Shown: positions 1 to 64,000 of the stretch, in pieces
Numbering within the stretch: position 1 is the first letter of the stretch
How the letters are laid out: each line of letters starts with the position of its first letter
Origin: Chloroflexota bacterium
Lineage (GTDB): Bacteria > Chloroflexota > UBA5177
DNA length: 64,000 bases
NCBI GenBank assembly: GCA_036752825.1
Contig: DAIORV010000003.1
Span: 3,674 to 67,673, forward strand
Direction of reading: 5' to 3'
Position numbers and translations under genes: made by a program
Notes under the pieces: generated by a model
Told to the model about the DNA's origin: nothing
Databases searched by the model: none
The model's input: only the letters and a program-made list of their open reading frames with translations

Positions 1-452
1 GGCTGGTACCTGGCTATGAGGCTCCGATTAACCTGGTGTATTCGCAGCGGAACCGCAGCGCGTGCATCCGGATCCCCACGTACTCAGACAGCCCACGGGC
101 TCGGCGAATCGAGTTCCGCCCGCCCGACCCGTCGGCCAATCCGTACCTTGCTTTCTCGGCAATGTTGATGGCGGGGCTCGACGGAATCAGCAAGCGAATA
201 GAGCCTCCGGCTCCGATCGAGGCGGATCTGTACGAGCTGGATGAGGGAGAGCGAGCGGGCATCAAGAGCACTCCCGGAAGCCTGGGAGAGGTGCTCGATT
301 CGCTTCAGCGCGATCACGATTTCCTGCTCGAGGGCGGAGTCTTTACAGAGGATTTGCTCGACACCTGGATCGAGTACAAGCGAGAGCGAGAGCTGGATCC
401 GGTGCAGCTAAGGCCGCACCCCTACGAGTTCTTCCTCTATCACGACGTGTAG
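1..452 (+). CDS. glnA: Glutamine synthetase type I, C-terminal part (5' truncated by window)
   Basis: Frame is open from base 3: [25 protein letters not shown]...[28 protein letters not shown]...DLYEL...[12 protein letters not shown], all typical GSI motifs. Confidence 0.97.
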
Positions 453-461
453 GCGCAGCAC

Positions 462-492
462 GAAGGGAGCCCGCAAAGAGCGGGCTCCCTTC
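462..492 (+). terminator. Stem-loop after glnA (13-bp stem GAAGGGAGCCCGC/GCGGGCTCCCTTC, loop AAAGA)
   Basis: Perfect inverted repeat 9 nt after the glnA stop. No U-tract, so termination strength is uncertain. Confidence 0.65.
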
Positions 493-518
493 ACGTATCG
501 GCATGCAACCTGCTATGG

Positions 519-1400
519 ATGAACGTGTCGATGGAAGAGCTGCCGTTCCTCGAGAAGCCGGTTCTCCCGCGTCTACGCCGGCCTGTTCTCGTGGCGGCCT
601 TCGCGGGCTGGAACGACGCCGCTCAGGCAGCGACGTTTGCCGTGGAGACGCTGCTTCGTCTGCTTGGGACTACCAAGCTGGCGGAGGTCGATCCCGAGGA
701 GTTCTACGACTTCACGGAGGCGCGTCCGATCATCACCCTGACGGAGCAAAAACGTTCCATCACGTGGCCGCAGAACCGGTTTTTCGCGCACCGCCTACCT
801 GCCGCCGAGCGGGATTTGGTCCTGTTTCTGGGCGTTGAACCCCAGCTCAGGTGGAGAACCTACTGCCGTATCTTCACCACACTGGCAGATGAGCTTGACG
901 TCTCGCAGCTCATCTCGCTCGGAGCGTTGCTCGCCGAAGTTCCGCATACCATCGAACCCAAACTGACCGGCTTTGCAGCGGGGACTGAGAACATACCAAA
1001 CCTCGAGATTTTGGGTGTGGAGATGTCGTCTTACGAGGGCCCGACCGGTGTCATAGGTGCGCTCCACGACGCCTGGCTGGCCACCGGGCGGCCGGCGGTG
1101 AGCTTGTGGGGTAACGTGCCTCACTACATATCGGCCACCCCCAACCCCGGTGTGTCCCTGGCGCTGCTGCAGCGGCTCGCGGTCCTGCTCGGAGTTGACC
1201 TTCCTCTCGAAGCGCTGCAGCTACGGGCCAGCGCGTTTCGAACGCAGATCGACGAGGCGCTGCAGGAGAATCCTGAGGCGCGGGAGTACGTGGAGCAGCT
1301 GGAAGCGGGATATGGAACCGAAGCGCCCCCGCCCGCGGGGCCGGAGCTGATCGACGAGCTCGAGCGGTATCTGCGAGGTCGGAGGCCGCCGGAAGGCTAG
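519..1400 (+). CDS. PAC2 (proteasome assembly chaperone-like) family protein
   Basis: LVAAFAGWNDAAQAA, DPEEFYDFTEARP, EPQLRWR, LGALLAEVPHT, YEGPTGVIG, LWGNVPHY. Confidence 0.9.
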   Translation: MNVSMEELPFLEKPVLPRLRRPVLVAAFAGWNDAAQAATFAVETLLRLLGTTKLAEVDPEEFYDFTEARPIITLTEQKRSITWPQNRFFAHRLPAAERDLVLFLGVEPQLRWRTYCRIFTTLADELDVSQLISLGALLAEVPHTIEPKLTGFAAGTENIPNLEILGVEMSSYEGPTGVIGALHDAWLATGRPAVSLWGNVPHYISATPNPGVSLALLQRLAVLLGVDLPLEALQLRASAFRTQIDEALQENPEAREYVEQLEAGYGTEAPPPAGPELIDELERYLRGRRPPEG

Positions 1401-2971
1401 GGCGACGTCGCGTTCAGGGTCCGTTGCTGGAGTGCCGTGACTAGCGGCACCAGGCTGTTTCGCAAGTGGTTCTGCCTGGCAAGATCGTGCTTAGTCCGCG
1501 ACGCAAGAGCGTCTGCGAGCACGATGCCGTCCGTTCTTCCCGGTGGGCTCCCGAGAAGTCTCTCCACAGTGGGCGCAATGTCGACGAGTCGAGCAGGATA
1601 GCTGGAGACGTAGCCCTGCCGAACGCCGGGACCGGCAATGATCAATGGAATGTGCTGCTCGTCCCAGCCGGGTCCGAGGTGGCCTCCCCACCAGTGGTAC
1701 CCGTTCGCAATGCGGTCGCCGGTCGTCACGTGCGGGGCATAGACCGCCAGGACGTCAGCCCCTGACGGGGAGGCGTCGGTATTCGCTAGGGACAGGTATG
1801 CACGGCGCATGTAGACCGTGAGCGCCTTGCTGGTATATGCAGCACGGTAGGTCCAAGAACCATGAGCGAAGACCTTGTAATAAACCGCGTCGATCTCTGG
1901 ACTGTCCAGCCGTGCGATGTTGCGCGCGACGGCTGCGGCACGACTTACGACCTGCACGCCCATGCTGGCGCCTGTGTCGGCCTCGAGATAGACCTTGCCG
2001 GCGTGTGCCAGCGCCATGGCTTCGTCCAGAGCGGTGAAGGAGAGCCGGTCACGGATGAAGGACATCCCGTGGTCGGCGGTAATCACGAAATCCGTCCGGC
2101 TGAGCAACCCCGCCTTGCGGTAATCGTCCATGATCCACCCGAGCTCGCGGTCGAAATGCTGCATCAGGACGCGCTGCACCTTTCCGGGACGCTTGCTGAA
2201 GTGACCGGTCACGTCGGTTTCCGGAAGGTTCATCATCACGGCTCGCGGGTAGTGCACTGTCTTGAAGGCCCAGAGCGCGTATCTGACGGTCCAGTCGTTC
2301 TCCTCCCCGACGTTCCACTGCTGGACCGCCGCGCCGAAGCTAGACGTTGGAGGCGGTATCGGTACGTCCCACCGGGGATTGTTGATGGCGCCGGGGGGAG
2401 GAAGGTGACCCGGGATCGCTTGAGCTACCCAGCGGCCGTGGTAGATGTTCGCGCACAGGATATAGTCAGCCGCCCCGGTTCCCATCACATCGGCCGCGTA
2501 ACACTTGTGTCCGCTAATGGCGACGACGCGGGCGGATGGATCCTGGCCTTTGAGGGACGACGCGATCGAAGAGACGTTGTGCTGGCGGAGGATTCGCTCC
2601 AGGTCTCCGTGCTGAACCTGCGCTATATCGGTGGGCCGGGTCATCTTTCCGGTGCTTGGATCTTTCCACCAAAAGCCTTCGATGCCGTGATGCTTTGGGA
2701 AGAGGCCGGTGCCAATCGTGGCGTGGGAGGGCGGGGTATTCGCGATCTCTTGCCCCACAAAGGCTCGCGAGAAACTCGTGCCCCGCCGCTCCAGGGACTT
2801 CAAATTGGGCATGGAGGCGAGGTTGAAGTAGTCGGGTCTGGAACCGTCAAGAACGATGAGTACCAGGTACCGGGGACCGGGCGCGGCGCGAGCATCCATT
2901 CGGGTGCCGGCTGGGAACACCTGCGATGCCAAGAAAAGGATCGCGGCGGCGGCAGCGAAGAGTTTTTGCAC
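1397..2971 (-). CDS. Exported alkaline phosphatase superfamily (nucleotide pyrophosphatase/phosphodiesterase-like) protein
   Basis: GTG start at 2971 overlaps the upstream TAG. Signal-peptide-like N-terminus VQKLFAAAAAILFLASQVFPA. Motifs LDG, NTPPSH (Thr nucleophile), ETDVTGH, TADHG, GGHLG. Confidence 0.85.
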   Translation of the reverse strand: MQKLFAAAAAILFLASQVFPAGTRMDARAAPGPRYLVLIVLDGSRPDYFNLASMPNLKSLERRGTSFSRAFVGQEIANTPPSHATIGTGLFPKHHGIEGFWWKDPSTGKMTRPTDIAQVQHGDLERILRQHNVSSIASSLKGQDPSARVVAISGHKCYAADVMGTGAADYILCANIYHGRWVAQAIPGHLPPPGAINNPRWDVPIPPPTSSFGAAVQQWNVGEENDWTVRYALWAFKTVHYPRAVMMNLPETDVTGHFSKRPGKVQRVLMQHFDRELGWIMDDYRKAGLLSRTDFVITADHGMSFIRDRLSFTALDEAMALAHAGKVYLEADTGASMGVQVVSRAAAVARNIARLDSPEIDAVYYKVFAHGSWTYRAAYTSKALTVYMRRAYLSLANTDASPSGADVLAVYAPHVTTGDRIANGYHWWGGHLGPGWDEQHIPLIIAGPGVRQGYVSSYPARLVDIAPTVERLLGSPPGRTDGIVLADALASRTKHDLARQNHLRNSLVPLVTALQQRTLNATSP

Positions 2972-4674
2972 TAGGCAGGGCGCTTCGCGGGATACAGCGC
3001 GTTGTGAGCCGCACCCAGAGTCGAGAAACACACCGGAGGTTTCAGGTTCGGCGAGTGCCCTTGCGAGGTCACTTTGTACACGGCAACGTCGTGGGTGGGG
3101 TAGCGCCAGTCGTGTGGACTGGCATCGATCGGAAATTGCCAGCCGAGGATCGAGGGCGTGTAGTGGACGCTGAGAGCAAGCGTGAAGGCTCGGTCGCTGG
3201 CCAGCGCGGATCGAAATTGCGCGACTTGCCGATCGGAAAAGCGCGGATGCTCCTCGAGGTCGTAGCTGTCGGTCAACAGATACGTCTCGGGACCCTGTAA
3301 GCGACGCGGATCGAATTGCGTAAAACACGGCTCAAAGGTGTGTGGCGGTCCGAAGTAGGGGAGGTTTATCAGGCCGTTGGGCAGCTGCTCGTACGCGACG
3401 GCCGTATTGACGGGGGCCCGTTGCGCCAGCCAGCTCGTGGCAACGTAGCGTGGATCCGGCTTCGCGAAGAGGCCGACGTACGCAAGGTCGTAGGTAAGGC
3501 TGTATAAGAGAGCTGCGAATGCGACGGCTATTGCGCCGAGGCGAATGGGACGGCTGGGCATGGCAAGCATGTCTGAAGCGAACCTTCCGGCGAGGACGGC
3601 CAGCGCGGGCAGCAGAGGCGCACTATATCGCATGAATTTCGCGGGTGAGATCGAAACAAGCACGAAATAGGCGACTATCCAGCAGAGAAGAACCACGTCC
3701 GCTTTTTCGCGCCGAATCCCAGCCCATATGGCTCCCGCGACCATCCAGATGGCGAGGGGAAAGCCCACCCCGTAGCCCAGGGGGTAGCGAATGACGTAGG
3801 CCCAGGCGGGGCCGTACGCGGACCAACGAGTCCCGTACTGCGCACTGCTGTCTACGGTCCGAATTCGGAGCGTGTGCTGCATGGCCGCGAGCCAGGCGTT
3901 GAAGTCGACGACGGAATAGATGTTGAAGATGAGATAGCCGAGTAGGGCCGATACGGCGGCGACTGCAAGGTAGAGAGCGGTTTTGCGCTGCGAGAGCGCC
4001 CACGCGGCCGCGATAGGCACGAGCAACAGAGCCATGTGATACTCAGAGCCGACTGCCACACCGCAAAGCCCGCCCGCGAGCGCGAACGACCGACGAGAAG
4101 GCCGATCCATGGCGTGAAGTGCCGCTAGCAGCGCCAAGGAGACAAGCAGGCCAGTCGTGCTATCCGGGGTGCCGAAGTGTCCCAGCTGGATGAGCAAACA
4201 GGATAGAGCGGCACAGCCGGCGGCTAGTAATGCCGAGGTTAGTCCGAAATATCGAAGGGCAGTCCGATACACGACATAAACGGTCAGGGTGGAGACGAGG
4301 GCCGAGAGAAGGCGCGCGGCTAGCACGGTGCGCACGAACGTCATATCCGCGTGTGCGCCGAACGCACTGCTTGCGAATAGCGAGAACAGCGGCATGGTGA
4401 GGAGGTGAAGACCGTAGGCCAGGTACGGGAAGACCATCCCCCAGTCAAAAAAGCACTGGCTACCGCCGACCGGGCACGGGGAGGCCGAGTGATAGGTGTC
4501 GAACCAGCGGAAGAGCCAGTACACCGTCCATTCGTCGGGGTGAGGACGGCTGGAGACCGTCGCATCCTGAAGGCCCCAGGCAATGCCGTAGAGGCGAAGG
4601 CCCAAAGCAAGCACCAGTACTGCAAGAAGCAGGGGGAGACGCCATCGCGCGAGGTCGCCCCGTGGAGCGATCAC
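2971..4674 (-). CDS. GT-C fold membrane glycosyltransferase (ArnT/PMT, family 39-like)
   Basis: Polytopic hydrophobic protein with an acidic HPDE motif in the first loop, plus ARLLSAL, HFGTPD and RYSAPLLP. Confidence 0.8.
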   Translation of the reverse strand: MIAPRGDLARWRLPLLLAVLVLALGLRLYGIAWGLQDATVSSRPHPDEWTVYWLFRWFDTYHSASPCPVGGSQCFFDWGMVFPYLAYGLHLLTMPLFSLFASSAFGAHADMTFVRTVLAARLLSALVSTLTVYVVYRTALRYFGLTSALLAAGCAALSCLLIQLGHFGTPDSTTGLLVSLALLAALHAMDRPSRRSFALAGGLCGVAVGSEYHMALLLVPIAAAWALSQRKTALYLAVAAVSALLGYLIFNIYSVVDFNAWLAAMQHTLRIRTVDSSAQYGTRWSAYGPAWAYVIRYPLGYGVGFPLAIWMVAGAIWAGIRREKADVVLLCWIVAYFVLVSISPAKFMRYSAPLLPALAVLAGRFASDMLAMPSRPIRLGAIAVAFAALLYSLTYDLAYVGLFAKPDPRYVATSWLAQRAPVNTAVAYEQLPNGLINLPYFGPPHTFEPCFTQFDPRRLQGPETYLLTDSYDLEEHPRFSDRQVAQFRSALASDRAFTLALSVHYTPSILGWQFPIDASPHDWRYPTHDVAVYKVTSQGHSPNLKPPVCFSTLGAAHNALYPAKRPA

Positions 4675-4680
4675 GTGTAT

Positions 4681-6219
4681 TTACAGGCCCCGGGAGAGTA
4701 CGGCGCGGCCCTCCGCCACAATCGTCCTGTCAAGAAGGTAGAGGCAGCCAAGATACACGACGGCGGCGAGGAGGAGGCACGCGATGAGCGTGGGCAGGTC
4801 CCCGAGATGAAGGAATCCGAGCATGGCCGCCTCGAGCGCGATGGCGGCTGCCGACATCGCAAAAGTCGAGAGGAGCGGAACTCTGGCCGCGCGCCAGACC
4901 TGTAATGGCGAAACGTCCAGGACCCAGTCGGCGAGATACAAAGCAGCCGGAAGCTCGATGATTTGCACGGGAATGTAAACGCTGGCGAGTCCGACGATCC
5001 CGTAATGGGCTCCAAACGCCATGGCGGGAATCATGACAGCGAGCTTTATCCCGTTATAGATCGGCACGATCCAGGGCTTTCCGATGGACTTGTAGGCCTC
5101 GAAGAATATTGAGAGCATGGTTCGGTTGCCTGCATACACGGCCAGCAACGACAGCACGATAAACGAGCCTCGGTACTGCGTCCATTTGTCCCCAAGGAGT
5201 GGAACGATGATAACGGGGGCGACGGAGGCTAGCAGAGCCGCCGCAGGGAACATCACGAGACCCAGTTGACGAATCGACTTAACGAGAGTGCGCCGAAGCG
5301 CCTCAATGTCGTCCTGGAGCCGGCTGAGCGCCGGGAATACCATACTGCTTGCGACCAACGTGAAGACACTGGCGGCGATAAAAGCCAGCTTCCAGGAGGT
5401 CGAGTAGAAGCCCATGTTGCTCGTGCTCTTGATGAAATGGGGACCGACGACGAGATCAATGTTCTGCGAGAGAAAGAGCACGGTTAGGCCGAGCCCCACC
5501 CACGCTCCGTAGCGGAAGAGCTGCCACGCGATCCGCGGAACGAACTCGAGTTTGGGCCGGTACGGGTAGACGGCCCAGAGGAGAATGGTGCCGGCGACGA
5601 CCGAGCCGAGCTCGCGTGCGACGAGTGCTCCGACGCCAAAGCCCCAGATAGCAAAAACCACGGCCAGGTCGCCGGCTACGATGACCTGCCCCAGAGGCGG
5701 GATAGACCGCGCCCTGAAGTCCATGTCTCGGAGCAGCAGATAGAAGTGCACTGAACCGGCCGAGGCGAAGATGTAGGCAATCGCGAGAATGCGCACCACG
5801 CCCTCTACTTCGGGCCGGTGGTAATAGAGCGCGGCAGGATGCGCGATCAGCTCGAGGACCAGTGTGACCACCACGGCGAAGAGCATGTTCAAGCTCCACG
5901 CGGTGTTCGCCACCTGCCGGCTGACCTGGCGCTCGAAGACCAGGGCCGGCCCGGTCCCGAAGTTCCTGAAGTTGTCCAGGAACTTGTAGGGCACACTGGA
6001 AATGTCAAATAGGCCCGCGGCACCGGGGCCCAGGAAGCGGCGGAGGCCTATGGTGAATATGGGGCCGAGTGCTTTAGGAGTGGCGAGCGCAAAGAGAACC
6101 CAGAACGCTCCTTCGCGTCCGGGCAATCTGTCGAGGATCCGTGCTGGGATCGCACGATATCCGGTCAGCTGGACCGGTTGCCCGACCATCTCGAGCGCTG
6201 GCTGTGGCTCTGCCGACAT
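4681..6219 (-). CDS. Oligosaccharide flippase (Wzx/MOP superfamily)
   Basis: About 12-14 hydrophobic segments, GFGVGALV, QNIDLVVG...MGFYSTSWKL, VFPALSRLQDD. RBS AAAGGA before the ATG. Confidence 0.88.
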   Translation of the reverse strand: MSAEPQPALEMVGQPVQLTGYRAIPARILDRLPGREGAFWVLFALATPKALGPIFTIGLRRFLGPGAAGLFDISSVPYKFLDNFRNFGTGPALVFERQVSRQVANTAWSLNMLFAVVVTLVLELIAHPAALYYHRPEVEGVVRILAIAYIFASAGSVHFYLLLRDMDFRARSIPPLGQVIVAGDLAVVFAIWGFGVGALVARELGSVVAGTILLWAVYPYRPKLEFVPRIAWQLFRYGAWVGLGLTVLFLSQNIDLVVGPHFIKSTSNMGFYSTSWKLAFIAASVFTLVASSMVFPALSRLQDDIEALRRTLVKSIRQLGLVMFPAAALLASVAPVIIVPLLGDKWTQYRGSFIVLSLLAVYAGNRTMLSIFFEAYKSIGKPWIVPIYNGIKLAVMIPAMAFGAHYGIVGLASVYIPVQIIELPAALYLADWVLDVSPLQVWRAARVPLLSTFAMSAAAIALEAAMLGFLHLGDLPTLIACLLLAAVVYLGCLYLLDRTIVAEGRAVLSRGL

Positions 6220-6282
6220 GGAGTCCTTTCCGCTTCCAACAATGATAGTAAAAGATGCTCAGGTCGAAGGCCGGGTCACGTA

Positions 6283-7089
6283 GTGGTTCAACGAAATGTA
6301 AGAGAGGCCGGTGCGGCGTCTTGGCGCGCAACGCACGGCATATCTTCGGGCGAGATGTTCGGCGTGCGCATCGATCTCTTTCGGCTTCCACAGGTGCTCG
6401 AGATGGTGCGGGAGGCCATCGGATCTGCGTCGCGAATTACGGTCTTCTACGTCAATATCTATTGCATGAACCTTTCGCGGCGACACCCCGATTTCCGCGA
6501 GACACTGAACCACGGTGACATGGTGTACTGCGATGGCACCGGCGTGCGCCTGGGCGCGAGGCTCCTGGGAATAGACATCCCGCAGAGAATGACCGGCGCA
6601 GACTGGATACACGATTTGTGCCGTCTCGCCGTCCGAGATGGTCTCTCGCTCTTCTTTCTCGGTTCTGCCGCTGGAGTTGCAGAAGAGGCGGCAAGCGCGC
6701 TTCGCGTCCGCTATCCGGGGATACGTGTCGTCGGCTGTGAGGCGGGGTTCGAGATCGGCACGGAGACCATCTCGACGATCAATTCAAGTGGCGCCGACAT
6801 CCTTCTGGTCGGAATGGGATCCCCACGTCAGGAGCGGTTCATCGCGACGAACAGGTCCGACATCAATGTGCCGGTAATGTGGGCGGTTGGAGCGTTATTC
6901 GAGTTCGTGTCGGGACGAATTCCACGCGGCCCTCACTGGATGACGGAGCACGGGCTGGAGTGGGTGTGCCGGCTGGCAACGGAGCCGGCCAAGCTGTGGA
7001 GGCGCTATCTAATTGGGAACCCTGCGTTCATGGCGAGCGTGCTAAGAGAGAGGCTGCGGCGATTCCTATCGCTCTCTAGTCCTTCATAG
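6283..7089 (+). CDS. WecB/TagA/CpsF family glycosyltransferase (start uncertain, GTG 6283 chosen)
   Basis: YVNIY, YCDGTGV, RMTGADW, LFFLGS, LLVGMGSPRQE, VGALFEFVSG, RGPHWM, GLEW-RL-EP-KLWRRY. Confidence 0.92.
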   Translation: MVQRNVREAGAASWRATHGISSGEMFGVRIDLFRLPQVLEMVREAIGSASRITVFYVNIYCMNLSRRHPDFRETLNHGDMVYCDGTGVRLGARLLGIDIPQRMTGADWIHDLCRLAVRDGLSLFFLGSAAGVAEEAASALRVRYPGIRVVGCEAGFEIGTETISTINSSGADILLVGMGSPRQERFIATNRSDINVPVMWAVGALFEFVSGRIPRGPHWMTEHGLEWVCRLATEPAKLWRRYLIGNPAFMASVLRERLRRFLSLSSPS

Positions 7090-8254
7090 CTTCTGCCAGG
7101 ATTGCGGCGACCTCGGGTCGAGTGAACTCCGCGGGCGGGAGATCTCCGGCACGAAGCATTGCTCGAACCTCGGTTCCACTAAGGTTCATGCGATGCTCCG
7201 GCCCATGCGGGCAGGTTTTCTCAGTCGCATGGTTGCCGCAGACCCGGCAATAGAATGCGTTCTCGAAGAACAAAGGCTGAATGCCAAGCTCGCCCGCGGC
7301 GAACTCGGAAAAGATGTGCTGTGCATCGTACGGACCGTAGTAGCCGCCGACTCCCGCGTGGTCGCGACCGACGATGAAGTGGGTACAGCCGTAGTTCTTA
7401 CGTATCAACGCGTGAAAGATTGCCTCACGCGGCCCACCATACCGCATCGCGGCCGGGTTGACGGCGAGCAACACGCGATCCGCGGGGTAGTAATCAGCGA
7501 GCAGGGCTTCGTACGACCGCATTCGCACATCGGCGGGAACGTCATCGGACTTGGTAGCGCCCACGAGCGGGTGCAAGAGCAGGCCATCGACGATCTCCAT
7601 CGCAGCCTTTTGCATGTACTCGTGCGCGCGGTGGACAGGATTGCGCGTCTGAAACCCGACGATCGTGCGCCATTTCCGCTCCGCAAATATTCGCCGGGTC
7701 TCGGCAGGCGGATGATAGTGCTTGGGAAAGGCAGGGGACGGTAGGGGTCCAAACACCCGCACTCGTCCGCCAACGGCGACTTCTCCCTCGGCGTAGAGTG
7801 CCGCGACTCCGGGGTGTGCCTCGTCGGTCGTACGATAGACCTTTTCGGCCTCTCGCTCTTTGTCTCGCTTGAATACTTCAGCTACTTCGAGGACGGCGAA
7901 CGCGCTGCCGTCGAGCGCCAGTGCGATCCTGTCGCCTGCACGCGTGGACTGGGCATTATCCGCTTCAAGGGAAAGCGCGATCGGGATCGTCCAGGGGATT
8001 CCGTTGGCAAGCCGCATCTCGTCCACGACGGAGTCATAGTCGGCACTTCCCATGAAGCCGGTAAGCGGGCTATAGCCACCGATGGCCAGCATTTCGACGT
8101 CGGACGCTTCTCGGGCGTTGAGATTTCGGACCTGCAAGGAGCGAGCTTCCTCCTCGATCTGGCCCGCTTCGCTCTTGGGAAGCTGCAAATTCACGAGTGC
8201 TCCCCCATGGGGTGAGGCGCCGAATTGTTCTCGCTCGATTACAGATGTAGACAC
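7076..8254 (-). CDS. sat: Sulfate adenylyltransferase (ATP sulfurylase), stand-alone type without APS-kinase domain
   Basis: SPHGGALV, GYSPLTGFM, FQTRNPVHRAHE, MRYGGPREAIFHA, NYGCTHFIVGRDHAG, SGTEVR, FTRPEV. Confidence 0.97.
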   Translation of the reverse strand: MSTSVIEREQFGASPHGGALVNLQLPKSEAGQIEEEARSLQVRNLNAREASDVEMLAIGGYSPLTGFMGSADYDSVVDEMRLANGIPWTIPIALSLEADNAQSTRAGDRIALALDGSAFAVLEVAEVFKRDKEREAEKVYRTTDEAHPGVAALYAEGEVAVGGRVRVFGPLPSPAFPKHYHPPAETRRIFAERKWRTIVGFQTRNPVHRAHEYMQKAAMEIVDGLLLHPLVGATKSDDVPADVRMRSYEALLADYYPADRVLLAVNPAAMRYGGPREAIFHALIRKNYGCTHFIVGRDHAGVGGYYGPYDAQHIFSEFAAGELGIQPLFFENAFYCRVCGNHATEKTCPHGPEHRMNLSGTEVRAMLRAGDLPPAEFTRPEVAAILAEAMKD

Positions 8255-8257
8255 GAT

Positions 8258-9889
8258 TTACAGATACCCCCATCCCTTCAACTTTTCTTTGATCTGATTC
8301 TCTTCGTCTTGAGTCAGAAACGACTCCGTCGACTGAGGTGTGAGCACCATATCCAGCTCTTCGACCTCGCGCTCGCTCTCGTTGAATATCTCCGTCAAAA
8401 CCCGGCCATCCATATCGACAGGCACGCCTAGCCCCATGGTGTGCAATATCGTCGGAGTCATGTCGATAAGGCATGCATCGGCGACAGTGGTACCTGCTGT
8501 TATCCCCGGTCCCCTCGCGAGCAAGATTCCCTTCTCATCATGCGACCCTGGAACCTGTCGGAGCTCGTCAAATGGAACATGTCCAACCACCGGGCCTTGC
8601 GCCAGAGGTCCTTCCTTGTACATCTCTTTGCACCAGACAATGATGTCGGGCGAGCGCTCTGTAAATTCGCCCTGAAAGAGCTCCTCGCGCTTGAAGGCGC
8701 GTTCCACGATCTTCTCCCCCGTATGTGGATCGCGGAGCTCCAGCACGTCGCGAATGATGCGGTTACGGAGAGCCTCGTAGTCGTCCGGAGCGACCGTGCC
8801 CAGCTGCTGGCGGCCGCGAACATTTATCACGATGCCGGCCAACGGCGGACACTTCATGGGGAAGTGGTACGCCTGAGTCTGACCAAAGTCAATCTCCTGA
8901 AGCGCTCGCCACATAGTCTTCAACCCACCCTGTGCTCCCTTCGGGAGGTTGCGACGCAGCATTGAGCGGAGCTTGGCCGGCATGACCTTCTGGTTCAGCG
9001 CATAGATTCTTTCGTTGAAGGACTTTGCCTGAGCCTTCGGAGCAAGCAGTCCTTGCTGCGCCAACCACACGTTGAGGTTCAGCTGGCGGGGAGGCGTAAT
9101 ATTGCCGCCGTGGTCCGAAATCACAAAAATCGTGTCGTCTGGACCGAGGCGCTCGAGGGTCTCTCCCAGCGCCTGGTCCATCTTTCGATAGAAGCGATTA
9201 ATGACGTCGCCCCAGCGTCCAGCCGCCTGCGGATCGTAGACCGGCGTGCGCTGGTCCACGAACCCCATGAAGAAGTGGTGAATCTCATCCGAGACCCTGT
9301 GAACCGCCATGAAAAAGTCGTACTGCTTTTCCATCAGACGGTTGATCAGGTTGCTCATTCGCTCCATTTGGTCGTCGAGCGCCTGTACCTGCTGTTCAGT
9401 AGTCAGCAGTCGGAAATCTCCCTGTTCATCCGGAGAGGCCTGGTCACCAAGCTGTTCCCGAAGCTCGGGAGGATAGAACGAGTCAGGTGTGTCTCCCGGC
9501 GTCGGAAAGCCCGAAACCATGAGGCCGTTGACTGGCCACGCTGGAAACGTCATCGGCACTCGAGCGGCGCATACCGTGCCTCCAAGCTTGCCGACGATAT
9601 CGAAAATCGTTTGCTCGGCGAAGTACCGGGAGTTGGCGATGCGACCTACGTATTCGTAGCTAAGGGCGTCGTAGTCCTGGAACATATAGACGCCGTGCTT
9701 TCCGGAATTCTTTCCGGTCATAAAGGTGACCCAGGCGGCTGCGCTTTGAAAGGGCACGGTTGAGATAAGCTCGCCGGAGGCTCCGTCCTTCATCAGAGAC
9801 TCGAAGTTAGGCATCTCCCCACGCTGGACAAGCGGCCGGATGAAGCGCCAGGTGGCTCCATCGAATCCAATGACGTAGACTCGCCTCAA
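8258..9889 (-). CDS. Cytoplasmic alkaline phosphatase superfamily protein (type I phosphodiesterase-like, Ser nucleophile)
   Basis: TTG start with AAAGGAG RBS. Motifs IGFDGATW, STVPFQSAAAWVTFMTG, SDEIHH, ISDHGG, GSHDEKG. No signal peptide. Confidence 0.88.
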   Translation of the reverse strand: MRRVYVIGFDGATWRFIRPLVQRGEMPNFESLMKDGASGELISTVPFQSAAAWVTFMTGKNSGKHGVYMFQDYDALSYEYVGRIANSRYFAEQTIFDIVGKLGGTVCAARVPMTFPAWPVNGLMVSGFPTPGDTPDSFYPPELREQLGDQASPDEQGDFRLLTTEQQVQALDDQMERMSNLINRLMEKQYDFFMAVHRVSDEIHHFFMGFVDQRTPVYDPQAAGRWGDVINRFYRKMDQALGETLERLGPDDTIFVISDHGGNITPPRQLNLNVWLAQQGLLAPKAQAKSFNERIYALNQKVMPAKLRSMLRRNLPKGAQGGLKTMWRALQEIDFGQTQAYHFPMKCPPLAGIVINVRGRQQLGTVAPDDYEALRNRIIRDVLELRDPHTGEKIVERAFKREELFQGEFTERSPDIIVWCKEMYKEGPLAQGPVVGHVPFDELRQVPGSHDEKGILLARGPGITAGTTVADACLIDMTPTILHTMGLGVPVDMDGRVLTEIFNESEREVEELDMVLTPQSTESFLTQDEENQIKEKLKGWGYL

Positions 9890-9920
9890 TCTGGTCTCCT
9901 TTCGCTACGCAGTGCCACGC

Positions 9921-11264
9921 TTAGCCGGCGACGACGACGCGGCCGTCCAGGTCTTCAGGTGCGTCGAGCTTCATGAGGCGACAGGCCGTTGGCAGGACGT
10001 CATGCACCGAGGCATGATCGACGTTGATTCGCTGCCCTCGTATGAACAGCGTTGCGTTGTCGTACTTGTGCATGCCCACCAGCTTACCCCGGCCGGTGAA
10101 CTGGTCCGATTCGAATGTGCCCTTGATGTCGTATCCGTCGAGCGGCATTACCAGAAGGTCCGGGGCGCGGTCTCTTTGCGGACCGTGATAGATATCGTCG
10201 GCGCGATATACCTCGGCTATCATGCGCTCCTCGCTCTCCGGATCGCGCAAGTCTTGAAGACGACCGGCGAGCTCATCCAGCAAGGCGGGCGCATCGGCGA
10301 GCGCCACCGAGCCGGCGATTTCTCTGCCCTCGAGGTTCAGGTACACCCGGCCCGGATCCAGACTGTAAGCGCGCGTGAGGGGTTCGAGCCCGCTCGGTCC
10401 CTTTTCCGAGCCTGGCTTGAAGTGGAGATACCCCTGCTCCTCCAGCCAGACGTTGAGATAAACCTCTTTTCTCAGCGTGGTGAAGCCGTGATCGGACAGG
10501 ATTATCAGTTGATCGTCCGCCGACAGCTTTGAGAGGATATTGCCGGCCAGAGCATCGATAAGCCGGTACGCGTCCAGAAACATCGGCCCATACTTCGGGT
10601 CTTTGTCCTCCATGTATTGCCACATGAAGTGGTGCAGGCGATCGGTCTCCATAAAGACCACGAAGAAGAGAGCCCATTCTTCTTTGTCCATGAGGTATGT
10701 AACGGCCTCGGCTCGCTTCTCCGCCGTGACCTTGAAGTCTTCGATGAAGTCCTCGAGGGACTGGCGAGCTACCCACGGATCGGTGTCGATCCGGTATCCA
10801 ATTGACTCGAGAGGAGCGAGAACGGACGTCGGATAGACGGCTTTTGACAGAACTGGAGCCAGAAAGTCGGAGATGACGACGCCGTTGATCCGTTGCGGAG
10901 GATAGCTGAGCGGCACGTTGATTGCGACGGCACGTCTCCCGGCGTCGCTGACCAGCTCCCACAGAGTTTTTGATCGAACGTGAGCCGATGTCATTACTTC
11001 GATGGAGTTCGTACCCGGTTTTCGGTCCACGAAGCCGTAGATGCCGTGTTTTGCGGGATTCTTCCCTGTATTGATCGACGTCCAAGCCACGGCTGACACG
11101 TCGGGCAGGGAGGAATTCATCTCCACTGCGGTTCCGCTCTCGAAGGCTCTTGCCAGATTCGGCATATCACCTGCATTCATCAGGCTCTGGAGCAGCGGAA
11201 GTGGCGAGCCGTCCAGTCCGAGAATGAAAAGGCGCTGCGGCCTGGACGAGCGAAATAAGCGCAT
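9921..11264 (-). CDS. Cytoplasmic alkaline phosphatase superfamily protein (type I phosphodiesterase-like, Ser nucleophile)
   Basis: ATG 11264 (or TTG 11267) after GAAGGA. Motifs LGLDG, SSLPDVSAVAWTSINTG, ETDRLHH, LSDHGF, GMHKYD. No signal peptide. Confidence 0.88.
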   Translation of the reverse strand: MRLFRSSRPQRLFILGLDGSPLPLLQSLMNAGDMPNLARAFESGTAVEMNSSLPDVSAVAWTSINTGKNPAKHGIYGFVDRKPGTNSIEVMTSAHVRSKTLWELVSDAGRRAVAINVPLSYPPQRINGVVISDFLAPVLSKAVYPTSVLAPLESIGYRIDTDPWVARQSLEDFIEDFKVTAEKRAEAVTYLMDKEEWALFFVVFMETDRLHHFMWQYMEDKDPKYGPMFLDAYRLIDALAGNILSKLSADDQLIILSDHGFTTLRKEVYLNVWLEEQGYLHFKPGSEKGPSGLEPLTRAYSLDPGRVYLNLEGREIAGSVALADAPALLDELAGRLQDLRDPESEERMIAEVYRADDIYHGPQRDRAPDLLVMPLDGYDIKGTFESDQFTGRGKLVGMHKYDNATLFIRGQRINVDHASVHDVLPTACRLMKLDAPEDLDGRVVVAG

Positions 11265-11357
11265 CAACCGTCCTTCAGGTTCCCTTCTCTCCGCGACCTC
11301 GGAACCCGATGGCACGCGCACCTGGACCCTGGCGATTTCCTCTGGCGGGACCCCTCG

Positions 11358-11387
11358 ATTATGGTGACTTGCCTCAGCCGGGCACAA
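11358..11387 (-). promoter_or_regulatory. Candidate sigma70-type promoter for the AlkP-AlkP-sat operon
   Basis: TTGTGC-18 nt-CATAAT on the minus strand, about 90 nt upstream of the ATG. Confidence 0.5.
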
Positions 11388-11428
11388 GCAGATGAAGTGG
11401 TTCAGGCGGTGATTTAGATCCGCAGACG

Positions 11429-11462
11429 GGAGCCGTTGGCATCTTGCGATGCCGGCGGCTCC
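11429..11462. other. Strong hairpin between divergent genes
   Basis: GGAGCCGTTGGCATC-TTGC-GATGCCGGCGGCTCC, 15 bp including two G-U pairs, followed by TTCACTT on the plus strand. Confidence 0.6.
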
Positions 11463-11566
11463 TTCACTTCAGGAAACGTTTCAGTCACAGCCTGACCCGG
11501 TTCCGCGTGAAACTGGAGAGATCGCTGCCTAATATGACGAGTCAGCGGATCGCGACGACTCGTTGA

Positions 11567-13117
<1,551 letters not shown>

Positions 13118-13272
13118 AGGAGGATCTAACAGCAGCAGAACAACGCCGCGTTGTGGCCGGCTCCACAGGCGTGCTACAAACTCGTGGGCAACGACCACAG
13201 GTTCCTTGAGACCTGCCTAAGGAATAAAATGCTGCCGGCAGCGCGGCGGCTTGAGAGGAAAGGAAAAAAATC

Positions 13273-14304
13273 ATGCCGACGCGCGTGGCGATAAACGGGT
13301 TCGGCCGTATAGGCAGACAGGCATTCAAGATAGCTCTGGGCAAGCCGGATCTCGAGGTCGTGGCGATCAACGACATCGGGGACGTCAAGAACATGGCCTA
13401 TTTGCTAAAGCACGACACCGTGTACCGCGCCGACGATTCTGAGGTGGCGGCTGATGGGAACGGCATCGTCGTGGATGGGAAACGCTACCCCGTCCTGGCG
13501 GTCAAAGATCCGACCCAGCTTCCCTGGAAGGATCTAGGGGTGGACGTGGTCATCGAGTCCACCGGGCTCTTCACCAATCGTGACCAGGCCGCCGCGCACC
13601 TGCAAGCGGGTGCGAAGTCCGTCGTGATTTCGGCGCCCGCCAAGGGTGCACCCTCATTCGTGCTTGGTGTGAACGACTCGGACTACGACGTCTCCACCGA
13701 CAGCATCATCTCCAATGCCTCTTGCACGACCAATTCCATCACGCCTGTCATGGCTGTTCTCGACGAAAAATTTGGCGTGGCAAAAGCGCTGATGACAACC
13801 GTGCACTCGTACACTGCTGACCAGCGGCTCGTCGACAGCCCTCACAAGGACTGGCGACGGGGGCGAGCCGCGGCACAGAACATCGTGCCCACCAGCACCG
13901 GGGCCGCGATCGCCGCAGCCGAAGCTCTTCCACAGCTGAAGGGAATCTTCGACGGAGTTTCCTTACGGGTCCCGACGGTTGATGTATCGCTGTCCGACCT
14001 GACGGTGCTCCTGAAGACGCGTACCACCGCGGATGAGATCAACCAAGCATTCAGAGACGCGGCCGGTACCGATCGCTTCAAGGGAATTCTCGAGGTCACG
14101 GAAGAGCCACTCGTCTCTGCGGACTTTGTAGGCAATCCCGCGTCATCGATTGTCGATTTGGAGCTCACGCAGGTGGTAGACGGCGATTTCGTGAAGGTCT
14201 TCGCCTGGTATGACAACGAGTGGGGTTACTCGAACCGGCTGGTCGAAGAGGTGATGATGGTGGGCAATAGTCTGAAGGCGGAGCCGGCTGGAGCAGTCGT
14301 CTAG
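13273..14304 (+). CDS. gap: Type I glyceraldehyde-3-phosphate dehydrogenase
   Basis: AINGFGRIGR, active site SNASCTTN, RVPTVDVS, WYDNEWGYS. Confidence 0.98.
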   Translation: MPTRVAINGFGRIGRQAFKIALGKPDLEVVAINDIGDVKNMAYLLKHDTVYRADDSEVAADGNGIVVDGKRYPVLAVKDPTQLPWKDLGVDVVIESTGLFTNRDQAAAHLQAGAKSVVISAPAKGAPSFVLGVNDSDYDVSTDSIISNASCTTNSITPVMAVLDEKFGVAKALMTTVHSYTADQRLVDSPHKDWRRGRAAAQNIVPTSTGAAIAAAEALPQLKGIFDGVSLRVPTVDVSLSDLTVLLKTRTTADEINQAFRDAAGTDRFKGILEVTEEPLVSADFVGNPASSIVDLELTQVVDGDFVKVFAWYDNEWGYSNRLVEEVMMVGNSLKAEPAGAVV

Positions 14305-14344
14305 CACGGACTAGCGACGGGAGAAGTAACACCTCTCGGGCCGT

Positions 14345-14353
14345 TGGTACACT
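14345..14353 (+). promoter_or_regulatory. Extended -10 promoter 5 nt before fmt ATG (leaderless)
   Basis: TG-G-TACACT followed by CCACC-ATG, with no Shine-Dalgarno. Confidence 0.6.
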
Positions 14354-14358
14354 CCACC

Positions 14359-15306
14359 ATGGTGCGAGCCGTGTTCATGGGAAGCGACTCGTTCTCCTTA
14401 CCCGTTCTGGAGAAGCTCGTCGACCAGGGGCAAAATCTCCGCACTGCGGTAGAAGTGGTGGCGGTGGTAACACAACCGGACAGGCCGGCAGGGCGCGGCA
14501 GAAAACAGCGGCAGAGTCCGGTGAAAATATTTGCGCAGGAACGCAAACTAGACGTGTTACAGCCACGCCGGATTCGAGAGGAAGCCGCCTTTCACGAGTT
14601 CAAAGCGTTCAGGCCGGAGCTAGTCGTGGTCGCTTCCTACGGACAGATTTTGCCGGACGCACTCCTTTCTGTGCCGCAGTGCGGCTGCCTAAATCTTCAC
14701 CCGTCGCTGCTGCCGAAGTATCGGGGCCCGTCACCGATTGTCGGGCCGATTCTGGACGGCGAGGTCGAAACCGGCACGACACTCATGCTGATGTCCTCGC
14801 ACATGGACGCGGGGCCCATAATTTCGCAGCGGTCCTCGCTCATTGAGGCAGAAGAGACCGCAGGCGAGCTGGAGGCCCGGCTCTCGCGATTGAGCGCGGA
14901 TCTCTTGCTCAAGATGCTTCCAGAGTGGATTGATGCGCGGATCAAGCCGAGGGAGCAGGACGATTCGGCGGCGACCTACACCAGCCGCATCAAAAAGGAA
15001 GACGGAAGGCTCAATTGGACGGAGTCGTCAGAGCATCTTTCTCGGCAGATTCGAGCATTTAACCCGTGGCCGGCCGCCTTTACATCTTGGAATGGAAAGC
15101 ATGTGAGAATTCTGCGAGCCCGGCCGTTTTCCGGAGACGGAGAACCTGGGAAAATAGTTGGTTTCCGCGACGGTGTTCTGCTGGCCGGTACTGGGAGCGG
15201 GCTGCTCGGGATTGTGGAGCTGCAGCTTCCCGGAGGCACAGCGATGCCCGCGGCGACCATGGTACGCGGAAGGCCAGAGCTGTCGGCCGCGCAACTGGGC
15301 GCGTAG
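14359..15306 (+). CDS. fmt: Methionyl-tRNA formyltransferase
   Basis: VFMGS, VVTQPDRPAGRG, VASYGQILP, NLHPSLLPKYRGPSP, MDAGPI, QIRAFNPWP. Confidence 0.96.
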   Translation: MVRAVFMGSDSFSLPVLEKLVDQGQNLRTAVEVVAVVTQPDRPAGRGRKQRQSPVKIFAQERKLDVLQPRRIREEAAFHEFKAFRPELVVVASYGQILPDALLSVPQCGCLNLHPSLLPKYRGPSPIVGPILDGEVETGTTLMLMSSHMDAGPIISQRSSLIEAEETAGELEARLSRLSADLLLKMLPEWIDARIKPREQDDSAATYTSRIKKEDGRLNWTESSEHLSRQIRAFNPWPAAFTSWNGKHVRILRARPFSGDGEPGKIVGFRDGVLLAGTGSGLLGIVELQLPGGTAMPAATMVRGRPELSAAQLGA

Positions 15307-15311
15307 CTGAG

Positions 15312-15605
15312 TTGGTCATCGGTGTCGCGCGAGTCGTGCTCCACATCCCCGGAGCCCGCTCTCTAAAGGAAAAGCGACACGTTATGAAGTCATTGATCGC
15401 CCAGGTGCAGCGCCAATATGGCGTCACTATCGCCGAGATCGATAGGCAAGATCAGTGGCAAGTTGGGGTACTTGGTGTCGCTCACGTTTCAAATGATGCG
15501 GCGCACGCGGACGAAGTGATTGCGAAGGCAGTTCGAGGACTTTCCAGCTTAAGAGGAGACGCCGAACTTCTGGACTTCGAGACGGAAGTCATCCACGCTC
15601 TGTGA
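15312..15605 (+). CDS. DUF503 (YlxP-like) protein
   Basis: TTG start. Motifs IPGARSLKEKRHVMKSLI, VTIAEIDRQDQWQ, LGVAHVSND. Confidence 0.88.
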   Translation: MVIGVARVVLHIPGARSLKEKRHVMKSLIAQVQRQYGVTIAEIDRQDQWQVGVLGVAHVSNDAAHADEVIAKAVRGLSSLRGDAELLDFETEVIHAL

Positions 15606-16198
15606 AAGCGCAACCGGCAGGGGAAGAGGGGCCATGCGACATTCGCTACTTCGCGCTCAGTGCTGCCGAAGTGGGACGGCTGCGAATACCCAGTGGGTTC
15701 GAAACGGACTCGGTGCACGAGCTGCACAGGTCGGAAGACGAAGACGATTTGCGCTGGCACTTGGTTTCAAGGAAAGTGGAGACGTTTCGCAAGAGCTACG
15801 ACGACGGAGATCCACGCGAATGGCTCGAGCCTTACTACGAGCAGATCGATGCGGGCCGCGTCAGATTTCTGGCGGCATCTCGCGGTCTCGAGCCGGAGGG
15901 TCTACTGACATATTGTCAAGTCGACTGGAACGACACACTCTGGCTGCTGGACATCAGAGTAAGTGAAAGCGAGCGCCGTTCGGGTCTGGGCTCGGGTCTG
16001 CTTCGGGAGCTGCAGACGATAGCCCGTCAGAAGAGAGTGCGCGGCATCTCTGTTGAGACCCAGATCAACAATGTGCCCGCGATTCATCTCTATCGAAGGT
16101 GCGGTTTTCGCGTGAGCGGCTTCAACGATCATCTCTATGAGAATGACGACGCGGAGCGGCAGGACGTGGCCGTGTTTCTCTTCTGGGAAACCAGCTAG
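15602..16198 (+). CDS. GNAT family N-acetyltransferase
   Basis: Acetyl-CoA motif DIRVSESERRSGLGSGLL, plus ETQINNVPAIHLYRRCGF. GTG overlaps the upstream TGA. Confidence 0.88.
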   Translation: MKAQPAGEEGPCDIRYFALSAAEVGRLRIPSGFETDSVHELHRSEDEDDLRWHLVSRKVETFRKSYDDGDPREWLEPYYEQIDAGRVRFLAASRGLEPEGLLTYCQVDWNDTLWLLDIRVSESERRSGLGSGLLRELQTIARQKRVRGISVETQINNVPAIHLYRRCGFRVSGFNDHLYENDDAERQDVAVFLFWETS

Positions 16199-16389
16199 CC
16201 ATTTCGAAGCGCGACTTTCATGCCGAGCTCGATGGCGTGAGCAAGTTCGACGGCGGCGAGGTGGAGGTGCGTAGGGTAGACGCTTCCACTAGTGGCGAGG
16301 GCCTCCTGCCCGGCCTCGATGGCCTTCAACCCGGCACGGCAATGGCGTGCGGCCTCCTCCAGATCCCGGACATCGCGTTTTTCATCCAC
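16195..16389 (-). CDS. Hypothetical 64-aa protein
   Basis: GTG start with AAGGAG RBS, fills the gap between genes, helical-looking sequence. Confidence 0.6.
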   Translation of the reverse strand: MDEKRDVRDLEEAARHCRAGLKAIEAGQEALATSGSVYPTHLHLAAVELAHAIELGMKVALRNG

Positions 16390-16498
16390 GTTCGACTCCT
16401 TTGGCGCAACCGGTCAAGTTTGCCGCCGGCCACGCACCATGCCGTTGATAGCATGAGTTGGGTAGGCCTTTCGCGTAGGCGGTTAAAGGGAGGACCAG

Positions 16499-18079
16499 AT
16501 GGTCACGCGACAACGAGACCAGAAGATTACATACACGACGATGAGCGTCGAGCAGGCCGAGAGCTTCAACCGGGATTATGACCGCGCTCTGGATCAGGTG
16601 CGGTCTCAGCTGGGCCGCCGATATCCCCTTTACATAAATAACCAAGCCGAGTCCTCGACGAATCCTGTCTTTGAAGACCGAAGCCCAAATGACACTCGTG
16701 TGGTCCTCGGAAATTTCGAGGAGGGCGGGAAGCAGCATGCCGATGCTGCAATTGAAGCCGCTCGGGGCGCCTTTCCCGCGTGGTCGTCGTATCCCTGGCA
16801 GAAGAGGATCGAGATTCTACGACGCGGAGCCGAGATCTTCCGACAGCGTAAATATGAGATTGCTGCGTGGCTTTCCTTGGAAGCGGGGAAGCCGCGCCTG
16901 GAATCGATGGGCGAGGTAGAGGAGGCTGCGGACCTCATTTTCGGGTACTGCGGGTACATGGAGGACGCCAACGGCTTCGTAGTCGAGATGGAACGCCTGT
17001 CGGCTCAGGAGGCGAATCACAGCGTTCTACGGCCATATGGCGTCTGGATCGTCATTGCTCCGTTCAATTTTCCTGTCGCACTCACGACGGGAATGATTGC
17101 GGGCGCCCTGGTGGCCGGGAACACGGTTGTCTTTAAGCCCTCGCACGAGACTCCCCTGGTCGGGACAAAAGTGTTCGAGTGCCTCCGGGATGGCGGTCTT
17201 CCGGCCGGCGCGCTGAACTTCGTTACGGGCCATGGAAACCAGATCGGTGAACAGCTCTCCAGCCATCCGAGCGTAGATGGCATCGTGTTCACGGGATCGG
17301 CTCAGGTGGGCACGCGACTGTTTAGAGAATTCAGCAAAGAGCGACCACGACCGTGCATTGCCGAAATGGGGGGCAAGAACCCGACTATCGTCACCGATTC
17401 GGCCGATCTTGACAAGGCCGTGGAGGGAACGGCAAGGGCCGCCTTCGGCTACAGCGGGCAGAAGTGCAGCGCGACCTCTCGCGTCTACGTGCACGACTCG
17501 GTTGCCGGGGAGTTTACGAGGCGATTGGTTGAACGCACTCAGCAGCTTGTGGTGGGACCGGCGGAGCGAGACGATGTCTTCATGGGTCCTGTCATCAACC
17601 GCACGGCGTACGAGCGTTTTCAGCAGGCGTGCGAGAGATCTCACAACGATGGGGAGATCCTCAGCGGAGGAAACGTGGTGACAGATGGGCCCCTGAAGCA
17701 CGGGTACTTTTGCGCTCCCACCATCGTGTCGCTGCCGAAAGACCATCAGTACTTCTACGAGGAGTTGTTTGTTCCGTTGGTGGCCGTGGCGAGAGTCTCG
17801 TCACTCGACGAGGCCCTGACGCTCGCCAATGATTCGAAATACGGATTGACGGCCGGAATATTCACGGAGGACGAACGAGAGCAGCAAGAATTCCTGAAGC
17901 GCATGGAGGCCGGAGTAATCTACGTCAATCGCCGCGGTGGCTCGACGACCGGGGCATGGCCACGAGTACAGTCCTTCGGCGGCTGGAAAATGAGCGGCTC
18001 TACGGGTAAGAACGCCCTCGGACCGTACTACGTCCAGCAGTTCATGCACGAGCAGTCGCAAACCGTCGTCACGGACTAG
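16499..18079 (+). CDS. pruA: Aldehyde dehydrogenase, P5C/glutamate-semialdehyde dehydrogenase-like
   Basis: APFNFP, FKPS, FTGS, AEMGGKN, FGYSGQKCSATSR, EELFVP, YGLTAG, FGGWKMSG. RBS GGAGG. Confidence 0.8.
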   Translation: MVTRQRDQKITYTTMSVEQAESFNRDYDRALDQVRSQLGRRYPLYINNQAESSTNPVFEDRSPNDTRVVLGNFEEGGKQHADAAIEAARGAFPAWSSYPWQKRIEILRRGAEIFRQRKYEIAAWLSLEAGKPRLESMGEVEEAADLIFGYCGYMEDANGFVVEMERLSAQEANHSVLRPYGVWIVIAPFNFPVALTTGMIAGALVAGNTVVFKPSHETPLVGTKVFECLRDGGLPAGALNFVTGHGNQIGEQLSSHPSVDGIVFTGSAQVGTRLFREFSKERPRPCIAEMGGKNPTIVTDSADLDKAVEGTARAAFGYSGQKCSATSRVYVHDSVAGEFTRRLVERTQQLVVGPAERDDVFMGPVINRTAYERFQQACERSHNDGEILSGGNVVTDGPLKHGYFCAPTIVSLPKDHQYFYEELFVPLVAVARVSSLDEALTLANDSKYGLTAGIFTEDEREQQEFLKRMEAGVIYVNRRGGSTTGAWPRVQSFGGWKMSGSTGKNALGPYYVQQFMHEQSQTVVTD

Positions 18080-18471
18080 ACGACCTCGATCGACTCCTCG
18101 GTGACGTCGTCGCCGTCCATGCGATAGGCGTGCATGATCGGCTGCTCCGGGTCGGCCAACGATAGGATCAAGTACAGCGTTTCGGGGTAGAACGCTAGCC
18201 GGCGGTCTTCTGGAGATGGATAAGCCCGAGTGTGCGTGTGTGAATGGTAGATGGCCGCCAGATCCCAGTCGTTGTCCTCGATCTCCAGCATTGCATGCAG
18301 CTGCTGCTTCGGATCCATCTTGTAGTGGACGGGGCTCGAGTCGGAGTTTTCGATAGGGTAGAACTTCACGACCTTGCCGTTCTCCGCAGCCAGTAGGCCG
18401 CATCCCTCGTTGGGGAATTGTTCACGCGCCTGCTCGATCATGGCTTCCACGAAATGGCGCGCGATCACCAC
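18076..18471 (-). CDS. mec: JAMM/Mov34 (MPN+) peptidase, CysO-Cys hydrolase-like
   Basis: EGCG, YHSHTHTRAYPSPED JAMM motif. Start overlaps the cysM stop. Confidence 0.88.
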   Translation of the reverse strand: MVIARHFVEAMIEQAREQFPNEGCGLLAAENGKVVKFYPIENSDSSPVHYKMDPKQQLHAMLEIEDNDWDLAAIYHSHTHTRAYPSPEDRRLAFYPETLYLILSLADPEQPIMHAYRMDGDDVTEESIEVV

Positions 18472-19436
18472 AAGAATGCGCCTTCCAGATCTTCAGAAAG
18501 CTCCGAAAGATCAGCCGTCCAGAGATTGCCGCTCAAGTACTTCCAACCGGCGTCGGGAAGGAGAGCGACGACCGTGCCCCCTTTCATACCCGCGGCATAT
18601 TTGAGGGCCGAGTGGACGATGGCCCCGGAAGAAACGCCCGCGAAGATACCTTCTTCGCAGGCCAAACGTCGCATCATCTCGATGGCGGGCTCGCTTGGCA
18701 CCAGAATCTTTGCGTCGAGAACCGTGGGATCGAAGATTGGTGGAACAAATCCTTCCTCAAGACTGCGAAGACCCTGTACCAAGTCGCCCGGCAGCGGTTC
18801 GGCTGCCACGATCTTGACCCCCGGTCGTTCCTCTTTCAAGCGTCGACCGACCCCCGTTAGAGTGCCCCCCGTGCCCAAGCCCGCCACGAAGACATCTACG
18901 TCCGGGACATCCCTGAGTATTTCCGGCCCTGTCGTCTCGTAATGTGCGCGTGGATTTGCGTCGTTTCCGTACTGGTTCAGGACCCAGTAACGGTGCTCTT
19001 TGTCGAGCTCTTTTGCCATCTCAATGGAGCCGTTGGTACCTCGCTCAGCCGGCGAATCGATAATCTCCGCACCCAGGATCTCCAAGAGTTTCCTTCGCTC
19101 CGGCGTGACGTTCGATGGCATGACGGTAACTACCCGGTATCCTTTGACCCGACTGACCATGGCGACCGCGATGCCGGTGTTGCCACTCGTCGGCTCCAGC
19201 AGAATGTAGTCAGGTGATTCCGCACGGTCCTCGAATTCCTCGATCAGATACTTGGCTACCCGGTCCTTTACGCTGCCGCTCGGGTTCATGCCTTCGAGCT
19301 TCGCGAGCAGCCGAACGTGCGGATATGGGTTGAGCCTGGACAGCTCGACGACGGGAGTATTGCCGATTGCCTCGACAATGCTCGACGCCACGCCGGAAGA
19401 AACGCGAGGCAAGCCCGCATTCGAGGTGGACGTCAC
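18465..19436 (-). CDS. cysM: PLP-dependent cysteine synthase, sulfur-carrier-dependent type
   Basis: IGNTP, KLEGMNPSGSVKDR, EPTSGNTG, GLGTGGT, EEGIFAGVSSG, PDAGWKYLS. Confidence 0.92.
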   Translation of the reverse strand: MTSTSNAGLPRVSSGVASSIVEAIGNTPVVELSRLNPYPHVRLLAKLEGMNPSGSVKDRVAKYLIEEFEDRAESPDYILLEPTSGNTGIAVAMVSRVKGYRVVTVMPSNVTPERRKLLEILGAEIIDSPAERGTNGSIEMAKELDKEHRYWVLNQYGNDANPRAHYETTGPEILRDVPDVDVFVAGLGTGGTLTGVGRRLKEERPGVKIVAAEPLPGDLVQGLRSLEEGFVPPIFDPTVLDAKILVPSEPAIEMMRRLACEEGIFAGVSSGAIVHSALKYAAGMKGGTVVALLPDAGWKYLSGNLWTADLSELSEDLEGAFLW

Positions 19437-19442
19437 TTCGTA

Positions 19443-19712
19443 CTAACCGCCGGCCATCGCGGGCAGGATGATGACGGTATCACCGTCCGCCACGACGGTA
19501 TCGAGTTTTTGAAGATATTGGATGTCTTGGTCGTTGACGTACACATTCACGTATCGATGCAGCTGGTCCTCATCGAAGAGCTGGCTGCCTAGCTCCGGGT
19601 AATGTTTGGCTGCATCGCGCAGAATCTCACCGACGGTGGCTCCCGAGGCCACAATGCTCTTGGCTCCTCCGGTGTGTCCTCTCAGGACGGGCGGAATGCG
19701 GACAGTACTCAT
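19443..19712 (-). CDS. cysO: MoaD/ThiS-family sulfur carrier (CysO-like)
   Basis: MSTVRIPPVLR, VNVYVNDQDI, C-terminal PAMAGG. RBS GAGGAG. Confidence 0.9.
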   Translation of the reverse strand: MSTVRIPPVLRGHTGGAKSIVASGATVGEILRDAAKHYPELGSQLFDEDQLHRYVNVYVNDQDIQYLQKLDTVVADGDTVIILPAMAGG

Positions 19713-19889
19713 GCTTCTCCTCGTCCAAGCCAGCCACGCCGGCACGCCAGGACACAGACGCGGTTTCTAAGAAAGGGGCGGTACGGCACTTGGCAGACTG
19801 AATCGGGCCGGCAAGCTCGATCTCGTCGTTTCCGCCGCCTCGTTGTGAGCGATTGTACAAGGTGGCTTCCGGCACTCGGCGCCCTCTCG

Positions 19890-20120
19890 TCAGCGATGGT
19901 GGGAGGGATTCGTCGTCGAAGCAAACTGCTTCGAGATCCCTGCGAGCACTGTTCGGGGACCGACGATGTCCCACGCAAAGGGCTGATGCTCTCGAATCGA
20001 TTTGAAGTAACGTGCGACCACAGTAAGGTCTGCGGAGCCGAGCGCAAGATCCTTGACTCTACGGTCGTTGGTGTAGAGACAGCCATGGTCCTCGTACCAG
20101 CCTCGCAGCTCGTAGTCCAA
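19890..20120 (-). CDS. Hypothetical 76-aa protein, putatively LexA-regulated
   Basis: TTG start 6 nt after GGAGG, with its own extended -10 promoter and SOS box upstream. Confidence 0.75.
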   Translation of the reverse strand: MDYELRGWYEDHGCLYTNDRRVKDLALGSADLTVVARYFKSIREHQPFAWDIVGPRTVLAGISKQFASTTNPSHHR

Positions 20121-20143
20121 GCTCGACCTCCGGCACCGCTGAC

Positions 20144-20166
20144 AGAACGAATGTTCTAATATAGCA
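20144..20166 (-). promoter_or_regulatory. Extended -10 promoter (TGcTATATT) with adjacent LexA/SOS box AGAAC-N4-GTTCT
   Basis: Plus strand AGAACgaatGTTCT at 20144-20157, directly abutting the -10 at 20158-20163. Confidence 0.78.
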
Positions 20167-20177
20167 TGCCGTTTCGT

Positions 20178-21047
20178 TCAGGAGATCTGGCGCAAGGCCA
20201 TGAGGCAACCAACCCCGAGAAGTCCAGCGGCGGGGGCGAACAGTTTGAAGAGCAGCAGTCGCGCCGGTCTCTCGGTCGTGTTGCGGGCGACGATTGCAGC
20301 GACTCCAGCTACGACAAGACTTGCAATCAGAACCGTGGCCGCTGAAACGGAATGAGCAGCCACAACCAGAGCAGTGCCGGCGAGAGCGCTAAGCGCGTAC
20401 AGAGTGAAGATGGTTGGGACGAGTCGCCGTTCTCCGAGAACCACGGCAAGGTTGCGGACTCCCATCTCGCGGTCCGTCTCGAGGTCCGGCGCAGCGTTTG
20501 CAAGATGGGCGGCCGCAATGATTGGAGCACCGGCTGCGTAGACGAGTAGAAAGCTGAGATTCAGCCGAGAGTTGATGAGCCATATCCAGGTCAGCAGACC
20601 CATGAAGCCCGCTAGATAGCCGGCGACGCTAAATGGTCCCCTGCTAAGCCAGAGGTCGTAAGCCCATCCACCTGAGGTTGCGAGCAGAAGGACGATCATC
20701 GACGGCCATCCGAAGGTGAGCGCAAAGAGCGCCGAAACCAGTGCCGCGGAAACAGTCAAGACAAGAGCCGATCGCTCTGTCGCCTGGCCGCAGGCGATGG
20801 GTTTGTCGCGCTGGAAAATCCGGTCAATATCCTTGTCGACGTAATCGTTGAGGGCGCCTACCGAGGCCTGGCAGAAGAGCACGGCGGCTACGGCGCGGAG
20901 AAGAAACGAACCTCCGGGGTATCCCCCATGAGCTACGAGGACCAGTGCCGCGGACGTGAGAACCACGATCGACACCGGAAACGGATGAACGAGTCGAGCG
21001 ATGGCCCAGGCACGAGACAGGGGCGTCACGGCAGCCGCCCCACCCAC
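20178..21047 (-). CDS. UbiA-family prenyltransferase
   Basis: Asp-rich motifs NDYVDKDID (followed by DKPI) and NAAPDLETD, multi-pass hydrophobic. Confidence 0.88.
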   Translation of the reverse strand: MGGAAAVTPLSRAWAIARLVHPFPVSIVVLTSAALVLVAHGGYPGGSFLLRAVAAVLFCQASVGALNDYVDKDIDRIFQRDKPIACGQATERSALVLTVSAALVSALFALTFGWPSMIVLLLATSGGWAYDLWLSRGPFSVAGYLAGFMGLLTWIWLINSRLNLSFLLVYAAGAPIIAAAHLANAAPDLETDREMGVRNLAVVLGERRLVPTIFTLYALSALAGTALVVAAHSVSAATVLIASLVVAGVAAIVARNTTERPARLLLFKLFAPAAGLLGVGCLMALRQIS

Positions 21048-21101
21048 GATAGAGTGCTAGGCTGATCTCGAAAGCTGCAGCTGGCCGGAGCAGAACGAAA
21101 C

Positions 21102-21929
21102 ATGGAAGTTGTAATCGGGGATCGCACGATCCCTTATCTCCTCAAGGGCTCACGACCGGGAACAATTGTATTCTTGCCCGCCCTTGGAACCCGAGCATCC
21201 ATGTGGTCCAAGCAGATCGACCGCTTCTCCGACAGGTACACGGTGGTGGCGCCGGAGCTGGGAGGGCATGACTCCACAAGTTCCGGCGCTAGTTTCGAGG
21301 ATCTGGTCAGGGATCTGGAGTCGGTATTGGGGGCGACCGGCGCAACGTGGGCACATGTCGTAGGGATCTCTTTGGGGGGGATGATCGCTCAAGAATTCGC
21401 GCTCCGATGCCCTGAGAGGGTGCTTTCGCTTACGCTCGTCAACACCACCAGCCGCTACTCGGAGGAAACGCGTGAGGCGTTTCGCCGGAGAGCGAAGACC
21501 GTGGAGCAGGAGGGAATGTCTACAATCGCGGAGAGCGTGCTGCAGCGCTGGTTTACGCCAGCCTTCCTCCAGTCGCACTCAGAAGAGCTATCGACGGTAA
21601 GAAGTATGCTCCTCAAGGCCGACCCTCACGCCTATGCGTCGATGGCGCGAGTAGTGGCCGATGTGGACACCTACGAGCGTCTGCCGCAGATCGAGGTTCC
21701 GACATTGGTGGTAAGGGCCGATGAAGACGCGAGCATGCCAAGCGAGGCCTCCGGACAGCTAGCCGCCCGGATTCCCAATGCTGAGCTGGCTCGAGTTCCA
21801 CGGTTGGCGCATCTGTTTCCGGTAGAGGGTCCGGAGGCGTTCGACGCTCTTTTTTCGCCTTTCCTTGACCGAGCCACCAAGCTGGGCGTCTTGGACTGGG
21901 AACGCGAGGAGCCCGCGCACGCTTGGTGA
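21102..21929 (+). CDS. Alpha/beta hydrolase (PcaD enol-lactonase-like)
   Basis: GHDS, nucleophile GISLGG, RWFTPAF, IEVPTLVV, AHL. Extended -10 TGcTAGGCT upstream. Confidence 0.85.
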   Translation: MEVVIGDRTIPYLLKGSRPGTIVFLPALGTRASMWSKQIDRFSDRYTVVAPELGGHDSTSSGASFEDLVRDLESVLGATGATWAHVVGISLGGMIAQEFALRCPERVLSLTLVNTTSRYSEETREAFRRRAKTVEQEGMSTIAESVLQRWFTPAFLQSHSEELSTVRSMLLKADPHAYASMARVVADVDTYERLPQIEVPTLVVRADEDASMPSEASGQLAARIPNAELARVPRLAHLFPVEGPEAFDALFSPFLDRATKLGVLDWEREEPAHAW

Positions 21930-22007
21930 TCAGGCCGCCAAGTAGACTCTTTCGTGCCCGCATTGACCCGCAATAGAAGGGGCAATCGCTGGGAGGAGTC
22001 AGGAAGC

Positions 22008-22193
22008 ATGCAGGACATCAGCCGAGCAAAGTATGTTCAGCTGCGACGCGAGGGCGGCCACTTCTCAATAGTCTTGCTGGACGAGAACCGTGAGGAGATC
22101 GGGCACGGCTACCGAGGGCCGACAGTAAGACGAGCCGAGGCAGATCTCAAATACTGGACGCGCGACAAGAAGCTGGAACAACTACCGGACTAG
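22008..22193 (+). CDS. Hypothetical 61-aa protein
   Basis: ATG after GGAGGAG/AGGA, fills the gap up to the metK 3' end. Confidence 0.6.
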   Translation: MQDISRAKYVQLRREGGHFSIVLLDENREEIGHGYRGPTVRRAEADLKYWTRDKKLEQLPD

Positions 22194-22211
22194 CGGTCGA
22201 CCCAGGAAGAT

Positions 22212-23432
22212 CTAGGAGGCGTGAGCAACGGCTGCGCCGGCAGCCATTCGCAAGTCTTCCGCCTTGTCGACCTGCTCCCAGGGCGCATCTATGTCACTTC
22301 GTCCAAAGTGGCCGTAAGCGGCGGTAGCCTGGTAGATCGGGCGGCGCAGCCTGAGATTTCGAATGATAGCGGCCGGACGAAAGTCGAAGAACCGCTCAAT
22401 CAGTGAAAGGATCTCTGCGTCGGAGACACGCCCCGTACCAAACGTCTCGGCCATGATCGAGAGAGGCTGGGCCTTACCGATCGCGTACGATACCTGGATC
22501 TCGAGGCGCTCTGCCAGCCCGGCAGCGACGAGATTCTTGGCGACATATCGCGCGTAATAGGCGGCCGACCTGTCGACCTTTGTCGGATCCTTGCCGGAAA
22601 AGGCTCCTCCACCATGTCGAGCCATGCCCCCGTAGGTGTCCACAATGATCTTGCGCCCGGTGAGCCCAGCGTCGCCGTGCGGACCACCGATCACGAATCG
22701 GCCGGTCGGGTTGACAAAATACTTGGTGTCTTCGTCGAGCATCTCAGGAGGAATTACCTCCTTGATCACCAGGTCTCGAATGTCGGTTGCGATGTCTTCC
22801 TGCGTGACGTGATCATCATGCTGCGCTGAGACGAGCACCGTGTCGACGCGATACGGCTTGCCGAACCGGTATTCAACAGTGACTTGCGCCTTCCCATCGG
22901 GCCGCAGATAGGGAATCGACCCGTCGCGTCGAGCTTCAGAGAGACGGCGGCAAAGCGCCTGCGCCAGTGAGATTGGCAGGGGCATCAGCTCCGGCGTCTC
23001 CGTGCAGGCAAAGCCGATCATCATGCCCTGATCGCCGGCCCCAATCTGATCGATCTGCGCGTCGGAGTTTGCCGCTTCAATTGCGCGATCTACCCCCTGC
23101 GCAATGTCCCCGGATTGCTGATGCAGCCTCAGGTCGACGTGACATGAGGAGGACTCAAACAGCAGTTCACCACGGTCGTAGCCGATCTTGGCAATCGTGT
23201 CGCGAGCGATCTGTACCGGGTCTATATCAGCGCTGGTCGTGATCTCGCCAAAAATCAGGACGTATCCAGTGGCGGCGGACGTTTCACAAGCCACCCGCCC
23301 GTTCGGATCCTGAGTAAGCACCGCGTCAAGAATCGCGTCGGAAATCTGGTCACAGACCTTGTCCGGGTGGCCCTCGGTGACCGACTCAGATGTGAAGAAC
23401 AGCTGGGGGGACTGCATAAAGGTCGTCGTCAT
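22212..23432 (-). CDS. metK: S-adenosylmethionine synthetase
   Basis: [69 protein letters not shown]. Confidence 0.98.
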
Positions 23433-23527
23433 CGATTCTCCTCAAAGGCAGAGGCCTCTGCAACGCACAAAATCTTGTTATTATACCGGCCCGGGCTGCC
23501 GCCGCGGGCATCGTGTACGCTATCACA

Positions 23528-25246
23528 ATGTCAGAGCAGAGGCCGCGTCGAGTACGTGCGACAGCTCGAACGTCGAGTCGAACTGCTTCATCTTCGCAAT
23601 TGCGAGATCTGGGTCAGGTGCCGCGTCGCGAGGACACTCGAGGCCATCCGCGCCCGACGCTCGGCTATCTTGTTTTCACTATCTTTCTGGTGGTCAGTGC
23701 TTTCGGCGCGGGGTACGCGGCTCTGTCGCTGCATCACCGTTCGAACATCAACGCTGCTGCCCCATTCCACCCCGCCATGCGGGCCGTTATTTTCGTGCTC
23801 GGCGGCTACTCCGGTACGCAGCTACTCAATCCTGCGTTGCCGAACCTGTCCGCGCTGGCGACCCAAGGCGTCGCCTATCCAAACGCGTGGGCCGGGGAGT
23901 TCCCGACTTCACCCGCCACGCTGGCGGCCTCGCTCGGGACAGGGCAATTTCCAAGTCATGACGGAATGCTGGGTAATGAGTGGGCTGACGTACGAACTCA
24001 TCAAGTTGTGAATCCAGTGGGCTTGCAGCAGGTACTGACGGGCAGTATCGATCAAATCCTCGAGCCCACGGGCACGTCTTCTCTGGCATCGATCGTCAAG
24101 GCTCACCGTCCTAACTCCAAGGTGGTGGCAGTCGGGGGGGCAAACTGCGCCGCGGCTTCCGCCGCCGCTTCCTGGGATGCCGACTACGTGGTGTGCGCCG
24201 GACGAAGTGGAAAGTACTGGAAGCCGGTTTACGTCGCCGGACACAGCCTCCCCGCCGGCGTGCTCGGCCGCGAGGATCGCGTTCGAGTGCCCCGGGGCCG
24301 CGGTTTGGCCCTGTCCTTAGAGGGCTGGTCCTTGGGTAGCCAGGATGACTGGGTGGCGCGTGAAGCCGCAAAGGTGATGAGAAGAGTCGCGCCCGACGTG
24401 ACCTATGTCCTACTTCCAGAACCCGATCTGTTGAGCCAGTATGCGCCGCCCGATCAACGAAGCGGCGTCATGTCGCACCTTCTGACCGGCATCGACCGGG
24501 ACATTGGCATGGTGATCGGAGCCACCAGGGCCATGAAGTCGTTTTCTTCCACGGTGTTCGCCGTTGCCTCGACGCGTGGCTTTGAGCCGATCGCGTCGAA
24601 ACTAACTCGGCGCAAATTCACGGACGCCATCATCGGAACGGGGACGCAGTCGACGTACCTCTGGGCCGATGGCGCGGCAATGCTAGGTCTCACCGATGCG
24701 TCCCAGGCTGAGGCAGCGGCACAGGTCATACAGTCTGAGCGGATCCGGGCCATCGACGGGATCTACTACAAGGTGCGCCAGACGAAGACCTGGTCCTATA
24801 AGGCCCAGTACATCAATCCCGACATGCCCGTCAATGTTGCTGACGCCCAGTCCTATCTGCTGAACACGGAAGCGGCAGCCGGATCCGCGGAGGTGGTGGC
24901 CGTGTACGGACCACACACTGGGACACGTGGCGACGTTCTTTCAGGTCACACGCGGACTGGGACGGGAATGGGCCTTCAATGGGACAACCAGCACGGATTT
25001 CTTCTCCTTTCCGGCCACGGGGCGAATGCAGGGATACGTTCGTCATATGCGGCCCGGATGGTCGACCTAACGCCGACGCTTGCCGCGCTGCTCAACCTCC
25101 AGACGACATCCATAGATGGAAGCGTCTTGGCGGACGCTATGTTCCGGCCAACGCCCGGATCGTCGGCACGTCAAGCTAAGCAGGCCCCGCGCTGGACGAT
25201 CTTAACGCGTGCGTTGGCGGACTGGGAAAACCGGCCCGGATTCTAA
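23528..25246 (+). CDS. Membrane-anchored AlkP-superfamily paralog lacking catalytic residues (probable pseudoenzyme)
   Basis: N-terminal TM (GYLVFTIFLVVSAFGAGYAAL). Colinear with 1397-2971 but LDG>LGG, NTPPSH>SPATLA, ADHG>STRG, GGH>GTG. ATG lies 6 nt after TACGCT. Confidence 0.8.
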   Translation: MSEQRPRRVRATARTSSRTASSSQLRDLGQVPRREDTRGHPRPTLGYLVFTIFLVVSAFGAGYAALSLHHRSNINAAAPFHPAMRAVIFVLGGYSGTQLLNPALPNLSALATQGVAYPNAWAGEFPTSPATLAASLGTGQFPSHDGMLGNEWADVRTHQVVNPVGLQQVLTGSIDQILEPTGTSSLASIVKAHRPNSKVVAVGGANCAAASAAASWDADYVVCAGRSGKYWKPVYVAGHSLPAGVLGREDRVRVPRGRGLALSLEGWSLGSQDDWVAREAAKVMRRVAPDVTYVLLPEPDLLSQYAPPDQRSGVMSHLLTGIDRDIGMVIGATRAMKSFSSTVFAVASTRGFEPIASKLTRRKFTDAIIGTGTQSTYLWADGAAMLGLTDASQAEAAAQVIQSERIRAIDGIYYKVRQTKTWSYKAQYINPDMPVNVADAQSYLLNTEAAAGSAEVVAVYGPHTGTRGDVLSGHTRTGTGMGLQWDNQHGFLLLSGHGANAGIRSSYAARMVDLTPTLAALLNLQTTSIDGSVLADAMFRPTPGSSARQAKQAPRWTILTRALADWENRPGF

Positions 25247-26436
25247 GCCGGCGACCTCGAAACCGAGAGATCGTTAAGGGCCATAAGCTTTGGTACGACA
25301 CGTCTTAACGTCTCCATGCGCTTGGGAAACGCTATGCGCACCTGACCTCGGCCAAACTCGGGTTTGCTATAAAAGCTGCTGCCCGGCACCACGGCCACTC
25401 CGACATCCTCTACCAGGAGGCGAGCAAAGTCCACGTCCGATGCAAACCCGAGACCCGAGATGTCACACATGGTGTAGTAGGCGCCTCGGGGCGCGATGGG
25501 GCGAAGGCCCGCCTTTTGCAGTGCATCGATGATGAAGTCACGCCGTTCTTCATACGCGGCACACAGCTTGTGGTAGTAGGAATCGGGGAAGCTCATGGCC
25601 AGGGCGCCGGCCGCCTGTAGTGGAGCGGCCGCCCCCACCGTAAGGAAGTCATGAACCTTGCGAATCGCTGAGGTGAGGTCTGCGGGGGCGATCGCGTATC
25701 CCACTCTCCAGCCGGTGACGCTGAAGGTCTTCGAGAGGCCGTTGATGAGCACGGTACGCTCGCGCATGCCGGGCAGAGTCGCAATCGAAACGTGCTGCAG
25801 CCCGTCGTACACCATGTGCTCGTAGATCTCGTCAGCGAGAGCGATCGCGTTCCACCGAACGCATAAAGTCGCGATGAACTCGAGCTCATCTCGAGAAAAG
25901 ACCTTGCCGGTGGGGTTGTTCGGGGTATTCAAGACAATCGCACGTGTCCGGTCGCCGAACGCGGACGCAAGCTCATCCCAATCAAAGGACCAGTCCGGCG
26001 CACGCAGAGACACGAACTTCGGCGTCGCGCCGGAGAGTATGCAATCCGGCCCATAGTTCTCATAGAACGGCTCTAGAATGATGACCTCGTCGCCGGGGTT
26101 GACGATTGCAAGCATGCTGCTGATCATCGCCTCGGTTGCTCCACAACAGACGGTTATCTCAAGCTCAGGGTCGATATCGAGTCCAAGCCAGCGCTTGGTT
26201 TTTGCCGCTATACCATCACGAAAATCCTTGGCACCCCACGTGATCGCGTATTGATTGACATCCCCCTGGATCGCGGCAGCTGCTGCGTCTTTCAGCTCCT
26301 GCGGCGCCGAAAAGTCCGGGAATCCCTGCGCCAGGTTCACGCCGTCATCCGGGTGATGCACTGCCAGCAGTCGGGTCATCTCGCGGATTACAGACTCTGT
26401 AAAGCCGTTAGTTCGATCCGCCACTCGACCGGTCAT
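25243..26436 (-). CDS. Class I/II PLP-dependent aminotransferase
   Basis: NLAQGFPDF, NTPNNPTG, DEIYEH, SKTFSVTGWRVGY. Confidence 0.93.
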   Translation of the reverse strand: MTGRVADRTNGFTESVIREMTRLLAVHHPDDGVNLAQGFPDFSAPQELKDAAAAAIQGDVNQYAITWGAKDFRDGIAAKTKRWLGLDIDPELEITVCCGATEAMISSMLAIVNPGDEVIILEPFYENYGPDCILSGATPKFVSLRAPDWSFDWDELASAFGDRTRAIVLNTPNNPTGKVFSRDELEFIATLCVRWNAIALADEIYEHMVYDGLQHVSIATLPGMRERTVLINGLSKTFSVTGWRVGYAIAPADLTSAIRKVHDFLTVGAAAPLQAAGALAMSFPDSYYHKLCAAYEERRDFIIDALQKAGLRPIAPRGAYYTMCDISGLGFASDVDFARLLVEDVGVAVVPGSSFYSKPEFGRGQVRIAFPKRMETLRRVVPKLMALNDLSVSRSPA

Positions 26437-27275
26437 GCGACTACGGAACCTTCGTGCTGCAAGAGGCTAAGCTGGCGCGGCCTCGGAGCTCCTGTCCACC
26501 GGAGGGAGGGACGGTCGCGCTGCGCTACCTCGACGTTTAGCGTCATTCCTTCTCCCTGAAGAACTCTCCTGACAGTACGAAGTGCCAGGAGCGGCGTGTT
26601 GTTCTCCTTACTCAGATGAGCGAGCCACACGCGAACATCGGGTCGTTTCACGTGCTTGACAATGATGCCCCCGGCCTGCAGGTTCGAGAGATGACCTCTC
26701 GGCCCTCCCACGCGTCGCCTCAGGTGATAGGGATATGGTCCTGTCTGCAGCATGTGCAGATCGTGGTTTGCTTCTATCACCACCAGGTCCGACTCAGATA
26801 CCGCGTCCCTGAGGTCGCCGGTCGCCTTGCCGGTGTCGGTAGCGATCGTCAACGTGCGCCCTTGACTTCGCACGAAGAACCCCACATGCCTTATGGCGTC
26901 ATGCTCGAGCGGAAAACTGGTCACTTCAATGTCCCCGAACCTCCTTGTTTGCCCGACCGGCATGGCGTCGACGGAGGCCAGATGAGCCAAGCCGCACGCG
27001 CGAAGTACCTGTTCATTGGCAATCACTGGAGTTCCGTGCTCGGAGGCCAGCTCTTCGGCTCCGACGCAATGATCACGATGTTCGTGACTCACCAGAACTG
27101 CAGAAAGATCCGAGGTGGCAATGCCCTCGGACGCAAGATACTTGGAGAGACGAGGAAGCCGAAGACCCGCCTCGAATAGAAGGGTCGCCGTGTCCGTCCG
27201 AAGCACGAACGCATTGCCTGAGCTGCCACTGGCAAGCACGCGAAAGACAAACAAGTCTTGCGGCCCTTCCTTCAC
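26433..27275 (-). CDS. Metallo-beta-lactamase fold hydrolase (YycJ/WalJ-like); start may be TTG 27254
   Basis: LASGSSGN, SHEHRDH, HDA, ATDTG, EANHD, GHLSN, LAHLSKENN. Confidence 0.9.
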   Translation of the reverse strand: MKEGPQDLFVFRVLASGSSGNAFVLRTDTATLLFEAGLRLPRLSKYLASEGIATSDLSAVLVSHEHRDHCVGAEELASEHGTPVIANEQVLRACGLAHLASVDAMPVGQTRRFGDIEVTSFPLEHDAIRHVGFFVRSQGRTLTIATDTGKATGDLRDAVSESDLVVIEANHDLHMLQTGPYPYHLRRRVGGPRGHLSNLQAGGIIVKHVKRPDVRVWLAHLSKENNTPLLALRTVRRVLQGEGMTLNVEVAQRDRPSLRWTGAPRPRQLSLLQHEGSVVA

Positions 27276-27385
27276 ATTGTGCTGTAGAGTAACAGCCCCC
27301 TGATTGAGGCAGTCAATGCCGTATCATGGGCAAAACTTGATGTCAATTGTTCCGCTACTCCGCGGAGCCTGGGGAGGGTCAGCGC

Positions 27386-27646
27386 GTGACCTACGTCATT
27401 ACCGAAGCGTGCATTGGAGTAAAAGACGGCTCCTGTGCGGACGTTTGCCCGGTAGAGTGCATTCACACTCGGCCCGACGACGACATGTACTTCATAGATC
27501 CCGACGAGTGCATTGATTGCGGAGTCTGTGTGCCAGAGTGCCCGGTGGACGCCATATATCCGGAAGAGGAAGTTCCCGACAAGTACGAGCGCTTCACCGT
27601 GATGAACGCTGTTTATTTCGACGGTCCGGGAGAGCAGTTCAAATAG
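27386..27646 (+). CDS. 7Fe-type ferredoxin (FdxA-like)
   Basis: CIGVKDGSCADVCPVECI and CIDCGVCVPECP. GTG start after GGGAGG. Confidence 0.93.
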   Translation: MTYVITEACIGVKDGSCADVCPVECIHTRPDDDMYFIDPDECIDCGVCVPECPVDAIYPEEEVPDKYERFTVMNAVYFDGPGEQFK

Positions 27647-28728
27647 CGACGCTGCTGGTCTGCCTTTTCGGCGATCTCGGCGACACTATTCTCACCGTCC
27701 CGGCCGTGAGAGCACTCAGGAACCGATATCCGGAGAGCAGGCTGGTACTGCTGGCGAAGCCGGAGTCTGCAGCATTCGTCGCGCGGCTCGGGCTGACAGA
27801 CTCAACTATTGAGATTGACAAGCACGCCTTTGACCGGGCGCGCGATCTCTCGCGTCCCACAAGTCTGCTCGCTCTGGCAAAGCTCAGCAGACGGGTACGA
27901 GCTGAACGAGCAGACACGATCGTACTGTTTGGCCATCTCGCTAGCTGGTTTGGCGCGCTCAAATACGCGTTGCTTGCATTTGCTACCGGCGCCAGGCGCC
28001 GCGTTGGCCTCGATAACGGACGAGGTTGGTTTCTGACCCAAGCTGCCAAAGATGAGGGCTTCGGGGTCCGCCACGAAAGTGAGTACTGGTTGGAGGTTGT
28101 GGCGCTGCTCGACGCTCGAGGTCCTGCTGTCCTCGAGGCTCCAATCTCGGATGAGGAAAGGGAGCGGGCTGGTGCGCTCCTTGAGCCCCTTCTGACAGAG
28201 TCGGGACCGTTGGTAGCCGTCCATCCGAGTACCGGCTGGTATGGTCCGGGCCGCAAATGGGCCCCAGAGCGCTTTGCACGCGCGATAGATCTGCTTGAGA
28301 GTAGTCACCCGGTGCGATGCGTCGCACTTGGGAGCGACGGGGATCGCCTTGAAATCGACCGCATGCTAGGCGCCATGAGTAAACCAGCGCTGGATCTTAC
28401 CGGCCGCACTTCGGTGGGAGAGCTCGCAGCTGTCCTTGAAAGGTGTGATGTGCTCATAGCGAACGACGGTGGAATCGGACACCTCGCCGCAGCCGTTGGC
28501 ACACCAGTTGTATCGGTTTTCGGTCCCTCCAATGACCGGGCCTGGCGTCCGCTCGGCTCGACGGTGGTGGCCGCGGATCTTCCTTGCCGGCCATGTTTCT
28601 ACCGCGAATTCGAAACTGGGTTGCGGAACGGCTGCGGCACGCGTCAATGTATGCTGCTCGTCACGCCTGACCGTGTTGCTCGGGCAGCGGAAAAACTACT
28701 GGCGGGCGCCGGCTCTCGTGTCGTATAG
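27643..28728 (+). CDS. Glycosyltransferase family 9 (heptosyltransferase-like), probable non-canonical ATA start
   Basis: GDLGD, RRRVG, HESEY, VHP, KWAPERF, DLTGRTS, IANDGGIGHLAAAVGTPVVSVFGPS, C-terminal CRPC...GC...C. Confidence 0.85.
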   Translation: MATLLVCLFGDLGDTILTVPAVRALRNRYPESRLVLLAKPESAAFVARLGLTDSTIEIDKHAFDRARDLSRPTSLLALAKLSRRVRAERADTIVLFGHLASWFGALKYALLAFATGARRRVGLDNGRGWFLTQAAKDEGFGVRHESEYWLEVVALLDARGPAVLEAPISDEERERAGALLEPLLTESGPLVAVHPSTGWYGPGRKWAPERFARAIDLLESSHPVRCVALGSDGDRLEIDRMLGAMSKPALDLTGRTSVGELAAVLERCDVLIANDGGIGHLAAAVGTPVVSVFGPSNDRAWRPLGSTVVAADLPCRPCFYREFETGLRNGCGTRQCMLLVTPDRVARAAEKLLAGAGSRVV

Positions 28729-29470
28729 CCGGTACAGCGTGCTCGGGGTCCCGGTTGATACGGCCACGTCCAGTGACGTGCTGGACTTCGTTCGCGATCG
28801 TGTCGCAGCAAGGGACCCAGCTCGCATCGTTACAGTTAATGCGGAATTTGTGATGCTGAGCCGGCGAAATCGGCGCTTTCGAGAAGCCGTGGCGTCGGCG
28901 GATCTAGCGACCGCCGATGGGGCCGGAGTTGTGTGGGCTCTTCGGCGACAGGGAGCGACTCTACCGGGCAGGGCTGGAGGCTCGGACTTAATTTGGTCGC
29001 TCTCAGAGCAGGCGACACGGCTAGGACACCGAATCTTTCTCCTTGGCGGGGCTGACGGAATTGCCAGGAAGACGGGAGAACGGTTAGCCGAAAGATATCC
29101 GGGACTTGAGGTGGCAGGCGCGTGCGGCGGGTCGCCTCGACCGAGCGAACGGGAGGCCATAGTAAACTTGGTCCGGGAAACGAAGGCCGACATCCTGTTT
29201 GTGGCGTTTGGCGCGCCTGATCAGGATATCTGGATCGCCGAGAATCTCCCGGCAACAGGTGTTTCGATAGCGATGGGAGTGGGCGGCAGCTTTGACTACG
29301 TCGCGGGAGTGGCTCGCCGAGCGCCGCGTTGGATGCAGGATCACGGGCTTGACTGGCTCTGGCGCTTGGCGCGCGAGCCGTGGCGATGGAAGAGGATGAC
29401 CGTCCTACCCACGTTTGCCTGGCTCGTGTTGAGGACTAGGCCTTTGCGGCAGAAAGGATCTCGTGCATGA
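28718..29470 (+). CDS. WecB/TagA/CpsF family glycosyltransferase
   Basis: IVTVNAE, TADGAGV, RAGGSDL, IFLLGG, FVAFGAPDQD, GVGGSFD, RAPRWMQ, GLDWLWRL. GTG overlaps the GT9 end. Confidence 0.93.
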   Translation: MSYSRYSVLGVPVDTATSSDVLDFVRDRVAARDPARIVTVNAEFVMLSRRNRRFREAVASADLATADGAGVVWALRRQGATLPGRAGGSDLIWSLSEQATRLGHRIFLLGGADGIARKTGERLAERYPGLEVAGACGGSPRPSEREAIVNLVRETKADILFVAFGAPDQDIWIAENLPATGVSIAMGVGGSFDYVAGVARRAPRWMQDHGLDWLWRLAREPWRWKRMTVLPTFAWLVLRTRPLRQKGSRA

Positions 29471-30861
29471 GTGAAGCTCCGACTGCCGCAGCGAAGACAA
29501 TTGAGGCCTTGCGCGCTCAAGAGGCATCGATCGGAGTGTGGGGATGCGGGCACATTGGGGCTAGCGCGATGTACCATTTCAGCCGCAAAGGCATTCGTTG
29601 CGCCGGCTTCGACGTCGCTCCGGGCAGAGTCCAAGAGATTCGTGAGGGCCGCTTTCTGTCGACCGATGTCGTGCCCAGCGGCTGGGTGGAAGCTCGGACT
29701 CAGAACGTGGTGGCGACGACCGAGTGGAGCGATCTTAAGGCGCAGAACGTTCTGGTCCACCTTATTGCGGTGCCGACAGAACGCGGGGCGGATCCGAGCT
29801 CGGCCATCCTTGAAGACGTGATGCCCAGAATCTGCGAAACCATCCGCGACAGTGAGGTTGGCGGGCTCACTCCGGCAGTCTTTATCGAGAGCACCATTCA
29901 GCCGACCTGGATTGACACCATCGTAATTCCCGCGCTGCACGCCTCGGGTCTTCGGCCGGGGATCGACGTTCTGGTAGGTGCCGCACCGCGACGGGACTGG
30001 TTTTCCGGCGGAGAACACTCTCTGGAGAAACTTCCGCGAATCGTGGGAGGCGTGTCTCCCGAGGCGACGGAGCTGATGATCCAGCTGTACAGCATCGTTT
30101 GCGATGAAGTTGTGCCCGCGCGCGATGCCTACCACTCAGCTTTCACCAAGGTGATCGAGAACCTGTTGCGATTTCAGGGTCTGGCGCTCGCCAACAGCCT
30201 TTCCCTGGCATTCCCCCAGTTCGACATGACTCACGTGCTCAAGCTGGCAAGCACCAAATGGAACATCCCGCTCTACCACCCTTCGATGGGCATCGGCGGA
30301 CACTGTATTCCCCTTGCCCCCAGGTACACGATGGCCGAGGGCGGAGAGAAAAACGAGTACCTCGAGTTCGTCAAAAACGCAGTGGAATTCAACGAGGCTT
30401 ACTTCGGGCGTCTCTACGACGCGCGTCTTAGAGAGCTGCTCTCGGACTGCCGATCGATCGTCATCTTGGGGCTCGCATATACGCCCGATGCCAAGATGCA
30501 CAAGCTCTCCCCGGCCCTGGATGCCGCACGGGTTCTGCGAGACACTCCGCGACTCCGCATGCACGACCCCTTTTATTCGGATGAAGACATCGAAGACATA
30601 TGTGGCTTGCCGACTCTGCCGTTCCCGGAGGGCCTGCGCGACTGCGACGGCGTGGTTCTCGTGACCGCGCACACCGCATACAAGCAAACGGCGGTTGAGA
30701 AATACATCGGCGCGGGCACCGTGATTGTGGACAACTTCGGAACGTGGAGCGGACGAGAGTTCGCAGCCGGAGTACGCTATCACGAGGTAGGACGGAAATT
30801 CGTGGAAGATGCGCGCAGCTCTCTGCCCTTCCCGGAGCCGGTGCAGAGCCTGACGAGCTAG
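29467..30861 (+). CDS. Divergent nucleotide-sugar dehydrogenase (UDP-Glc/UDP-ManNAc DH family)
   Basis: GCGHIG, IAVPT, EST, KVIEN, catalytic GGHCIP, LGLAY. Several substrate residues are non-canonical. Confidence 0.85.
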   Translation: MSEAPTAAAKTIEALRAQEASIGVWGCGHIGASAMYHFSRKGIRCAGFDVAPGRVQEIREGRFLSTDVVPSGWVEARTQNVVATTEWSDLKAQNVLVHLIAVPTERGADPSSAILEDVMPRICETIRDSEVGGLTPAVFIESTIQPTWIDTIVIPALHASGLRPGIDVLVGAAPRRDWFSGGEHSLEKLPRIVGGVSPEATELMIQLYSIVCDEVVPARDAYHSAFTKVIENLLRFQGLALANSLSLAFPQFDMTHVLKLASTKWNIPLYHPSMGIGGHCIPLAPRYTMAEGGEKNEYLEFVKNAVEFNEAYFGRLYDARLRELLSDCRSIVILGLAYTPDAKMHKLSPALDAARVLRDTPRLRMHDPFYSDEDIEDICGLPTLPFPEGLRDCDGVVLVTAHTAYKQTAVEKYIGAGTVIVDNFGTWSGREFAAGVRYHEVGRKFVEDARSSLPFPEPVQSLTS

Positions 30862-30871
30862 GTGCCGGGCC

Positions 30872-32002
30872 CTGGATCTCAGTCACGGGCTCGCGATTGG
30901 ATGGCTCATTCCGATCGTCGTCGGTCTGATCGCCGGTCTCGTCCTCACGCCTGTGGCCCGAGCACTCGCGATCCGCGTCGACGACATCGATCGTCCGGTG
31001 GGCCTCAAGATCCACAAGCAAGCGACACCTCTCATGGGTGGCGTGGCGGTCTTCTCGGCCTTTGCACTCGCGTCGGCGATCTCGCTCCCCTTCACGGCGC
31101 CGGTCATCGGCCTGCTCTTCGGCGGGCTTGCAGCCGTGGTTCTCGGAGTACTTGACGAGAAGCTGAACCTGCCGCCGTTAGTGCATCTCGTGGGTCAGGT
31201 GGCTGCCGCCGGCGTTGCCATCGTCGCCGGACTCGGCACCATTCAGGCTGTAAGTCTTCCCTTTTCTTCACTGATTACTCCGGGGTACGCGCTACCCGGC
31301 GTCATCAGTCTCGGTCTGACCCTCTTTTGGCTGGTCGGGATGATGAACACCGTCAATTTTCTTGATGGTCTCGACGGCCTGGTGGCTGGAATTTGCGCCG
31401 AGGTCGCCCTTCTGCTCGCCCTGTGGGGAAGCGAACCGGGGAGGTTTCATCTTCTTGCCGGCGTGCACCACGAGGATGTCCTGCTGCCCCTCGCCCTGCT
31501 CGGAGCACTTCTTGGCTTTCTGCCGTTCAATTGGCACGTAGCGAAAATTTTTCTGGGGGACTCCGGAGCGATGTTCCTTGGGCTTTCAATTGGCGCACTC
31601 GCCATCGTGGGACCTGCGAAGCTCGGCACGGCCCTAGTCGTACTGGTTATTCCTGTGCTGGACGTTGCGTGGGCGATCGTGCGCCGTCAATTAAAGGGCA
31701 GAAGTTTTCTGACCGGAGACAAGCAGCACGTCTATCACCGGATGCTCGAGCTCGGCATGTCACACACCGGCACTGTGGTCACCATGTACGGGATCGTGGC
31801 AGTTTTGGGCGCCCTCGACCTATGGCTGATGAAAGGACCCAAGTTCATCGCTTGGGTTCTGCTGGCCTCCCTGACTTTCACCGTCTTCGTGATGCTCGAG
31901 ACGCAAGCCGGAGCTTCATTGCTCCCTGCCAAAGCCATATTGGACGAGCAGCCGTCGGCTTCGGGTTCGCGCGACGGCCCGCACGATCATCCAGGCGGCT
32001 AA
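30872..32002 (+). CDS. Polyprenyl-phosphate GlcNAc-1-P transferase (WecA/TagO, MraY family), probable CTG start
   Basis: KIHKQATPLMGG, LGVLDEK, NTVNFLDGLDGL, FNWHVAKIFLGDSG, DKQHVYHRM. The first TM helix lies upstream of the tracked GTG 30953. Confidence 0.9.
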   Translation: MDLSHGLAIGWLIPIVVGLIAGLVLTPVARALAIRVDDIDRPVGLKIHKQATPLMGGVAVFSAFALASAISLPFTAPVIGLLFGGLAAVVLGVLDEKLNLPPLVHLVGQVAAAGVAIVAGLGTIQAVSLPFSSLITPGYALPGVISLGLTLFWLVGMMNTVNFLDGLDGLVAGICAEVALLLALWGSEPGRFHLLAGVHHEDVLLPLALLGALLGFLPFNWHVAKIFLGDSGAMFLGLSIGALAIVGPAKLGTALVVLVIPVLDVAWAIVRRQLKGRSFLTGDKQHVYHRMLELGMSHTGTVVTMYGIVAVLGALDLWLMKGPKFIAWVLLASLTFTVFVMLETQAGASLLPAKAILDEQPSASGSRDGPHDHPGG

Positions 32003-32938
32003 GGCGTAGACGAAACCTGCAAGCGCGTCGACCAGCCAATGCTCGCCGAGAAAGAAGATGCTGAATAAAACCAGCACTATCCATATCGCGAGTATTCGAG
32101 AGACCCGGGGCGCGGCCCGTCTGAACGCGAGGTACTCAATTAGCGGCATTGCCGCGTGCTCCGACGGGAAGGCGGCTACCGCGTCGCCTTTGAGCTTGAA
32201 AATGTAGAAGAGCGGCGCGCCATGAAACGGGAGGGGATGAGCATGAAGCACAAGTCCGAAACCATTAGAGACGCCCGCTAGAAATACGTGCGAGTGCGCC
32301 CACGCCGCGTGAAGCCCTCCTGGATAGCCGTCTGCGGCGGCGATCCAGGGAAAGAGGAACTTGCTCTTGAAAAACACGAGAGGCTGTGAGGCCATCCACG
32401 GAGGCACTGCCGGAAATAGGACGAAGGTCACCATGCCAAGAATCAGGAGAACGAGCACAGCAGCGGCGAATTGGAAATATACCGGCCGATTCAGCCTCCA
32501 GAGGAAATAGGCGGCTATGAACGGTTCCGGCAAATGCAGGTTGTAGACCGCCGCCGCAAAGTATTCGAGCGGCCCGGGGCGGCTTGCCGCATGAAACGCG
32601 TCTCGGACGAGAATGACCGGGTCGTGCCCGAAGAACAGGGCTCGATCCGCCTGAAGCATGAATTGCAGATGAACCGAAAACGGCGAATCCGCGGCGATTG
32701 GACCACTCAGGTTCCACATCACTAGGCCGGCAATGTAAAACCACCAGTCACAAAGAAACTGTACCGGCATGCGAGAAATTGCGATTGCAGCCACCGCAAC
32801 GCTCAGCACAAGGAGCTCGACTCCCAGTCGAACATTCAGGACATCGGTTATGAGGACGATGGCGGTGAAGTAGGCCGCCAGCAAGATCGTCTCTCGTCGT
32901 GCCGGCGGGCTCCAACCAGGCGGCTTGGCGGCGGTCAA
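31916..32938 (-). CDS. PAP2-superfamily membrane protein (AUR1/IPC synthase-like)
   Basis: YNLH, FPAVPPW, AAFPSEH, GEHWLVD, multi-pass. Confidence 0.82.
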   Translation of the reverse strand: MTAAKPPGWSPPARRETILLAAYFTAIVLITDVLNVRLGVELLVLSVAVAAIAISRMPVQFLCDWWFYIAGLVMWNLSGPIAADSPFSVHLQFMLQADRALFFGHDPVILVRDAFHAASRPGPLEYFAAAVYNLHLPEPFIAAYFLWRLNRPVYFQFAAAVLVLLILGMVTFVLFPAVPPWMASQPLVFFKSKFLFPWIAAADGYPGGLHAAWAHSHVFLAGVSNGFGLVLHAHPLPFHGAPLFYIFKLKGDAVAAFPSEHAAMPLIEYLAFRRAAPRVSRILAIWIVLVLFSIFFLGEHWLVDALAGFVYALAAWMIVRAVARTRSRRLLVQYGFGREQ

Positions 32939-32965
32939 CGAAGCGGATGGATGGGCAACGACACC

Positions 32966-33745
32966 CTAAGAAGCAAGACCGAAGCCCGAGGCAGCCAGGA
33001 AACCGCCGTCGATAGCGATGCACTGGCCGGTGATGTATGATGCGCTCTCGCTCACCAGGAACACCACGAGGTTGGCTATCTCCGAAACCTCGCCAAACCG
33101 TCCCAGCGGAATTCTGCGAAGCCAGGCATCACTCTGCTCGTCTGTCAGATGCGAGGTCGCGTCCGTCAGGAAGTAGCCGGGTACAACACAGTTGACTGTG
33201 GTCCGTTGCCCCGCATAGCGAACCGCAGCATCGCGAGTAAGTCCGAGGAGCGCCGATTTCGCCGCCGCGTAGTTCGACTGCCCGGCATTTCCCGCGCTGC
33301 CCACCACCGAGCTGAGATTGACGATTCGGGCATTCGGGATGCCGTTCATGACCGCCGCCGATTGCTCCAGCAAGAGTCGGGGCCCCGCCAGGTCGGTGGA
33401 CCAGATCGCATCCCAGTCGTCAGATGTCATCTGAATGACCAGTCGGTCTCGCGTTATGCCGGCGTTATTGATGAGCACGTTGACCGGGCCGAGGGCTCCG
33501 GAGGCCCGATCGTACAGCTCCGCCGCCTGGCCAAGGTCGGAAATATCGGCGCGCAACGAGACAGCTCTGCGCCCGATACTCTCGATCTGTCCGACGACCT
33601 CCTCGGCCTCAGCCTCTGACTTTCGGTAGTTGACGGCCACGTCGAAGCCGGATTGCGCGAGGCGGAGCGCGACCACTTTCCCGATGCCCCGGGAGGCCCC
33701 TGTGACAAGCGCCGCTCCGGTCGCACCGGGCTGAGTCGTGCTCAT
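32966..33745 (-). CDS. fabG: 3-oxoacyl-ACP reductase-like SDR
   Basis: TGASRGIG, NNAGITRD, SSVVG-AGNAGQSNYAAAK, NCVVPG, YITGQ...DGG. Confidence 0.85.
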   Translation of the reverse strand: MSTTQPGATGAALVTGASRGIGKVVALRLAQSGFDVAVNYRKSEAEAEEVVGQIESIGRRAVSLRADISDLGQAAELYDRASGALGPVNVLINNAGITRDRLVIQMTSDDWDAIWSTDLAGPRLLLEQSAAVMNGIPNARIVNLSSVVGSAGNAGQSNYAAAKSALLGLTRDAAVRYAGQRTTVNCVVPGYFLTDATSHLTDEQSDAWLRRIPLGRFGEVSEIANLVVFLVSESASYITGQCIAIDGGFLAASGFGLAS

Positions 33746-33750
33746 AGCTC

Positions 33751-33760
33751 TGCTATTCTA
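33751..33760. promoter_or_regulatory. Overlapping divergent -10 elements (bidirectional promoter candidate)
   Basis: TGCTATTCTA gives TGc-TATTCT on plus and TAGAAT on minus, inside a 47-nt divergent gap. Confidence 0.55.
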
Positions 33761-33792
33761 GTGAAGATTTCGCGGGGACGAGGAGAGGGCCA

Positions 33793-34629
33793 ATGTCGGC
33801 CAGCGGCGTGCGCCAGGACCACACATTTGAAGCCTTCGCCAGTCACGATTTTTATCGGGTGGTCAACGAGCACCTTGTTGATGCGACGCTTCAGATCAGG
33901 TCCCACGTTCCGCGGCCCCCGATCCACCGGGTGCTCGATCTGGCGTGCGGCACGGGCGCAGTGACAGCTCTGCTGGTTGACCGCGTTCGCAAGCTGCGGC
34001 AGCCGGTCGAGGTTATCGCCGTAGACCCTTCCGAGTCGGCGCTTGAAAAGGCCCGGCGACTGGTCGGCAACGCCGCCCAGTTTGTGAAAGGGACGGCGCA
34101 AGCATTCTCCAACGTGGTGTCGGGAGTCGATCTCATCCTGTTCTGCAACGCGATTCACTTACTGCCTAATAAAGATGTGGTTTTGAGTGAGGCAAGGAAC
34201 GCCCTCAACGAAGGCGGCGTGATCGGTTTCAACTCCTCTTTCTACGAAGGCTGCTACGTACCGGGAACGGAGCGGTTCTACAAGCTCTGGATGCTGCGGG
34301 CGATGCAGCTTTTGAAACAGGAAACGGGAATGCGCCCTGATCGGAAGAAGGTCGAGGCGATGCGCTGGCTGACCCCAGACGAGTATCGCGAGGTGCTGGA
34401 GAGAACTGGCTTCACGGTCGACATCATGGAAGCCGAGCAGGCGATGATGACCTGCAAGAGCTGGCAAGACATCAGCCATTACTCGGAGTTCGCGAACGGG
34501 GCTTTGCCGGGTGTTCCCCTGGACGTGGCTATTCCCGTTCTGGAGCGATCCGTGGCCCTGGCTTATCAGGAGATGAAAATCACCGAGCTGCCGCGTAACT
34601 GGCTCCAGGTAGTCGCCCGCGCAGTGTGA
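33793..34629 (+). CDS. Class I SAM-dependent methyltransferase
   Basis: VLDLACGTG, AVDPSESAL, CNAIHL, LNEGG. RBS GAGGAG. Confidence 0.88.
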   Translation: MSASGVRQDHTFEAFASHDFYRVVNEHLVDATLQIRSHVPRPPIHRVLDLACGTGAVTALLVDRVRKLRQPVEVIAVDPSESALEKARRLVGNAAQFVKGTAQAFSNVVSGVDLILFCNAIHLLPNKDVVLSEARNALNEGGVIGFNSSFYEGCYVPGTERFYKLWMLRAMQLLKQETGMRPDRKKVEAMRWLTPDEYREVLERTGFTVDIMEAEQAMMTCKSWQDISHYSEFANGALPGVPLDVAIPVLERSVALAYQEMKITELPRNWLQVVARAV

Positions 34630-36260
34630 TGCGGCACAGCAATCGCCGAGCGCTGGCTGTTGCCTCGCTGCTCGCGGTCTTCTTCGTTTCCGTCTATCTG
34701 GTGACCGAGTCGGCAGACCTGAGGCACAACGGTGATACCGTCTTCCGCTACCAGACGACTCAGTCAATCGTCGAGCAGCATCATGTTTGGATCGCGCACC
34801 CGATTGGCCTCGATCCCCGTGTGGTGAGAGGGAACGGCGGGCACCTGTACGCGTTTTACGCGCCAGGTCAGACCTTGCTTATGGTTTCGCTTTACGTGCT
34901 AGGAAAGGCAGCCGCGCATCACTTTGGGCTCTCATACGATGTGGCGACGCGCTATGCAACTCGTTCACTCGACCTCTTCCTGGGCGCCGCGCTGGCGGTG
35001 CTGCTCTTCTTCTTTGCAATGTCGGTAGGTTACTCAATTCGAGTTTCGGCACTGCTGACATTACTCCTCGGGCTAGCCACTCCGGCCTGGCCCGATGCGC
35101 AGAGCGGCTTGGAGCAGACCCAGGTGGATGTCTTCCTTTTGCTCGCGGTGTTCTCCGTCTGGAGATCGGTGTCTAACGACCGCCATCGCTATCGGTGGCT
35201 TCTCCTCGCCGGGACAGCATCTGGATTGATGGTTCTGACGCGTTACGACTCAGTTCTATTCATCCCGCTTGTAGCGCTCTATCCAGCACTGATCCGTTAC
35301 GTTCGTTCCGGTTTTCGATCGTCACTCGGAGATGCCATCGTGTACCTCACAGCGGTGATCCCATGGAGTGCCGCCATCCTCGTCTGGGACTGGATTCGGT
35401 TCGGCTCGGTGCTACAGACGGGATTGCACGAACGCACCTTGGGCGAGCAACCGCTGGTTGGACTGGCGGGGTTGCTCGTCAGTCCAGGGAAAGGGCTCCT
35501 TTGGTACATGCCTCTGGTGTTTGCACTTCCATTTGTAGCGCGTCGATTCTTCCGGCGGTCCGCGTCGCTTTCGTTCTTTGTCCTGGCACTGATTCTCGCG
35601 CCACTCATCCTCTACTCAAACGTCCTCTATTGGCACGGAGACCCGGCCTGGGGCCCCAGATATCTGTACACATCGCTGCCGTATCTCGTTTTGCCGCTAG
35701 GTGAAGTTCTCTCGCCGTGGAGAAGCATTCGTCCTTCTCGAAAAACGATCTTCGCAGCCCTTGCTCTCGCCGGATTTGCTCTCTCTGTGGCAGCCGTATC
35801 CGTCACTCAGTGGCGTTTCTGGTACAGACTCGAAGCTCAAGAGCAACAGACGGTCGCCGCTTCGACCTGGGCCGGACAGCCATTCCATTGGGGCTCTCAG
35901 AAGTACCACTACTACTGGAACGTCAAACAGTCGCCGATTCTGTTGCAGATCGATAACGTCTACCAGGTTCTGCGGCTGGATGTGCTGGGAAACCAGCGCT
36001 ATGAGCTCCGATCGCAGCCTGACCCGTATGTATCGAATGCGGCCGTCAACTATCCGGTCAATACCTTGAACTTTTGGTGGGCCGATGTGCGCCATCCGCT
36101 ATTTGGACAGACGGCGCGCTTTGTGTTGGCCGGCTTGCTGACATTATTGGCTATGCTCTCGGCGCTGGGCCTGGCATACGCGCTTAGAGATCCGAAGCGG
36201 CGTAGAGAGCGTGCGCTGGTGCCGGTTACCCGATCGGTCACCGAGCGAGCAGTGTCCTAG
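34626..36260 (+). CDS. Probable GT-C fold membrane glycosyltransferase
   Basis: More than 10 TM segments, NGD loop, LEQTQVD, RYD, GLLVSPGKGLLWY, W-G-PAWGPRYL. Confidence 0.68.
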   Translation: MMRHSNRRALAVASLLAVFFVSVYLVTESADLRHNGDTVFRYQTTQSIVEQHHVWIAHPIGLDPRVVRGNGGHLYAFYAPGQTLLMVSLYVLGKAAAHHFGLSYDVATRYATRSLDLFLGAALAVLLFFFAMSVGYSIRVSALLTLLLGLATPAWPDAQSGLEQTQVDVFLLLAVFSVWRSVSNDRHRYRWLLLAGTASGLMVLTRYDSVLFIPLVALYPALIRYVRSGFRSSLGDAIVYLTAVIPWSAAILVWDWIRFGSVLQTGLHERTLGEQPLVGLAGLLVSPGKGLLWYMPLVFALPFVARRFFRRSASLSFFVLALILAPLILYSNVLYWHGDPAWGPRYLYTSLPYLVLPLGEVLSPWRSIRPSRKTIFAALALAGFALSVAAVSVTQWRFWYRLEAQEQQTVAASTWAGQPFHWGSQKYHYYWNVKQSPILLQIDNVYQVLRLDVLGNQRYELRSQPDPYVSNAAVNYPVNTLNFWWADVRHPLFGQTARFVLAGLLTLLAMLSALGLAYALRDPKRRRERALVPVTRSVTERAVS

Positions 36261-37090
36261 CCAAGCTGCCTCGCAGCCTCTCGAAGCTCCCTTGCCCGAT
36301 TGGTCGCTGCCATGACGCCGTCGATCAAGGCGCCGCGCATTGCGCGCTCTTCGAACACTTTAACGCCTTCCACCGTCACGCCGCCCGGCGTACAGAGTTC
36401 GTCCAACAGCTGCGAAGGAAGCTTGTCGGTCGCCTCCACGTTGCGGGCTGCCGCAATGACCTGTTCGATCGCCCTGGAGTGAGACGCCTGATGTCGAAGG
36501 CCGACTAGCGAACCAGCGGTAATCAGTGCGTCGAGCAATAAATATACGGTCGCGGTCGTGGTGGATCCGAAGGTCGTGAACGCGTCGATCTCGTCCTCGG
36601 GGAGCACGATGACGTTTTCGCTGATAGTGCCGAAGATGCGGGAAGCGATCGCAAGGTGCTGTGCGGTCGCGGCCGAGTTAAGCGTGAGCCCCGTTGTGCC
36701 TGCCTTGATTCGTCCGAAAAAGGTCGGCATGGCACGCACGAAGGGAGTGGACCCACCGATCTGAGCTTCGTACAAGGAGATGGGTAGACCAGCAGCGATA
36801 GTCACCAGCAGCCGGCTCTCCACCTCACCTCGAAGCTCTTTCAGCACTCCATTCATTGCTTGAGGCCGAACACAAAGAATCGCGACGTCCCCGTGCCTGT
36901 AAGCTTCAACGTTACTCGTGGTCGTTCGCACCGGCACCGATTCACGGAACTGCACGAGCCGATCTTCTCGGTAGTGCGAGACCATGATGTCCTCTGACGA
37001 CACGAGCTTGCTGCGAACCAGTCCGAGCGCGATCACTTCCGCCATGACTCCCGCCCCGATAAGCGAGACCTTCTTTTCTTCAAGAACCAC
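36257..37090 (-). CDS. proC: Pyrroline-5-carboxylate reductase
   Basis: IGAGVMA, LCVRPQ, TIAAG, VRAMP, EDEIDAFT, LCTPGGVT. Confidence 0.88.
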   Translation of the reverse strand: MVLEEKKVSLIGAGVMAEVIALGLVRSKLVSSEDIMVSHYREDRLVQFRESVPVRTTTSNVEAYRHGDVAILCVRPQAMNGVLKELRGEVESRLLVTIAAGLPISLYEAQIGGSTPFVRAMPTFFGRIKAGTTGLTLNSAATAQHLAIASRIFGTISENVIVLPEDEIDAFTTFGSTTTATVYLLLDALITAGSLVGLRHQASHSRAIEQVIAAARNVEATDKLPSQLLDELCTPGGVTVEGVKVFEERAMRGALIDGVMAATNRARELREAARQLG

Positions 37091-37108
37091 ACTTGCCTCC
37101 AGAGGCGT

Positions 37109-37681
37109 CTATGAGTCCATGGGCGGGCGTCGAATGATGACTTCGCACGGTGCGTTTGCGAGGACGTATTCCACGGTGCGAGCGTAACGACTGCCACGCC
37201 GATTGGACTTTGGTATATCTGCCATTAAAAGCACGTCCACGTTGTTCTCCATCGCGTACTGAACGATGGTCGGTCCCGCCTGCCGCGCTCGCTCCACTCG
37301 TCGATTGATATGAACGTCATACCTTGCAGAGATCTTCTGAGCTTGCTTAAATGCCTGCTCGGCACGATCCAACTCGCTCTGTGAAACGGCGTCAAGGGGC
37401 AGCTGCAGCGGCACTTCGACCACGTACACGACGTCCATGCTGGCTCCTCGAAACTTGGCCATTTGGGCAGCAAGTGCCACCAGATGAAGTGACACAAAGT
37501 CTCCCAAGATAGGAACCACGATTCGCGAGAAGCCACCTGTTTCGCGATGCACCCTGTTGACGTGCTGTTCGATCCCGCCGACCTGAGGAAGGTGAAGCAT
37601 CCACCAAAGAATCGAGGTGATGGCCGACACATAGACCAGCGCCACGACGGCACCAATTGGGGTGACTGCCGCCAGAGTCAT
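37109..37681 (-). CDS. Universal stress protein with N-terminal TM anchor
   Basis: TM segment, then RIVVP, VYVVEVPLQLPLD, ARQAGPTIVQYA, VDVLLM, VLANAPCEVII. Confidence 0.85.
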   Translation of the reverse strand: MTLAAVTPIGAVVALVYVSAITSILWWMLHLPQVGGIEQHVNRVHRETGGFSRIVVPILGDFVSLHLVALAAQMAKFRGASMDVVYVVEVPLQLPLDAVSQSELDRAEQAFKQAQKISARYDVHINRRVERARQAGPTIVQYAMENNVDVLLMADIPKSNRRGSRYARTVEYVLANAPCEVIIRRPPMDS

Positions 37682-37851
37682 GCAGACCTATGCCGAGCAG
37701 CGTAGTCCTTGAGCCGGACCAAGCCAAGGGCCATGAAAACCACGCCCAGCACGCCGATTATCAGAACGTGGCCGAGAGCGCTTCGCACGATGATCACTGA
37801 ACCAATGGCGATATAGAGAACACTCACCACTACGAAGTAACGTTCCCGCAC
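37678..37851 (-). CDS. 57-aa two-TM membrane protein (absent from ORF track)
   Basis: MRERYFVVVSVLYIAIGSVIIVRSALGHVLIIGVLGVVFMALGLVRLKDYAARHRSA. GGAGG RBS, TAGAAT -10, ATGA overlap with the USP start. Confidence 0.8.
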   Translation of the reverse strand: MRERYFVVVSVLYIAIGSVIIVRSALGHVLIIGVLGVVFMALGLVRLKDYAARHRSA

Positions 37852-38041
37852 CTGGCTCGGCCTCCATTCAGGACAATTCTACTGCCGTTAATGCGCGTGA
37901 GCAGTTCTTACCGCGTTCAAAACCCGGCCGCGGCTGTAGGTCTCCTCGTCTCGATTACTGAATGGCTGCTCGGCGTCCGTGAGTCGATCGAGGTCGCCTC
38001 CGAACCTCCCGAGTTGAGGTTCGGTCGCGCGACGACGGATG

Positions 38042-38212
38042 TCAGATTCCCCGGAGACCCTTCGTATATCGTGACTCGTAAGCCTCGAGGTTCAGGCGCT
38101 CTTGATAGCTCAGCTGGGAACCCTTCCGAAGCTTCTTCAACATCGATCTGAGGCTTGCTCGGTCCGCCGAGCGGAGGTCCTTGCGATCGACCAGCTCCTG
38201 AAGGCTCTTCAC
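38042..38212 (-). CDS. Hypothetical 56-aa basic protein
   Basis: GTG start 13 nt after the upstream stop: MKSLQELVDRKDLRSADRASLRSMLKKLRKGSQLSYQERLNLEAYESRYTKGLRGI. It is the C-terminal part of track ORF 38042..38545. Confidence 0.55.
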   Translation of the reverse strand: MKSLQELVDRKDLRSADRASLRSMLKKLRKGSQLSYQERLNLEAYESRYTKGLRGI

Positions 38213-38225
38213 GTTCGCACCTGGG

Positions 38226-38591
38226 CTATCGCTCGTTCTCGGGTCGCGAAGGATTGCGACTGGGAGGACGAGGGATGTGGCCGGTGCGCTCCTGCACAAT
38301 GCGACGAACAAGGGCGGGCCGGGGCAATCGGTGCTCACTGAAGGGCACGTTACTCTGCAACCCCAAGCGTGAGCGATGGGTGCGCTGGTTGTAACTCTCC
38401 TGGCGCGAAACCGCGGAGCGCACTTCCTCCAGAAGATCGTCGACCGCGAGTCCAACGGCTTCCGGCACGCCATAGCCCCGGCGCAACAAGACAAAATAGT
38501 AGTCCCTGGTCGGCGAGGGTTCGGCCTCCGCCGACATGAGCCCAACGATCCATTCGGTTAGCTGGTTAGCGGAGGGATCATGGTCAGCCAT
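38226..38591 (-). CDS. Hypothetical 121-aa protein
   Basis: ATG after GAGGAG, 40 nt downstream of the previous gene. Confidence 0.6.
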   Translation of the reverse strand: MADHDPSANQLTEWIVGLMSAEAEPSPTRDYYFVLLRRGYGVPEAVGLAVDDLLEEVRSAVSRQESYNQRTHRSRLGLQSNVPFSEHRLPRPALVRRIVQERTGHIPRPPSRNPSRPENER

Positions 38592-38631
38592 GAACCGTTT
38601 CTCCTCAGGCCTCTTGCCAGAAGTCCCGGCG

Positions 38632-39603
38632 TTAGCCGGCGGTCATCAGCGGTACTTCCTCCGCTGCTTCGATGCGCTGTTCCAACGCCCTGCTCGTTCG
38701 CTGATACTCGCTCAGACGACGCTTCTTATCAACCAGCGTACCGCGAACCATGGCCTGCTCCAACAGAGCCCCCGAGTCCTGGTACTGCCTTTCGAGGGCA
38801 AGCACCTCTTCCTCAAGTCGGATCTCGGATTCGCGACTCTTTTTCAGCTCGGCGCGCCAGACATCTATGGTTGGTACCGCCTGCGCCTGCTGGCTCGCTA
38901 CACGGTGTGAGGCTTTTTGCTCCTCGACCCTTTCGGCCTCGCGCCGCAAGGATTCAGCCTCCGCTTTCAGGCTGTTAAGAACTTCTTGCCTGGCTTCACG
39001 CCCTCGCAGCGACTCGAAAAATCTCCCAACCGCGTTACGCGCCTCGCCGTATCTCTGGGCACTGAGGTGCTCTCGGGCGGAGTCCAGGGTCTGCCTGAGA
39101 TGCGCTTCGTTCTCCGCCCAGGCCTCGGTAAGCCGAGTCCATACGTTCTGGCTGGCTTCCTTCCAAGCGTCCCAGACCTGTTGTCGGTCGGCGGGCACGA
39201 GGGGCGAACCTTTGTCGAAAGCCTCTCGTACGGAGTCTAGTTGCCGGCGCACCGCGCGCAGCTCTTTAGGGTCTTCAATTCCTTCGGCCCGCGAGCGATG
39301 CTCGGCGATCGAGGCCAAAAGCTCTACCCGGCGCTCTCCGGAGCGCGCATAGGTTCCTTCCTGAGCTTTGTAGGCTTTTGAACCCAAAGAACGCAGTTTC
39401 CGCTCCAGATCGAGCTTATCCTCGAGCCGGATCGCCGGAGCTATTCTTACTCGTTCTTTGAGCTCCTTGAAACGAGGCCAGAACCCGCGAAAACCTGCAT
39501 CGATTGACTCCGAAAAGTAGTCGACCTCCAGCGCTTTGAGTTCTTGGTTCAGATGGGCTGCGACCTGATCCGCCTGGATCTGCCACTGTTGCCAATCTTC
39601 CAT
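38632..39603 (-). CDS. Alpha-helical/coiled-coil protein with DUF349-like repeats
   Basis: GAAGGAG RBS. W/F-rich helical repeats FWPRFKELKERVR and DRQQVWDAWKE, then a long coiled coil. DUF349 call is by resemblance only. Confidence 0.65.
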   Translation of the reverse strand: MEDWQQWQIQADQVAAHLNQELKALEVDYFSESIDAGFRGFWPRFKELKERVRIAPAIRLEDKLDLERKLRSLGSKAYKAQEGTYARSGERRVELLASIAEHRSRAEGIEDPKELRAVRRQLDSVREAFDKGSPLVPADRQQVWDAWKEASQNVWTRLTEAWAENEAHLRQTLDSAREHLSAQRYGEARNAVGRFFESLRGREARQEVLNSLKAEAESLRREAERVEEQKASHRVASQQAQAVPTIDVWRAELKKSRESEIRLEEEVLALERQYQDSGALLEQAMVRGTLVDKKRRLSEYQRTSRALEQRIEAAEEVPLMTAG

Positions 39604-39641
39604 CGTGATGACTCTCCTTCAGGCACACAGGGTGGCCGCAG

Positions 39642-39670
39642 AAAAATGAAGAGCCCTGGAATGAGGCTCT
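39642..39670 (-). terminator. Intrinsic terminator after tRNA-His
   Basis: AGAGCC/GGCTCT stem followed by TCATTTTT on the minus strand. Confidence 0.6.
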
Positions 39671-39692
39671 CCATCACAAAAACGTGCAAATG

Positions 39693-39769
39693 TGGGGTGA
39701 CCGATGGGGCTCGAACCCACAACCGCTGGAGCCACAATCCAGAGCTCTGCCAATTGAGCTACGGTCACC
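39693..39769 (-). tRNA. tRNA-His (GTG) with G-1 and encoded CCA
   Basis: G-GTGACCG acceptor stem, anticodon arm CTGGA-TTGTGGC-TCCAG, T arm GTGGG-TTCGAGC-CCCAT, ends CCA. Confidence 0.97.
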
Positions 39770-39923
39770 ATATGGCTCGGTGCATGGGCGCAGACGGCCC
39801 TGGGTGCCCCGCCGCGCCTGAATTGTACCATAGGGTCAGGCGCTCGATCTTCATCTAGACTTCATCTTCCGGCTCTGGTATGGTAAGTGTCGTTCGTAGC
39901 GCGTAATCTTCTGGGGGGTCCTC

Positions 39924-40538
39924 GTGAATTTTCGTTATCCGGCTCGTTTTCTGACGGTCATTGGGTGCTTTGCTTTGACGGCATCCGGGGCGCTGGCGGC
40001 AAGTCCGAAACCGGCGCATTCTAAGCCCGTCGTTTCGTCAAAGAAGACTCATAAACCCGTGAAGGTCGTGGTTCCAGCCGGCTGGCCCAAATTCGTCATG
40101 ATCCCTCGGCTGAATGTTCGAGCACCAGTGGAATCCCTCGATCTCAGCAAGTCTCTTCCAACGCACGCGCCTTATCGGTGGGGAGATGTGGCCTGGTATG
40201 ACCGTGGTCCCAAGCCCGGCCAATTGGGGCGAGCAAACGTATTTGGCCATCTTGATTCGACCTGCTGCCCGGCAGTCTTCTGGCAGCTAAAGACCTTGAA
40301 ACCAGGTGACATTGCCGAGGTCCAGTACAAGAAGGGTTCGCCGCTCAAGTTCAAAGTCATCTGGAGCCAGAACTATCTCAACTCCAAGCTTCCCATCAAA
40401 TTTATGTTCGGACCGGCCAGCCAGCATGGCCTCGTCCTGACCACGTGCAGCGGGGTCTTCCATACGGACGGCACGGGGTACGATCACAAATTGCTCGTGT
40501 ACGCGCGTCTGATTCTGCCTAACGGCAGTCTGGGCTGA
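39924..40538 (+). CDS. Class F sortase
   Basis: Signal/anchor sequence, IPRLNVRAPV, VAWY, PGQLG, FGHLD, AVFWQLKTLKPGD, LVLTTC. Confidence 0.92.
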   Translation: MNFRYPARFLTVIGCFALTASGALAASPKPAHSKPVVSSKKTHKPVKVVVPAGWPKFVMIPRLNVRAPVESLDLSKSLPTHAPYRWGDVAWYDRGPKPGQLGRANVFGHLDSTCCPAVFWQLKTLKPGDIAEVQYKKGSPLKFKVIWSQNYLNSKLPIKFMFGPASQHGLVLTTCSGVFHTDGTGYDHKLLVYARLILPNGSLG

Positions 40539-40643
40539 TCGCACCGAATCTCTCGGAAAACGGGTGACTAGCGACAAGTCTCTTAACTTTCCCGCAGGAT
40601 ACGGGAATGGATAAGCGTCGACACGTGCCTTTGCCGGGCGACG

Positions 40644-40720
<77 letters not shown>

Positions 40721-40755
40721 GCGCGCACCAGTCTACTGAAGCTGGAATGCAGGCC

Positions 40756-42234
40756 TCAACCCGCTGGAGACTCGCTTGGGGGGCCGGGGAGACCAAGTTC
40801 GTTCTCGAGAATGGAACGAACTACGCTCGGATTGGCTCGGCCTCCGCTTGCCTTGATCGTCTTGCCCAGGAGGACGTTCAGCGCGGCGGCTTTGCCGCGC
40901 CGATAGTCTGTGACCACTCCCGGATTCTCGGAGATGACTGTTTTCACGATCTCAGTCAGGGCCTCGTTGTCGTCCATCTGGCTGAGATTGAGCCGCTCCA
41001 CGATTGTTTCGGGGCCTTCTCCCGTCTCAAACATTGCCTCCAGCACCTGCTTCCCCGCCGCATTGCTGATCCTGGCGCCTGAAACGAGGGCGATAAGCCG
41101 GCCGAAGTCCGCCGCGGAAAAGGGAAGCGATGCGATCTCCGATTGACTTTCATGTAGCAAACGGAGGAGATCCCCGTGACTCCAGTTGGCGACTTCCATT
41201 CCCGTCGCAGGGGAGGCGGCGAGAGCGGCAGCCTCGAAAAAGTCGGACAGTGCAAGGTCCGCAGTGAGCACGTGCGCGGCCTCGGCCGTGATGCCGTACT
41301 CGCGCCGGAGCCGGCTCCTCTTCTCCGCCGGCATCTCGGGAAGCGATTGGCGGATCTCGGCCACCCTATCGGCGGAAAACGTGATCAGCGGCAGGTCGGG
41401 CTCAGGGAAATACCGGTAATCGTCCGCATACTCCTTGGTGCGCTGAGCGATCGTTGCATCCCGAGCCTCGGACCAGCCCCGCGTCTCCTGAACCAACGGG
41501 TGACCGGCACTCACCGCCTCTCGCTGGCGCTCGATCTCGTACTCTAGGGCTCGCTGCACGGAGCGAAAGCTATTGAGGTTCTTGACCTCGACTTTGACTC
41601 CCGGCTCGCGGTCCGCCTTACGCAGCGACACGTTTAAGTCTGCTCGCATGCTGCCTTCCTGGAGGTTACCGTCGCACACGCCGAGGTACATCAGGATCTG
41701 TCTGAGGGTCGAAAAGAAGTCCCGGGCAGCCTCGGGCGATTTGAGGTCTGGCGCACCTACGATCTCCATGAGGGGTATCCCGCACCGGTTGTAATCGACG
41801 AGGCTCACATCGCTGCCGTCGAGGCTCACGTGAGACGTCTTGCCCGTGTCCTCTTCCAGATGAACTCTGATGATGCCGCATCGCGTGCTGAGCATCTCAT
41901 CGCCGAGATCAAGCCAGCCCTGGACACCGATCGGCTGCTCGTATTGCGAGATCTGGTATCCCTTTGGCAGATCAGGATATGAATAGTTCTTCCGGTCGAA
42001 CTTGCTGATCTGCGCGACTTCACAATGGAGGGCCAGAGCGGTCATCAAAGTCATCTCAACCGCTCGTTGGTTGATCACCGGCAGTGCGCCCGGCATGCCA
42101 GAGCAAAGGTCGCAGCAGTGAGTATTCGGAGCAGCGTTGGCGTACGCCGCGCTACACCCGCAGAACATCTTGCTCTGGGTCAGGAGCTGCGCGTGGACTT
42201 CCAAACCGATCACCGGAACCAGCTCGCCCGTCAC
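40756..42234 (-). CDS. gatB: Asp/Glu-tRNA amidotransferase subunit B
   Basis: IGLEVHAQL, FDRKNYSYPDLPKGYQISQY, HLEED, DYNRCG-PLMEIV, GSMRADLNVS, DYRYFPEPDL. Confidence 0.98.
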   Translation of the reverse strand: MTGELVPVIGLEVHAQLLTQSKMFCGCSAAYANAAPNTHCCDLCSGMPGALPVINQRAVEMTLMTALALHCEVAQISKFDRKNYSYPDLPKGYQISQYEQPIGVQGWLDLGDEMLSTRCGIIRVHLEEDTGKTSHVSLDGSDVSLVDYNRCGIPLMEIVGAPDLKSPEAARDFFSTLRQILMYLGVCDGNLQEGSMRADLNVSLRKADREPGVKVEVKNLNSFRSVQRALEYEIERQREAVSAGHPLVQETRGWSEARDATIAQRTKEYADDYRYFPEPDLPLITFSADRVAEIRQSLPEMPAEKRSRLRREYGITAEAAHVLTADLALSDFFEAAALAASPATGMEVANWSHGDLLRLLHESQSEIASLPFSAADFGRLIALVSGARISNAAGKQVLEAMFETGEGPETIVERLNLSQMDDNEALTEIVKTVISENPGVVTDYRRGKAAALNVLLGKTIKASGGRANPSVVRSILENELGLPGPPSESPAG

Positions 42235-43730
42235 GAATCGCTCCCAACATCCGCCGTATTTGCCTCTCGCAGTGGGGGGCGAGCCAGGTGATAGTCGGTA
42301 CTCTGCTCGAATGCGTGGGCGACGCGCAGCACCAGCTGCTCACCGAGAGCCGGTCCAATGACCTGCAAGCCGACAGGTAGGTCGTGCGCGAACCCGCAGG
42401 GAATCGATACGGCCGGCACGCCCGCCATACTCGCGGGCACCGTATAGACGTCACTGAGATACATCTGAAGCGGGTCGGAAACCTTTTCGCCTAGGCGAAA
42501 CGCCGGAGTGGGTGCAGTCGGAGTGATCAGGGCGTCGACGGTCTCGAAAACCTTCTCAAAGTCCTGGCGGACCAACGTTCGGACGCGCTGGGCCTTTACA
42601 TAATAAGCATCGTAATAGCCTGCTGAGAGGACGTAAGTTCCGAGCAAGATGCGGCGCTTTACCTCAGAGCCAAAACCCGTTTCGCGAGTTCGCGAGAACA
42701 TTTCCCAGACGTCTGCGCCTCGCTCGCATAGGCCGTACCGAACCCCGTCGAAGCGTGCCAGGTTTGCCATGGCTTCGGCAGGAGAGATTACGTAGTAGGT
42801 CGACAAGCCGTGCTCGGTCATGGGCAGAGAAACCGGCTGCAAAGCAGCCCCAAGGTCTCGGTAGACGCCGATGGCGAGCTCCAGTGCGTGGCGAACTTCA
42901 GAGCTCATGCCTTCGGCGAAATACTCGTTGGGGACCCCTAACCGCAGGCCTCGAACGTCGCCCGTCAGACCGGAAACGTAGTCGGGAACAAGAGCATCGA
43001 TGGATGTCGAGTCGCGCGGATCGCGTCCGGCAATGGCCCCGAGGACCACTGCCACATCCCTTACTGAACGTGTGATTGGACCGGGCTGGTCGAGCGACGA
43101 GCCGAACGCCACCAGCCCATAGCGCGATACGCGACCGTACGTCGGCTTGAGTCCGACGGTGCCGGTGAGAGCGGCGGGCTGACGGATCGATCCGCCGGTG
43201 TCGGTTCCCATCGCGAATACGACCTCTCCTGATGCCACGGCGGCCGCCGAGCCTCCACTCGATCCTCCGGGCACCCGTTCCGGATCCCATGGATTGCGCG
43301 TCGGGAAGAAGGCACTGTTCTCCGTCGAGCTGCCCATGGCAAATTCATCCATATTCGTCTTCCCAATGAGGACTGCTCCGGCATCGAAAAGACGATCCAC
43401 GGCGGTGGCGTTGAATTGCGGAACATAGGACTCAAGAATCCGAGAGCCACAGGTCGTGGGAATGCTTCGCGTTGAGAAGATGTCTTTCAGACCCATAGGA
43501 ATTCCACAGAGTGGAGTAAATTCTCCGCGAGCCAAACGCTCATCGGCATGGCGCGCCTGCAGCAAAGCCAGATCGCTCGTAAGCAAGAGCATGGCGTTCA
43601 AGCGTCCGTCACACTCCTCGACACGTCTCAGCGCCGCCTCCGTCAGCTCAACGGACGATATTTCACGGCGCGACAGCAGATCCGACGCCTCGGCAATGGA
43701 CAGGTAGTTCAATTCGTCACGCTGCATCAA
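42231..43730 (-). CDS. gatA: Asp/Glu-tRNA amidotransferase subunit A
   Basis: KTNMDEFAMGSSTE, PGGSSGGSA, GTDTGGSIRQP, RRILLGTYVLSAGYYDAYY. Confidence 0.98.
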   Translation of the reverse strand: MMQRDELNYLSIAEASDLLSRREISSVELTEAALRRVEECDGRLNAMLLLTSDLALLQARHADERLARGEFTPLCGIPMGLKDIFSTRSIPTTCGSRILESYVPQFNATAVDRLFDAGAVLIGKTNMDEFAMGSSTENSAFFPTRNPWDPERVPGGSSGGSAAAVASGEVVFAMGTDTGGSIRQPAALTGTVGLKPTYGRVSRYGLVAFGSSLDQPGPITRSVRDVAVVLGAIAGRDPRDSTSIDALVPDYVSGLTGDVRGLRLGVPNEYFAEGMSSEVRHALELAIGVYRDLGAALQPVSLPMTEHGLSTYYVISPAEAMANLARFDGVRYGLCERGADVWEMFSRTRETGFGSEVKRRILLGTYVLSAGYYDAYYVKAQRVRTLVRQDFEKVFETVDALITPTAPTPAFRLGEKVSDPLQMYLSDVYTVPASMAGVPAVSIPCGFAHDLPVGLQVIGPALGEQLVLRVAHAFEQSTDYHLARPPLREANTADVGSDS

Positions 43731-43778
43731 ACGGCGCTCGCCTTTCGCAGTTCACTCGGAGCGGATCAAAGGCCCGAG

Positions 43779-44066
43779 TCAGTCGAGGACGGCCTGGACT
43801 TCGAAAAGGTCGCCCTCGCGGTGGGGCGCGTTGGCGAGCACTTCCGCCGCCGACCAGGATGGCGCAACGACGTCAGCGCGCATCACGTCTCGAACGGGAA
43901 CCGCGTGTCCGGTCGGTTCTACGCCGTCGGTATCCACCTGTTGAAGCTTGGAAACGTGCGCGAGGACCGTGGAGAGCTGGCCTGCCATTTCGTCAATCTC
44001 CGTCTCGGAGAGACCAATGTACGCGAGGCGGGTGATGCGCTCGACGATGCTGCGATCTATGGTCAT
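43779..44066 (-). CDS. gatC: Asp/Glu-tRNA amidotransferase subunit C
   Basis: ITRLAYIGL, VDTDGVEPT, MRADV, LANAP, FEVQAVL. RBS AGGAG. Confidence 0.95.
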   Translation of the reverse strand: MTIDRSIVERITRLAYIGLSETEIDEMAGQLSTVLAHVSKLQQVDTDGVEPTGHAVPVRDVMRADVVAPSWSAAEVLANAPHREGDLFEVQAVLD

Positions 44067-44119
44067 GCGGCCTGCTCCTGAAGACGGATTGTAACACTCC
44101 GCTGTTTCAAACGCGGGCG

Positions 44120-44614
44120 TCAACGCCTCTTTTTTCGCTTGCTCGGGCGCTTTCTGTGAATCTCTGGTCGACTGCGAGCGAGTCGTGACGCGCCCGCTAT
44201 GGGAAAAGCTGCAAGGCCCAAAACTGCTCCAGCCAACAGTCCAGCCAGCACGCCGACCCCGACGGTTGCACCGAAGGAGGAAACGGTGATGGAGCTGCTC
44301 GAGGTCGAGCCCGAACCCGAGCCGAGGAAGAGATCGAGAACCGACGCAGAGACGGTCGCAATGATCCCCGCCACGACGCCGTCGGCCATGGCGGCCTGCC
44401 AGAGCGGCTCCGGCCGAGCCCTCGGCCCCTCAGACGAAAAAACGAGAAAGGCCGTCATGCCGGCAATCGCGGCCCAGAGTACCGCGTTTACGGCGACCGG
44501 AGGAGCATCACTCATTAGGAGGGAGGAAACGACCCCTCCGACAGCTCCACCCATGGCGAAGAGTGGGGATACTGCTTTGCCTGCTTCTGCGTGTGGATAG
44601 CGGCGCGCGAGCAT
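44120..44614 (-). CDS. Hypothetical 4-TM membrane protein with basic C-terminal tail (leaderless)
   Basis: Four hydrophobic Gly/Ala-rich segments and tail RKRPSKRKKRR. TACCAT lies 5 nt before the ATG. Confidence 0.7.
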   Translation of the reverse strand: MLARRYPHAEAGKAVSPLFAMGGAVGGVVSSLLMSDAPPVAVNAVLWAAIAGMTAFLVFSSEGPRARPEPLWQAAMADGVVAGIIATVSASVLDLFLGSGSGSTSSSSITVSSFGATVGVGVLAGLLAGAVLGLAAFPIAGASRLARSRPEIHRKRPSKRKKRR

Positions 44615-44653
44615 CCGTCATGGTATCAGCGACTGGCAGGCTAAGCGGTCGGG

Positions 44654-47266
44654 CTAAACGCCAATCGGCTCCGGAGAGGCAGTGCGAAAAGTGAGGTGGT
44701 CTCCATCGCGATCCACCAGCACCGTGTCCCCATCCGCGAACTCTCCCTGAAGGACCCGCATTGCCAGCGGATCCAGTATGTTCTTCTGAATGGCACGCTT
44801 TAATGGTCTCGCGCCGTACACGGGATCCCAGCCTTTCTCGGCTAGAAATGCTCGAGCTACAGTTGTGAGCTCGATCGACAGCTTGCGTGCGCCAAGCCTG
44901 CGCTGCAGACCGGCCAGCTGGATTTCGACGATCTTCTCAATCTCTTCTTTGGTCAAAGCGTGGAAGATGATGATCTCGTCGACCCGATTCAAGAATTCGG
45001 GCCTGAAGTTGGCACGTAGCATTTCGGTGACGGCATCCCGCATGTCCTCGTAGCTCTCGTGCTGCATGTCCTGGATAAGGGTGCTCCCCACGTTGGAGGT
45101 CATGATGACCACTGAGTTCTTGAAATCGACGGCGCGCCCCTGGCCGTCTGTGAGCCGGCCGTCATCGAGGATCTGAAGCAGTACGTTGAACACGTCGGGG
45201 TGCGCCTTGTCGATTTCGTCGAGCAAGATAACCGAGTAAGGCCGCCGCCGAACCGCCTCCGTCAGCTGGCCTCCCTCCTCGTAGCCGACGTAGCCAGGAG
45301 GAGCGCCGATGAGCCTGGCAACTGTATGCTTTTCCATGTACTCGGACATATCTATCCGGACCATGGCCTGCTCATCGTCGAAGAGGAATTCGGCAAGGGC
45401 TTTAGCCAGCTCTGTTTTTCCGACGCCTGTGGGCCCCAGAAAGATGAATGAACCGAGAGGTCGATTGGGGTCCTGAAGGCCCGCTCGAGCACGGCGCACG
45501 GCGTTGGCAACCGCCTCGATTGCCTCTTCTTGACCGACGATCCGGTCGTGCAGGCGCTCCTCCATGGTGACTAGCTTCTGGACCTCGCCTTCCAGCAGTC
45601 GGGTGACTGGAATGCCGGTCCATTTGGCTACAACCTCGGCGACGTCATCCTCGCCCACTTCTTCTTTCAGCATGGCCCCCCGACTTTGAAGATCCGCGAG
45701 GCGGCTTTCGGCCTCCGTCAAGCGTTTTTCAAGCTCTACCATGCGCCCGTAGCGGAGCTCCGCTGCCTTGGCGAGATCGGTCTGTCGTTCTGCCCGTTCT
45801 ATGTCCTGCTTGGTCTGTTCAATCTCTTCGCGAGTGCTTCGGATGGCGGCTATCGCCTCTTTCTCGGCCTCCCACTGAGCTTTGAGCTCATCGGACTGCG
45901 ACCGAAGCTCCGCGATTTCCTTCTGGATTCGGTCATAGCGTTCCCTGGTTGCCTCGTTTCCGGCCTCGGCGCCGAGTGCCGTGCTCTCGATCTGGAGCTG
46001 CATGATGCGCCGCTCGATCTGATCGATCTCGTACGGCATGGAATCGATTTCCATGCGCAGGCGGCTCGCCGCTTCATCGATGAGATCTATAGCCTTGTCC
46101 GGTAGAAATCGATCTGTGATGTATCGGTTGGAGAATACAGCAGCCGCCACAAGCGCGGCGTCCGTGATTTTGACGCCGTGGTGGACTTCGTATCGCTCCT
46201 TCAGTCCACGCAGGATGCTTATGGTGTCGTCCACGTCCGGCTCTGGGACCATCACCGGCTGAAACCGCCGTTCGAGAGCCGCATCCTTCTCGATGTATTT
46301 GCGGTACTCGTCCAGGGTGGTGGCGCCCACCAGACGCAGCTCGCCGCGGGCCAGCATCGGTTTCAACATGTTTCCGGCATCCATGGCGCCTTCTGCCGCG
46401 CCGGCTCCCACGACCGTGTGGAGCTCGTCGATGAAGAGGATGATCTCTCCCTGCCCTTCCTGGACCTCTTTGAGAGCAGCCTTCAACCTCTCCTCGAACT
46501 CGCCTCGGTACTTCGCTCCGGCAACCATTGCCGCCAGGTCCAGCTGAATCACGCGTTTGCCTTTTAGAGGCTCGGGAACGTCTTCGTCAACGATTCGTTT
46601 GGCAAGACCCTCGACGATTGCCGTTTTGCCGACTCCGGGCTCGCCTATCAGCACTGGATTGTTCTTGGTGCGGCGAGACAGCACCTGGATCACGCGCCTG
46701 ATCTCTTCGTCCCGGCCTATCACCGGGTCGACCTTTCCGCGCCGGGCCTGATCGGTCAAGTCACGCCCGTATCTCTCAAGAGCTTGATACTTGCCCTCCG
46801 GGTTTTGATCCGTCACGTGCTGGCCACCGCGAATGGAGGTGAGTGCCGAAAGCACCTGTCCACTGGTAAGCCCGTTCGAGCGAAGCATCTTGCCGACTGT
46901 GCTTGAATCGCGCTCGTCGACCATTGAAAGCAAGAGGTGCTCAACCGAGACGTACTCATCTCGCATGTCCTCCATGATGTCGTGGGCTCTCACCAACGCC
47001 GAGCGGAGCTCCGCGGAGATGGCCGGCTGCGATGCACCGCCATAGGCAGTTGCCAGCCGATCTAGGAGCTGGCTGTTTTCACGCTGGATCGCATCAACGC
47101 TGGCTCCCACCTTGGCGATGATGCTGGGAGCCAGTCCCTCGGGCTGCTGCAACAGAGCCGCTAGAAGGTGTTCCTCTTCAACCTGGGTGTTTCCTCGCTC
47201 CGCAGCAAGCTCCTGCGCTGCGAGAAGTGCTTGTTGGGACTTCTCCGTAAATCTCTGTGTGTTCAT
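44654..47266 (-). CDS. clpB: ATP-dependent chaperone ClpB
   Basis: Two Walker A motifs ([16 protein letters not shown]), middle coiled coil [18 protein letters not shown]. Alternative start 47281. Confidence 0.98.
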
Positions 47267-47293
47267 GGGCTTACCACTCACCGCTGAGGGCGG

Positions 47294-47692
47294 CTAGACG
47301 GGAGTTTCTTGCTCGTGCTGTGCGCCCTGCAGCCTTAATATGATTTCCTTTAGTCGGTGAACATCCGCTTCGTGCTGCAGGCGCACCCGTCGTACCTCTT
47401 CAGCAAACTCGTTGTGGAGCCTTTCCATTTGCTCGCGCATGTTCAGGATCACTTCCACCCCGGCCAGATTGACCCCGAGGTCTTCGATGAGGCGCCGAAT
47501 CTGCTGAACCTTCTCGATGTCTTGAGGCGAGTAATAGCGAATCTCGCCTTTGCCGCGAAAGGGCTCTACCAGACCGAGACGCTCATAGTGGCGCAAGGTC
47601 TGCTGATGGACGTTGACAAGCTCGGCCGCCACACTGATCGTGTATCTGCGTCGTTCATGCATTCTTCCATCCTTCCGTCGTTCGGCCATCAC
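47294..47692 (-). CDS. hspR: MerR-family heat-shock repressor (HspR-like)
   Basis: YTISVAAELVNVHQQTLRHYERLGL, LGVNLAGVEVIL, located between dnaJ and clpB. Confidence 0.85.
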   Translation of the reverse strand: MMAERRKDGRMHERRRYTISVAAELVNVHQQTLRHYERLGLVEPFRGKGEIRYYSPQDIEKVQQIRRLIEDLGVNLAGVEVILNMREQMERLHNEFAEEVRRVRLQHEADVHRLKEIILRLQGAQHEQETPV

Positions 47693-47701
47693 GCTTCCTC
47701 C

Positions 47702-48706
47702 CTACACGCCCGCCTGAGCAAGCTGTTGGAAAAGCTCACGCTGTTTGTCATCCAGCGTGGTGGGAAGCGTGGCGCTGAGCTTCACGTACAAGTTGCCACG
47801 CTGGCCCGTCTTTAGGTTGGGCATGCCCTGACCCGCAAGCCTGAGCGTGCGCCCGTTTTGAGAGCCGGGCGGAATCCTCATAGTGACGGGAGAGCCGAGA
47901 GTCGGAACCTGGGTTTCTCCCCCGAGAACGAGAGTCGTGATCGGCACCTGGACTTCCGTGTAGAGGTCGTCGCCCTCTCGGCGGAAGCGCGAGTCTGGAG
48001 CGATGTGAACTATCAAATAGAGGTTGCCGGCCGGGCCCCCGTTCACCCCTGGGTTGCCCTCACCGGCAATCCGCACTTTCGATCCCTCGCGGACGCCAGC
48101 GGGAATCTTGACGTCGAGACGTTTGTTCTTTGCTACAAAACCACTCCCGTGGCACGCCGGGCAGGGCTGATCTTTCACTACGCCCGTCCCGTGACACGTC
48201 TCGCAAGCTACTTGCGTCTGCAAGGTAAAAGCTCGCTGGACACCGTTCATGGCTTCCTGCAGCGTGATTTCGACCGGTTGCTCCAGGTCAGAGCCCCGCT
48301 GCGTCTGCGGCGGCCGCCCGCGTCCACGGCCGAAGATCGACCCAAGATCGAAATCGAAACCGCCGCCCGTCCCGCTGCCCCGCTGACCAAACAAGGTTTC
48401 GAAGAAGTCGCTGAAGTCGGCGCCCCCGGCGTTGGTCGTGTACGCGTAGTCCGTGCCTCCACGACCAGCTCGCCCCATGCGATTTGCCCAGTCGGGTCCC
48501 AGTGTGTCGTACGTTCGACGCTTCTCGGGATCCATTAGAACCGCATTGGCCTCGTTGATCTCCTTGAACCGAGTCTCCGCGGTTTTGTCGCCTGGGTTCA
48601 CGTCGGGATGATATTTTCGCGCGAGCTTGCGATAGGCACTTTTGATCTCTTTCTCGGAAGCCTTCTTATCGACTCCGAGAATTTTGTAGTAGTCCTTGTA
48701 TTCCAT
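47702..48706 (-). CDS. dnaJ: DnaJ-family co-chaperone with half zinc finger
   Basis: J domain with HPD, G/F-rich region, only two CxxCxGxG repeats, C-terminal domain. Confidence 0.93.
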   Translation of the reverse strand: MEYKDYYKILGVDKKASEKEIKSAYRKLARKYHPDVNPGDKTAETRFKEINEANAVLMDPEKRRTYDTLGPDWANRMGRAGRGGTDYAYTTNAGGADFSDFFETLFGQRGSGTGGGFDFDLGSIFGRGRGRPPQTQRGSDLEQPVEITLQEAMNGVQRAFTLQTQVACETCHGTGVVKDQPCPACHGSGFVAKNKRLDVKIPAGVREGSKVRIAGEGNPGVNGGPAGNLYLIVHIAPDSRFRREGDDLYTEVQVPITTLVLGGETQVPTLGSPVTMRIPPGSQNGRTLRLAGQGMPNLKTGQRGNLYVKLSATLPTTLDDKQRELFQQLAQAGV

Positions 48707-48781
48707 GCTGTGTACCCTCGCCCCGCGTGTAGAGCTCGCGCCGCTAGGCTGTCTCCACCGTTTGCAGGTTTTGACGTCCCG

Positions 48782-49414
48782 CTATACGTCGTCCTGATCG
48801 TCGTGAACGCTCACAACTACCTGTGCGGGGCGCAGCACTTCGTCGCCATACATGTAGCCGTTTCGCACAACCTGCACGACCGTATGATCGCGCACGCTGG
48901 CGTCGTTCACTCGCTGCACCGCCTCCTCCAGATGGGGGTCAAATGTCTTGCCTTCCGCGTCGATGGCTTCGACCCCCTCCAGCTGGAGTAGGTTGTCGAG
49001 CTGATACTGCGTGAGCCGAACGCCTTCCATGATGCTTTCGCCATTGGTCGGAGAGCTCTCCCCGTAATGCAGCGCGCGTTCGAGGTTGTCTTTGACGCTG
49101 AGCAATCGAACCAAAAGGTCTCGTCTCGCGGAGCGCGTCAAGTCTGCAAGCGTTCGATCCATGCGCTTCTTGTAGTTATCCATGTCGGCTCTACAGCGCA
49201 AAAATTTGTCGTAGTTTGCGGCCGCGTCCTGCTGGGCGCGATGTAGCTCGTGGAGAAGCTTTTCTTCCTCGCTGGCTGGGCCGTCGTCCACGACAGTCTC
49301 GCCGGCGACGGCAGGTGAATCCCCAGACGCAGCCTGCGCCTCGCCCGCGGATCGAGGGTCCAGCCCTGCCTCCCGAACGTCTTGGATTGGAGGCTCGTTT
49401 CCTTCTGTCATCAA
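48782..49414 (-). CDS. grpE: Nucleotide exchange factor GrpE
   Basis: RCRADMDNYKKR, DNLERAL, FDPHLEEAV, GYMYGDEVLRPAQVVVS. Confidence 0.96.
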   Translation of the reverse strand: MMTEGNEPPIQDVREAGLDPRSAGEAQAASGDSPAVAGETVVDDGPASEEEKLLHELHRAQQDAAANYDKFLRCRADMDNYKKRMDRTLADLTRSARRDLLVRLLSVKDNLERALHYGESSPTNGESIMEGVRLTQYQLDNLLQLEGVEAIDAEGKTFDPHLEEAVQRVNDASVRDHTVVQVVRNGYMYGDEVLRPAQVVVSVHDDQDDV

Positions 49415-49430
49415 TCGCTCCTACAAGAGG

Positions 49431-49455
49431 GGAGGCGGGCTCTCGACCCGCCTCC
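49431..49455 (-). other. Intercistronic hairpin between dnaK and grpE
   Basis: GGAGGCGGG/CCCGCCTCC 9-bp stem, followed by CCTCTT on the minus strand. Confidence 0.6.
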
Positions 49456-49466
49456 TGGATCGGCTC

Positions 49467-51317
49467 TTAGCCTTCGTCGCTCGAGCGGAACTCCGCGTCG
49501 ACGACGTCGTCGGACTCAGGTGTCGATCCTTCGGGTGTACCCGATGTGCCTCCCGCTCCGGCGCCGACACCTTCGGCGGCGGGATCGGGTTGGCTGTACA
49601 GTGAAGCCGCAACCGGCTGCCACGCCTGCTCGAGCTCCTGCCGGGCGGACTGAATAGCAGACTGATCGCTACCCTTCAGCGCTTCGCGAAGCTTGTTAAG
49701 GGCAGCCTCGACGGTCTGACGATCACTTTCGGAGATCCGATCTCCGGACTCCTTGAGCGTCTTTTCCGTGCTGTACGCAAGCGTATCGGCTGCGTTTCTT
49801 TCCTCTGCCGCGGTGCGGGCCTCGGCGTCGCGCTGAGCGTACTCTTCCGCTTCCTTCACCATGCGATCGACATCGCTGCTGCTCAAATTGGTCGAGGCGG
49901 TCACCTTGACGCTCTGTTCACGGCCGGTTCCCGTATCTTTTGCGTGCACATTGAGGATGCCGTTGGCGTCGATGTCAAACGTAACCTCGACCTGTGGCAT
50001 CCCTCTCGGTGCGGGCGGTATGCCCTCGAGCCGAAAACGCGCCAAGCTCATGTTGTCGCGAGCCATCGGACGCTCGCCCTGCGTCACGTGAACGTCGACG
50101 GCCGTTTGATTGTCCTCCGCCGTGCTGAACACTTCGCTCTTGGCAGTCGGAATGGTCGTGTTTCTCGGAATGAGGACTGTGTTCACGCCGCCCAGAGTCT
50201 CGATGCCGAGCGAGAGGGGAGTGACGTCCAAAAGGACCACGTCCTTCACGTCACCCATCAAGACGCCCGCTTGTATGGCCGCACCTATGGCGACGACCTC
50301 GTCTGGGTTCACGCCTTGATGCGGATCCTTTCCAGTCAGCTTTCGTACGAGCTCCTGGATGACGGGCATCCGCGTCGATCCGCCGACCAGCACCACTTCG
50401 TTGATTTGCTCAGCCGACAGCTTCGAATCCTGAAGGGCCCTGTTGAAGGGACCGACACAGCGCTGCGTCAGATCTTCGGTGAGCTCCTCAAACTTTCCAC
50501 GGGTGATCGTCTTGATCAAATGCTTTGGTCCGTTCTGATCGGCCGTGACAAACGGCAGATTGATTTCTGTCTGTACCACGCTCGAGAGCTCCACCTTGGC
50601 CTTCTCGGCCGCCTCCAAAAGGCGCTGAAGGGCCTGACGGTCCTTGCGGAGGTCAATGCCTTCGTCCTTCTGGAACTCTGCGGCTACCCAATCGACGATG
50701 CGCTGGTCATAGTCATCGCCACCGAGATGCGTATCGCCCGACGTCGATTTGACTTCGAAGACACCGTCACCGACCTCGAGCACCGAGACGTCGAAGGTCC
50801 CGCCACCAAGATCAAAGACAAGAATCGTCTCCGCGGTTTTCTTGTCGAGTCCGTAAGCGAGAGCCGCGGCCGTGGGCTCATTGATGATGCGCAGGACCTC
50901 AAGGCCGGCGATGGTGCCCGCGTCCTTGGTTGCCTGCCTCTGGCTGTCATTGAAATAGGCCGGCACGGTAATGACCGCCTGGGTCACCGGCTGCCCGAGG
51001 TACTTCTCAGCGTCATTCTTGAGCTTGCCGAGAATCATCGCCGAGATTTCTTGTGGCGTGAACCGTTTGTCGTCAATCTGGACGTTGTCGTTGGTCCCCA
51101 TCTTCCGCTTGATCGAAGCGATAGTGCGATCCGGATTGACCACGGCCTGACGCTTTGCAAGCTGTCCGACGAGCCGCTCCCCGGTCTTGGTAAATGCGAC
51201 CACGGACGGCGTAAGCCTGTTTCCCTCAGTGTTCGGGATGACCATGGGCTCGCCGCCTTCCATGACGGCTACGACCGAGTTCGTGGTACCGAGATCGATA
51301 CCTACTACCTTCGCCAT
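49467..51317 (-). CDS. dnaK: Chaperone DnaK (Gram-positive-type, lacking the N-terminal ~24-aa insert)
   Basis: [58 protein letters not shown]. Confidence 0.99.
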
Positions 51318-51382
51318 GAACTGAAACTCCTTCCGAAAAACCTGTTTAGTGCGCCTCACGAGCGCATATATTTGCCTGCCCT

Positions 51383-51413
51383 AGCCTAGTTGCTTGAGCC
51401 TCTTGTTGTCAAG
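51383..51413 (-). promoter_or_regulatory. dnaK promoter TTGACA-18-TAGGCT overlapped by HAIR-like inverted repeat
   Basis: CTTGAGC-N7-TGTCAAG at 51393-51413 versus the HAIR consensus CTTGAGT-N7-ACTCAAG. Confidence 0.75.
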
Positions 51414-51440
51414 ATTATTTGAGCCTCCTCCTGTAAATGA

Positions 51441-51468
51441 AGGCGGACGCGTCCAAACGCGTCCGCCT
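51441..51468 (-). terminator. Hairpin terminator after lon
   Basis: Perfect 12-bp stem AGGCGGACGCGT/ACGCGTCCGCCT with 4-nt loop, followed by TCATTT. Confidence 0.75.
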
Positions 51469-51477
51469 CAAAAACTG

Positions 51478-53943
51478 TTACCCGGCAGGTCCGGCGGGTG
51501 GCTGCCAGCTACTCTCGAGACCGGGCAAGAGCACGGCATCGAAATGGGCGTAATGCATCACGTCTGCGACCGCCGGAAGCTCTAGAAGTGCCTGTTTCAT
51601 TACCTCGTCCATGTGGTCAACCGGGAGGAGCTCCATTTGATCTCGAACGTCCTCGGGAATGTCGTCCACATCTTTCAGGTTCTTTTTGGGGAACAGAACC
51701 GTGCGCACGCCGGCACGATGAGCTGCCAGAACCTTCTGCTTTAGGCCTCCGATGGGGAGTATGTGGCCCCGGAGGGTTATCTCGCCGGTCATTGCCAGGT
51801 CGCGGCGCACCTTCCGCCCGGAGAGAGCGCTGACGAGAGCCGTGGCCATGGTTATTCCCGCCGACGGTCCATCCTTCGGAATGGCGCCGGCAGGCACGTG
51901 GATGTGTACTGCGTGCTCTTCAAAGGCGCTCGGCTTTATTCCAAGCTCTCTGGCTCGAGAATGGACGTAGCTCATGGCGGCGCGAGCCGACTCTTGCATC
52001 ACGTCGCCAAGCTGGCCGGTAAGGATGAACTGGCCTTTGGCGTCCATCAAGGTGACTTCGACCGGTATGACGTCTCCGCCCTCGTCGGTAACGACGAGGC
52101 CCGTGGCGACGCCTATCTCGTCCTTCTCCTCGGCCAAGCCCCAGGTGAAGCGAGGTTTTTTGAGATACGTCTCGACGTCGGTCGCGTCCACCGTCACGGT
52201 GGTGGCGCCTTCCTCGGCATAGCGGCGTGCAAGCTTGCGGCAGATGGTTGCGATCTCACGCTCTAGCTGCCTTACGCCGGCCTCTCGCGTGTACTCGCGA
52301 ACGATCTTCTGCATTGCCTCGCGAGAGATGGTCAGCTGCTCTTCGCTGATCCCGTGGAATGGCTTCTGTTTGGGTGCCAGGAAGCGCTCCCCAATCTCCA
52401 CCTTTTCGACCTCGGTGTACCCGGCGAGCTCGATGATCTCCATGCGATCGCGCATCGGCTCGGGAATCGTCCAGAGGACATTAGCGGTCGTGATGAAGAG
52501 AACCTTAGACAGGTCGAATGCGACCTCGAGGTAGTGGTCCTGAAAGTCGGTGTTCTGCTCCGGGTCCAGGACCTCGAGCAGAGCTGACGACGGGTCGCCG
52601 CGGAAATCGTTGCCGACTTTGTCTATCTCGTCCAGCATGATGACGGGATTGTTCGATCCGGCCTGCCGGATCGATTGAATAATGCGCCCTGGAAGGGAGC
52701 CGATGTACGTCCGGCGGTGGCCGCGGATCTCCGCCTCGTCGTGCACACCGCCGAGTGACATGCGGGCGAACTTCCGTCCCAGCGCGGCGGCAACCGATTT
52801 GCCGAGACTCGTCTTTCCAACTCCCGGAGGCCCGACGAGGCAGATGATGGGACTGCGGAGCTCGGTTGCCAGCTTGCGGACCGCGAGATGCTCCAGAATT
52901 CGTTCCTTCACGATCTCGAGTCCAAAATGGTCTCGATCGAGCTGCTCGGCAGCGGCCTTGATGTCCAGCTGGTCGTCCGTGCTGACCGACCACGGCATGC
53001 CCACGAGCCAATCGAGGTAGGTGCGAATCATTCCGACCTCTGGGGAAGCCGCGGGCATTCGCTCCAACCGGTCAACCTCTTTGAGGGCCTTCTCTTTGGC
53101 CTTCTCTGGCATTTCGGCTTCGTCGATCTTGGTTCGCCACTCAGCAGCTTCCGCCTGCTCGGGATCGAGCTCTCCCAGCTCGCGCTGAATCTCTTTCATT
53201 TGCTCACGGAGAAGATACTCGCGCTGCGTCTTGTCGATGTTCTTCTGTACTTCGCTGGAGATCCGCGTCTTGAGCTCCAGAACCTCGACTTCTTCCGACA
53301 GGAGCTGGTGAGCCCGGCGCAGGCGCTCGAGCACGTCGATCGCCGTCAGAAGGTCCTTGCGCTCATCAGGATTTAGCTCGGGCATGTGTCCGACCAGGTC
53401 GGCCAGCCAGGCGGGATCTTCGACATCTCTAACATTTGAGAGGGCGTCAGCGGGTAGATTGCCTCGCAGGTTTATGTACTTGGTGAAGAGCTCTTTGACC
53501 GCTTCCATGAGCGCGGTCAGCTCTTTCGTATCGGACACTTCTTGCGAGATGACCTCGACCTCTACCTCGAGATACGGCTCGGTTTTGGTGAAATTGAGCA
53601 CGCGCACACGCTGCTCTCCTTGGGCCAGCAGCTGGACGCTTCCATCAGGCAGCCGGAACATGGGGCCGATAGTGGCCAAGACGCCGACGTCCATGAGGTC
53701 GTCCGGGCCTACCTCTTGTTTCGCCGCATCATTCTGGGTGACCAAGATGATGCGGTGCGGCCGCTGCTTCACGGCTTCATCCACGGCGAGCAGAGACGGC
53801 TGTCGCCCGACCTGAATGGGCTGCATCATATGCGGGAACACGACCGTTTCGAACAGAGGAAGTACCGGAAGACGTAAGTTCTTCTCGAGCTGGTCGTCTT
53901 CTTCAGGGATGGTTGGTTCAGTCATTCGAAGATCCTTGTTCAT
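51478..53943 (-). CDS. lon: Lon protease
   Basis: [46 protein letters not shown]. Confidence 0.98.
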
Positions 53944-54047
53944 TTCGCGAGCGACCGACTAAGCCGTTCGCCTGATATGTAGGGCTCGTAAAGGAATTCT
54001 CCGGCACCAAATGCCGGTTCAGGGCTGTGGCGAGAGAAGTCCCTCCG

Positions 54048-54072
54048 GTGCGTGGTTTAGTATACCACGCAC
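54048..54072 (-). promoter_or_regulatory. lon extended -10 (TGgTATACT) embedded in a perfect 9-7-9 inverted repeat
   Basis: GTGCGTGGT-ATACTAA-ACCACGCAC on the minus strand. Confidence 0.6.
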
Positions 54073-54103
54073 AGTTTGCTTTAGTGCGGAACTATAAAGG
54101 ATT

Positions 54104-54138
54104 GCGGCCTGAGCCGACCATCCCGCTGCTTAGGCCGC
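54104..54138 (-). terminator. Hairpin spanning the selD stop
   Basis: GCGGCCTAAGC...GCTCAGGCCGC followed by AATCCTTT, one mismatch on this strand. Confidence 0.45.
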
Positions 54139-55170
54139 TACCGTAACGACTGTCTCGCCCGCCGGAGCCGCTACATGACCTACGCAGACGGCAATTGAAG
54201 CTCGCCCAATCCGTCGAATTAGACCCATTGCGGAGGCCTCCGGTAAGGCGATCAGTAGGCCTCCTGAGGTCTGAGGGTCGGCCAGCAAAAGCCGGGAGGT
54301 CTCATCGACTCCGTTCAGCCATCGCACCGATTCGGCAAGGTACTCGAGATTAGTGTGGGTGCCCGCCGGCGAGTATCCGCTCTTCGCATACTCTTCGGCG
54401 CCGGGCAGGAGCGGTACATCATGAGCCGAAATGTGGGCGTCAACTCCAGAGGCCCGGCAGACATCGAGAAGATGCCCTAGCAGCCCGTAACCCGACACAT
54501 CGGTACAGGCACTGGCGCCCGACACGACCATGCTCTCGCTCGCTGCGCGGTTCAGCTTCGTCATCCAGGCCACGGCGCTATTCGTATGCGCCCGCGACGC
54601 GGCCTGGTTCTTGAGGGCCGTGCCGACGACTCCCGTGCCAATGGGTTTTGTCAGGATCAACCTATCCCCGGGCTGCGCCCCTCGGGTCGTCACCATTGAC
54701 TTGGGTTCGACCGTTCCCGTTACGGACAGGCCATACTTCGGCTCCTCGTCGTCTACGGTGTGTCCGCCGATGATGCTGATTCCTGCTTCAGCAGCCATGT
54801 CCGCTCCGCCGCGCAAGATCGCCGTCAGCACATCTACCGGCAGCGTCTTTATGGGAAACCCGACGACGTTGAGAGCGTGTAGAGGGCGTCCGCCGACCGC
54901 GTAGACGTCGCTAAGCGAGTTTGCCGCCGCGATCCTTCCGAAGTCATACGGATCGTCAACTATGGGCGTGAAGAAGTCGACTGTCTGGACAAGGGCGAGC
55001 CGATCCGACAGCCGATAGACGGCAGCGTCATCAGCCGGATTGTCGCCAAGCAACAGATTGGCATCTGGACGCCGTGGGAGTTGACGCAACACGTGCGCCA
55101 GGTCAGTCTGGCTGACCTTGCTGGCTCAACCGGCGCAGCGCACGAGCGACGTAAGTCGCACAGGCTCCAT
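54130..55170 (-). CDS. selD: Selenophosphate synthetase, selenocysteine-containing (UGA at codon 15)
   Basis: AAGGAGGAG RBS, then MEPVRLTSLVRCAG-UGA-ASKVSQTDL in frame with the tracked ORF. Motifs DDAAVY, QTVDFFTP, AANSLSDVYA, GGHT, TDVSGYGLLGH, DPQTSGGLL. Confidence 0.96.
55097..55125 (-). ncRNA. Candidate bacterial SECIS hairpin immediately 3' of the selD UGA
   Basis: GCC-AGCA-AGGUCAG-CCAGA-CUGACCU-GGC, 10 bp with a 4-nt bulge, starting at the first base after UGA. Confidence 0.6.
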
Positions 55171-55191
55171 GGCTCCTCCTTCCATTGCTGT

Positions 55192-56259
55192 TCAGGCTCC
55201 GGAAACCGATGACTCGGCAGGCGTCAGCGCGGCCAAGACCGCGTCGACCAGCTTGTCCGCTCCCCCTTTGACCGGGTCGGCCCCGGGGAGGTCGGTTTCG
55301 GCTTCGGTCTGACGTACCGCTCGCGCGGCCTCCTGGTTTGAGAGACCCCTGGTGTTCAGTGCGATTGCCACTACGCGGGCAGGCTTGATCCATCCGGCAG
55401 CCTCTTCGTAAATCTGTATCACTCGAGGGAGGGAAGGAATGGTCACAGGATAGTCATCGATCTGCCGGTGACCTGGAGGGTGCACGAGAACCATGGCATC
55501 GGGAAGCGATCCATGCATGAGTGCTAGGGTGACGCCGGAGTACGCAGGGTGGAGGAGCGATCCTTGTCCCTCCACGAACACCCAGTCGGCGAGCTCGCAA
55601 GCTTCGACCACGAGGTTCTCGACGGCACCGGCCATGAAGTCGCCGATGGCGCGATCTATAGCTATGCCGCTGCCTTCCAACATGATGCCCGTCTGGCCGG
55701 TCGCGACGAAGGCGGTTGAGAGCCCGCGTGCGTCGGCGGCCTGCCGCATCTCCAGTGCTGCCGTCATCTTCCCAACCGCGCAATCGCTGCCGACGAATGT
55801 GATCACGTGAGAGCCGGCCCGATGTTGCAGCATCTCGGAAGTACTGAGATTCTCCGGAACGCGTCTCACGTCCACGATCTGGGCACCGTGTCGGCGGGCG
55901 AGCGCCTTGAATTCCGTGTCCTCCGCCATCATGTAATGCAAGCCATTAACGACGTCGACTCCGCTTTGGAGGGCCAGAGCTATTTGCCGGCGCCACTCCG
56001 GCGGGAGAAAACCTCCGCGGGTAGCAATTCCAATGAGAAGCTCGTCGGGCCGATATTTCAGCGCATCGGACATGTCGCCGACGATCGGAACTTGACCGCC
56101 AATGCCTAACACGTCCTGAGACACGGCTCCGGCATGGTGTGAGTCGACGATGGCTACCACATCGCTTGGGCGATATCTCAGGATGCTGGTAGCAGTCTTG
56201 CCATGATGGAAATCCAGCATTCCGTCGGCAAGAATCGCCATCGTCCGGCGCTTGCTCAT
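55192..56259 (-). CDS. DUF1611 family protein (DgcN D-glutamate N-acetyltransferase-like)
   Basis: KTATSILRY, LLIGIA, VVNGLH, GSDCAVGKMT, ATGQTG, DFMAGAVE, VEGQGSLLHPAYSG. Confidence 0.9.
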   Translation of the reverse strand: MSKRRTMAILADGMLDFHHGKTATSILRYRPSDVVAIVDSHHAGAVSQDVLGIGGQVPIVGDMSDALKYRPDELLIGIATRGGFLPPEWRRQIALALQSGVDVVNGLHYMMAEDTEFKALARRHGAQIVDVRRVPENLSTSEMLQHRAGSHVITFVGSDCAVGKMTAALEMRQAADARGLSTAFVATGQTGIMLEGSGIAIDRAIGDFMAGAVENLVVEACELADWVFVEGQGSLLHPAYSGVTLALMHGSLPDAMVLVHPPGHRQIDDYPVTIPSLPRVIQIYEEAAGWIKPARVVAIALNTRGLSNQEAARAVRQTEAETDLPGADPVKGGADKLVDAVLAALTPAESSVSGA

Positions 56260-56291
56260 TTGCTGCCTCGGTGGATCAGAATTTCTCCAGT

Positions 56292-56939
56292 TTATCCTTG
56301 CGTGCCGGGAGCCGGTGGCTCCTTGGCACGACCTCGTACCTCCTCGGGCAGCGTCTGTCGCCACACGTGCACTAGTCTCTGCACGGCGGTGAAATGGGTC
56401 AGGACGGCAAGAATCCACAGCGCAACGACGACCGTTTTCCCTGTCGCTGGACCAGGAAAAACGAGTCCTGCTCCGAGAATCAGGACGCGCTCGGGACGCG
56501 GAGCTATGCCCACCTTCGCGTCGAGCCCCAGACCTTCGGCGCGGGCACGCGCGTAGCTGATCATGATCGACCCGACTGCAACCGCGTACACGAGCACGGC
56601 CGTGCCGATGTGGTCCAGCTTTGCCTCGACGTAGAGCAGCCCGAGGAGGATGGCGCTTTCTGAATACCGGTCGAGCACGGAATCAAGAAAAGCTCCAAAG
56701 CGGCTGGGCCGGTTGATTACACGTGCCATTGCCCCGTCCAGCATGTCGAAAGCTGCGGAGAACAGCAGCAGCGCACCTCCGGTGCTCAGACGTCCGCTCG
56801 CTATGACGGCGGCAGTCAGCACGTTGAGTGCGAAGCCAACGATGGTAATGCTGTTGGGGGTGACCCCGAACCGCACCAATGGGCGTACGACCGCTTCGGC
56901 CGCTCCTCGGGCCCAATTCTGGACCGAAGCCGGGAACAC
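56292..56939 (-). CDS. pgsA: CDP-alcohol phosphatidyltransferase, phosphatidylinositol-phosphate synthase type
   Basis: TPNSIT, DMLDGAMAR...GAFLDSVLD, SYARARAE, RPER. Confidence 0.9.
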   Translation of the reverse strand: MFPASVQNWARGAAEAVVRPLVRFGVTPNSITIVGFALNVLTAAVIASGRLSTGGALLLFSAAFDMLDGAMARVINRPSRFGAFLDSVLDRYSESAILLGLLYVEAKLDHIGTAVLVYAVAVGSIMISYARARAEGLGLDAKVGIAPRPERVLILGAGLVFPGPATGKTVVVALWILAVLTHFTAVQRLVHVWRQTLPEEVRGRAKEPPAPGTQG

Positions 56940-56941
56940 GC

Positions 56942-58126
56942 TTACAGCGCCAGGCCGCTCGTCGAAAGCGCCTCCGCTGCATAGGTCGGGAAGGTACGCG
57001 TGCCGGTCCGCACGTAGAAGTCGACCACCTGCTCGGCGATCCTATCCCAGGAATAGAGCCTGGCGGTCTCCCTTCCCCTCTGACCCATGGCTTCAGCGGC
57101 CGTTCTGTCTTGGAGGAGGGCGCATACGGCCTCGGCCAGGGCGCGCTCGTTGCGCGGCGGGACCATTATCCCTTCGTTCCCCTGCGTCATGACCTGCCGA
57201 TAGCCCTCGATGTCGGAAGCGACGACGGGTACGCCAGACGCCATGGCTTCGAGGAGGACAATGCCGAAGCTTTCGCCCTGGGTCGCGGGAGCACAGAACG
57301 CGTCGGCAGACCTGAGGTAGCGGGGCAGGTCGTCCTCACTCACCCTCCCCACGACGACGATGTCGTGTAGACGGTGGCGCTTTATGTAGGCGGTGTACGG
57401 CGAGTCCTCCCAATCGCCGGCACCCACAATGATGAACCGTGCGTCTGGGAAGGCTTCTTTGACCTGCGGATAGGCGCGCAACAGATAACCCACGCCTTTT
57501 CTCTTCTCGGGCCTGCCGACGAAGAGAATGTTTGGTCTGCCGTCGCAAAACTGAGGTAAGGGCTCCAGGCTCTCGGGCGCAAATCTTGCCAGCTCGACCC
57601 CATTGGGAATGACCCTGTAAGGTGCCATGAAGTACTGGCGCACGAAGCGCTTGGCAGCTCTAGACACAGCGATTCTGCCGTCGAGCTGGCGGAAGGCAAA
57701 GCGCAGAACCGGTCTTCCATAAAAGTAGCCGTAGTAAGAACCGCGGTAGGCGTGAAAGGTTCCAACGTTCAGAGCTTCCGAGTAGCGGAGCACGGTCGGA
57801 GGCAACGACGGCATCAGGGGTTCGTGGACGTGCACCACATCGAACTGCTCGGACTCCAGAACCTCCCGAACTCGCCGTGCCAATCGAAAGGAGAGCGTGA
57901 TGCGCGCAATCGAACCGTTCGCCGGAACTCGCCGAACGCGACCGATCCGGTAGACGTCCGTCTCTTCGCGCTCAATGTTTCGATTTGAAGACGGCGCCAT
58001 GATCCGGACTTCGTGTCCCATCGCCACGAACTCCCGGTGAAGGTGCATCACGTGGTTGGTCACACCACCCGGATACGGATAGTCGTACGGGGACACGAGG
58101 GCGATCTTCAACCGCCTTCCCCGCAC
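56942..58126 (-). CDS. pimA: GT4 phosphatidylinositol mannosyltransferase-like
   Basis: IALVSPY...PGGVTNHV, HVHEP, GTFH, IPNGV, RKG, ESFGIVLLEAMA, plus operon context. Confidence 0.85.
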   Translation of the reverse strand: MRGRRLKIALVSPYDYPYPGGVTNHVMHLHREFVAMGHEVRIMAPSSNRNIEREETDVYRIGRVRRVPANGSIARITLSFRLARRVREVLESEQFDVVHVHEPLMPSLPPTVLRYSEALNVGTFHAYRGSYYGYFYGRPVLRFAFRQLDGRIAVSRAAKRFVRQYFMAPYRVIPNGVELARFAPESLEPLPQFCDGRPNILFVGRPEKRKGVGYLLRAYPQVKEAFPDARFIIVGAGDWEDSPYTAYIKRHRLHDIVVVGRVSEDDLPRYLRSADAFCAPATQGESFGIVLLEAMASGVPVVASDIEGYRQVMTQGNEGIMVPPRNERALAEAVCALLQDRTAAEAMGQRGRETARLYSWDRIAEQVVDFYVRTGTRTFPTYAAEALSTSGLAL

Positions 58127-58202
58127 GGTGCGAGGTTTTCATGAGCCGGTGCATCTGCGTCTTCGGCCTGACCTGAGAGGCCATTCAGCTCATGCCACCC
58201 GC

Positions 58203-59132
58203 TCATAGCACTTCCTCAGTTTGGTGATTTATGGTAGCAGCCAGTTCAGCAGGTCCCGCCCGGCGCCACATCGGCGAAAAGTTGAGCCACTGCCCCGGGT
58301 AACGTCGGATGAGCGCCTCCATTTCTGCTACGACGCGGCCGATGTTTTGAAGATCGTCCGACTCCGAATTTTCCGACCGAGTAATAGGTATCGGTCCTAT
58401 CACGTGAGCTGCGAATGTGTCATCTCCCCGTCGGATGCCAACACCAAGCAACAATGTCGACCCGGTGCGGCGCGCTAGGGAGACCGGGCCGCGCGGAAGG
58501 GCAGTGAATCGCCCGAAAAAGCGCGTCTCCAGACCTCCGCGTCCGCCTATCATGCGGTCAGCCGCCAGGCCCACGATCTCGCCCGCTCGCAGAGCCCTGA
58601 TCAGCTCTCGGGGGGCCTGGTCGAGGGGCACCACCCTCACTCCTTTGCTGGTGCGCAAGTCGACCAGGAAATCAAAAAGCGCCTGCGGCTGCATGCGTTC
58701 CACGGGCACAATCATCCGGTATCCGCGCTGCGCGAGCACCTGGCCAACCATGTCGTAGTTCCCCAAATGCATCGTCGCCAGGACGACTCCCTTACCGCGG
58801 GATACGGCCTCCGCCAGGCGATCCCAGTGATCGATCTCAACCTGTGCTTCAATTTCCGCACCCGTCGTTCTGCGGATGCGCAACGTGTCTATCCAGTTCT
58901 TAGCGTCCGTGCGAAAGGCTTCGACCGCCAAAGGCCTGAGCTTCCGGTCGTTGGGCGAAGTTTCCATCACCACCGCAAGGTTTTCCAACACCGCACGGCG
59001 AGGTCTTGAGAAGAGCAGAAATGCGAGCTTCCCCGCGGAGTCGGACAGCGAATGGGCCACAGATACGGGAATGAGAGGAAGAGCCCAAGCGGCGATTCGC
59101 AGGACTACGTACAGTGCGAGGTTGGGGATCAT
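58203..59132 (-). CDS. PatA/LpxL-family acyltransferase (copy 2)
   Basis: HLGNYD, LAADR, FFGR-TALPRGP, PGQW. Confidence 0.88.
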   Translation of the reverse strand: MIPNLALYVVLRIAAWALPLIPVSVAHSLSDSAGKLAFLLFSRPRRAVLENLAVVMETSPNDRKLRPLAVEAFRTDAKNWIDTLRIRRTTGAEIEAQVEIDHWDRLAEAVSRGKGVVLATMHLGNYDMVGQVLAQRGYRMIVPVERMQPQALFDFLVDLRTSKGVRVVPLDQAPRELIRALRAGEIVGLAADRMIGGRGGLETRFFGRFTALPRGPVSLARRTGSTLLLGVGIRRGDDTFAAHVIGPIPITRSENSESDDLQNIGRVVAEMEALIRRYPGQWLNFSPMWRRAGPAELAATINHQTEEVL

Positions 59133-60058
59133 CTCTCCCCGGAACCTGTGGGCAACGCCTCACCGGCTCCGATCCCGACCGGGCTCTGCGCCGGCGGCCA
59201 CATCGGGCGAAACATATACCACTGATCGGGTCTCGCACGAACTACCGATTGCAGAATGTCTATGAGCCTTTGCATGATCGCTTGAAGGTCCTTGTCCTTC
59301 TCTCCGGTTGCAGTCCATGTCACGGGCGGATAGATCACGCTTTCAAACGAGCGATCGGGCTGGCGGTACATGAACACCGGAAGTAAGGCTGCCCCCGTTT
59401 TCATGGCGAGGAGTGCTGGACCGGCCGGCACCGCGGTCTCACGGCCGAAGAAGCGAACGGGAACGCCTTTGTCTCGTTGGACGGGACGGTCGAACAGCAT
59501 GGTCAACGTGCCACCTGAACGGAGCACCCGGAACATCTCACGGACGTTGCTTACGCCGACCAGATTGATACCTTTCTCGCGTCGCTTCCGCTGGATCAAG
59601 CGGTCGAGATACTCGGGTCGGAAGGTGTCGTATACGGCGTGGAAATCTGTGAAATCCGCGAGTCGCAGCCCACCCACTTCGATCGTCCCGAAATGCGCGC
59701 TGGCCAGAATCACCCCTTTGCCTTCGTCCAGTGCATCCTGCAGATTTTCAAGCCCCGTGATCTTCATGGAGGCCACGGTCTTGTGCTCCGAGTCGAGGTT
59801 GGGAAGATCGAGAAATTCCACCAGGTACTTACAGTAATTGCGTATCGACTTCAGCGCGAAATGTCTGACGCGCGGATCTCGAGGAGGCAGGTCAAGCACG
59901 GTCGCCGTGTTTGCCAGAAGCACATTTCGCTTGTCCCCCCAAAGTCCCCAGACGAAGAAGACAAGGTCGCCCACGGCGGTACCGATTAGGTAGCGCCACG
60001 GGCGAGGAATGAAACGGGAGAGGAAGGCGCCTACCTGAATGACCAGATACAGCGCCAT
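59129..60058 (-). CDS. PatA/LpxL-family acyltransferase (copy 1)
   Basis: HFGTIE, LFDR, FFGRETAVPAGPA, RPDQWYMFRPMW. Confidence 0.88.
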   Translation of the reverse strand: MALYLVIQVGAFLSRFIPRPWRYLIGTAVGDLVFFVWGLWGDKRNVLLANTATVLDLPPRDPRVRHFALKSIRNYCKYLVEFLDLPNLDSEHKTVASMKITGLENLQDALDEGKGVILASAHFGTIEVGGLRLADFTDFHAVYDTFRPEYLDRLIQRKRREKGINLVGVSNVREMFRVLRSGGTLTMLFDRPVQRDKGVPVRFFGRETAVPAGPALLAMKTGAALLPVFMYRQPDRSFESVIYPPVTWTATGEKDKDLQAIMQRLIDILQSVVRARPDQWYMFRPMWPPAQSPVGIGAGEALPTGSGER

Positions 60059-60066
60059 CGCGGCCC

Positions 60067-61176
60067 CTAACTCACGCTGGGAGCGGGGACGGCGGCGTCG
60101 ACTCGCGCGGTGGCGCTGATGAAAGCCTCGGTCATCTCGCGGGCCTGCTCGTCCTTGTATTGAATGGGTGGGGACTTCATGAAGTAGGACGCCGGTCCTT
60201 CGAGGGCGCCCGAGATGCCGTGGTCTAGCCCCAGCTTGCAGCACCGGACAGCGTCGATTACCACGCCCGCAGAGTTGGGCGAGTCCCACACCTCGAGCTT
60301 CAGCTCGACGTTGAGCGGCACATCGCCAAACGAGCGTCCCTCCATGCGGATATAGGCCCATTTACGATCGCTGAGCCAGGCGACATAGTCGCTGGGACCG
60401 ATGTGAACGTTCTCGGCTCCAATGTCGTAGTCGAGCTGCGACGTGACGGCATTCGTCTTTGAGATCTTCTTCGATTCGAGCCGCTCGCGCTCGAGCATGT
60501 TCAGAAAGTCGGTGTTGCCGCCAACATTGAGCTGACTGGTCCGTTCCACGCGCACGCCGCGATCCTTGAAGAGGTTGGTGAGGACGCGATGGACGATGGT
60601 GGCTCCAACCTGGGACTTGATATCGTCCCCAATGACAGGGAGGCCGGCCTCTTTGAAGCGTCCCTGCCAGTACGGCTCTCGGGCGATGAAGACAGGTATG
60701 CAATTAACGAACGCACATCCGGCTCGCAAGATCTGCTCGACGTACCACTTGGTCGCCTCCTCGCTTCCAACGGGAAGGTAGCTGACCACCACATCTGTTT
60801 TCGTGTCGTTGAGAATTTGAACGACGTTGGCCGTCGGGCCGGGCGCCTTGGTAATGACCTCTGAGAGGTACTTTCCCAAACCATCGTGGGTCATTCCTCG
60901 TTCGACCTTGACCCCCGCAAACGGTGCATCGGCGAAGCGAAAGGTGTTGTTTTGCCCTGAATAAATCGCTTCCGACAGGTCCTTGCCTACCTTCTCCACG
61001 TCGACATCGAAGGCGCAGCTGAACTCGATGTCTCGAATGTGGTAGCCGCCGAGGTTCACATGCATCAGACCCGGGATCTGCTCGTCTTCGGCGGCGTTCT
61101 TGTAGTACTCCACACCCTGGACCAGCGAGGACGCGCAATTGCCGACACCGATGATTCCCACTCTTACTTTCGACAT
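60067..61176 (-). CDS. ino1: myo-inositol-1-phosphate synthase
   Basis: [70 protein letters not shown]. Confidence 0.97.
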
Positions 61177-61192
61177 ACCAAGTCTCCTTTCG

Positions 61193-61525
61193 TCATCTCC
61201 GTGATGCCGGCTCCAACGAACGTGGGGCTTCGGCAGCTTCTTGTTGATCAACCCTCTCTAGACCGAATGTTTCTTCGACGCGAAGGCCGTATCCCTGGAG
61301 AACGCGCCTGTTGAGGGAACACAAAACTTGACGCCCTGTCCGCTGGGTTTTCACGATACCTGACCGCCGAAGGATGCGAAGATGCCAGGATATCAAAGGC
61401 TGGCTGAGTCTGAGCTCGGCGCCCAGCTGGGTGACGCTGACCTGCTCGTGCAATGCCAGGTACAGCGCGATGCGAAACCGCTTGCGGTCGCCCAACGCGC
61501 GAAAATACAGCGACAGGTCCTGCAC
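61193..61525 (-). CDS. ArsR/SmtB-family transcriptional regulator
   Basis: [40 protein letters not shown]. No recognisable metal-binding motif. Confidence 0.9.
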
Positions 61526-61623
61526 CTCTCCGCCCCTTCATCCATAAAGCATTATTCAATAAAGCCGCGTTTATATGTTACCGACTCTGCGCGTGGCCGT
61601 CAACTCGACTCGGGGACGGAAAG

Positions 61624-63360
61624 CTAGCTGGCAGCGGCCTCGGTCTCCCGCTCCTCAACCGGCTCGAAGGCGGGCTGATCCCTCCCTAACGTCAGCTGGT
61701 AACGTCGCGAGAAGAAGGGGTTCAGCTCGGTCGCTTCAGTTATCGCCTCGAAGGGAAATGTGGCTGTTTCGGGAGCAATGAAGAACGGAAACATCTGAAC
61801 CCCGCCTAGTCCACCGTGTGCGCCACCGTGATCCTCGAAATTGACGACCAATCTGCCGTCGAAAGCGCCGAAGACCATCATGTCTCCACCGCTCGGCATG
61901 CTGGCCAAACGGATGAGCTGATCGCGCAGGATCGCAGGATCATCGAAGAGCCGAAGGAATTCCACCTCTTCGCTCGAAGCGTCCTCCAGGATCACGTGTG
62001 CGTCGCCGAAGAGAACGTGCGTCTGTTCGCGGTCGCGCATGAGGATGATGCCGATGCCCGGATGCTGAGCAAGAGCTTTCAACAGACCTGGTGCGGCGGA
62101 ATCGATCTCGGCCACTCCCAGCCGATGGCCCGCGTGCATGAAATACACGTTGGCCAGCGCACTCGAGTAGATTGCGAGGACCGGACTGTCCTTGTCTTCG
62201 GCCAGGCCGGCTTGAAGCGGGCCGGTTCCGATCCGCATGGCCAGGCGCATGGCACGATCGACCATGAAGCTCGTGAACCCGCTGGTCTTGGGACCGATCT
62301 CTGCTGACAGCTCCTCCACCTGCTGAAGCGTAGCCAGATCCTTGTACGGCCTCGTGTCCAGCTCACTTGCCGCCGGCGGATTGACCCCGTGACCCGCGAT
62401 GAACTGACCAAGTGTCTGGCCATACAAATGATGGAAGGGAAGGGATTCCGTCATGCCGTGGTCACTCATCACGTACAGGTCGTAAGGGCGCAGGGCAACC
62501 ATGTCTATCGCCTTCTTGACGTCTCGAATCTGCCGATCGAGGGCGCGCAGAGAACGATACGCGGCTGTGCTGCGAGGGCCAAGATGATGTGCCACCTCGT
62601 CGTACCCGATGTAGTTCGCGTAGATTGCCGGAACGCCTCGAAAAATATCGAGCCGGATTCCAAGGGTAGTCAGCTCGCGAAAGAGGACGTGCGTGAAGGC
62701 TCGCGTCAACGGAAAAATACCTTCGGGTGCCACGTATCTGCCTCGGAGGCGGCCAACGGCCTGCTCGTACAGCTCGATGAACACCTCGGCAACCGTGAGT
62801 CCGGCGGCGCGCATCAAGCGCCATGGGTTCAATACCAGGAGCAGAAGTACGTCGATTCCGGTAAGCTTTGGTGGGAAGCTTGTCCTGCCCAGGGCGCTGG
62901 TGGTGAAAGCGGCTCGCTGCGCCCCGCCCGCGGCCATACCCATATACACACTGCCGTGGCGAAACAGGCCCGCTCGTCCCTCGGCGTTGTCGGTCTCGAC
63001 CGCCGCCATGTCGAGCGGCCAGGAACAGATGATCGGCCGGCCCTTTGCTCGGTTGTACCAGTAGAAGCCGGGCACGTCCTTCTTGCTGCCGTACATCAGA
63101 GCGCATTGGATCGCCGCCGTATCGCTCGGTGCTCCAGGCCGCCAGCGATGTAGCTGATGACCGGCGCCGAGTATTTTCTTCAAATGAGGAAGATGACCGG
63201 CGTCCATCGCTCGCGTTAAGTCCTCGTGCGACAACGCGTCGATCTGCAGGATCACGAAGCCTCGGCGGCGCCGCTCGATTTCGCTGTATGGAAGCTGCAA
63301 TCGCCGAAGCGTAAGTCCGGCCTTGAGGGCGCCGACAGTGCGGCGCAGAGAAAAGCGCAA
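61624..63360 (-). CDS. AlkP-superfamily protein (Thr nucleophile, membrane-associated type)
   Basis: TTG after GGAG. Motifs LQIDAL, PSDT, YDEVAHH, MSDHG, HGGLGG, with an internal hydrophobic segment. Confidence 0.8.
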   Translation of the reverse strand: MRFSLRRTVGALKAGLTLRRLQLPYSEIERRRRGFVILQIDALSHEDLTRAMDAGHLPHLKKILGAGHQLHRWRPGAPSDTAAIQCALMYGSKKDVPGFYWYNRAKGRPIICSWPLDMAAVETDNAEGRAGLFRHGSVYMGMAAGGAQRAAFTTSALGRTSFPPKLTGIDVLLLLVLNPWRLMRAAGLTVAEVFIELYEQAVGRLRGRYVAPEGIFPLTRAFTHVLFRELTTLGIRLDIFRGVPAIYANYIGYDEVAHHLGPRSTAAYRSLRALDRQIRDVKKAIDMVALRPYDLYVMSDHGMTESLPFHHLYGQTLGQFIAGHGVNPPAASELDTRPYKDLATLQQVEELSAEIGPKTSGFTSFMVDRAMRLAMRIGTGPLQAGLAEDKDSPVLAIYSSALANVYFMHAGHRLGVAEIDSAAPGLLKALAQHPGIGIILMRDREQTHVLFGDAHVILEDASSEEVEFLRLFDDPAILRDQLIRLASMPSGGDMMVFGAFDGRLVVNFEDHGGAHGGLGGVQMFPFFIAPETATFPFEAITEATELNPFFSRRYQLTLGRDQPAFEPVEERETEAAAS

Positions 63361-63438
63361 GGGTATACTCCGGCGACCAGGCGTCAAAGGCGCCCGATTG
63401 TAGCCAGCCAGGGTATGCCCTACAAAGGCGGGACTGAC

Positions 63439-63930
63439 ATGTTGCCGACACAAAATGAACGGCTCACCCATCTGAATGAGGCTGGGGAGGCTCGGATGGT
63501 CGACGTCACCGAAAAGCACATGACCGTCAGGGAAGCGACGGCCCATGGCCGCGTGGTGATGCAATCAAGGACGCTGGAGCTGATACGGGATCACTCGCTC
63601 GCCAAAGGGGACGTTCTGGCCGTGGCTCGCGTAGCGGGGGTCATGGCTGCGAAGCGGACTTCCGAGCTGATCCCGCTCTGCCACGGCCTGCCCGTCTCGT
63701 TCGTTGAGATCGAGTTCTCGCTCGACGAGAGCACGGCGTCGCTCGAGATCCTGGCGAGAGTGAGAGTCGAGGCAAGAACGGGCGTCGAGATGGAGGCCCT
63801 GACCGCGGTGGCGGTCGCGGGCCTAACCATCTACGACATGTGCAAATCGGTCGATCGTGGCATGAGGATCACGGACGTGCGTCTGACGCTGAAGTCGGGG
63901 GGCAAGAGCGGCTCCTACGAGGCCCTCTAA
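63439..63930 (+). CDS. moaC: Cyclic pyranopterin monophosphate synthase
   Basis: LTHLNEAGEARMVDV, KGDVL, LIPLCH, TGVEMEALT, IYDMCKSVD, KSGGKSG. Confidence 0.97.
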   Translation: MLPTQNERLTHLNEAGEARMVDVTEKHMTVREATAHGRVVMQSRTLELIRDHSLAKGDVLAVARVAGVMAAKRTSELIPLCHGLPVSFVEIEFSLDESTASLEILARVRVEARTGVEMEALTAVAVAGLTIYDMCKSVDRGMRITDVRLTLKSGGKSGSYEAL

Positions 63931-64000
63931 CTCTCCGCGATTCCGTACTCATTCATCTTGGCGTACAGCATCCGACGATAGATGCCCAGCTGCTTCGCGG
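63927..64000 (-). CDS. C-terminal Fis-type HTH of a probable NtrC/sigma54-dependent activator (partial, runs off window)
   Basis: Minus-strand frame reads AKQLGIYRRMLYAKMNEYGIAES*. Confidence 0.7.
   Translation of the reverse strand, partial: AKQLGIYRRMLYAKMNEYGIAES

Follow-up and report, generated by a model that had tools for sequence, protein, structure and literature searches.

An uncultured Chloroflexota bacterium possesses a conserved envelope-glycan locus in which two cytoplasmic AlkP-superfamily proteins (AlkP-A and AlkP-B) are encoded beside the ATP sulfurylase gene sat and genes for glycan assembly, and the genome context of this AlkP family links it across phyla to sulfate activation as well as to glycan assembly. 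Our best reading, to which we give a probability of roughly 45%, is that AlkP-A and AlkP-B act as non-classical sulfotransferases on lipid-linked sugars ahead of the flipping step, and the family may represent an unrecognised class of bacterial sugar-sulfating enzymes. A literature search turned up neither biochemical nor genetic data on any protein of this large, phosphodiesterase-like PF01663/COG3379 family. A first-pass annotation of the DNA had proposed that the two proteins move sulfate or AMP from APS onto a lipid-linked oligosaccharide, independently of PAPS. Its description of the genes is confirmed with the corrections given below and its interpretation is partly supported, with sulfuryl transfer via sulfo-Ser, AMP transfer and the identity of the acceptor being conjectural parts of that model.

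The genes named by that annotation lie where it had placed them in the window, the whole 64-kb stretch of DNA that was analysed. AlkP-A (9921..11264, minus strand, 447 aa; PF01663, E 1.5e-45; COG3379 type, clade A) starts at ATG 11264 behind a GAAGGA ribosome-binding site, in a reading frame that can be followed back to 11387. Its stop is separated by 31 nt from AlkP-B (8258..9889, minus strand, 543 aa; PF01663, E 1.8e-35), an NPP-fold paralog of clade B that starts with TTG behind AAGGAG. Only 3 nt past the AlkP-B stop, a GTG opens sat (7076..8254, minus strand), which encodes a monofunctional ATP sulfurylase with PUA_2 and ATP-sulfurylase domains and without an APS-kinase domain (PF01747, E 9e-98; PF14306, E 3e-54; NF003166, 559 bits against a cut-off of 387), and whose translation displays the QTRNPVHRAH and GRDHAG motifs. 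The spacing suggests that the three genes are co-transcribed, and the 3-nt gap that sat is translationally coupled to AlkP-B. The 329-nt intergenic region between AlkP-A and a divergent glycerol kinase gene (11265..11593) is, from its position, the presumed promoter region of this unit; no sigma-70-like site was found upstream of AlkP-A on the minus strand, in a scan of little value for Chloroflexota, and no Rfam element was found within the region. A ThiS/CysM/JAB-type cysteine-synthesis set is located 7-8 kb from the locus, and the organism may therefore also need Sat for assimilation.

The glycan genes adjoin this unit as had been claimed insofar as the flippase and the GT-C transferase are present; the WecG/TagA/CpsF-family (GT26) glycosyltransferase gene (6298..7089; PF03808, E 1.1e-56; TIGR00696), however, lies on the plus strand: it converges on sat, the two overlapping by 14 nt at their 3' ends, and diverges from wzx, so that the locus comprises three transcription units and not one run. 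Its start is uncertain (GTG 6298 or ATG 6355). The wzx gene (4681..6219, minus strand) encodes a Wzx-type MOP flippase of 512 aa with about nine or more hydrophobic segments by hydropathy (PF13440, E 9e-52; PF01943; NCBIfam MOP flippase family), and 6 nt beyond it follows the gene of a PMT_2/ArnT-like, GT-C fold glycosyltransferase (2971..4674, minus strand, 567 aa; PF13231, E 7.7e-15; weak ArnT match), a multi-pass membrane protein with seven hydrophobic segments. The locus extends below position 2971, beyond the boundary drawn in the first-pass annotation, to take in a third PF01663 protein, AlkP-C (1397..2971, minus strand; E 2e-27), whose probable GTG start at 2971 overlaps the GT-C stop codon and whose N-terminal hydrophobic signal or anchor segment points to an extracytoplasmic (secreted or anchored) protein. 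The order AlkP-A, AlkP-B, sat, wecG, wzx and GT-C recurs in other Chloroflexota contigs (L001-L003, L006 and L009) at about 70% amino-acid identity, with wecG on the opposite strand in each of them and the GT-C gene after wzx conserved; AlkP-C has orthologs in the same place in L002 and L006 and is absent from L001.

AlkP-A and AlkP-B are cytoplasmic: hydropathy analysis found no hydrophobic segment in either, and hence neither a signal peptide nor a transmembrane helix, as had been noticed at first pass. The claim that metal ligands and a Ser nucleophile are preserved in both was likewise borne out by alignment, with all six ligands retained in AlkP-A (D18, D208, H212, D258, H259 and H399) and in AlkP-B (D10, D201, H205, D259, H260 and H450). 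The nucleophile of AlkP-A is S57 in the motif P-D-V-S-A-V-A-W, invariant along with the metal ligands and aligned to the catalytic Thr of phosphonoacetate hydrolase (PhnA); that of AlkP-B lies in P-F-Q-S-A-A-A-W. The AlphaFold2 models (pLDDT 94.9 and 91.1, respectively) are NPP-like, with Xac NPP, PhnA and ENPPs as the best PDB matches of AlkP-A. The two proteins are 26% identical to each other. Four Arg residues (R81, R209, R306 and R314) are invariant in clade A and in clade D, that of a further paralog described below, and surround the intact metal site, which would fit a strongly anionic substrate; AlkP-B is devoid of this Arg set, including the Arg beside the first metal-binding Asp (D201-E202). 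Family-specific invariant residues include W61, F78, N271, W273 and the G-R-E motif (R314). The AlkP-A of the window keeps all residues that are invariant in 14 aligned relatives, seven of which are only 46-50% identical and at least two of which (P0117 and P0119) stand outside the window's gene arrangement.

A gene-neighbourhood survey of the kind suggested by the first-pass annotation was strongly positive for a link between the AlkP-A clade and sulfate activation. It covered AlkP-A orthologs at 80 species-level loci, which represent at least seven phyla. APS kinase is encoded in 39 of these loci (in 34 directly upstream of AlkP-A on the same strand), Sat in 26, CysDN instead of Sat in two, and the further paralog AlkP-D in 32, the usual module order being Sat, AlkP-D, APS kinase, AlkP-A. 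Sat or APS kinase is found in 42 of the 80, against an expected chance well below 1% that a gene with one or two copies falls within 10 kb of a given gene. Loci with APS kinase occur in several Chloroflexota classes, in Syntrophobacterales/Thermodesulfobacteriota and in unclassified bacteria. Directly upstream of AlkP-A in a Nitrospirota locus, Sat is replaced by the non-homologous CysD/CysN sulfurylase, and in four species Sat and AlkP-D are fused into a single uninterrupted reading frame. Six of the loci with sulfate-activation genes are flanked by genes for a sodium:sulfate symporter or TauE. Independence from PAPS is not supported as a family-wide pattern, given the position of APS kinase directly upstream of AlkP-A in so many loci. 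Neither sulfate nor glycan genes were seen in 22 loci, many of which are short contigs and one block of which is conserved synteny within Brocadiaceae.

The connection to glycan genes was also upheld, polyprenol-linked assembly genes recurring in the neighbourhoods. AlkP-D and AlkP-A also occur as a pair without Sat or APS kinase beside glycan genes, namely Bac_transf in L004 and Wzx, GT2 synthase and Wzy_C in L071, and beside a sulfatase-like gene in L083. Anaerolineae offer another, independent association of AlkP-A with GT-C, with an SDR sugar epimerase/dehydratase on one side of AlkP-A and a 935-aa GT-C protein and a WecA-like GT4 on the other. Distant clade-B relatives reside in polysaccharide clusters, one of which holds six PF01663 paralogs around a Wzx gene, four of them in tandem with the queried gene, an array more in keeping with tailoring enzymes than with a housekeeping hydrolase. 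Haloarchaeal homologs were found in glycosylation clusters, and other family members in bacteria and haloarchaea are encoded among Wzx, Wzy, GT-C, WecA-like and priming-transferase genes.

The usual enzymes of sulfate transfer were sought alongside. No APS kinase was found within the 64-kb window by tblastn (E<=1e-3). Pfam scans of the seven locus genes, the neighbouring PAC2 gene and 30 further large ORFs gave no domain of an APS kinase, a PAPS reductase or a sulfotransferase; within this coverage, the absence of these enzymes from the window reported at first pass stands. No classical sulfotransferase was detected in the approximately 1.2 Mb of flanks of the surveyed loci. A PSB-motif search over 3,034 ORFs of these loci returned one match, in a reading frame overlapping AlkP-D of L055, and it was taken as spurious. 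The flanks of the sulfate-activation loci contain heterogeneous housekeeping genes and no conserved acceptor pathway, and a Pfam census of 115 ORFs in them found no sulfotransferase among the 25 families listed and no recurring family beyond four members. In the annotated portion of the flanks, neither cysH nor a sulfite reductase gene turned up.

From this context we infer that the group transferred is sulfate, and we propose a donor, an acceptor and a catalytic route in the same spirit. Sat would convert ATP and sulfate to APS, and AlkP-A and AlkP-B, co-transcribed with sat, would most likely act as cytoplasmic two-metal, NPP-fold sulfotransferases with a Ser nucleophile that take the sulfuryl group from activated sulfate, through a covalent sulfo-Ser or by direct transfer. 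The donor would be PAPS in most lineages, where APS kinase shares the operon, and either APS or PAPS from an unlinked kinase in the clade of the window. The sulfuryl group would be placed on a polyprenol-linked sugar or oligosaccharide at the cytoplasmic membrane face, an acceptor that the WecG/TagA-type enzyme may help to build; Wzx would then flip the sulfated intermediate, the GT-C enzyme would hand it on to the final acceptor beyond the membrane, and secreted AlkP-C may further process the product there. Several observations count against a sulfotransferase role. The fold is a hydrolase fold (NPP, PhnA; 15-17% identity), the precedents Agl30 and Agl31 belong to the sulfatase branch (PF00884) and not to PF01663, and the window's clade has no APS kinase in its cluster. 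Sulfo-Ser intermediates are also difficult to resolve, and sulfatases use formylglycine for this reason.

The main rival, which we consider unlikely but well ahead of the other alternatives, is that the AlkP proteins are accessory hydrolases of sulfate activation acting on PPi, PAP or APS/PAPS. One of them (AlkP-D elsewhere, AlkP-B or AlkP-A here) would remove PPi and thereby pull the unfavourable Sat reaction, the other would remove PAP as a 3'-phosphatase with the function of CysQ or trim excess APS/PAPS, and the real sulfotransferases would be encoded elsewhere. The nearest structures do cut phosphoanhydride and phosphoester bonds and bind nucleotides (NPP with AMP, ENPP1/3), in the gene order Sat goes with AlkP-D and APS kinase with AlkP-A, the sulfate-activation loci sit in varied housekeeping contexts without conserved acceptor genes, and a Natrinema homolog adjoins an inorganic diphosphatase gene. 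Algae have Sat fused to pyrophosphatase, so that a by-product hydrolase would explain the four Sat-AlkP-D fusions just as well. R209, next after the metal-binding Asp, may be the equivalent of Lys328 in E. coli alkaline phosphatase and would suit PPi or a terminal phosphate monoester. However, a scavenger of PPi or PAP has no obvious reason to sit among glycan genes, whereas the D-A pair or AlkP-A alone occurs in or beside glycan gene sets also without Sat or APS kinase, and four to six clade-B paralogs around a flippase gene would be atypical for such an enzyme. PAPS-forming genes usually cluster with their consumers, as in nodPQ/nodH and raxPQ/raxST, and yet the flanks yielded no classical sulfotransferase. 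With no APS kinase in the window, a PAP phosphatase would also be left without a local source of substrate.

A role in which the AlkP proteins add a phosphorus-containing group to the glycan or its precursors, for example by passing on a phospho-alcohol or a sugar phosphate taken from a nucleotide-activated donor, or in which they hydrolyse an intermediate such as a nucleotide sugar or polyprenyl diphosphate, appears improbable; sat would then be nearby for another reason, such as sulfate assimilation. Cleavage of phosphodiester and phosphoanhydride bonds via a phospho- or nucleotidyl-Ser/Thr intermediate is the chemistry of PF01663, ENPP3 binds UDP-GlcNAc and ENPP6/7 bind phosphocholine according to the structure descriptions, the polysaccharide clusters of clade-B relatives have no Sat in 9-kb flanks, and AlkP-B has no clade A/D Arg set. 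Set against this are the apparent translational coupling of AlkP-B to sat, the ties of clades A and D to two non-homologous sulfurylases, to sulfate transporters and to APS kinase, which APS-reductase-type assimilation does not need, and the lack of cysH and sulfite reductase in the annotated flanks. An adjacency without functional meaning, in which sat serves assimilation beside unrelated phosphodiesterases, would account for the arrangement of the window's clade as plain inherited synteny among relatives about 70% identical, but after the survey it is close to refuted, because the link exceeds chance, reappears in distant lineages (40-49% identity) where the gene order differs, and is repeated by a non-homologous sulfurylase and by gene fusions.

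As candidate non-classical sulfotransferases, AlkP-A and AlkP-B can be compared with several known systems. LtaS, EptA and OpgB (MdoB) are AlkP-superfamily enzymes that form a covalent Ser/Thr intermediate and pass the group to an acceptor instead of water. The structural analogy to them drawn by the first-pass annotation is nevertheless poor, since they combine an N-terminal membrane domain with an extracytoplasmic sulfatase-type (PF00884) domain and use membrane-lipid donors, whereas AlkP-A and AlkP-B are soluble, cytoplasmic and of the NPP/PhnA type. Xanthomonas NPP, ENPP1-7 and PhnA share the fold (Foldseek E ~1e-17, TM 0.57-0.68), the six metal ligands and the nucleophile position at only 12-17% identity; AlkP-A and AlkP-B differ from them in having Ser for Thr, with S-A-x-A-W in place of the NPP-type T-F-P-N-H, in being cytoplasmic and not secreted, and in their genomic context and family-specific invariants. 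Among classical PAPS-dependent systems, nodPQ/nodH cluster PAPS synthesis with a carbohydrate sulfotransferase. The capsule locus of Vibrio sp. KMM 8419 contains cysDNC and sulfotransferases (PMC11641403). Such systems resemble the present locus in clustering donor-synthesis genes with tailoring, glycan-assembly and export genes, but the proposed tailoring enzymes of this locus carry neither a sulfotransferase domain nor PAPS-binding motifs.

The sulfation step proposed here also has archaeal counterparts. In Haloferax volcanii, Agl7 (HVO_2046) is genetically required for sulfation of dolichol-phosphate-hexose on the cytoplasmic side, a sulfation that, the authors suggest, must precede flipping and transfer (Kaminski et al. 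2013, PMC3892788); the likeness is one of step, and Agl7 is archaeal and acts in N-glycosylation. A supporting precedent has since come from Halobacterium salinarum, where Agl30 (VNG1056C) and Agl31 (VNG1057C) were shown genetically to be AlkP-superfamily N-glycan sulfotransferases (Zaretsky et al. 2025, PMC11980604). They form a pair, one enzyme per sugar, encoded in a glycan-assembly cluster, and act on the lipid-linked oligosaccharide before flipping; at least one is soluble and cytoplasmic, neither has a classical sulfotransferase fold, and their sulfate donor is left undefined (PMC11980604). AlkP-A and AlkP-B are similar in being paired, cytoplasmic, encoded in a glycan cluster, of non-classical fold and, as proposed here, active before flipping. 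Agl30 and Agl31 belong to the sulfatase branch (InterPro arylsulfatase; best structures the formylglycine sulfatases 5G2U and 6HHM), whereas AlkP-A and AlkP-B belong to the NPP/PhnA branch (PF01663), carry Ser in P-x-x-S-A-x-A-W with no C/S-x-P-x-R motif, and are bacterial and genomically tied to Sat and APS kinase.

The locus consists of seven genes in three transcription units. The first, on the minus strand, runs from AlkP-A (9921-11264) through AlkP-B (8258-9889), which starts 31 nt past AlkP-A, to sat (7076-8254), which starts 3 nt past AlkP-B; AlkP-A (ATG, 11264) and AlkP-B (TTG, 9889) both start behind ribosome-binding sites of good quality. The second is a WecG/TagA-type (GT26) gene on the plus strand (about 6298/6355-7089), whose 3' end overlaps that of sat by 14 nt and whose start faces wzx. 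The third, again on the minus strand, holds wzx (4681-6219), a PMT_2/ArnT-like GT-C gene 6 nt past it (2971-4674) and AlkP-C (1397-2971), a PF01663 protein with a hydrophobic N-terminal segment and a probable GTG start overlapping the GT-C stop. The first-pass annotation had described this arrangement correctly in all but two points, namely the strand of the TagA-like gene, which is plus, and the seventh gene, AlkP-C, which it omitted. The single promoter proposed for AlkP-A, AlkP-B and sat is suggested by their spacing. Scanning for promoters (sigma-70 model) and terminators returned sites no commoner than in shuffled sequence, with no site at all upstream on the minus strand. An Rfam scan of 6100-11700 gave two chance matches, both below threshold, and neither a riboswitch nor a leader.

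The sat product is a monofunctional ATP sulfurylase (PF14306, PUA_2, and PF01747) with HRAH and GRDHAG motifs and no kinase domain; it scores 559.5 bits against NF003166 (cut-off 387) and falls under the cut-off of the bifunctional model. Parts of a Wzx-dependent, polyprenol-linked pathway are matched by the flippase (PF13440/PF01943), the WecG/TagA enzyme (PF03808) and the outer-face transferase (PF13231); the locus showed no Wzy gene. Elsewhere in the window, a second envelope-glycan cluster (23513-36260) encodes a signal-anchored PF01663 protein 32% identical to AlkP-C (23513-25246), a GT9 (27517-28728), a second WecG/TagA-like transferase (28469-29470), a UDP-sugar dehydrogenase (29467-30861), a WecA/MraY-like GT4 priming enzyme (30953-32002), a PAP2 phosphatase (31916-32938) and a 544-aa protein without a Pfam match (34626-36260), together with an SDR and a methyltransferase; the enzyme that primes synthesis at the sat-linked locus may come from this cluster. 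A gene set resembling that for phosphatidylinositol mannosides (56942-63564) comprises a GT4 (56942-58126), two HtrB/lipid-A-type acyltransferases (58203-60361), a myo-inositol-1-phosphate synthase (60067-61251) and the last of five PF01663 genes in the window (646 aa, 61624-63564). A UbiA-family prenyltransferase gene lies on the minus strand at 20349-21005, and in two relatives UbiA is paired with a PAP2 phosphatase (L001, 137-1624; L002, 1-1488), a pair that appears to resemble the decaprenyl-phosphoribose pathway feeding GT-C arabinosyltransferases in Actinobacteria.

AlkP-A (447 aa) and AlkP-B (543 aa) are paralogs at 26% identity whose sole Pfam match is PF01663 (156.7 and 123.6 bits; cut-off 23). 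Their fold was placed by structure prediction because sequence searches of the PDB gave only weak, N-terminal matches to phosphonoacetate hydrolase (PhnA). The AlphaFold models are confident (pLDDT 94.9 for AlkP-A and 91.1 for AlkP-B), and the closest solved structures are Xanthomonas NPP, PhnA and ENPP1/3/5/6/7 (TM 0.45-0.68, identity 11-17%); the best 50 PDB structural matches are NPPs, PhnA and one alkaline phosphatase (SPAP), with no sulfatase among the 50 listed. The two-metal site and nucleophile of AlkP-A are invariant (D18, S57, D208, H212, D258, H259, H399); in the alignment to PhnA, against the T-to-A mutant chain 3t02, S57 falls on the catalytic Thr. AlkP-B likewise has six invariant metal ligands (D10, D201, H205, D259, H260, H450) and a Ser nucleophile. 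Neither protein has a hydrophobic segment, their first metal-binding Asp comes 10-18 residues after the N-terminus, and both are cytoplasmic. Hydropathy and residue conservation thus agree with the initial description of proteins lacking a signal peptide and keeping their metal ligands and a Ser nucleophile.

The substrate-contact motif of NPPs, T-F-P-N-H, is absent, and the family has S/T-x-x-A-W instead, in the forms S-[SA]-V-A-W (clade A, the branch of AlkP-A), [ST]-A-A-A-W (clade B, that of AlkP-B) and T-V-P-A-W (clade D, that of AlkP-D, a third paralog clade with a Thr nucleophile). By sequence reading, Phe78 would occupy the place of the phosphoryl-contacting Asn of NPPs. Residues invariant specifically in this family are W61, F78, Y233, D237, N271, W273, R314 and D369, and three extra Arg residues (R81, R209, R306) are common to clades A and D and missing from AlkP-B. 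Two longer members considered as APS kinase-AlkP fusions, P0384 (717 aa) and P0362 (1104 aa), carry only PF01663 repeats or an extension. The family is large, with about 3,600 clusters (50% identity) at E<=1e-30 and about 16,000 at E<=1e-3, and its names in the sources are generic ('alkaline phosphatase family protein', 'phosphodiesterase', 'nucleotide pyrophosphatase'); no literature on the function of the PF01663/COG3379 family was found.

The absence of APS kinase, PAPS reductase and sulfotransferase genes from the window, claimed at first sight, agrees with the searches made: tblastn found no APS kinase in the 64 kb, and Pfam scans of 30 further large ORFs outside the locus found none of the three. 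On the minus strand at 18079-19712, genes for a ThiS-like carrier (19446-19712), a PALP/CysM-like enzyme (18468-19406) and a JAB/Mec-like protease (18079-18471) resemble, by reading, the CysO-CysM-Mec cysteine pathway; in L002 such genes are accompanied by a rhodanese-ThiF activating enzyme, for which the window showed no counterpart. This gene set suggests a need for reduced sulfur as well, in which case Sat could feed both pathways. The best homologs come from uncultured Chloroflexota and carry the JGI label 'predicted AlkP superfamily phosphohydrolase/phosphomutase'. In five relatives (L001-L003, L006 and L009, among them the 2.35-Mb contig CAVTRL010000001.1 of assembly GCA_963737125.1) the arrangement is the same at about 70% identity, in the order AlkP-A, AlkP-B, sat, wecG (opposite strand), wzx, GT-C, sometimes AlkP-C, and then PAC2, and none of the five has an APS kinase within 10 kb.

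The link to sulfate activation extends across the family. Searching one genome per GTDB species with the AlkP-A alignment gave 80 loci from Chloroflexota (several classes), Planctomycetota (Brocadiaceae), Latescibacterota, Gemmatimonadota, Nitrospirota, Thermodesulfobacteriota and Actinomycetota, in which neighbouring genes were counted by tblastn with seed proteins. APS kinase is present in 39 of the 80 (in 34 on the same strand directly upstream), AlkP-D in 32 and Sat in 26, with Sat, AlkP-D, APS kinase, AlkP-A as a repeated module order, seen for example in loci L080, L059 and L034 (Herpetosiphonaceae, Roseiflexaceae and Ktedonobacterales). A Nitrospirota locus has CysD and CysN, the non-homologous GTP-driven sulfurylase, directly upstream of AlkP-A, and six loci with sulfate-activation genes are flanked by a sodium:sulfate symporter or a TauE-family exporter. 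Apparent Sat-AlkP-D fusions in a single frame, with no intervening stop codon, occur in four Chloroflexota species (L017, 6635-9244; L021, 6419-9160; L059, 4363-7485; L080, 231-2954), and a Sat-APS kinase fusion occurs in L052 (6035-8317). Overall, 46 of the 80 loci hold genes for sulfate activation or transport and 26 hold seed-detectable glycan genes, 14 having both and 22 neither; the last are mostly short contigs and a Brocadiaceae block. The central idea of the first-pass annotation, that these proteins may move sulfate onto a lipid-linked oligosaccharide, survives the neighbourhood survey that it had called for.

No other sulfotransferase candidate was found near the AlkP loci. The 5'-PSB motif of classical sulfotransferases had one match among 3,034 ORFs from 84 loci, taken as spurious because its ORF overlaps the AlkP-D gene of L055. 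Among the 115 ORFs flanking sulfate-activation loci, no sulfotransferase appeared in the 25 Pfam families listed of 184, and no family occurred more than four times, so that sulfate-activation and AlkP genes are the only constant partners in surroundings that are varied and mostly housekeeping.

Glycan assembly forms the second recurrent context. The AlkP-A gene of Anaerolineae has an SDR sugar epimerase/dehydratase on one side and, on the other, a 935-aa GT-C (TMEM260/PMT_2) with a WecA-like GT4; this is a second, independent pairing of AlkP-A with GT-C. Adjacent AlkP-D and AlkP-A genes without Sat or kinase are found beside a Bac_transf priming enzyme (L004), between Wzx and a GT2 synthase with Wzy_C close by (L071), and before a sulfatase-like gene (L083). 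Several loci have membrane-anchored sulfatase-domain proteins after AlkP-A, and UDP-GlcNAc 2-epimerase is directly downstream in Latescibacterota and Gemmatimonadota. Distant AlkP-B relatives sit in polysaccharide clusters: on a 340-kb contig (L088, 593-10662), six PF01663 paralogs of 553-570 aa surround one Wzx gene, four of them in tandem with the queried gene, and glycoside-hydrolase-like genes follow; other clusters combine Wzy_C, GT4, sulfatase and Bac_transf, or GT4, deacetylase, heparinase-II/III-like and AsnB genes. Haloarchaeal replicons are rich in the family (70 plasmid records), including a Halopiger cluster with sulfatases, two AlkP-family genes, GT4s, a PAPS-reductase-family gene and a PiT transporter, and a Haloferax member inside a cluster of GT2, GT4, deacetylase and Wzx genes.

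A different conserved AlkP-A block is found in anammox-type Planctomycetota (Brocadiaceae and others; L054, L056-L058, L062, L066, L070, L078), with genes for a radical-SAM CofH/MqnC-like protein, an OYE-type flavin oxidoreductase, AlkP-A, a metallo-beta-lactamase-fold protein, an isochorismatase and three small genes, plus PGM/PMM in most of these loci. No sulfate gene lies within reach of AlkP-A in this block. The Brocadiaceae surroundings look like lineage-specific synteny and were weighed on neither side.

The most likely mechanism is that AlkP-A and AlkP-B act as glycan sulfotransferases on lipid-linked sugars. Clades A and D are constantly accompanied by APS- and PAPS-making enzymes and sulfate transporters, and their remaining companions build and export polyprenol-linked glycans; the tandem expansion of paralogs would also be in keeping with tailoring enzymes. 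The family pattern argues for PAPS as the donor. Because AlkP-A keeps each residue invariant among its 14 aligned relatives, it probably uses the same donor as they do, and an unlinked cysC is accordingly predicted in this genome; direct use of APS, as first proposed, is possible, though less likely than use of PAPS. A sulfo-Ser or AMP-Ser intermediate, also part of that proposal, is hypothetical. The boldest form of the sulfation reading, in which COG3379-type NPP-fold proteins are a second, so far unrecognised class of carbohydrate sulfotransferases that is widespread in bacteria and haloarchaea and works here, where the operon has Sat and lacks an APS kinase, directly from APS, with the envelope glycan sulfated without PAPS, is improbable, at roughly 15%.

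A serious alternative is that the AlkP proteins hydrolyse by-products or intermediates, namely PPi where the partner is Sat, and PAP or APS/PAPS where it is the kinase. Their hydrolase fold, the Sat-AlkP-D fusions and the heterogeneous flanks fit such a role, as would a basic residue at what is probably the position of Lys328 in E. coli alkaline phosphatase. However, hydrolysis would not account for family members in glycan clusters without Sat or kinase or for the tandem expansions in clade B, and a sulfotransferase that would consume the activated sulfate was not found nearby. A role with phospho-groups or nucleotide sugars suits the generic chemistry and the clade-B contexts, but leaves unexplained both the links to APS kinase, CysDN and transporters and the coupling of AlkP-B and sat across 3 nt. 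Chance adjacency of sat and AlkP genes is effectively excluded, as by chance well below 1% of genomes should have a one- or two-copy gene lying 10 kb or less from any given gene.

Bacterial glycan sulfation is presently ascribed to classical PAPS sulfotransferases only, and a 2024 review of polysaccharide sulfotransferases covers classical PAPS-dependent classes and PAPS-independent aryl sulfotransferases, leaving the alkaline-phosphatase superfamily unmentioned. If the family sulfates sugars, it offers candidate enzymes for sulfated envelope or matrix glycans in Chloroflexota, anammox Planctomycetota, Latescibacterota, Gemmatimonadota and haloarchaea, as well as a new scaffold for enzymatic sulfation, and it would carry a 2025 archaeal discovery to another branch of the superfamily and to bacteria; if its members hydrolyse PPi or PAP, they would still form a new module accessory to sulfate activation. 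The system is a strong candidate for experiment.

Among known enzymes, neither the classical sulfotransferase domain (5'-PSB P-K-x-G-T-T, 3'-PB; Pfam/NCBIfam) nor the PF00884 sulfatase domain (E<=0.01) has a match in AlkP-A or AlkP-B. LtaS, EptA and OpgB combine an N-terminal multi-pass membrane domain with an extracytoplasmic catalytic domain, whereas AlkP-A and AlkP-B have neither feature, and an LtaS/EptA-type transferase was ruled out because the membrane domain is absent. The nearest precedent is archaeal. In Halobacterium salinarum, membrane-bound Agl30 and cytosolic Agl31, both sulfatase-like members of the AlkP superfamily, each sulfate one sugar of a lipid-linked N-glycan, as evidenced by deletion and by activity transferred into Haloferax, with the sulfate donor not discussed (Zaretsky et al., 2025; PMC11980604). 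Haloferax Agl7 is needed for sulfation of dolichol-phosphate-hexose, and its authors suggest that flipping may require sulfation (Kaminski et al., 2013; PMC3892788). No family assignment for Agl7 (HVO_2046) is given in the Agl7 literature found, none of the best 120 homologs of a Haloferax mediterranei family member is named Agl7, and two Haloferax homologs lie near glycan genes with no recognisable agl5-agl15 cluster there. Agl30 and Agl31 belong to the formylglycine sulfatase branch, which is characterised by a C/S-x-P-x-R nucleophile motif; the nucleophile context is P-D-V-S-A-V-A-W in AlkP-A and P-F-Q-S-A-A-A-W in AlkP-B. Sulfation of lipid-linked glycans has thereby recently been demonstrated for a sister branch of the same superfamily. 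The AlkP system is best filed with these recently recognised AlkP-superfamily glycan sulfotransferases, to which it would add another structural branch, bacteria and a four-gene module.

Follow-up and report, generated by a model that had tools for sequence, protein, structure and literature searches.

A putative LexA-repressed promoter in front of a conserved small-protein gene of uncultured Chloroflexota

Small proteins controlled by LexA include DinI and SulA of Escherichia coli, YneA and YnzC of Bacillus subtilis, ChiZ of Mycobacterium tuberculosis, and SidA and DidA of Caulobacter; small SOS genes typically modulate RecA or pause cell division. The LexA operator is the 'Cheo box' CGAACN4GTTCG in Bacillus and TCGAACN4GTTCGA in Mycobacterium; LexA of both genera, and of Dehalococcoides ethenogenes, reportedly recognises GAAC-N4-GTTC. 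The SOS regulon of the Chloroflexota is said to be known from one Dehalococcoides study, and a full-text literature search found nothing on Chloroflexota SOS boxes. Analysis of a 64-kb stretch of Chloroflexota DNA (the window, by which its full length is meant) pointed to a gene that resembles those for DinI, SulA, YneA, YnzC, ChiZ, SidA and DidA in that a short, lineage-restricted protein is encoded behind a strong LexA-type operator. A LexA-repressed, DNA damage-inducible promoter probably drives this standalone small-protein gene, referred to here as small76. The elements of the locus are:

20178..21047, minus strand: UbiA-family prenyltransferase gene, upstream of small76 and on the same strand (Pfam UbiA E = 2.1e-30; synteny)
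20166..20158, minus strand: extended -10 element TGcTATATT of promoter P1, read from the sequence
20157..20144, no strand: putative LexA-type operator AGAACATTCGTTCT, a perfect 14-bp palindrome, the single exact match in the window
20131..20127, minus strand: ribosome-binding site (RBS) GGAGG, 6 nt 5′ of the TTG, read from the sequence
19890..20120, minus strand: small76 coding sequence, 76 aa, TTG start, TGA stop (open reading frame list, homologues, codon-position bias and AlphaFold2 model)

Read on the minus strand, the region runs TGcTATATT-AGAACATTCGTTCT-N12-GGAGG-N6-TTG and continues into the 76-codon open reading frame (ORF), the sequence being ...ctgaacgaaacggcaTGcTATATTAGAACATTCGTTCTgtcagcggtgccGGAGGtcgagcTTGGACTACGAG...; the succession of extended -10, abutting box, RBS and ORF claimed in the original prediction was thus confirmed at 20166..19890. 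TGcTATATT directly abuts AGAACATTCGTTCT and, when the palindrome is taken as a 16-mer (TAGAAC..GTTCTG, 20143-20158), the two share the last T of the -10. Only 11 nt separate the stop codon of the UbiA-family gene from the TG that extends the -10, so P1 begins right after that gene. No recognisable -35 hexamer was found before P1, so the promoter call depends on the TG-extended -10; for the same reason, P1 was not called in a consensus promoter scan of positions 19400-20400. The operator had also been proposed to cover the transcription start: with the -10 placed at -12..-7 the box would indeed span about -6..+8, but this coverage of +1 follows by geometry from a predicted, unmapped start site. 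The sequence AGAAC-N4-GTTCT occurs once in the 64-kb window against 0.05 copies expected, with a match in 5 of 100 shuffles. Of the looser GAAC-N4-GTTC there are three copies where 1.25 are expected, and the two other than the operator lie within coding ORFs. By itself the exact match is only borderline; what gives it weight is where it lies and that relatives have kept it. A hairpin or terminator reading of the palindrome was ruled out (5 bp stem, no U tract), and an Rfam scan of the window returned two tRNAs only, with no riboswitch or leader near small76.

The small76 gene starts with the TTG at 20120 and ends with the stop codon at 19892..19890; its protein begins MDYELRGWYEDHGCLYTNDRRVK... 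A search of 5.8 billion protein clusters returned 30 homologous clusters (53-97% identity, 71-96 aa), all of them labelled 'hypothetical' and from Chloroflexota metagenome-assembled genomes (MAGs) wherever a source was named. The family alignment contains 24 invariant residues, including those of the motifs CLYT(D/N)DxRVKDLA and QPFAWDIVG, and the start position is conserved. When small76 was compared with nine orthologues, nucleotide differences at codon positions 1, 2 and 3 stood at 182:131:373. The ORF is a real, conserved gene. That the palindrome is a chance occurrence and the ORF spurious might be argued from the roughly 5% likelihood of one exact match in 64 kb, and from the many long spurious ORFs that high-GC DNA yields. 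The conserved length, start and invariant residues of the 30 homologues, the bias of substitutions towards the third codon position and the presence of the box in 14 of 14 loci refute this explanation, to which we attach practically no probability. The gene had been described as unannotated, which holds for its function but not for the gene call: the exact protein is already listed, as hypothetical, on 23 public contigs (among them NCBI GCA_003530725.1, GCA_002413265.1 and GCA_036805045.1), and the 2.35-Mb contig CAVTRL010000001.1 has an orthologue. Searched exhaustively by HMM, 1.84 billion representatives yielded only 17 hits, three of them spurious repeat proteins; the long repeat proteins P0032, P0045 and P0046 were rejected as homologues on account of their short repeated-motif matches. 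The family is therefore narrow, and judging from these searches it appears to be nearly confined to a single clade of uncultured Chloroflexota.

Of 16 homologous loci that were retrieved, 14 had enough upstream DNA. In every one of the 14 a single TAG(A/T/C/G)AC-N4-GT(T/G)CTA overlaps the -10 hexamer by 1-2 nt. The box lies 3′ of the -10 in 12 loci (TATAAT, TATTAT or TATCAT running into AG.AC) and 5′ of it in loci L004 and L005, where its right arm GTGCT provides the TG of the extended -10 (GTGCTATAAT and GTGCTAAAAT). The box has thus been kept independently of the promoter layout, and an operator apparently retained while the promoter shifted would be the pattern expected of a repressor site obliged to overlap the -10. 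When 13 upstream regions were aligned, the invariant columns were T-A-G-x-A-C...T-x-C-T of the box, one G of the RBS, and the T and G of the start codon; the right-arm G of the box was kept in at least 90% of these loci, and a purine-rich GGAGG/GGGGG block stood at the same place. Apart from the RBS and the start codon, the box is the sole conserved block upstream, and the surrounding DNA diverges. The third base of the left arm is free (A/T/C/G), giving the extended consensus TAG(N)ACA-N3-GTTCTA; most orthologues carry GTAC or GCAC in the left arm instead of GAAC, the commonest type of form being AGTACATACGTTCT. A matrix built from the small76 operators gave one match per locus and one in the window. 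A CIRCE (HrcA) reading of TAGCAC/GAGTGCTA was ruled out, the N9-spaced partner arm being absent.

Conservation of the box upstream of homologues, which the original prediction had named as a check, therefore held in all loci with upstream DNA and failed only further out, upstream of three distant homologues in other organisms (P0043, P0044 and P0047). The operator accordingly belongs to the Chloroflexota clade and not to the protein family as such. These distant members (67-75 aa) lie on contigs of 38-51% GC in a different gene context, not beside cys genes:

L025, 8104-8307: distant branch of the small76 family, lower-GC organism
L026, 440-786: distant branch of the small76 family, lower-GC organism
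L027, 1288-1509: distant branch of the small76 family, lower-GC organism

A 39-codon Cys-rich ORF was seen directly upstream of the distant homologue in two of the three loci: in L026 the homologue is translationally coupled to it and the ORF contains two CxxC pairs, and the same frame is present upstream in L027. In L025 and L026, the two loci long enough, the homologue is followed by a gene for an unknown protein of ~265 aa and by a GGACT-family gene; the homologue of L025 is closely preceded by a PemK toxin gene.

Neither the window and the 10 kb on its left side nor the homologous loci and fetched flanks yielded a lexA, recA or other repair gene when searched by tblastn with four LexA sequences (window and all loci) and by Pfam with about 45 window ORFs; LexA was likewise not found on Chloroflexota plasmids. 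Since the window and the loci of its relatives contain no lexA, the lexA promoters of other Chloroflexota were used for comparison. LexA proteins were retrieved with a probe 90% identical to the LexA of Roseiflexus sp. RS-1, and five lexA loci were obtained, from Roseiflexus, two MAGs labelled 'Chloroflexota/Chloroflexi bacterium', Kouleothrix and Chloroflexia SDU3-3; all of these promoters are from the class Chloroflexia, another class than the lineage of the window. Their positions are:

L028, 2880-2950: lexA promoter
L031, 2880-2935: lexA promoter
L035, 1870-1925: lexA promoter
L036, 1870-1935: lexA promoter
L037, 1880-1930: lexA promoter

All five read TTGACA - AG(A/C)ACA-N3-GT(T/G)T(C/T) - TATAAT-like - 5-9 nt - T(A/G)C(N)ACA-N3-GTTCTA. 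One box, of the AGAACAGGTGTTTC type, lies between the -35 and the -10, and a second, of the TACTACATCAGTTCTA type, just past the -10, each combining a strong and a weak half-site; L036 and L037 have an additional GAACAT after the boxes. When the matrix of small76 operators was run over the five Chloroflexia lexA loci, the lexA promoter was the top match in all of them, and in four the runner-up also lay inside it; in four loci 0-2% of shuffles reached the lexA score, and in the AT-rich one 27% did. A matrix made from the ten lexA boxes in turn had the small76 operator as its top match in 13 of the 14 loci. With this lexA-derived matrix the small76 site ranked only third in the 64-kb window, and its score of 14.9 fell inside the shuffle range, where the maximum averaged 13.9 and reached 17.3 at its highest.

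The small76 operator has the build of the GAAC-N4-GTTC class, namely a 14-bp dyad, arms of the form G-x-A-C / G-T-x-C, a free 4-nt spacer and overlap with the core promoter. In the window it matches GAAC-N4-GTTC perfectly, and boxes of this kind are also present in the Chloroflexia lexA promoters. It differs from that class in that the form here is TAG(N)ACA-N3-GTTCTA, with a variable third base in the left arm; binding by a LexA of this lineage is a prediction. The cyanobacterial LexA box is RGTACNNNDGTWCB, and lexA of Nostoc reads AGTACTAATGTTCT (PMC3091678). The orthologue form AGTACATACGTTCT (AGTAC-N4-GTTCT) resembles this box as found upstream of Nostoc lexA and uvrA (PMC3091678). The presence of the box in 14 of 14 loci, together with the two-way recognition between its matrix and the lexA promoters, makes LexA the likely regulator of small76. 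Repression by LexA is well supported by the comparison with Chloroflexia lexA and is predicted for the genome of the window; the central proposal, a new small protein under a LexA-type operator, thus stands on a real gene, a box found in every locus with upstream DNA, and lexA promoters with the same kind of box.

Directly downstream of small76 are genes for sulfur-carrier-dependent cysteine synthesis. In Mycobacterium tuberculosis the mec-cysO-cysM pathway (Rv1334-Rv1336) has MoeZ as its activating enzyme, and no small76-like gene or LexA box is known in the mycobacterial cluster. The corresponding features in the window are:

19852..19859, minus strand: P2, a second -10-like element, TGTACAAT (conserved downstream block in 10 loci)
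18076..19712, minus strand: cysO-cysM-mec operon, context of small76 and possible target of read-through
19443-19712, minus strand: cysO, ThiS family (Pfam, called gene, synteny)
18465-19436, minus strand: cysM, PALP (Pfam, called gene, synteny)
18076-18471, minus strand: mec, Prok-JAB (Pfam, called gene, synteny)

As in M. tuberculosis, the window has a ThiS-family CysO, a PALP-family CysM and a JAB-family Mec, to which the relatives add a rhodanese-ThiF protein similar to MoeZ; unlike the mycobacterial cluster, that of the Chloroflexota appears to have its own promoter, P2. The gene order in the clade is metK - small ORF - ubiA - small76 - moeZ-like - cysO - cysM - mec - (aldehyde dehydrogenase, opposite strand), the moeZ-like gene being missing here in the window (between 19713 and 19889) and in its 97% relative L006. 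A second conserved small ORF lies between the alpha/beta-hydrolase gene and metK: it occupies 22008-22193 on the plus strand of the window (longest ORF 21954-22193), has 61 aa as publicly called, is 55-64% identical in 11 related loci and belongs to no Pfam family.

Where present, the rhodanese-ThiF (MoeZ/MoeB-like) gene separates small76 from cysO. In 11 of 12 loci its reading frame contains a TGA codon exactly where the conserved catalytic Cys would stand:

L001, 6290-7441 (TGA at 7205): MoeZ-like gene with TGA; also in L002, L003, L005, L007-L009, L011, L012, L014 and L015

The context of the codon is ..PPPPSLAPT(TGA)(G/S)EAGVLGVLPG.., and ORF listing splits the gene into parts of 305 and 70 aa. 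A hairpin conserved at the nucleotide level (CCTGGG-CGTGCTT-CCCGGG) lies directly 3′ of the TGA. The TGA probably encodes selenocysteine with the help of a bacterial SECIS element; if so, the MoeZ-like protein would be a selenocysteine-containing CysO-activating enzyme.

Read-through from small76 had been suggested to link DNA damage to cysO-cysM-mec. No intrinsic terminator after small76 was seen in a scan of 19400-20400, and the RNA fold of the 177-nt spacer before cysO was no more stable than those of shuffles (z = +1.5). The idea is weakened, however, by P2. This element, of the (T)GTACAAT type and similar to an extended -10, was the sole conserved block 3′ of the small76 stop in an alignment of 10 loci, lying 30 nt past the stop in the window and 20-45 nt past it across loci, so the downstream cys operon most likely has its own promoter. 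Transcription from P2 would give a ~130-nt untranslated leader before cysO, without an Rfam match. Damage-dependent read-through is possible, though it is not needed to explain the layout.

A stronger form of the same idea would make P1 the damage-responsive promoter of the whole small76-(moeZ)-cysO-cysM-mec series, its main output being oxidation-resistant, sulfur-carrier-based cysteine synthesis under genotoxic or oxidative stress, with small76 as an accessory. In its favour, the genes share one strand and are separated by short gaps, their order is conserved in every locus, and the spacer after small76 has neither a terminator nor an unusually stable fold. On the other side, the TGTACAAT-like element after the small76 stop is found in all loci and makes a downstream promoter probable, the distant homologues are not adjacent to cys genes, and moeZ is absent from the window and L006 without loss of small76. 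Moreover, the whole 12-kb neighbourhood is syntenic in the clade, so adjacency carries little weight, and we regard this arrangement as very unlikely.

The conserved metK...cysO-cysM-mec neighbourhood also bears on whether the palindrome might be the operator of a dimeric repressor other than LexA, either small76 itself, acting on its own promoter, or a regulator of the sulfur genes (metK, moeZ-cysO-cysM-mec), for example a TetR-type protein like McbR. The occurrence of exactly one site per locus, always at the small76 promoter, is what autoregulation would give, and small76 has a basic tail. The McbR operator is TAGAC-N6-GTCTA, and its outer TAGA...TCTA is common to the palindrome found here. 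However, the core AC-N4-GT within G(N)AC-N4-GT(N)C has the geometry of LexA sites and not that of TAGAC-N6-GTCTA: an McbR-type operator (5-bp arms, 6 nt apart) was rejected because the conserved columns are G3, A5, C6, G11, T12 and C14, around a 4-nt spacer. Several sites at met and cys genes would also be expected of an McbR-type regulator, whereas there is one per locus; across the 14 loci no second site was found before metK, moeZ, P2, cysO or any other gene. Autoregulation in particular sits poorly with distant family members that lack a conserved palindrome, and with a structural model without a recognisable DNA-binding fold. Given also the mutual recognition of the motif and the lexA promoters, a repressor other than LexA appears unlikely.

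The structure prediction that had been proposed for small76 produced, with the family alignment, a confident AlphaFold2 model (pLDDT 88.4, pTM 0.73). Its elements are a strand at 3-7, a strand at 12-17, a helix at 20-28, strands at 33-38 and 49-55, and a helix at 56-69; the C-terminus is disordered in the model, and variable and basic in the alignment. In this model small76 is a compact, soluble domain of strand-strand-helix-strand-strand-helix order with a variable basic tail, and no membrane segment was found. Searches with small76 gave no match in Pfam, NCBIfam or PHROG; a PDB profile search (best E of 1.2) and Foldseek against the PDB (best E 0.41) returned nothing significant, and Foldseek against BFVD returned uncharacterised proteins only, the best being a phage protein (E 0.016). 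Neither these sequence nor these fold searches gave a link to DNA-damage functions. A beta-grasp sulfur carrier of the ThiS/MoaD/CysO kind was considered, given the neighbourhood and the strand-strand-helix-strand-strand order, and was ruled out: there is no PF02597 match, no ubiquitin-like chain among the Foldseek matches, and no GG at the C-terminus.

In sequence and fold, small76 bears no similarity to DinI, SulA, YneA, ChiZ, YnzC, YebG, SidA or DidA. YneA, ChiZ and SidA have a membrane segment or a LysM domain and small76 has neither, while the tail of DinI is acidic and that of small76 basic. Both half-sites of the small76 operator are near-consensus, unlike the lexA boxes, each of which has one weak half, and this suggests tight repression. 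By analogy with tightly repressed SOS genes, our guess is that small76 most likely binds and modulates a conserved cellular partner, with a checkpoint or repair-modulating role, and is not an enzyme.

Elsewhere in the window, a chaperone and protease cluster occupies 44654-53943 on one strand (minus):

51478-53943, minus strand: lon
49467-51359, minus strand: dnaK
48782-49414, minus strand: grpE
47702-48706, minus strand: dnaJ
44654-47281, minus strand: clpB

Genes for a myo-inositol-1-phosphate synthase, two homologues of lipid-A-type acyltransferases and a GT4 glycosyltransferase lie side by side at 56942-61251 (minus strand). The set recalls the synthesis of phosphatidylinositol mannosides in actinobacteria, a pathway unexpected in Chloroflexota.

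Control of small76 by LexA would work as follows. An extended -10 without a -35 is overlapped by the AGAAC-N4-GTTCT palindrome at about -6 to +8, and a LexA dimer on the palindrome would keep RNA polymerase either from forming the open complex or from leaving it. Once DNA is damaged, self-cleavage of LexA, stimulated by RecA, would free the promoter; the transcript would have a short leader (about 30 nt) whose GGAGG would direct translation of the 76-aa protein. In this scheme we infer the transcription start, LexA binding, induction by damage and the role of the protein. A more far-reaching proposal, which we put forward tentatively and regard as doubtful, is that small76 founds a new class of SOS effector with a small alpha/beta fold not seen before. 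Tightly repressed by LexA in one soil and permafrost clade of uncultured Chloroflexota, such an effector would target a conserved partner in cell division or replication, or RecA/LexA, and might add a coupling by read-through to (moeZ-)cysO-cysM-mec.

Regulation of this type is classical. The novelty lies in the regulon member, in a family that lacks any known relative or fold, and in an operator consensus that can be applied in a poorly studied phylum. The locus therefore represents a solid regulon prediction and not a new kind of mechanism. As far as could be found, the SOS regulon of the Chloroflexota is almost undescribed, and the operator TAG(N)ACA-N3-GTTCTA, footprinted by its conservation among relatives, could be used to map it in MAGs. 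The box of the phylum would bridge the Gram-positive (GAAC) and cyanobacterial (GTAC) forms, and small76, as a strongly constrained small family of unknown fold, is a candidate effector of the damage response in uncultured bacteria that are abundant in soil.

Follow-up and report, generated by a model that had tools for sequence, protein, structure and literature searches.

The window analysed here, a 64,000-nucleotide stretch of contig DAIORV010000003.1 from an uncultured Chloroflexota bacterium, carries on its minus strand a selD gene with one in-frame TGA near its start and, directly behind this codon, two adjacent hairpins (Table 1). It is part of a MAG of 2.76 Mb in 249 contigs that is 91% complete. 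Genes from elsewhere in this assembly are located in Table 1 by contig (C) and position.

Table 1. Features of the selD locus (window coordinates) and other genes of the MAG connected with selenocysteine (contig and position).
Feature	Location	Strand	Description
selD coding sequence	54130..55170	-	346 codons and TAA; UGA codon 15 predicted to be read as selenocysteine
Shine-Dalgarno-like AGGAGGAG	55173..55180	-	contains AGGAGG; ends 2-4 nt ahead of ATG 55170
UGA codon 15	55126..55128	-	predicted site of catalytic Sec, corresponding to E. coli Cys17; C12-A-G-U15, then K18, corresponding to Lys20
GTG (Val27)	55090..55092	-	in the loop of hairpin 2; false start of mechanical ORF 54130-55092
Hairpin 1	55101..55117	-	GGUCAG[CCAGA]CUGACC; loop begins at 15th nt after UGA (14 nt spacing)
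Hairpin 2	55083..55099	-	GGCGCA[CGUGU]UGCGUC; loop begins 32 nt after UGA
selA	C1:55545-56870		profile match, 496 bits
selB	C3:69159-71000		331 bits in total; same contig as selD, ~10 kb off
tRNA-Sec	C11:22186-22281		72 bits; ARAGORN call SeC, anticodon UCA
FdhA	C98:1121-4249	+	TGA 1679-1681, ...ENQARI-U-HSSTVPGLG...
AhpC/TSA-family protein	C22, TGA 9409-9411	+	DFTGG-U-RSQL
AhpC/TSA-family protein	C19, TGA 25803-25805	-	GFF-U-PFC
AhpC/TSA-family protein	C17, TGA 7335-7337	-	GVT-U-GSC
Rdx/SelW-like	C101:473-757	-	CxxU
Rdx/SelW-like	C6:36378-36605	-	CxxU
DsrE-like	C66:6910-7272	-	VYV-U-GGC

The selD reading frame and its product

The selD frame runs from ATG 55170-55168 across TGA 55128-55126 to a TAA stop at 54132-54130. 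Translated with TGA as U, it gives a protein of 346 residues, MEPVRLTSLVRCAGUASKVSQTDLAHVLRQLP..., in which the motif C12-A-G-U15-A-S-K18 holds a C12-x-x-U15 (CxxU) arrangement. The ribosome-binding site, the ATG, the TGA, the C-A-G-U-A-S-K motif and the CxxU formed with Cys12 had all been named in the initial annotation, and each was re-read directly in the sequence. The mechanical ORF list holds the gene only as 54130-55092 (320 aa), a call that begins at a GTG 12 codons past the TGA and from which the N-terminus is absent, in line with the earlier remark that the ORF track had missed selD. A strong Shine-Dalgarno sequence precedes ATG 55170 and none is present ahead of GTG 55092, and in a corrected annotation the start of selD should be 55170, not 55092. 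We place the start of translation at ATG 55170, an alternative in-frame ATG at 55185, which would lengthen SelD by five residues, being less likely.

The upstream neighbour, a DUF1611/DgcN-like gene on the minus strand (55192-56418), lies in the same reading frame as selD. Its TGA stop (55194-55192) is located just 21 nt ahead of the selD ATG, with ATG 55185 in between, and the frame shared by both genes contains two in-frame TGAs, of which only the second is followed by SECIS-type hairpins. On the other side, selD is separated from the downstream lon gene (51478-53943) by 186 nt, in which there is a 9-bp hairpin, GUGCGUGGU[AUACUAA]ACCACGCAC, at 54048-54072 of the minus strand. No U-run was found 3' of this hairpin, which could be a terminator-like or a lon-regulatory element.

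The read-through protein is a member of the SelD family. Two SelD equivalog models, TIGR00476 (393.5 bits, cut-off 125, match from residue 5) and NF002098 (354.3 bits, cut-off 299, match from residue 2), score above their curated cut-offs and together span residues 2-342; since both matches begin upstream of the TGA, they support selD as a gene that is read through at this codon. Structures of SelD from Escherichia coli (3U0O, E 2.7e-75) and Aquifex aeolicus (2YYE/2ZOD, E 3.1e-65) were matched as well. The N-terminus aligns with 3U0O without a gap and puts U15 on Cys17 and K18 on Lys20, which confirms the position first proposed for the TGA.

Conservation of the UGA codon and of the hairpins behind it

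A search for selD in 40 relatives of the same phylum, with stops read through, yielded 29 orthologues including the one of the window's own genome, with identities of 46-65% to the window's gene. A single in-frame TGA is present in 28 of the 29 and occupies the same alignment column in every one of these 28; the sole exception (L029) has TGC in this column. The surroundings of the TGA, 14 codons before and 12 after, are conserved as protein in the 28 relatives (RLTSLVRCAG-U-ASKV). When named genomes were scanned more widely, 80 selD loci of many phyla came up, with TGA at this position in 51 and TGC or TGT in 29, and the loci closest to the window's gene were those of Chloroflexota/Dehalococcoidia MAGs. 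With the TGA kept in 28 relatives, it is very unlikely to stem from an assembly error, and judged by these alignments the codon is a conserved feature of selD, neither an accident nor the mark of a pseudogene. One further locus concerns taxonomy: the selD in JAJPIP010000076.1, from the MAG 'Proteobacteria bacterium Centralia_MAG_338', is 61-62% identical to the window's selD; the phylum label is probably wrong, and this MAG apparently belongs to the same family as the window's genome.

For every relative the 57 nt behind the UGA were folded, which showed two adjacent hairpins, not one, and in the window these are one nucleotide apart. The initial annotation had described a hairpin immediately behind the UGA, and its CCAGA hairpin (hairpin 1) stands, while the second at 55083-55099 (hairpin 2) had been overlooked. 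Together both hairpins fold with -21.4 kcal/mol. For the single-sequence fold of the region, compared with shuffled sequences, the z value is -1.86 and 11 of 200 shuffles fold as well. The fold of the single sequence is not clearly above the shuffles, and the case for a structure therefore rests on covariation.

Covariation is strongest in hairpin 2. Across the 28 Sec-type sequences 95.8% of its cells are paired and four of its six pairs have changed on both sides, and it is the sole helix predicted in the phylum-wide RNAalifold consensus. Hairpin 1 is also present in distant relatives, with shifted registers, which is the reason why it is just 68% paired across the same 28 sequences when scored in the register of the window. 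Within the 18 class-level sequences both stems covary: pairing amounts to 100% for hairpin 2 and 85.7% for hairpin 1, with three compensatory pairs in each, and falls to ~27-50% when the partners are slid by 1-3 columns. Part of the compensation is found at synonymous sites, for example a change of His CAC to Tyr UAC that is matched by a change of Leu UUG to UUA. A possible longer lower stem for hairpin 1 (GCCA/UGGC) competes with hairpin 2 and was set aside.

The loops are less easily read than the stems. In hairpin 1 the loop letters are unconserved within the family (CCAGA, AUG, CAUGU, CCC, AAG and others). In hairpin 2 the GUG of the loop doubles as a conserved Val codon, so that conservation of this loop is confounded with protein constraint, whereas covariation of the stem is not. 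The Cys-type relative L029 has lost both hairpins, and over the wider set all six pairs of hairpin 2 are formed in register in 20 of 47 Sec-type selD genes as opposed to one of 29 Cys-type genes.

In the consensus bacterial SECIS (bSECIS), which goes back to the model of Zhang and Gladyshev (2005) and is summarised in a 2026 review (PMC13188914), the apical loop has 3-9 nt and the upper stem 4-16 bp; G occupies one or both of the first two places of the loop, usually with G or U after it, and the apical loop follows the UGA at a distance of 16-37 nt. Hairpin 2 agrees with all of these rules: its loop of 5 nt (CGUGU) closes a stem of 6-7 bp, G is second in the loop and followed by U, and the spacing of 32 nt is within the range, albeit at its long end; in the other selenoprotein genes of the MAG the best-placed hairpins are nearer to the UGA, at 16-25 nt. 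Hairpin 1 fails two rules, as neither of the first two letters of its loop is G and its spacing is 14 nt; with its closing G-C pair opened, the loop starts with G and the spacing is 13 nt. The CCAGA hairpin thus does deviate from the usual bacterial SECIS, in loop and in spacing, as was initially noted. The lineage-specific SECIS that had been proposed on this basis is not upheld, because the adjacent hairpin 2 fits bSECIS and all eight selenoprotein genes of the MAG have a canonical-type hairpin. In seven of the eight its stem has at least 6 bp; the background, taken from 951 true TGA stops of long ORFs, is 34% for canonical hairpins of at least 5 bp and 16% for those of at least 6 bp. The loops in the other selenoprotein genes are of the N-G-U type (GUC in FdhA, AGUUUC, AGUU, CGUGA twice, and GUG), and the GUC of FdhA becomes an fdhF-like GGUCU once the closing pair is opened.

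The layout with two hairpin positions occurs in Sec-type selD genes of many phyla. A canonical hairpin is found at position 1 or 2 in 75 of 77 distinct Sec-type genes, compared with 12 of 30 Cys-type genes. In 37 of the Sec-type genes the position-1 hairpin is absent or non-canonical, and position 2 is canonical in 35 of these. Both positions have a canonical hairpin in 21 of the 77, and some distant relatives have their canonical hairpin at position 1.

Selenocysteine machinery and further selenoprotein genes

The initial annotation had predicted selA, selB and selC in the genome and would have taken their absence as the sign of a pseudogene. All three were located (Table 1), with selA and selB intact, and SelB possesses a GTPase domain, a beta-barrel and the SelB-wing_2 and SelB-wing_3 domains. 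The selB gene (679 aa) is found just past the right end of the window, with a divergent sigma-54-dependent response regulator alongside, and a GT4 glycosyltransferase gene starts within its last codons. A second, Cys-type selD was not found in the 91%-complete MAG, where the sole other match was a distant, AIR-synthase-like one (E 6.7e-6). With no Cys-type selD found, the only selenophosphate synthetase of the cell would depend on its own product, as in other organisms with a Sec-type SelD. The search for tRNA 2-selenouridine synthase (selU, TIGR03167) gave no match above the cut-off in the same MAG (best 20 bits), which agrees with Zhang et al. (2006), who did not find the selenouridine trait in Chloroflexi. 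As far as can be told from the gene content, the use of selenium in this MAG is apparently limited to selenocysteine, without the selenouridine trait.

Beyond selD, at least seven genes came out of stop-read-through family searches and our own scan in which a single in-frame TGA falls on a position known for redox or catalytic function, and the suggestion that other selenoproteins lay hidden in this genome proved right. Four of them, FdhA and three AhpC/TSA-family genes, were found by the family searches only. FdhA matches the formate dehydrogenase model NF041513 with 1518 bits (cut-off 1400) and has an fdhF-like hairpin, GUGCCC[GGUCU]GGGCGC, 18-19 nt 3' of the UGA. The three AhpC/TSA genes have their TGA at the peroxidatic or UxxC position, each with a canonical-type hairpin 16-25 nt downstream.

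The home-made genome-wide scan for TGA read-through combined a hexamer coding score with hairpins. Its specificity was poor (2492 raw candidates), strict filters lost even selD, and its yield came to two Rdx/SelW-like genes and one DsrE-like gene. The Rdx gene of C101 has two consecutive hairpins after the UGA, like selD. Both the Rdx and the DsrE-like genes are patchy among relatives: the TGA is kept in two of three Rdx homologues, and the DsrE homologues there are without a stop and presumably Cys forms, a support that is thin. Several candidates of the scan proved false: a ThiS-type gene ending in GG-stop and followed by a BNR-repeat gene (C177), a HesB-like candidate with a normal Shine-Dalgarno sequence and GTG start after the TGA (C55), and a deaminase and a ferredoxin (C56 and C3) with just 4-10 doubtful codons upstream of the TGA.

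Searches of the 91%-complete MAG for thioredoxin (PF00085) and Fe-S_biosyn/HesB (PF01521) found no TGA-containing member, and the one for CMD/AhpD (PF02627) gave no match at all; at this completeness the list of selenoproteins is a lower bound. The families that were found (FdhA, AhpC/TSA, Rdx/SelW and DsrE) are all already catalogued in bacteria. Gene callers truncate or split these genes, at least seven in addition to selD, and their annotation needs mending. Taken at face value, these genes amount to a complete selenocysteine system in the organism and to a selenoproteome of moderately large size.

Reading of the recoding signal and comparison with known systems

The selD of the window is, with little doubt on the evidence of its sequence, a selenoprotein gene that encodes a Sec-type selenophosphate synthetase, with UGA codon 15 read as Sec. 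We infer Sec insertion at this codon as follows: translation would start at ATG 55170, and Sec-tRNA(Sec) brought by SelB would decode the UGA, placing Sec in the N-terminal glycine-rich loop, at the site of the catalytic Cys17 of E. coli and beside the catalytic Lys. Located within the coding sequence and immediately behind the UGA, the recoding signal would consist of the two adjacent hairpins, with hairpin 2 as the SelB-binding element and hairpin 1 as an accessory stem. Covariation of hairpin 2, its fit to bSECIS, the N-G-U loops of the other genes and the difference between Sec-type and Cys-type selD in canonical hairpins all point to hairpin 2 (loop CGUGU, 32 nt after the UGA) as the putative SelB-binding SECIS, and this assignment is probable. 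Hairpin 1 would be an accessory 'stem 1', possibly with a function in spacing or pausing. The likelihoods given to this and to the two other readings of which hairpin SelB binds are shares of the confidence that selD is a selenoprotein gene.

An unlikely reading is a bipartite signal in which both hairpins are needed; they might, for example, be coaxially stacked, or hairpin 1 might make the ribosome pause or keep it at a distance that lets SelB, bound to hairpin 2, reach the A site. The single nucleotide between the hairpins, the covariation of both, their joint loss in the Cys-type L029, the 21 of 77 Sec-type selD genes with canonical hairpins at both positions and the consecutive hairpins in the C101 Rdx gene are consistent with such a signal, as is the order of stem1 then stem2 that Supplement S6 of Mariotti et al. 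(2015) gives for Clostridiales selD. On the other hand, many Sec-type selD genes have just one of the two hairpins, and a second contiguous canonical hairpin is absent from five of the seven other selenoprotein genes of the MAG, while the second one in FdhA overlaps. It is doubtful that selD recoding in this Chloroflexota lineage, as in several other phyla, depends on the two hairpins as an obligatory unit. In such a unit hairpin 1, free in sequence and conserved in structure, would fill the space before an unusually distant (32 nt) SelB-binding hairpin, where it could serve to fix the geometry or to make the ribosome pause. If true, the unit could couple the translation of selD to the supply of selenium or SelB, and thereby autoregulate a self-dependent enzyme.

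Slightly less likely again is that hairpin 1, with its CCAGA loop and 14 nt spacing, is the SelB-binding SECIS and that the SECIS of the lineage is non-canonical, with no leading G in its loop. Hairpin 1 is nearest to the UGA and close to the geometry of E. coli fdhF (roughly 11-18 nt), its stem covaries among class-level relatives, and distant relatives and other phyla have a position-1 hairpin with canonical CGGGA or CGGGU loops, where hairpin 2 is sometimes missing. Against it stand the unconstrained loop letters within the family and the two published bSECIS constraints that hairpin 1 breaks. SelB has its usual winged-helix domains, and the N-G-U loops at 16-25 nt from the UGA in the seven other selenoprotein genes indicate that its specificity does not appear to be changed.

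That the TGA is a real stop, with selD either a pseudogene or expressed from GTG 55092 as a truncated protein without the N-terminal loop, is very improbable: it agrees with the mechanical ORF call and with a weak hexamer coding score (1.03) for the 14 upstream codons, but not with the protein-level conservation of the codons flanking the TGA, the retention of the TGA itself, or a strong Shine-Dalgarno sequence at ATG 55170 and none at the GTG, and it would cost the product the equivalents of E. coli Cys17 and Lys20 and, with a second selD not found, leave the Sec machinery and seven TGA-containing genes without a selenium donor. Equally remote is a UGA read as another residue, by a reassigned code or as Cys by a selC*-type tRNA-Cys(UCA) of the kind that exists in some bacteria and is able to translate a selD opal codon, for TGA ends 951 long ORFs and is a normal stop in this MAG, the sole UCA tRNA found scores as tRNA-Sec (72 bits; ARAGORN SeC), and selA and selB are intact.

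With hairpin 2 as the probable SelB-binding element, the signal is close to what has been described elsewhere. The FdhA hairpin of the MAG is similar to the E. coli fdhF SECIS in its GGUCU/GUC loop and distance from the UGA, and compared with fdhF and the bSECIS consensus the selD signal differs in a spacing at the long end and in an extra conserved hairpin that fills the gap. The same layout, stem1 then stem2, is depicted for the selD bSECIS of Clostridiales, another lineage, in the supplement to a study that followed SelD throughout the tree of life (Mariotti et al., 2015, Genome Res 25:1256, Suppl. S6, Fig. SM6.1A), a likeness at the level of the description. Sec-type selD, a signal that fits bSECIS and the tandem-stem layout (2015) are thus known, and the understanding of Sec decoding is unchanged; the point of modest interest is the role of the conserved hairpin 1.

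The protein itself has equally close counterparts. E. coli SelD (3U0O) is of the Cys17 type, with Cys where the window's gene has UGA/Sec, and shares the ungapped N-terminal loop, Lys20 and the remaining fold. In extent of distribution, Sec-type SelD ranks second among the prokaryotic selenoprotein families (PMC13188914), and the Sec-type proteins of Aquifex aeolicus, Desulfomonile tiedjei, Haemophilus influenzae and other Pasteurellales belong to the same family, TIGR00476. In these bacteria Sec is likewise located at codon 15 in the N-terminal G-x-G-U/C-x-x-K loop, as with D. tiedjei selD, in which codon 15 is opal, the SECIS is likewise inside the coding sequence directly 3' of the UGA, and the genes are routinely truncated by gene callers. 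The Cys at -3 (CxxU) in the SelD of the window is common to many relatives. Compared with the known Sec-type SelD proteins, the host alone differs, an uncultured Chloroflexota bacterium whose nearest relatives have ~60-65% identity.

Follow-up and report, generated by a model that had tools for sequence, protein, structure and literature searches.

A 64,000-nucleotide window from the genome of a Chloroflexota bacterium contains, on its minus strand, six genes led by an ArsR-type regulator which, with a probability of roughly 0.6, form an operon for the de novo synthesis of acylated phosphatidylinositol (PI) mannosides (PIM), where the first of two acyltransferases (AT1) would perform the step of mycobacterial PatA and the second (AT2) another acylation. 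The operon is real and phylum-wide, and looks able to make PI-mannosides acylated in the mycobacterial style. Judging from the sequences compared, what appears to be new relative to the known PIM loci is the second, ancient acyltransferase paralogue together with the presence of ino1 and arsR in the operon.

Gene content and organization of the operon

A reading of the window from its sequence alone had proposed a PI/PIM-type lipid operon with the gene order arsR-ino1-acyltransferase-acyltransferase-pimA-pgsA. All six genes are confirmed in this order by family profiles and translations (Table 1), and the family and structure matches bear out the proposed type of operon.

Table 1. Predicted genes and regulatory sites of the operon (positions in the window)
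Feature	Position	Strand	Evidence
Promoter-like site TTGACG-17-TAACAT, 5' of arsR	61575..61603	-	sigma-70-like site scan
ATAA-N-TTAT inverted repeats, putative ArsR operator	61542..61574	-	sequence and conservation
arsR, leading gene of the operon; winged-helix regulator of the ArsR/SmtB family	61193..61525	-	NF033788, PF01022
ino1, myo-inositol-1-phosphate (inositol-3-phosphate) synthase	60067..61176	-	TIGR03450, PF01658
AT1, PatA-like acyltransferase, 309 aa, motif HFGTIE	59129..60058	-	PF03279, E = 8.5e-47
AT2, second PatA-like acyltransferase, 309 aa, motif HLGNYD	58203..59132	-	PF03279, E = 4.9e-37
pimA-like GT4 mannosyltransferase	56942..58126	-	match to M. smegmatis PimA (2gej)
Phosphatidylinositol-phosphate (PIP) synthase (CDP-alcohol phosphatidyltransferase)	56292..56939	-	PIP-synthase structures, motifs

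The intergenic gaps along the unit range from -4 to 76 bp; the ATG of AT2 overlaps the stop codon of AT1 (ATGA), and the PIP-synthase gene starts 1-3 bp past the pimA stop. The pimA open reading frame starts with GTG at 58126, with an alternative TTG start at 58111 that follows GGAAGG, and the ino1 ATG at 61176 is preceded by GGAGA. No terminator-like site was detected between the operon genes, the sole minus-strand match of the terminator scan in the operon being located inside AT2, and the promoter-like site upstream of arsR is the only sigma-70-like site on the minus strand within positions 54000-63800. Its TTGAC and TAAnAT hexamers are retained in most of six relatives in an alignment of upstream regions. 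Gene spacing and the promoter scan, on which the prediction of co-transcription is based, indicate that the genes from arsR to PIP synthase apparently constitute one tightly packed unit with a single conserved promoter. The inverted repeats ATAAACGCGGCTTTAT and ATAATGCTTTAT are located just 3' of the -10 hexamer, in a region where the A/T columns are invariant across 7 relatives, and are likely to be the ArsR operator. Genes for DUF1611, SelD and an upstream AlkP-type protein were considered as members of the system and rejected, their synteny being confined to the closest relatives.

The ArsR-type regulator scores 68.9 bits against NF033788 (cut-off 55) and also matches PF01022. Its sequence contains a single Cys and no CxC or ELCVCDL-type metal site, so it is probably not a metal sensor. 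An ArsR homologue is found no more than 500 bp 5' of ino1 in 42 of the 56 loci, and this protein is predicted to regulate the operon. Ino1 is recognized by PF01658 (129.5 bits, E = 7e-38, above the cut-off of 27) and scores 550.6 bits (E = 1.5e-165) against TIGR03450, below the cut-off of 638; its fold and family can be assigned with confidence, although it appears to fall outside this actinobacterial equivalog family.

The PimA-like protein shows full-length similarity to solved PimA (2gej, E = 4.6e-62, residues 2-373; 4n9w, E = 3.6e-61), and its match to PimB' is clearly poorer (3okc, E = 1.5e-21). No clear PimB' candidate and no second mannosyltransferase were identified in the genome; the best additional GT4 gene (C2:57725-58888) was rejected as PimB' given that it matches BshA-like enzymes. 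The proposal that the PgsA protein is of the PIP-synthase type is upheld by SYARARAE and RPER in the translation and by the top solved relatives (6wm5, E = 4.6e-30; 6h53, E = 5.9e-29), both of which are PIP synthases. The motif DxxDGxxAR...GxxxDxxxD is present in the translation as DMLDGAMAR...GAFLDSVLD. The protein narrowly misses the cut-offs of NF045883 (152.9 vs 170) and NF040950 (161.7 vs 180), and scores only 32.6 bits with TIGR00560 (pgsA).

Distribution in Chloroflexota

A PatA-like gene is present in 207 of the 301 sampled Chloroflexota genomes, and two copies, the commonest state across the phylum, are found in about 153 of these 207. The order ino1-AT1-AT2-(PHP)-pimA-pgsA is fixed across at least 80 related loci (the best 80 matches listed, all from MAGs), a recurrence that puts the grouping far beyond chance. 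In many relatives, a gene for a PHP-family phosphoesterase is located inside the operon. In the loci compared, AT2 always directly adjoins AT1 and is never found apart from ino1; the ino1-AT1-AT2 block is separate from pimA-pgsA in MAGs that bear the label Thermomicrobiales or Chloroflexia. Among the matches listed, the closest MAGs bear the label Chloroflexota or Chloroflexia, and those with the label Thermomicrobiales are distant, their AT1 being 34-38% identical. AT2 is found under further lineage labels, including Anaerolineae, Dehalococcoidia and Tepidiformaceae. A tblastn search of the plasmid collection with AT1 yielded matches only in Actinobacteria and Proteobacteria, and a full-text literature search retrieved no paper linking Chloroflexi to PIM genes.

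Two ancient acyltransferase paralogues

The two acyltransferases had been described as diverged, and they are indeed intact paralogues that belong to separate clades, each phylum-wide. With only 32% identity, AT1 and AT2 are old paralogues rather than recent duplicates; this value, together with two clades that each span the phylum, excludes the redundant recent duplication that the sequence-only reading had allowed for. Both proteins match the PatA structures (AT1 vs 5oce/5f2t, E of about 1e-25 to 3e-25; AT2, about 1e-20 to 3e-20). The AlphaFold2 models, both with pLDDT 92.1, have PatA as their top Foldseek match (AT1, E = 1e-20, rmsd 1.9-2.6 A; AT2, E = 8e-18, target TM-score 0.84-0.89); the matches of the two models are only PatA (target TM-score 0.83-0.89) and then LpxM. 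AT1 (143.8 bits) and AT2 (150.5 bits) fall under the PatA cut-off of NF005919 (209), which none of the 301 Chloroflexota genomes reaches. No PF03279 genes other than these two were found in the genome.

The activity of PatA depends on H126, R164, the block-3 acid (E200) and the acid at E149 (PMC4792965). In a comparison of 79 AT1-type and 46 AT2-type sequences (PatA numbering), H126, R164 and the block-3 acid, here Asp, are kept in every member of both clades, and an acid is kept at the E149 position in both. In the acceptor groove, where PatA requires E149, R164 and H284 for PIM transfer and has Y80, Y83 and Q287 as contact residues, H284 is replaced in both clades, by Tyr in all 79 AT1-type sequences and by V, L or A in the AT2 type. 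AT1 retains Y80 (73 of 79) and also Y83, and the AT2 clade has lost both along with H284. AT1 and AT2 differ consistently at residues that line the acceptor groove of PatA. AT2 is probably an accessory paralogue in which the catalytic site is intact and the acceptor groove has been remodelled. It is also the fastest-evolving gene of the operon, with 39-48% identity among relatives compared to 54-87% for the other genes.

AT1 is the more conserved of the two copies and the sole copy in 9 of the 13 single-copy genomes checked. One locus (L091) has only an AT2-type copy, and L084, which is cut by a contig end, possibly does as well, suggesting that AT2 is not strictly dependent on AT1. Phylogenetic analysis of both copies with IQ-TREE recovered the two phylum-wide clades (support 92.2/76 and 84.7/82). 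Actinobacterial PatA grouped with AT1 in two of three trees, namely IQ-TREE (support 52/82) and IQ-TREE -fast with 52 PatA-family representatives (SH-aLRT 95), and with AT2 in FastTree (support 0.6), so that FastTree and IQ-TREE -fast disagree on its position; two of the proteins intended as the outgroup proved to be AT1-type or AT2-type members. PatA scores near-equally against the two clade HMMs (162 vs 169 bits), and AT1 outscores AT2 against solved PatA and against Nonomuraea PatA. The catalytic motif, in which HLGNYD of AT2 resembles HSGNWD of PatA, was rejected as an orthology clue because the consensus of the AT1 clade is HFGNWD, HFGTIE here being a family-level oddity. Taken together, these comparisons make AT1 the probable counterpart of mycobacterial PatA.

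Proposed pathway and the role of AT2

In the proposed pathway, Ino1 would convert glucose-6-phosphate to inositol phosphate, which PIP synthase would join to CDP-diacylglycerol, supplied by the PlsY/PlsC/CdsA route of the genome itself, to yield PI-phosphate. The latter would be dephosphorylated by a phosphatase encoded elsewhere, for which the PHP-family enzyme of the relatives' operons is the best candidate. PimA would then add mannose to inositol, and the two PatA-fold acyltransferases, predicted to face the cytoplasm and presumably dependent on acyl-CoA, would attach fatty acids. AT1 is expected to catalyze the PatA-like step, that is, in mycobacteria, acylation of mannose O-6. AT2 would probably be responsible for a second acylation, at a different hydroxyl, for which inositol is the leading candidate.

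A more specific version, that the AT2 clade is a dedicated second-site PI-mannoside acyltransferase acting most likely on inositol, in the cytoplasm and with acyl-CoA, to give di-acylated PIM-type lipids, is put forward here only tentatively. The Thermomicrobia lipids described are not known to carry more than one acyl group on the mannoside, which counts against two acylations. Morita and colleagues have argued that acylation of inositol in mycobacteria is carried out by a periplasmic enzyme with no relationship to PatA, which counts against AT2 in this role; as of 2022, this mycobacterial enzyme was still without an assigned gene (PMC9490103).

It is rather unlikely that AT1 and AT2 both acylate mannose O-6 and use different acyl donors (chain length, branching, or acyl-CoA vs acyl-ACP), an arrangement that would allow the cell to tune glycolipid packing. 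The catalytic residues of the two are identical, each type is the sole copy in some genomes, and PatA and LpxM select the acyl chain via a hydrocarbon-ruler pocket (PMC8519569), such that paralogues may differ in the donor alone. However, the consistent differences between AT1 and AT2 map to acceptor-groove positions (Y80, Y83, H284 and Q287), the pocket-cap region shows no length difference by eye in pairwise alignments, and the retention of both copies in fixed order over most of the phylum better fits sequential steps.

An improbable alternative is that AT2 acts on a lipid other than the PimA product (remodelling of PI or lyso-PI, or another glycolipid or lipoglycan anchor) and belongs to the operon for co-regulation only. 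Such a role could account for the low conservation of AT2, for its acceptor groove unlike that of PatA and for the separation of ino1-AT1-AT2 from pimA-pgsA in the Thermomicrobiales- or Chloroflexia-labelled MAGs, but is at odds with its invariable position immediately beside AT1 and with ino1 in the loci compared, and with the lack of a further PF03279 gene in the genome.

Least credible is the suggestion of the sequence-only reading that one of the copies acylates a long-chain 1,2-diol backbone, the operon being the basis of non-glycerol PIM analogues. Diol-phosphoinositol (acyl)mannosides have reportedly been found; both AT types are present in 3 of 5 loci labelled Thermomicrobiales or Chloroflexia (L050, L053 and L069), and in L055 and L075 the second acyltransferase is only an untyped BLAST match. 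In Thermomicrobium, the membranes are based on 1,2-diols, for which the biosynthetic route is not known (PMC2615216). The link to Thermomicrobia and diol lipids is nevertheless unsupported: the nearest relatives are not labelled Thermomicrobiales and do not place the lineage of the window in Thermomicrobia, and AT2 extends over the many lineages listed above and about three quarters of the positive genomes. A non-glycerol basis likewise finds no support in the source genome, which encodes PlsY, CdsA and three PlsC-type acyltransferases (PlsC-type genes were searched for in this genome only); PlsY and CdsA are also encoded in the Thermomicrobiales MAGs L050 and L053, and PlsY, with no CdsA match, in the Chloroflexia-labelled MAG L069. 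Furthermore, a diol 1-phosphate would mimic lyso-phosphatidate, a PlsC-family substrate, unlike the sugar hydroxyls acylated by PatA and LpxL; acylation of a diol phosphate would more naturally fall to an enzyme of the PlsC type.

Implications for PIM biology

PIM-type glycolipids are regarded as a hallmark of Actinobacteria. The operon described here is conserved, looks complete and is found in roughly two-thirds of the sampled Chloroflexota genomes (207/301), which suggests that PIM chemistry is much more widespread, with cultured Thermomicrobia and other isolates as a tractable setting for its study. AT2 becomes a candidate for the second PIM acylation and the PHP phosphoesterase of many sister operons a candidate for the PIP-to-PI phosphatase. 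If AT2 is indeed a second-site acyltransferase, that activity would gain its first assigned gene, and if di-acylated PIMs are made, a second phylum, most of it uncultured, would have this "mycobacterial" chemistry as a native trait.

Comparison with known systems

The combination of ino1 and PIP synthase is also found in the Bacteroides thetaiotaomicron locus BT_1522-BT_1526, which encodes MIPS, PIPS, PIP phosphatase and PI-DHC synthase (bioRxiv 10.1101/2021.04.26.441525); this locus makes an inositol sphingolipid and has neither PimA nor an acyltransferase of the PatA type. With LpxL/LpxM (A. baumannii LpxM, 5kn7), AT1 and AT2 share PF03279 and the fold, and HFGTIE of AT1 resembles HFGTWE of LpxM. 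However, the matches to LpxM (AT1, E = 1e-13; AT2, E = 9e-9) are much weaker than those to PatA, AT1 and AT2 are not found in a lipid A context, and HFGNWD, the consensus of the AT1 clade, differs from the LpxM motif.

PatA of M. smegmatis (PDB 5f2t, 5oce, 7ojt) transfers palmitoyl to the mannose O-6 of PIM1/PIM2. AT1 and AT2 share with it the fold, the catalytic His, the block-3 acid, R164 and the E149 acid, and have N-terminal helices, which in PatA are the membrane anchor. The identity to PatA is only 26-30%, Asp replaces the Glu of PatA in block 3, a feature shared with LpxM, and the position of H284 is occupied by Tyr in AT1 and by an aliphatic residue in AT2, which also lacks Y80 and Y83.

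In M. tuberculosis, pgsA1-patA-pimA corresponds to Rv2612c-Rv2610c. The arrangement given for mycobacteria, a single acyltransferase with ino1 elsewhere, holds in the Nonomuraea gerenzanensis locus compared here (L097), where no ino1 is found within 5-6 kb. Both systems encode members of three shared enzyme families, namely PIP synthase, PatA-fold acyltransferase and PimA, with strong matches, and in both the genes are clustered and probably co-transcribed. The Chloroflexota operon differs in its gene order, ino1-AT-AT-pimA-pgsA as opposed to pgsA-patA-pimA, in its two acyltransferase paralogues, and in the addition of ino1, an ArsR-type regulator and, often, the PHP phosphoesterase.

Organization and proposed regulation of the operon

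Six genes that are all transcribed in the same direction form an operon, the assignment of which is well supported: arsR, ino1, two acyltransferase genes (AT1 and AT2) resembling PatA, the mycobacterial acyltransferase of phosphatidylinositol mannosides (PIM), a pimA-like gene and a PIP synthase gene (see the table). The match of the GT4 protein to M. smegmatis PimA spans the whole protein and is far stronger than that to PimB' (E 1.5e-21). The CDP-alcohol transferase contains the CDP-alcohol motif and matches solved PIP synthases, with a score slightly below the NCBIfam PIP-synthase cut-offs. The motifs HFGTIE, HLGNYD, SYARARAE and RPER quoted in the sequence-only reading are all found in the sequence. 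The AT1 gene starts with an ATG 8 bp past the ino1 stop, AT1 and AT2 overlap by ATGA, and the pimA stop lies 1-3 bp from the PIP-synthase start. A longer, 410-aa ORF for AT1 was rejected because it runs into ino1, the true ATG being at 60058.

Genes and sites of the lipid operon and related loci (unprefixed coordinates are window positions; G000, genome of the window; C, contig number; L, related loci)
Feature	Coordinates	Strand	Match or content
DUF1611/DgcN-like	55192-56259	minus	NF041892, 260 bits (cut-off 480)
PIP synthase	56292-56939	minus	PIP synthases 6wm5 and 6h53, E about 1e-29
pimA-like	56942-58126	minus	M. smegmatis PimA 2gej, E 4.6e-62
AT2	58203-59132	minus	PF03279, E 4.9e-37
AT1	59129-60058	minus	PF03279, E 8.5e-47
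ino1	60067-61176	minus	TIGR03450, 550.6 bits; PF01658, E 7e-38
arsR	61193-61525	minus	NF033788, 68.9 bits, above cut-off
Promoter and repeats	61542-61603	minus	putative operator, ATAA-N-TTAT
Promoter-like site	61603-61575	minus	TTGACG-17-TAACAT
AlkP/phosphodiesterase	61624-63564	minus	PF01663, E 2e-12; 646 aa
PHP homologue	G000:C19:8936-9676		39% identical
Second PIP-synthase-like locus	G000:C22:17614-22140		43% identical to the PIP synthase of the window
PHP gene in related loci	L017:2008-2772; L021:8942-9640		PF02811 + PF13263
Three tandem PatA-like genes	L045:2266-5166; L073:515-3328		one AT1-type, two AT2-type
Single-copy locus L091	G195:C5:338880-351746		ino1-AT-pimA-pgsA

The only promoter-like site on the minus strand of the scanned region lies upstream of arsR and is kept in most of six relatives, and the scan found no terminator-like sites between the operon genes, the single minus-strand match in the operon falling within AT2. 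Conserved A-T-rich inverted repeats downstream of the promoter resemble an operator. The ArsR-family protein lacks a metal-binding Cys motif, and in 42 of 56 loci an ArsR homologue is encoded ahead of ino1, which, together with the conserved promoter and repeats, suggests a non-metal repressor with a lipid- or inositol-related role.

Two flanking genes show synteny only in close relatives. Directly upstream of arsR is a gene for an AlkP/phosphodiesterase-superfamily protein that has no NCBIfam match and is syntenic in the closest relatives (L004, L006-L011). The DUF1611/DgcN-like gene begins 33 bp past the PIP-synthase gene with no terminator found in between, and may be co-transcribed with the operon. 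Beyond the window, the genome encodes another PIP-synthase-like CDP-alcohol transferase next to a DedA/VTT protein, a PAP2_3 protein and a Gfo/Idh/MocA oxidoreductase, along with an ORF that is presumably a class-III aminotransferase; the locus is possibly a second gene cluster for an inositol-derived lipid head group.

Distribution of the operon

At least 80 related loci were profiled, nearly all labelled Chloroflexota and two carrying other phylum labels, and in the best 80 listed the gene order is constant: (arsR)-ino1-AT1-(AT2)-(PHP)-pimA-pgsA. In 301 evenly drawn Chloroflexota genomes, a PatA-like gene is present in 207, with one copy in about 36, two in about 153 and three in about 18. 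Given the prevalence of two copies, the two-acyltransferase state is the norm of the phylum rather than a peculiarity of the window. Some genomes encode three PatA-like proteins in tandem.

Divergence of the two acyltransferases

The 2.76 Mb genome contains no PF03279-type genes other than AT1 and AT2. For both, PatA is the best match (E 3e-25 and 3e-20, respectively) followed by LpxM, and their AlphaFold2 models (pLDDT 92.1 each) match only these two proteins in the PDB. The two are not redundant products of recent duplication, the outcome that the sequence-only reading had named as counting against its idea: the proteins are only 32% identical and, in a maximum likelihood tree of 93 sequences, form two separate clades, each with members across the sampled Chloroflexota. 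Within the operon, AT2 evolves fastest (39-48% identity among nearest relatives, compared to 64-69% for AT1, 70-79% for PimA and 83-87% for Ino1).

The functional residues of PatA (PMC4792965) were mapped, in PatA numbering, onto 79 AT1-type and 46 AT2-type sequences. The catalytic H126, R164 and the block-3 acid (E200 in PatA, Asp here) are invariant in both clades, and the acid E149 is kept as E or D in AT1 and as E in AT2. Y80 is kept in 73/79 AT1-type sequences and lost in AT2; Y83 is kept in 43/79 and is Asn in 38/46 AT2-type sequences; H284 is Tyr in 79/79 and V, L or A in AT2. The C-terminal FRPMW block is invariant in the AT1 clade and not in AT2. By this residue pattern, both enzymes appear to be active and to differ in the shape of their acceptor sites.

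AT1 is the probable equivalent of PatA (probability roughly 0.6-0.65). It directly follows ino1 in every locus, is the type of the sole acyltransferase in the single-acyltransferase clusters among the best 80 loci listed and in 9 of 13 further single-copy genomes, outscores AT2 in comparisons with both PatA and a Nonomuraea PatA, and clusters with PatA in two IQ-TREE runs (support 52/82, and SH-aLRT 95 with 52 PatA-family representatives). Against this assignment, FastTree with 175 sequences places the PatA family beside AT2, with weak support (0.6), PatA scores 162 bits with the AT1 HMM and 169 with the AT2 HMM, and at least one genome has an AT2-type copy alone. The latter locus, L091 (357 versus 258 bits with the AT2 and AT1 HMMs), indicates that AT2 can stand without AT1.

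Proposed pathway and lipid backbone

In the pathway proposed as most likely, Ino1 would produce inositol phosphate, from which the PIP synthase would make PI-phosphate; a phosphatase would then yield PI, and PimA would convert it to PIM1. AT1 would acylate the mannose, and AT2 would add a second acyl group at another site, with inositol as the leading candidate; we infer this division of labour. The main rival explanation is that AT1 and AT2 differ in the donor chain, not in the acceptor. A PHP-family metal phosphoesterase, the closest solved relatives of which are pAp-phosphatase-type PHP enzymes, is encoded between the acyltransferases and pimA in about 30 of the best 80 loci listed, and the same holds for 9 of 13 single-copy genomes. 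This recurrent position makes it a candidate for the PIP-to-PI phosphatase; the genome of the window encodes a homologue outside the window.

The sequence-only reading had linked the operon to Thermomicrobia and to diol lipids, and neither link is borne out. The genome is closest to MAGs that carry the label Chloroflexota or Chloroflexia, with 64-69% identity in AT1, and AT1 is only 34-38% identical to its counterparts in MAGs labelled Thermomicrobiales. Both acyltransferase types do occur in the latter (L050, L053), but also in MAGs labelled Anaerolineae, Dehalococcoidia, Tepidiformaceae and Acidobacteriota. The genome, like L050 and L053, encodes PlsY (above cut-off) and CdsA, and the genome of the window also has three PlsC-type acyltransferases, so that glycerol-based PI is the default expectation; in L069, a Chloroflexia-labelled MAG, PlsY was found and no CdsA match. 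Diol-phosphoinositol (acyl)mannosides were reportedly described by Houghton and colleagues in 2015. A diol 1-phosphate would mimic lyso-phosphatidate, a PlsC-type substrate, and action of either operon acyltransferase on a diol backbone is very improbable. The diol pathway was described as unknown in the T. roseum genome paper (PMC2615216).

Comparison with actinobacterial systems

The operon is a real, conserved feature and a new variation on the known PIM pathway. In the actinomycete Nonomuraea, in contrast, the pgsA-patA-pimA locus (L097) includes a single acyltransferase gene and lacks ino1 within 5-6 kb, in agreement with the layout that the sequence-only reading took as established. In mycobacteria, no enzyme had been assigned to the second (inositol) acylation as of 2022, and its investigators expect the enzyme to be unrelated to PatA (PMC9490103). 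Thus, if AT2 performs the second acylation, it would represent a Chloroflexota solution rather than a clue to the mycobacterial gene.
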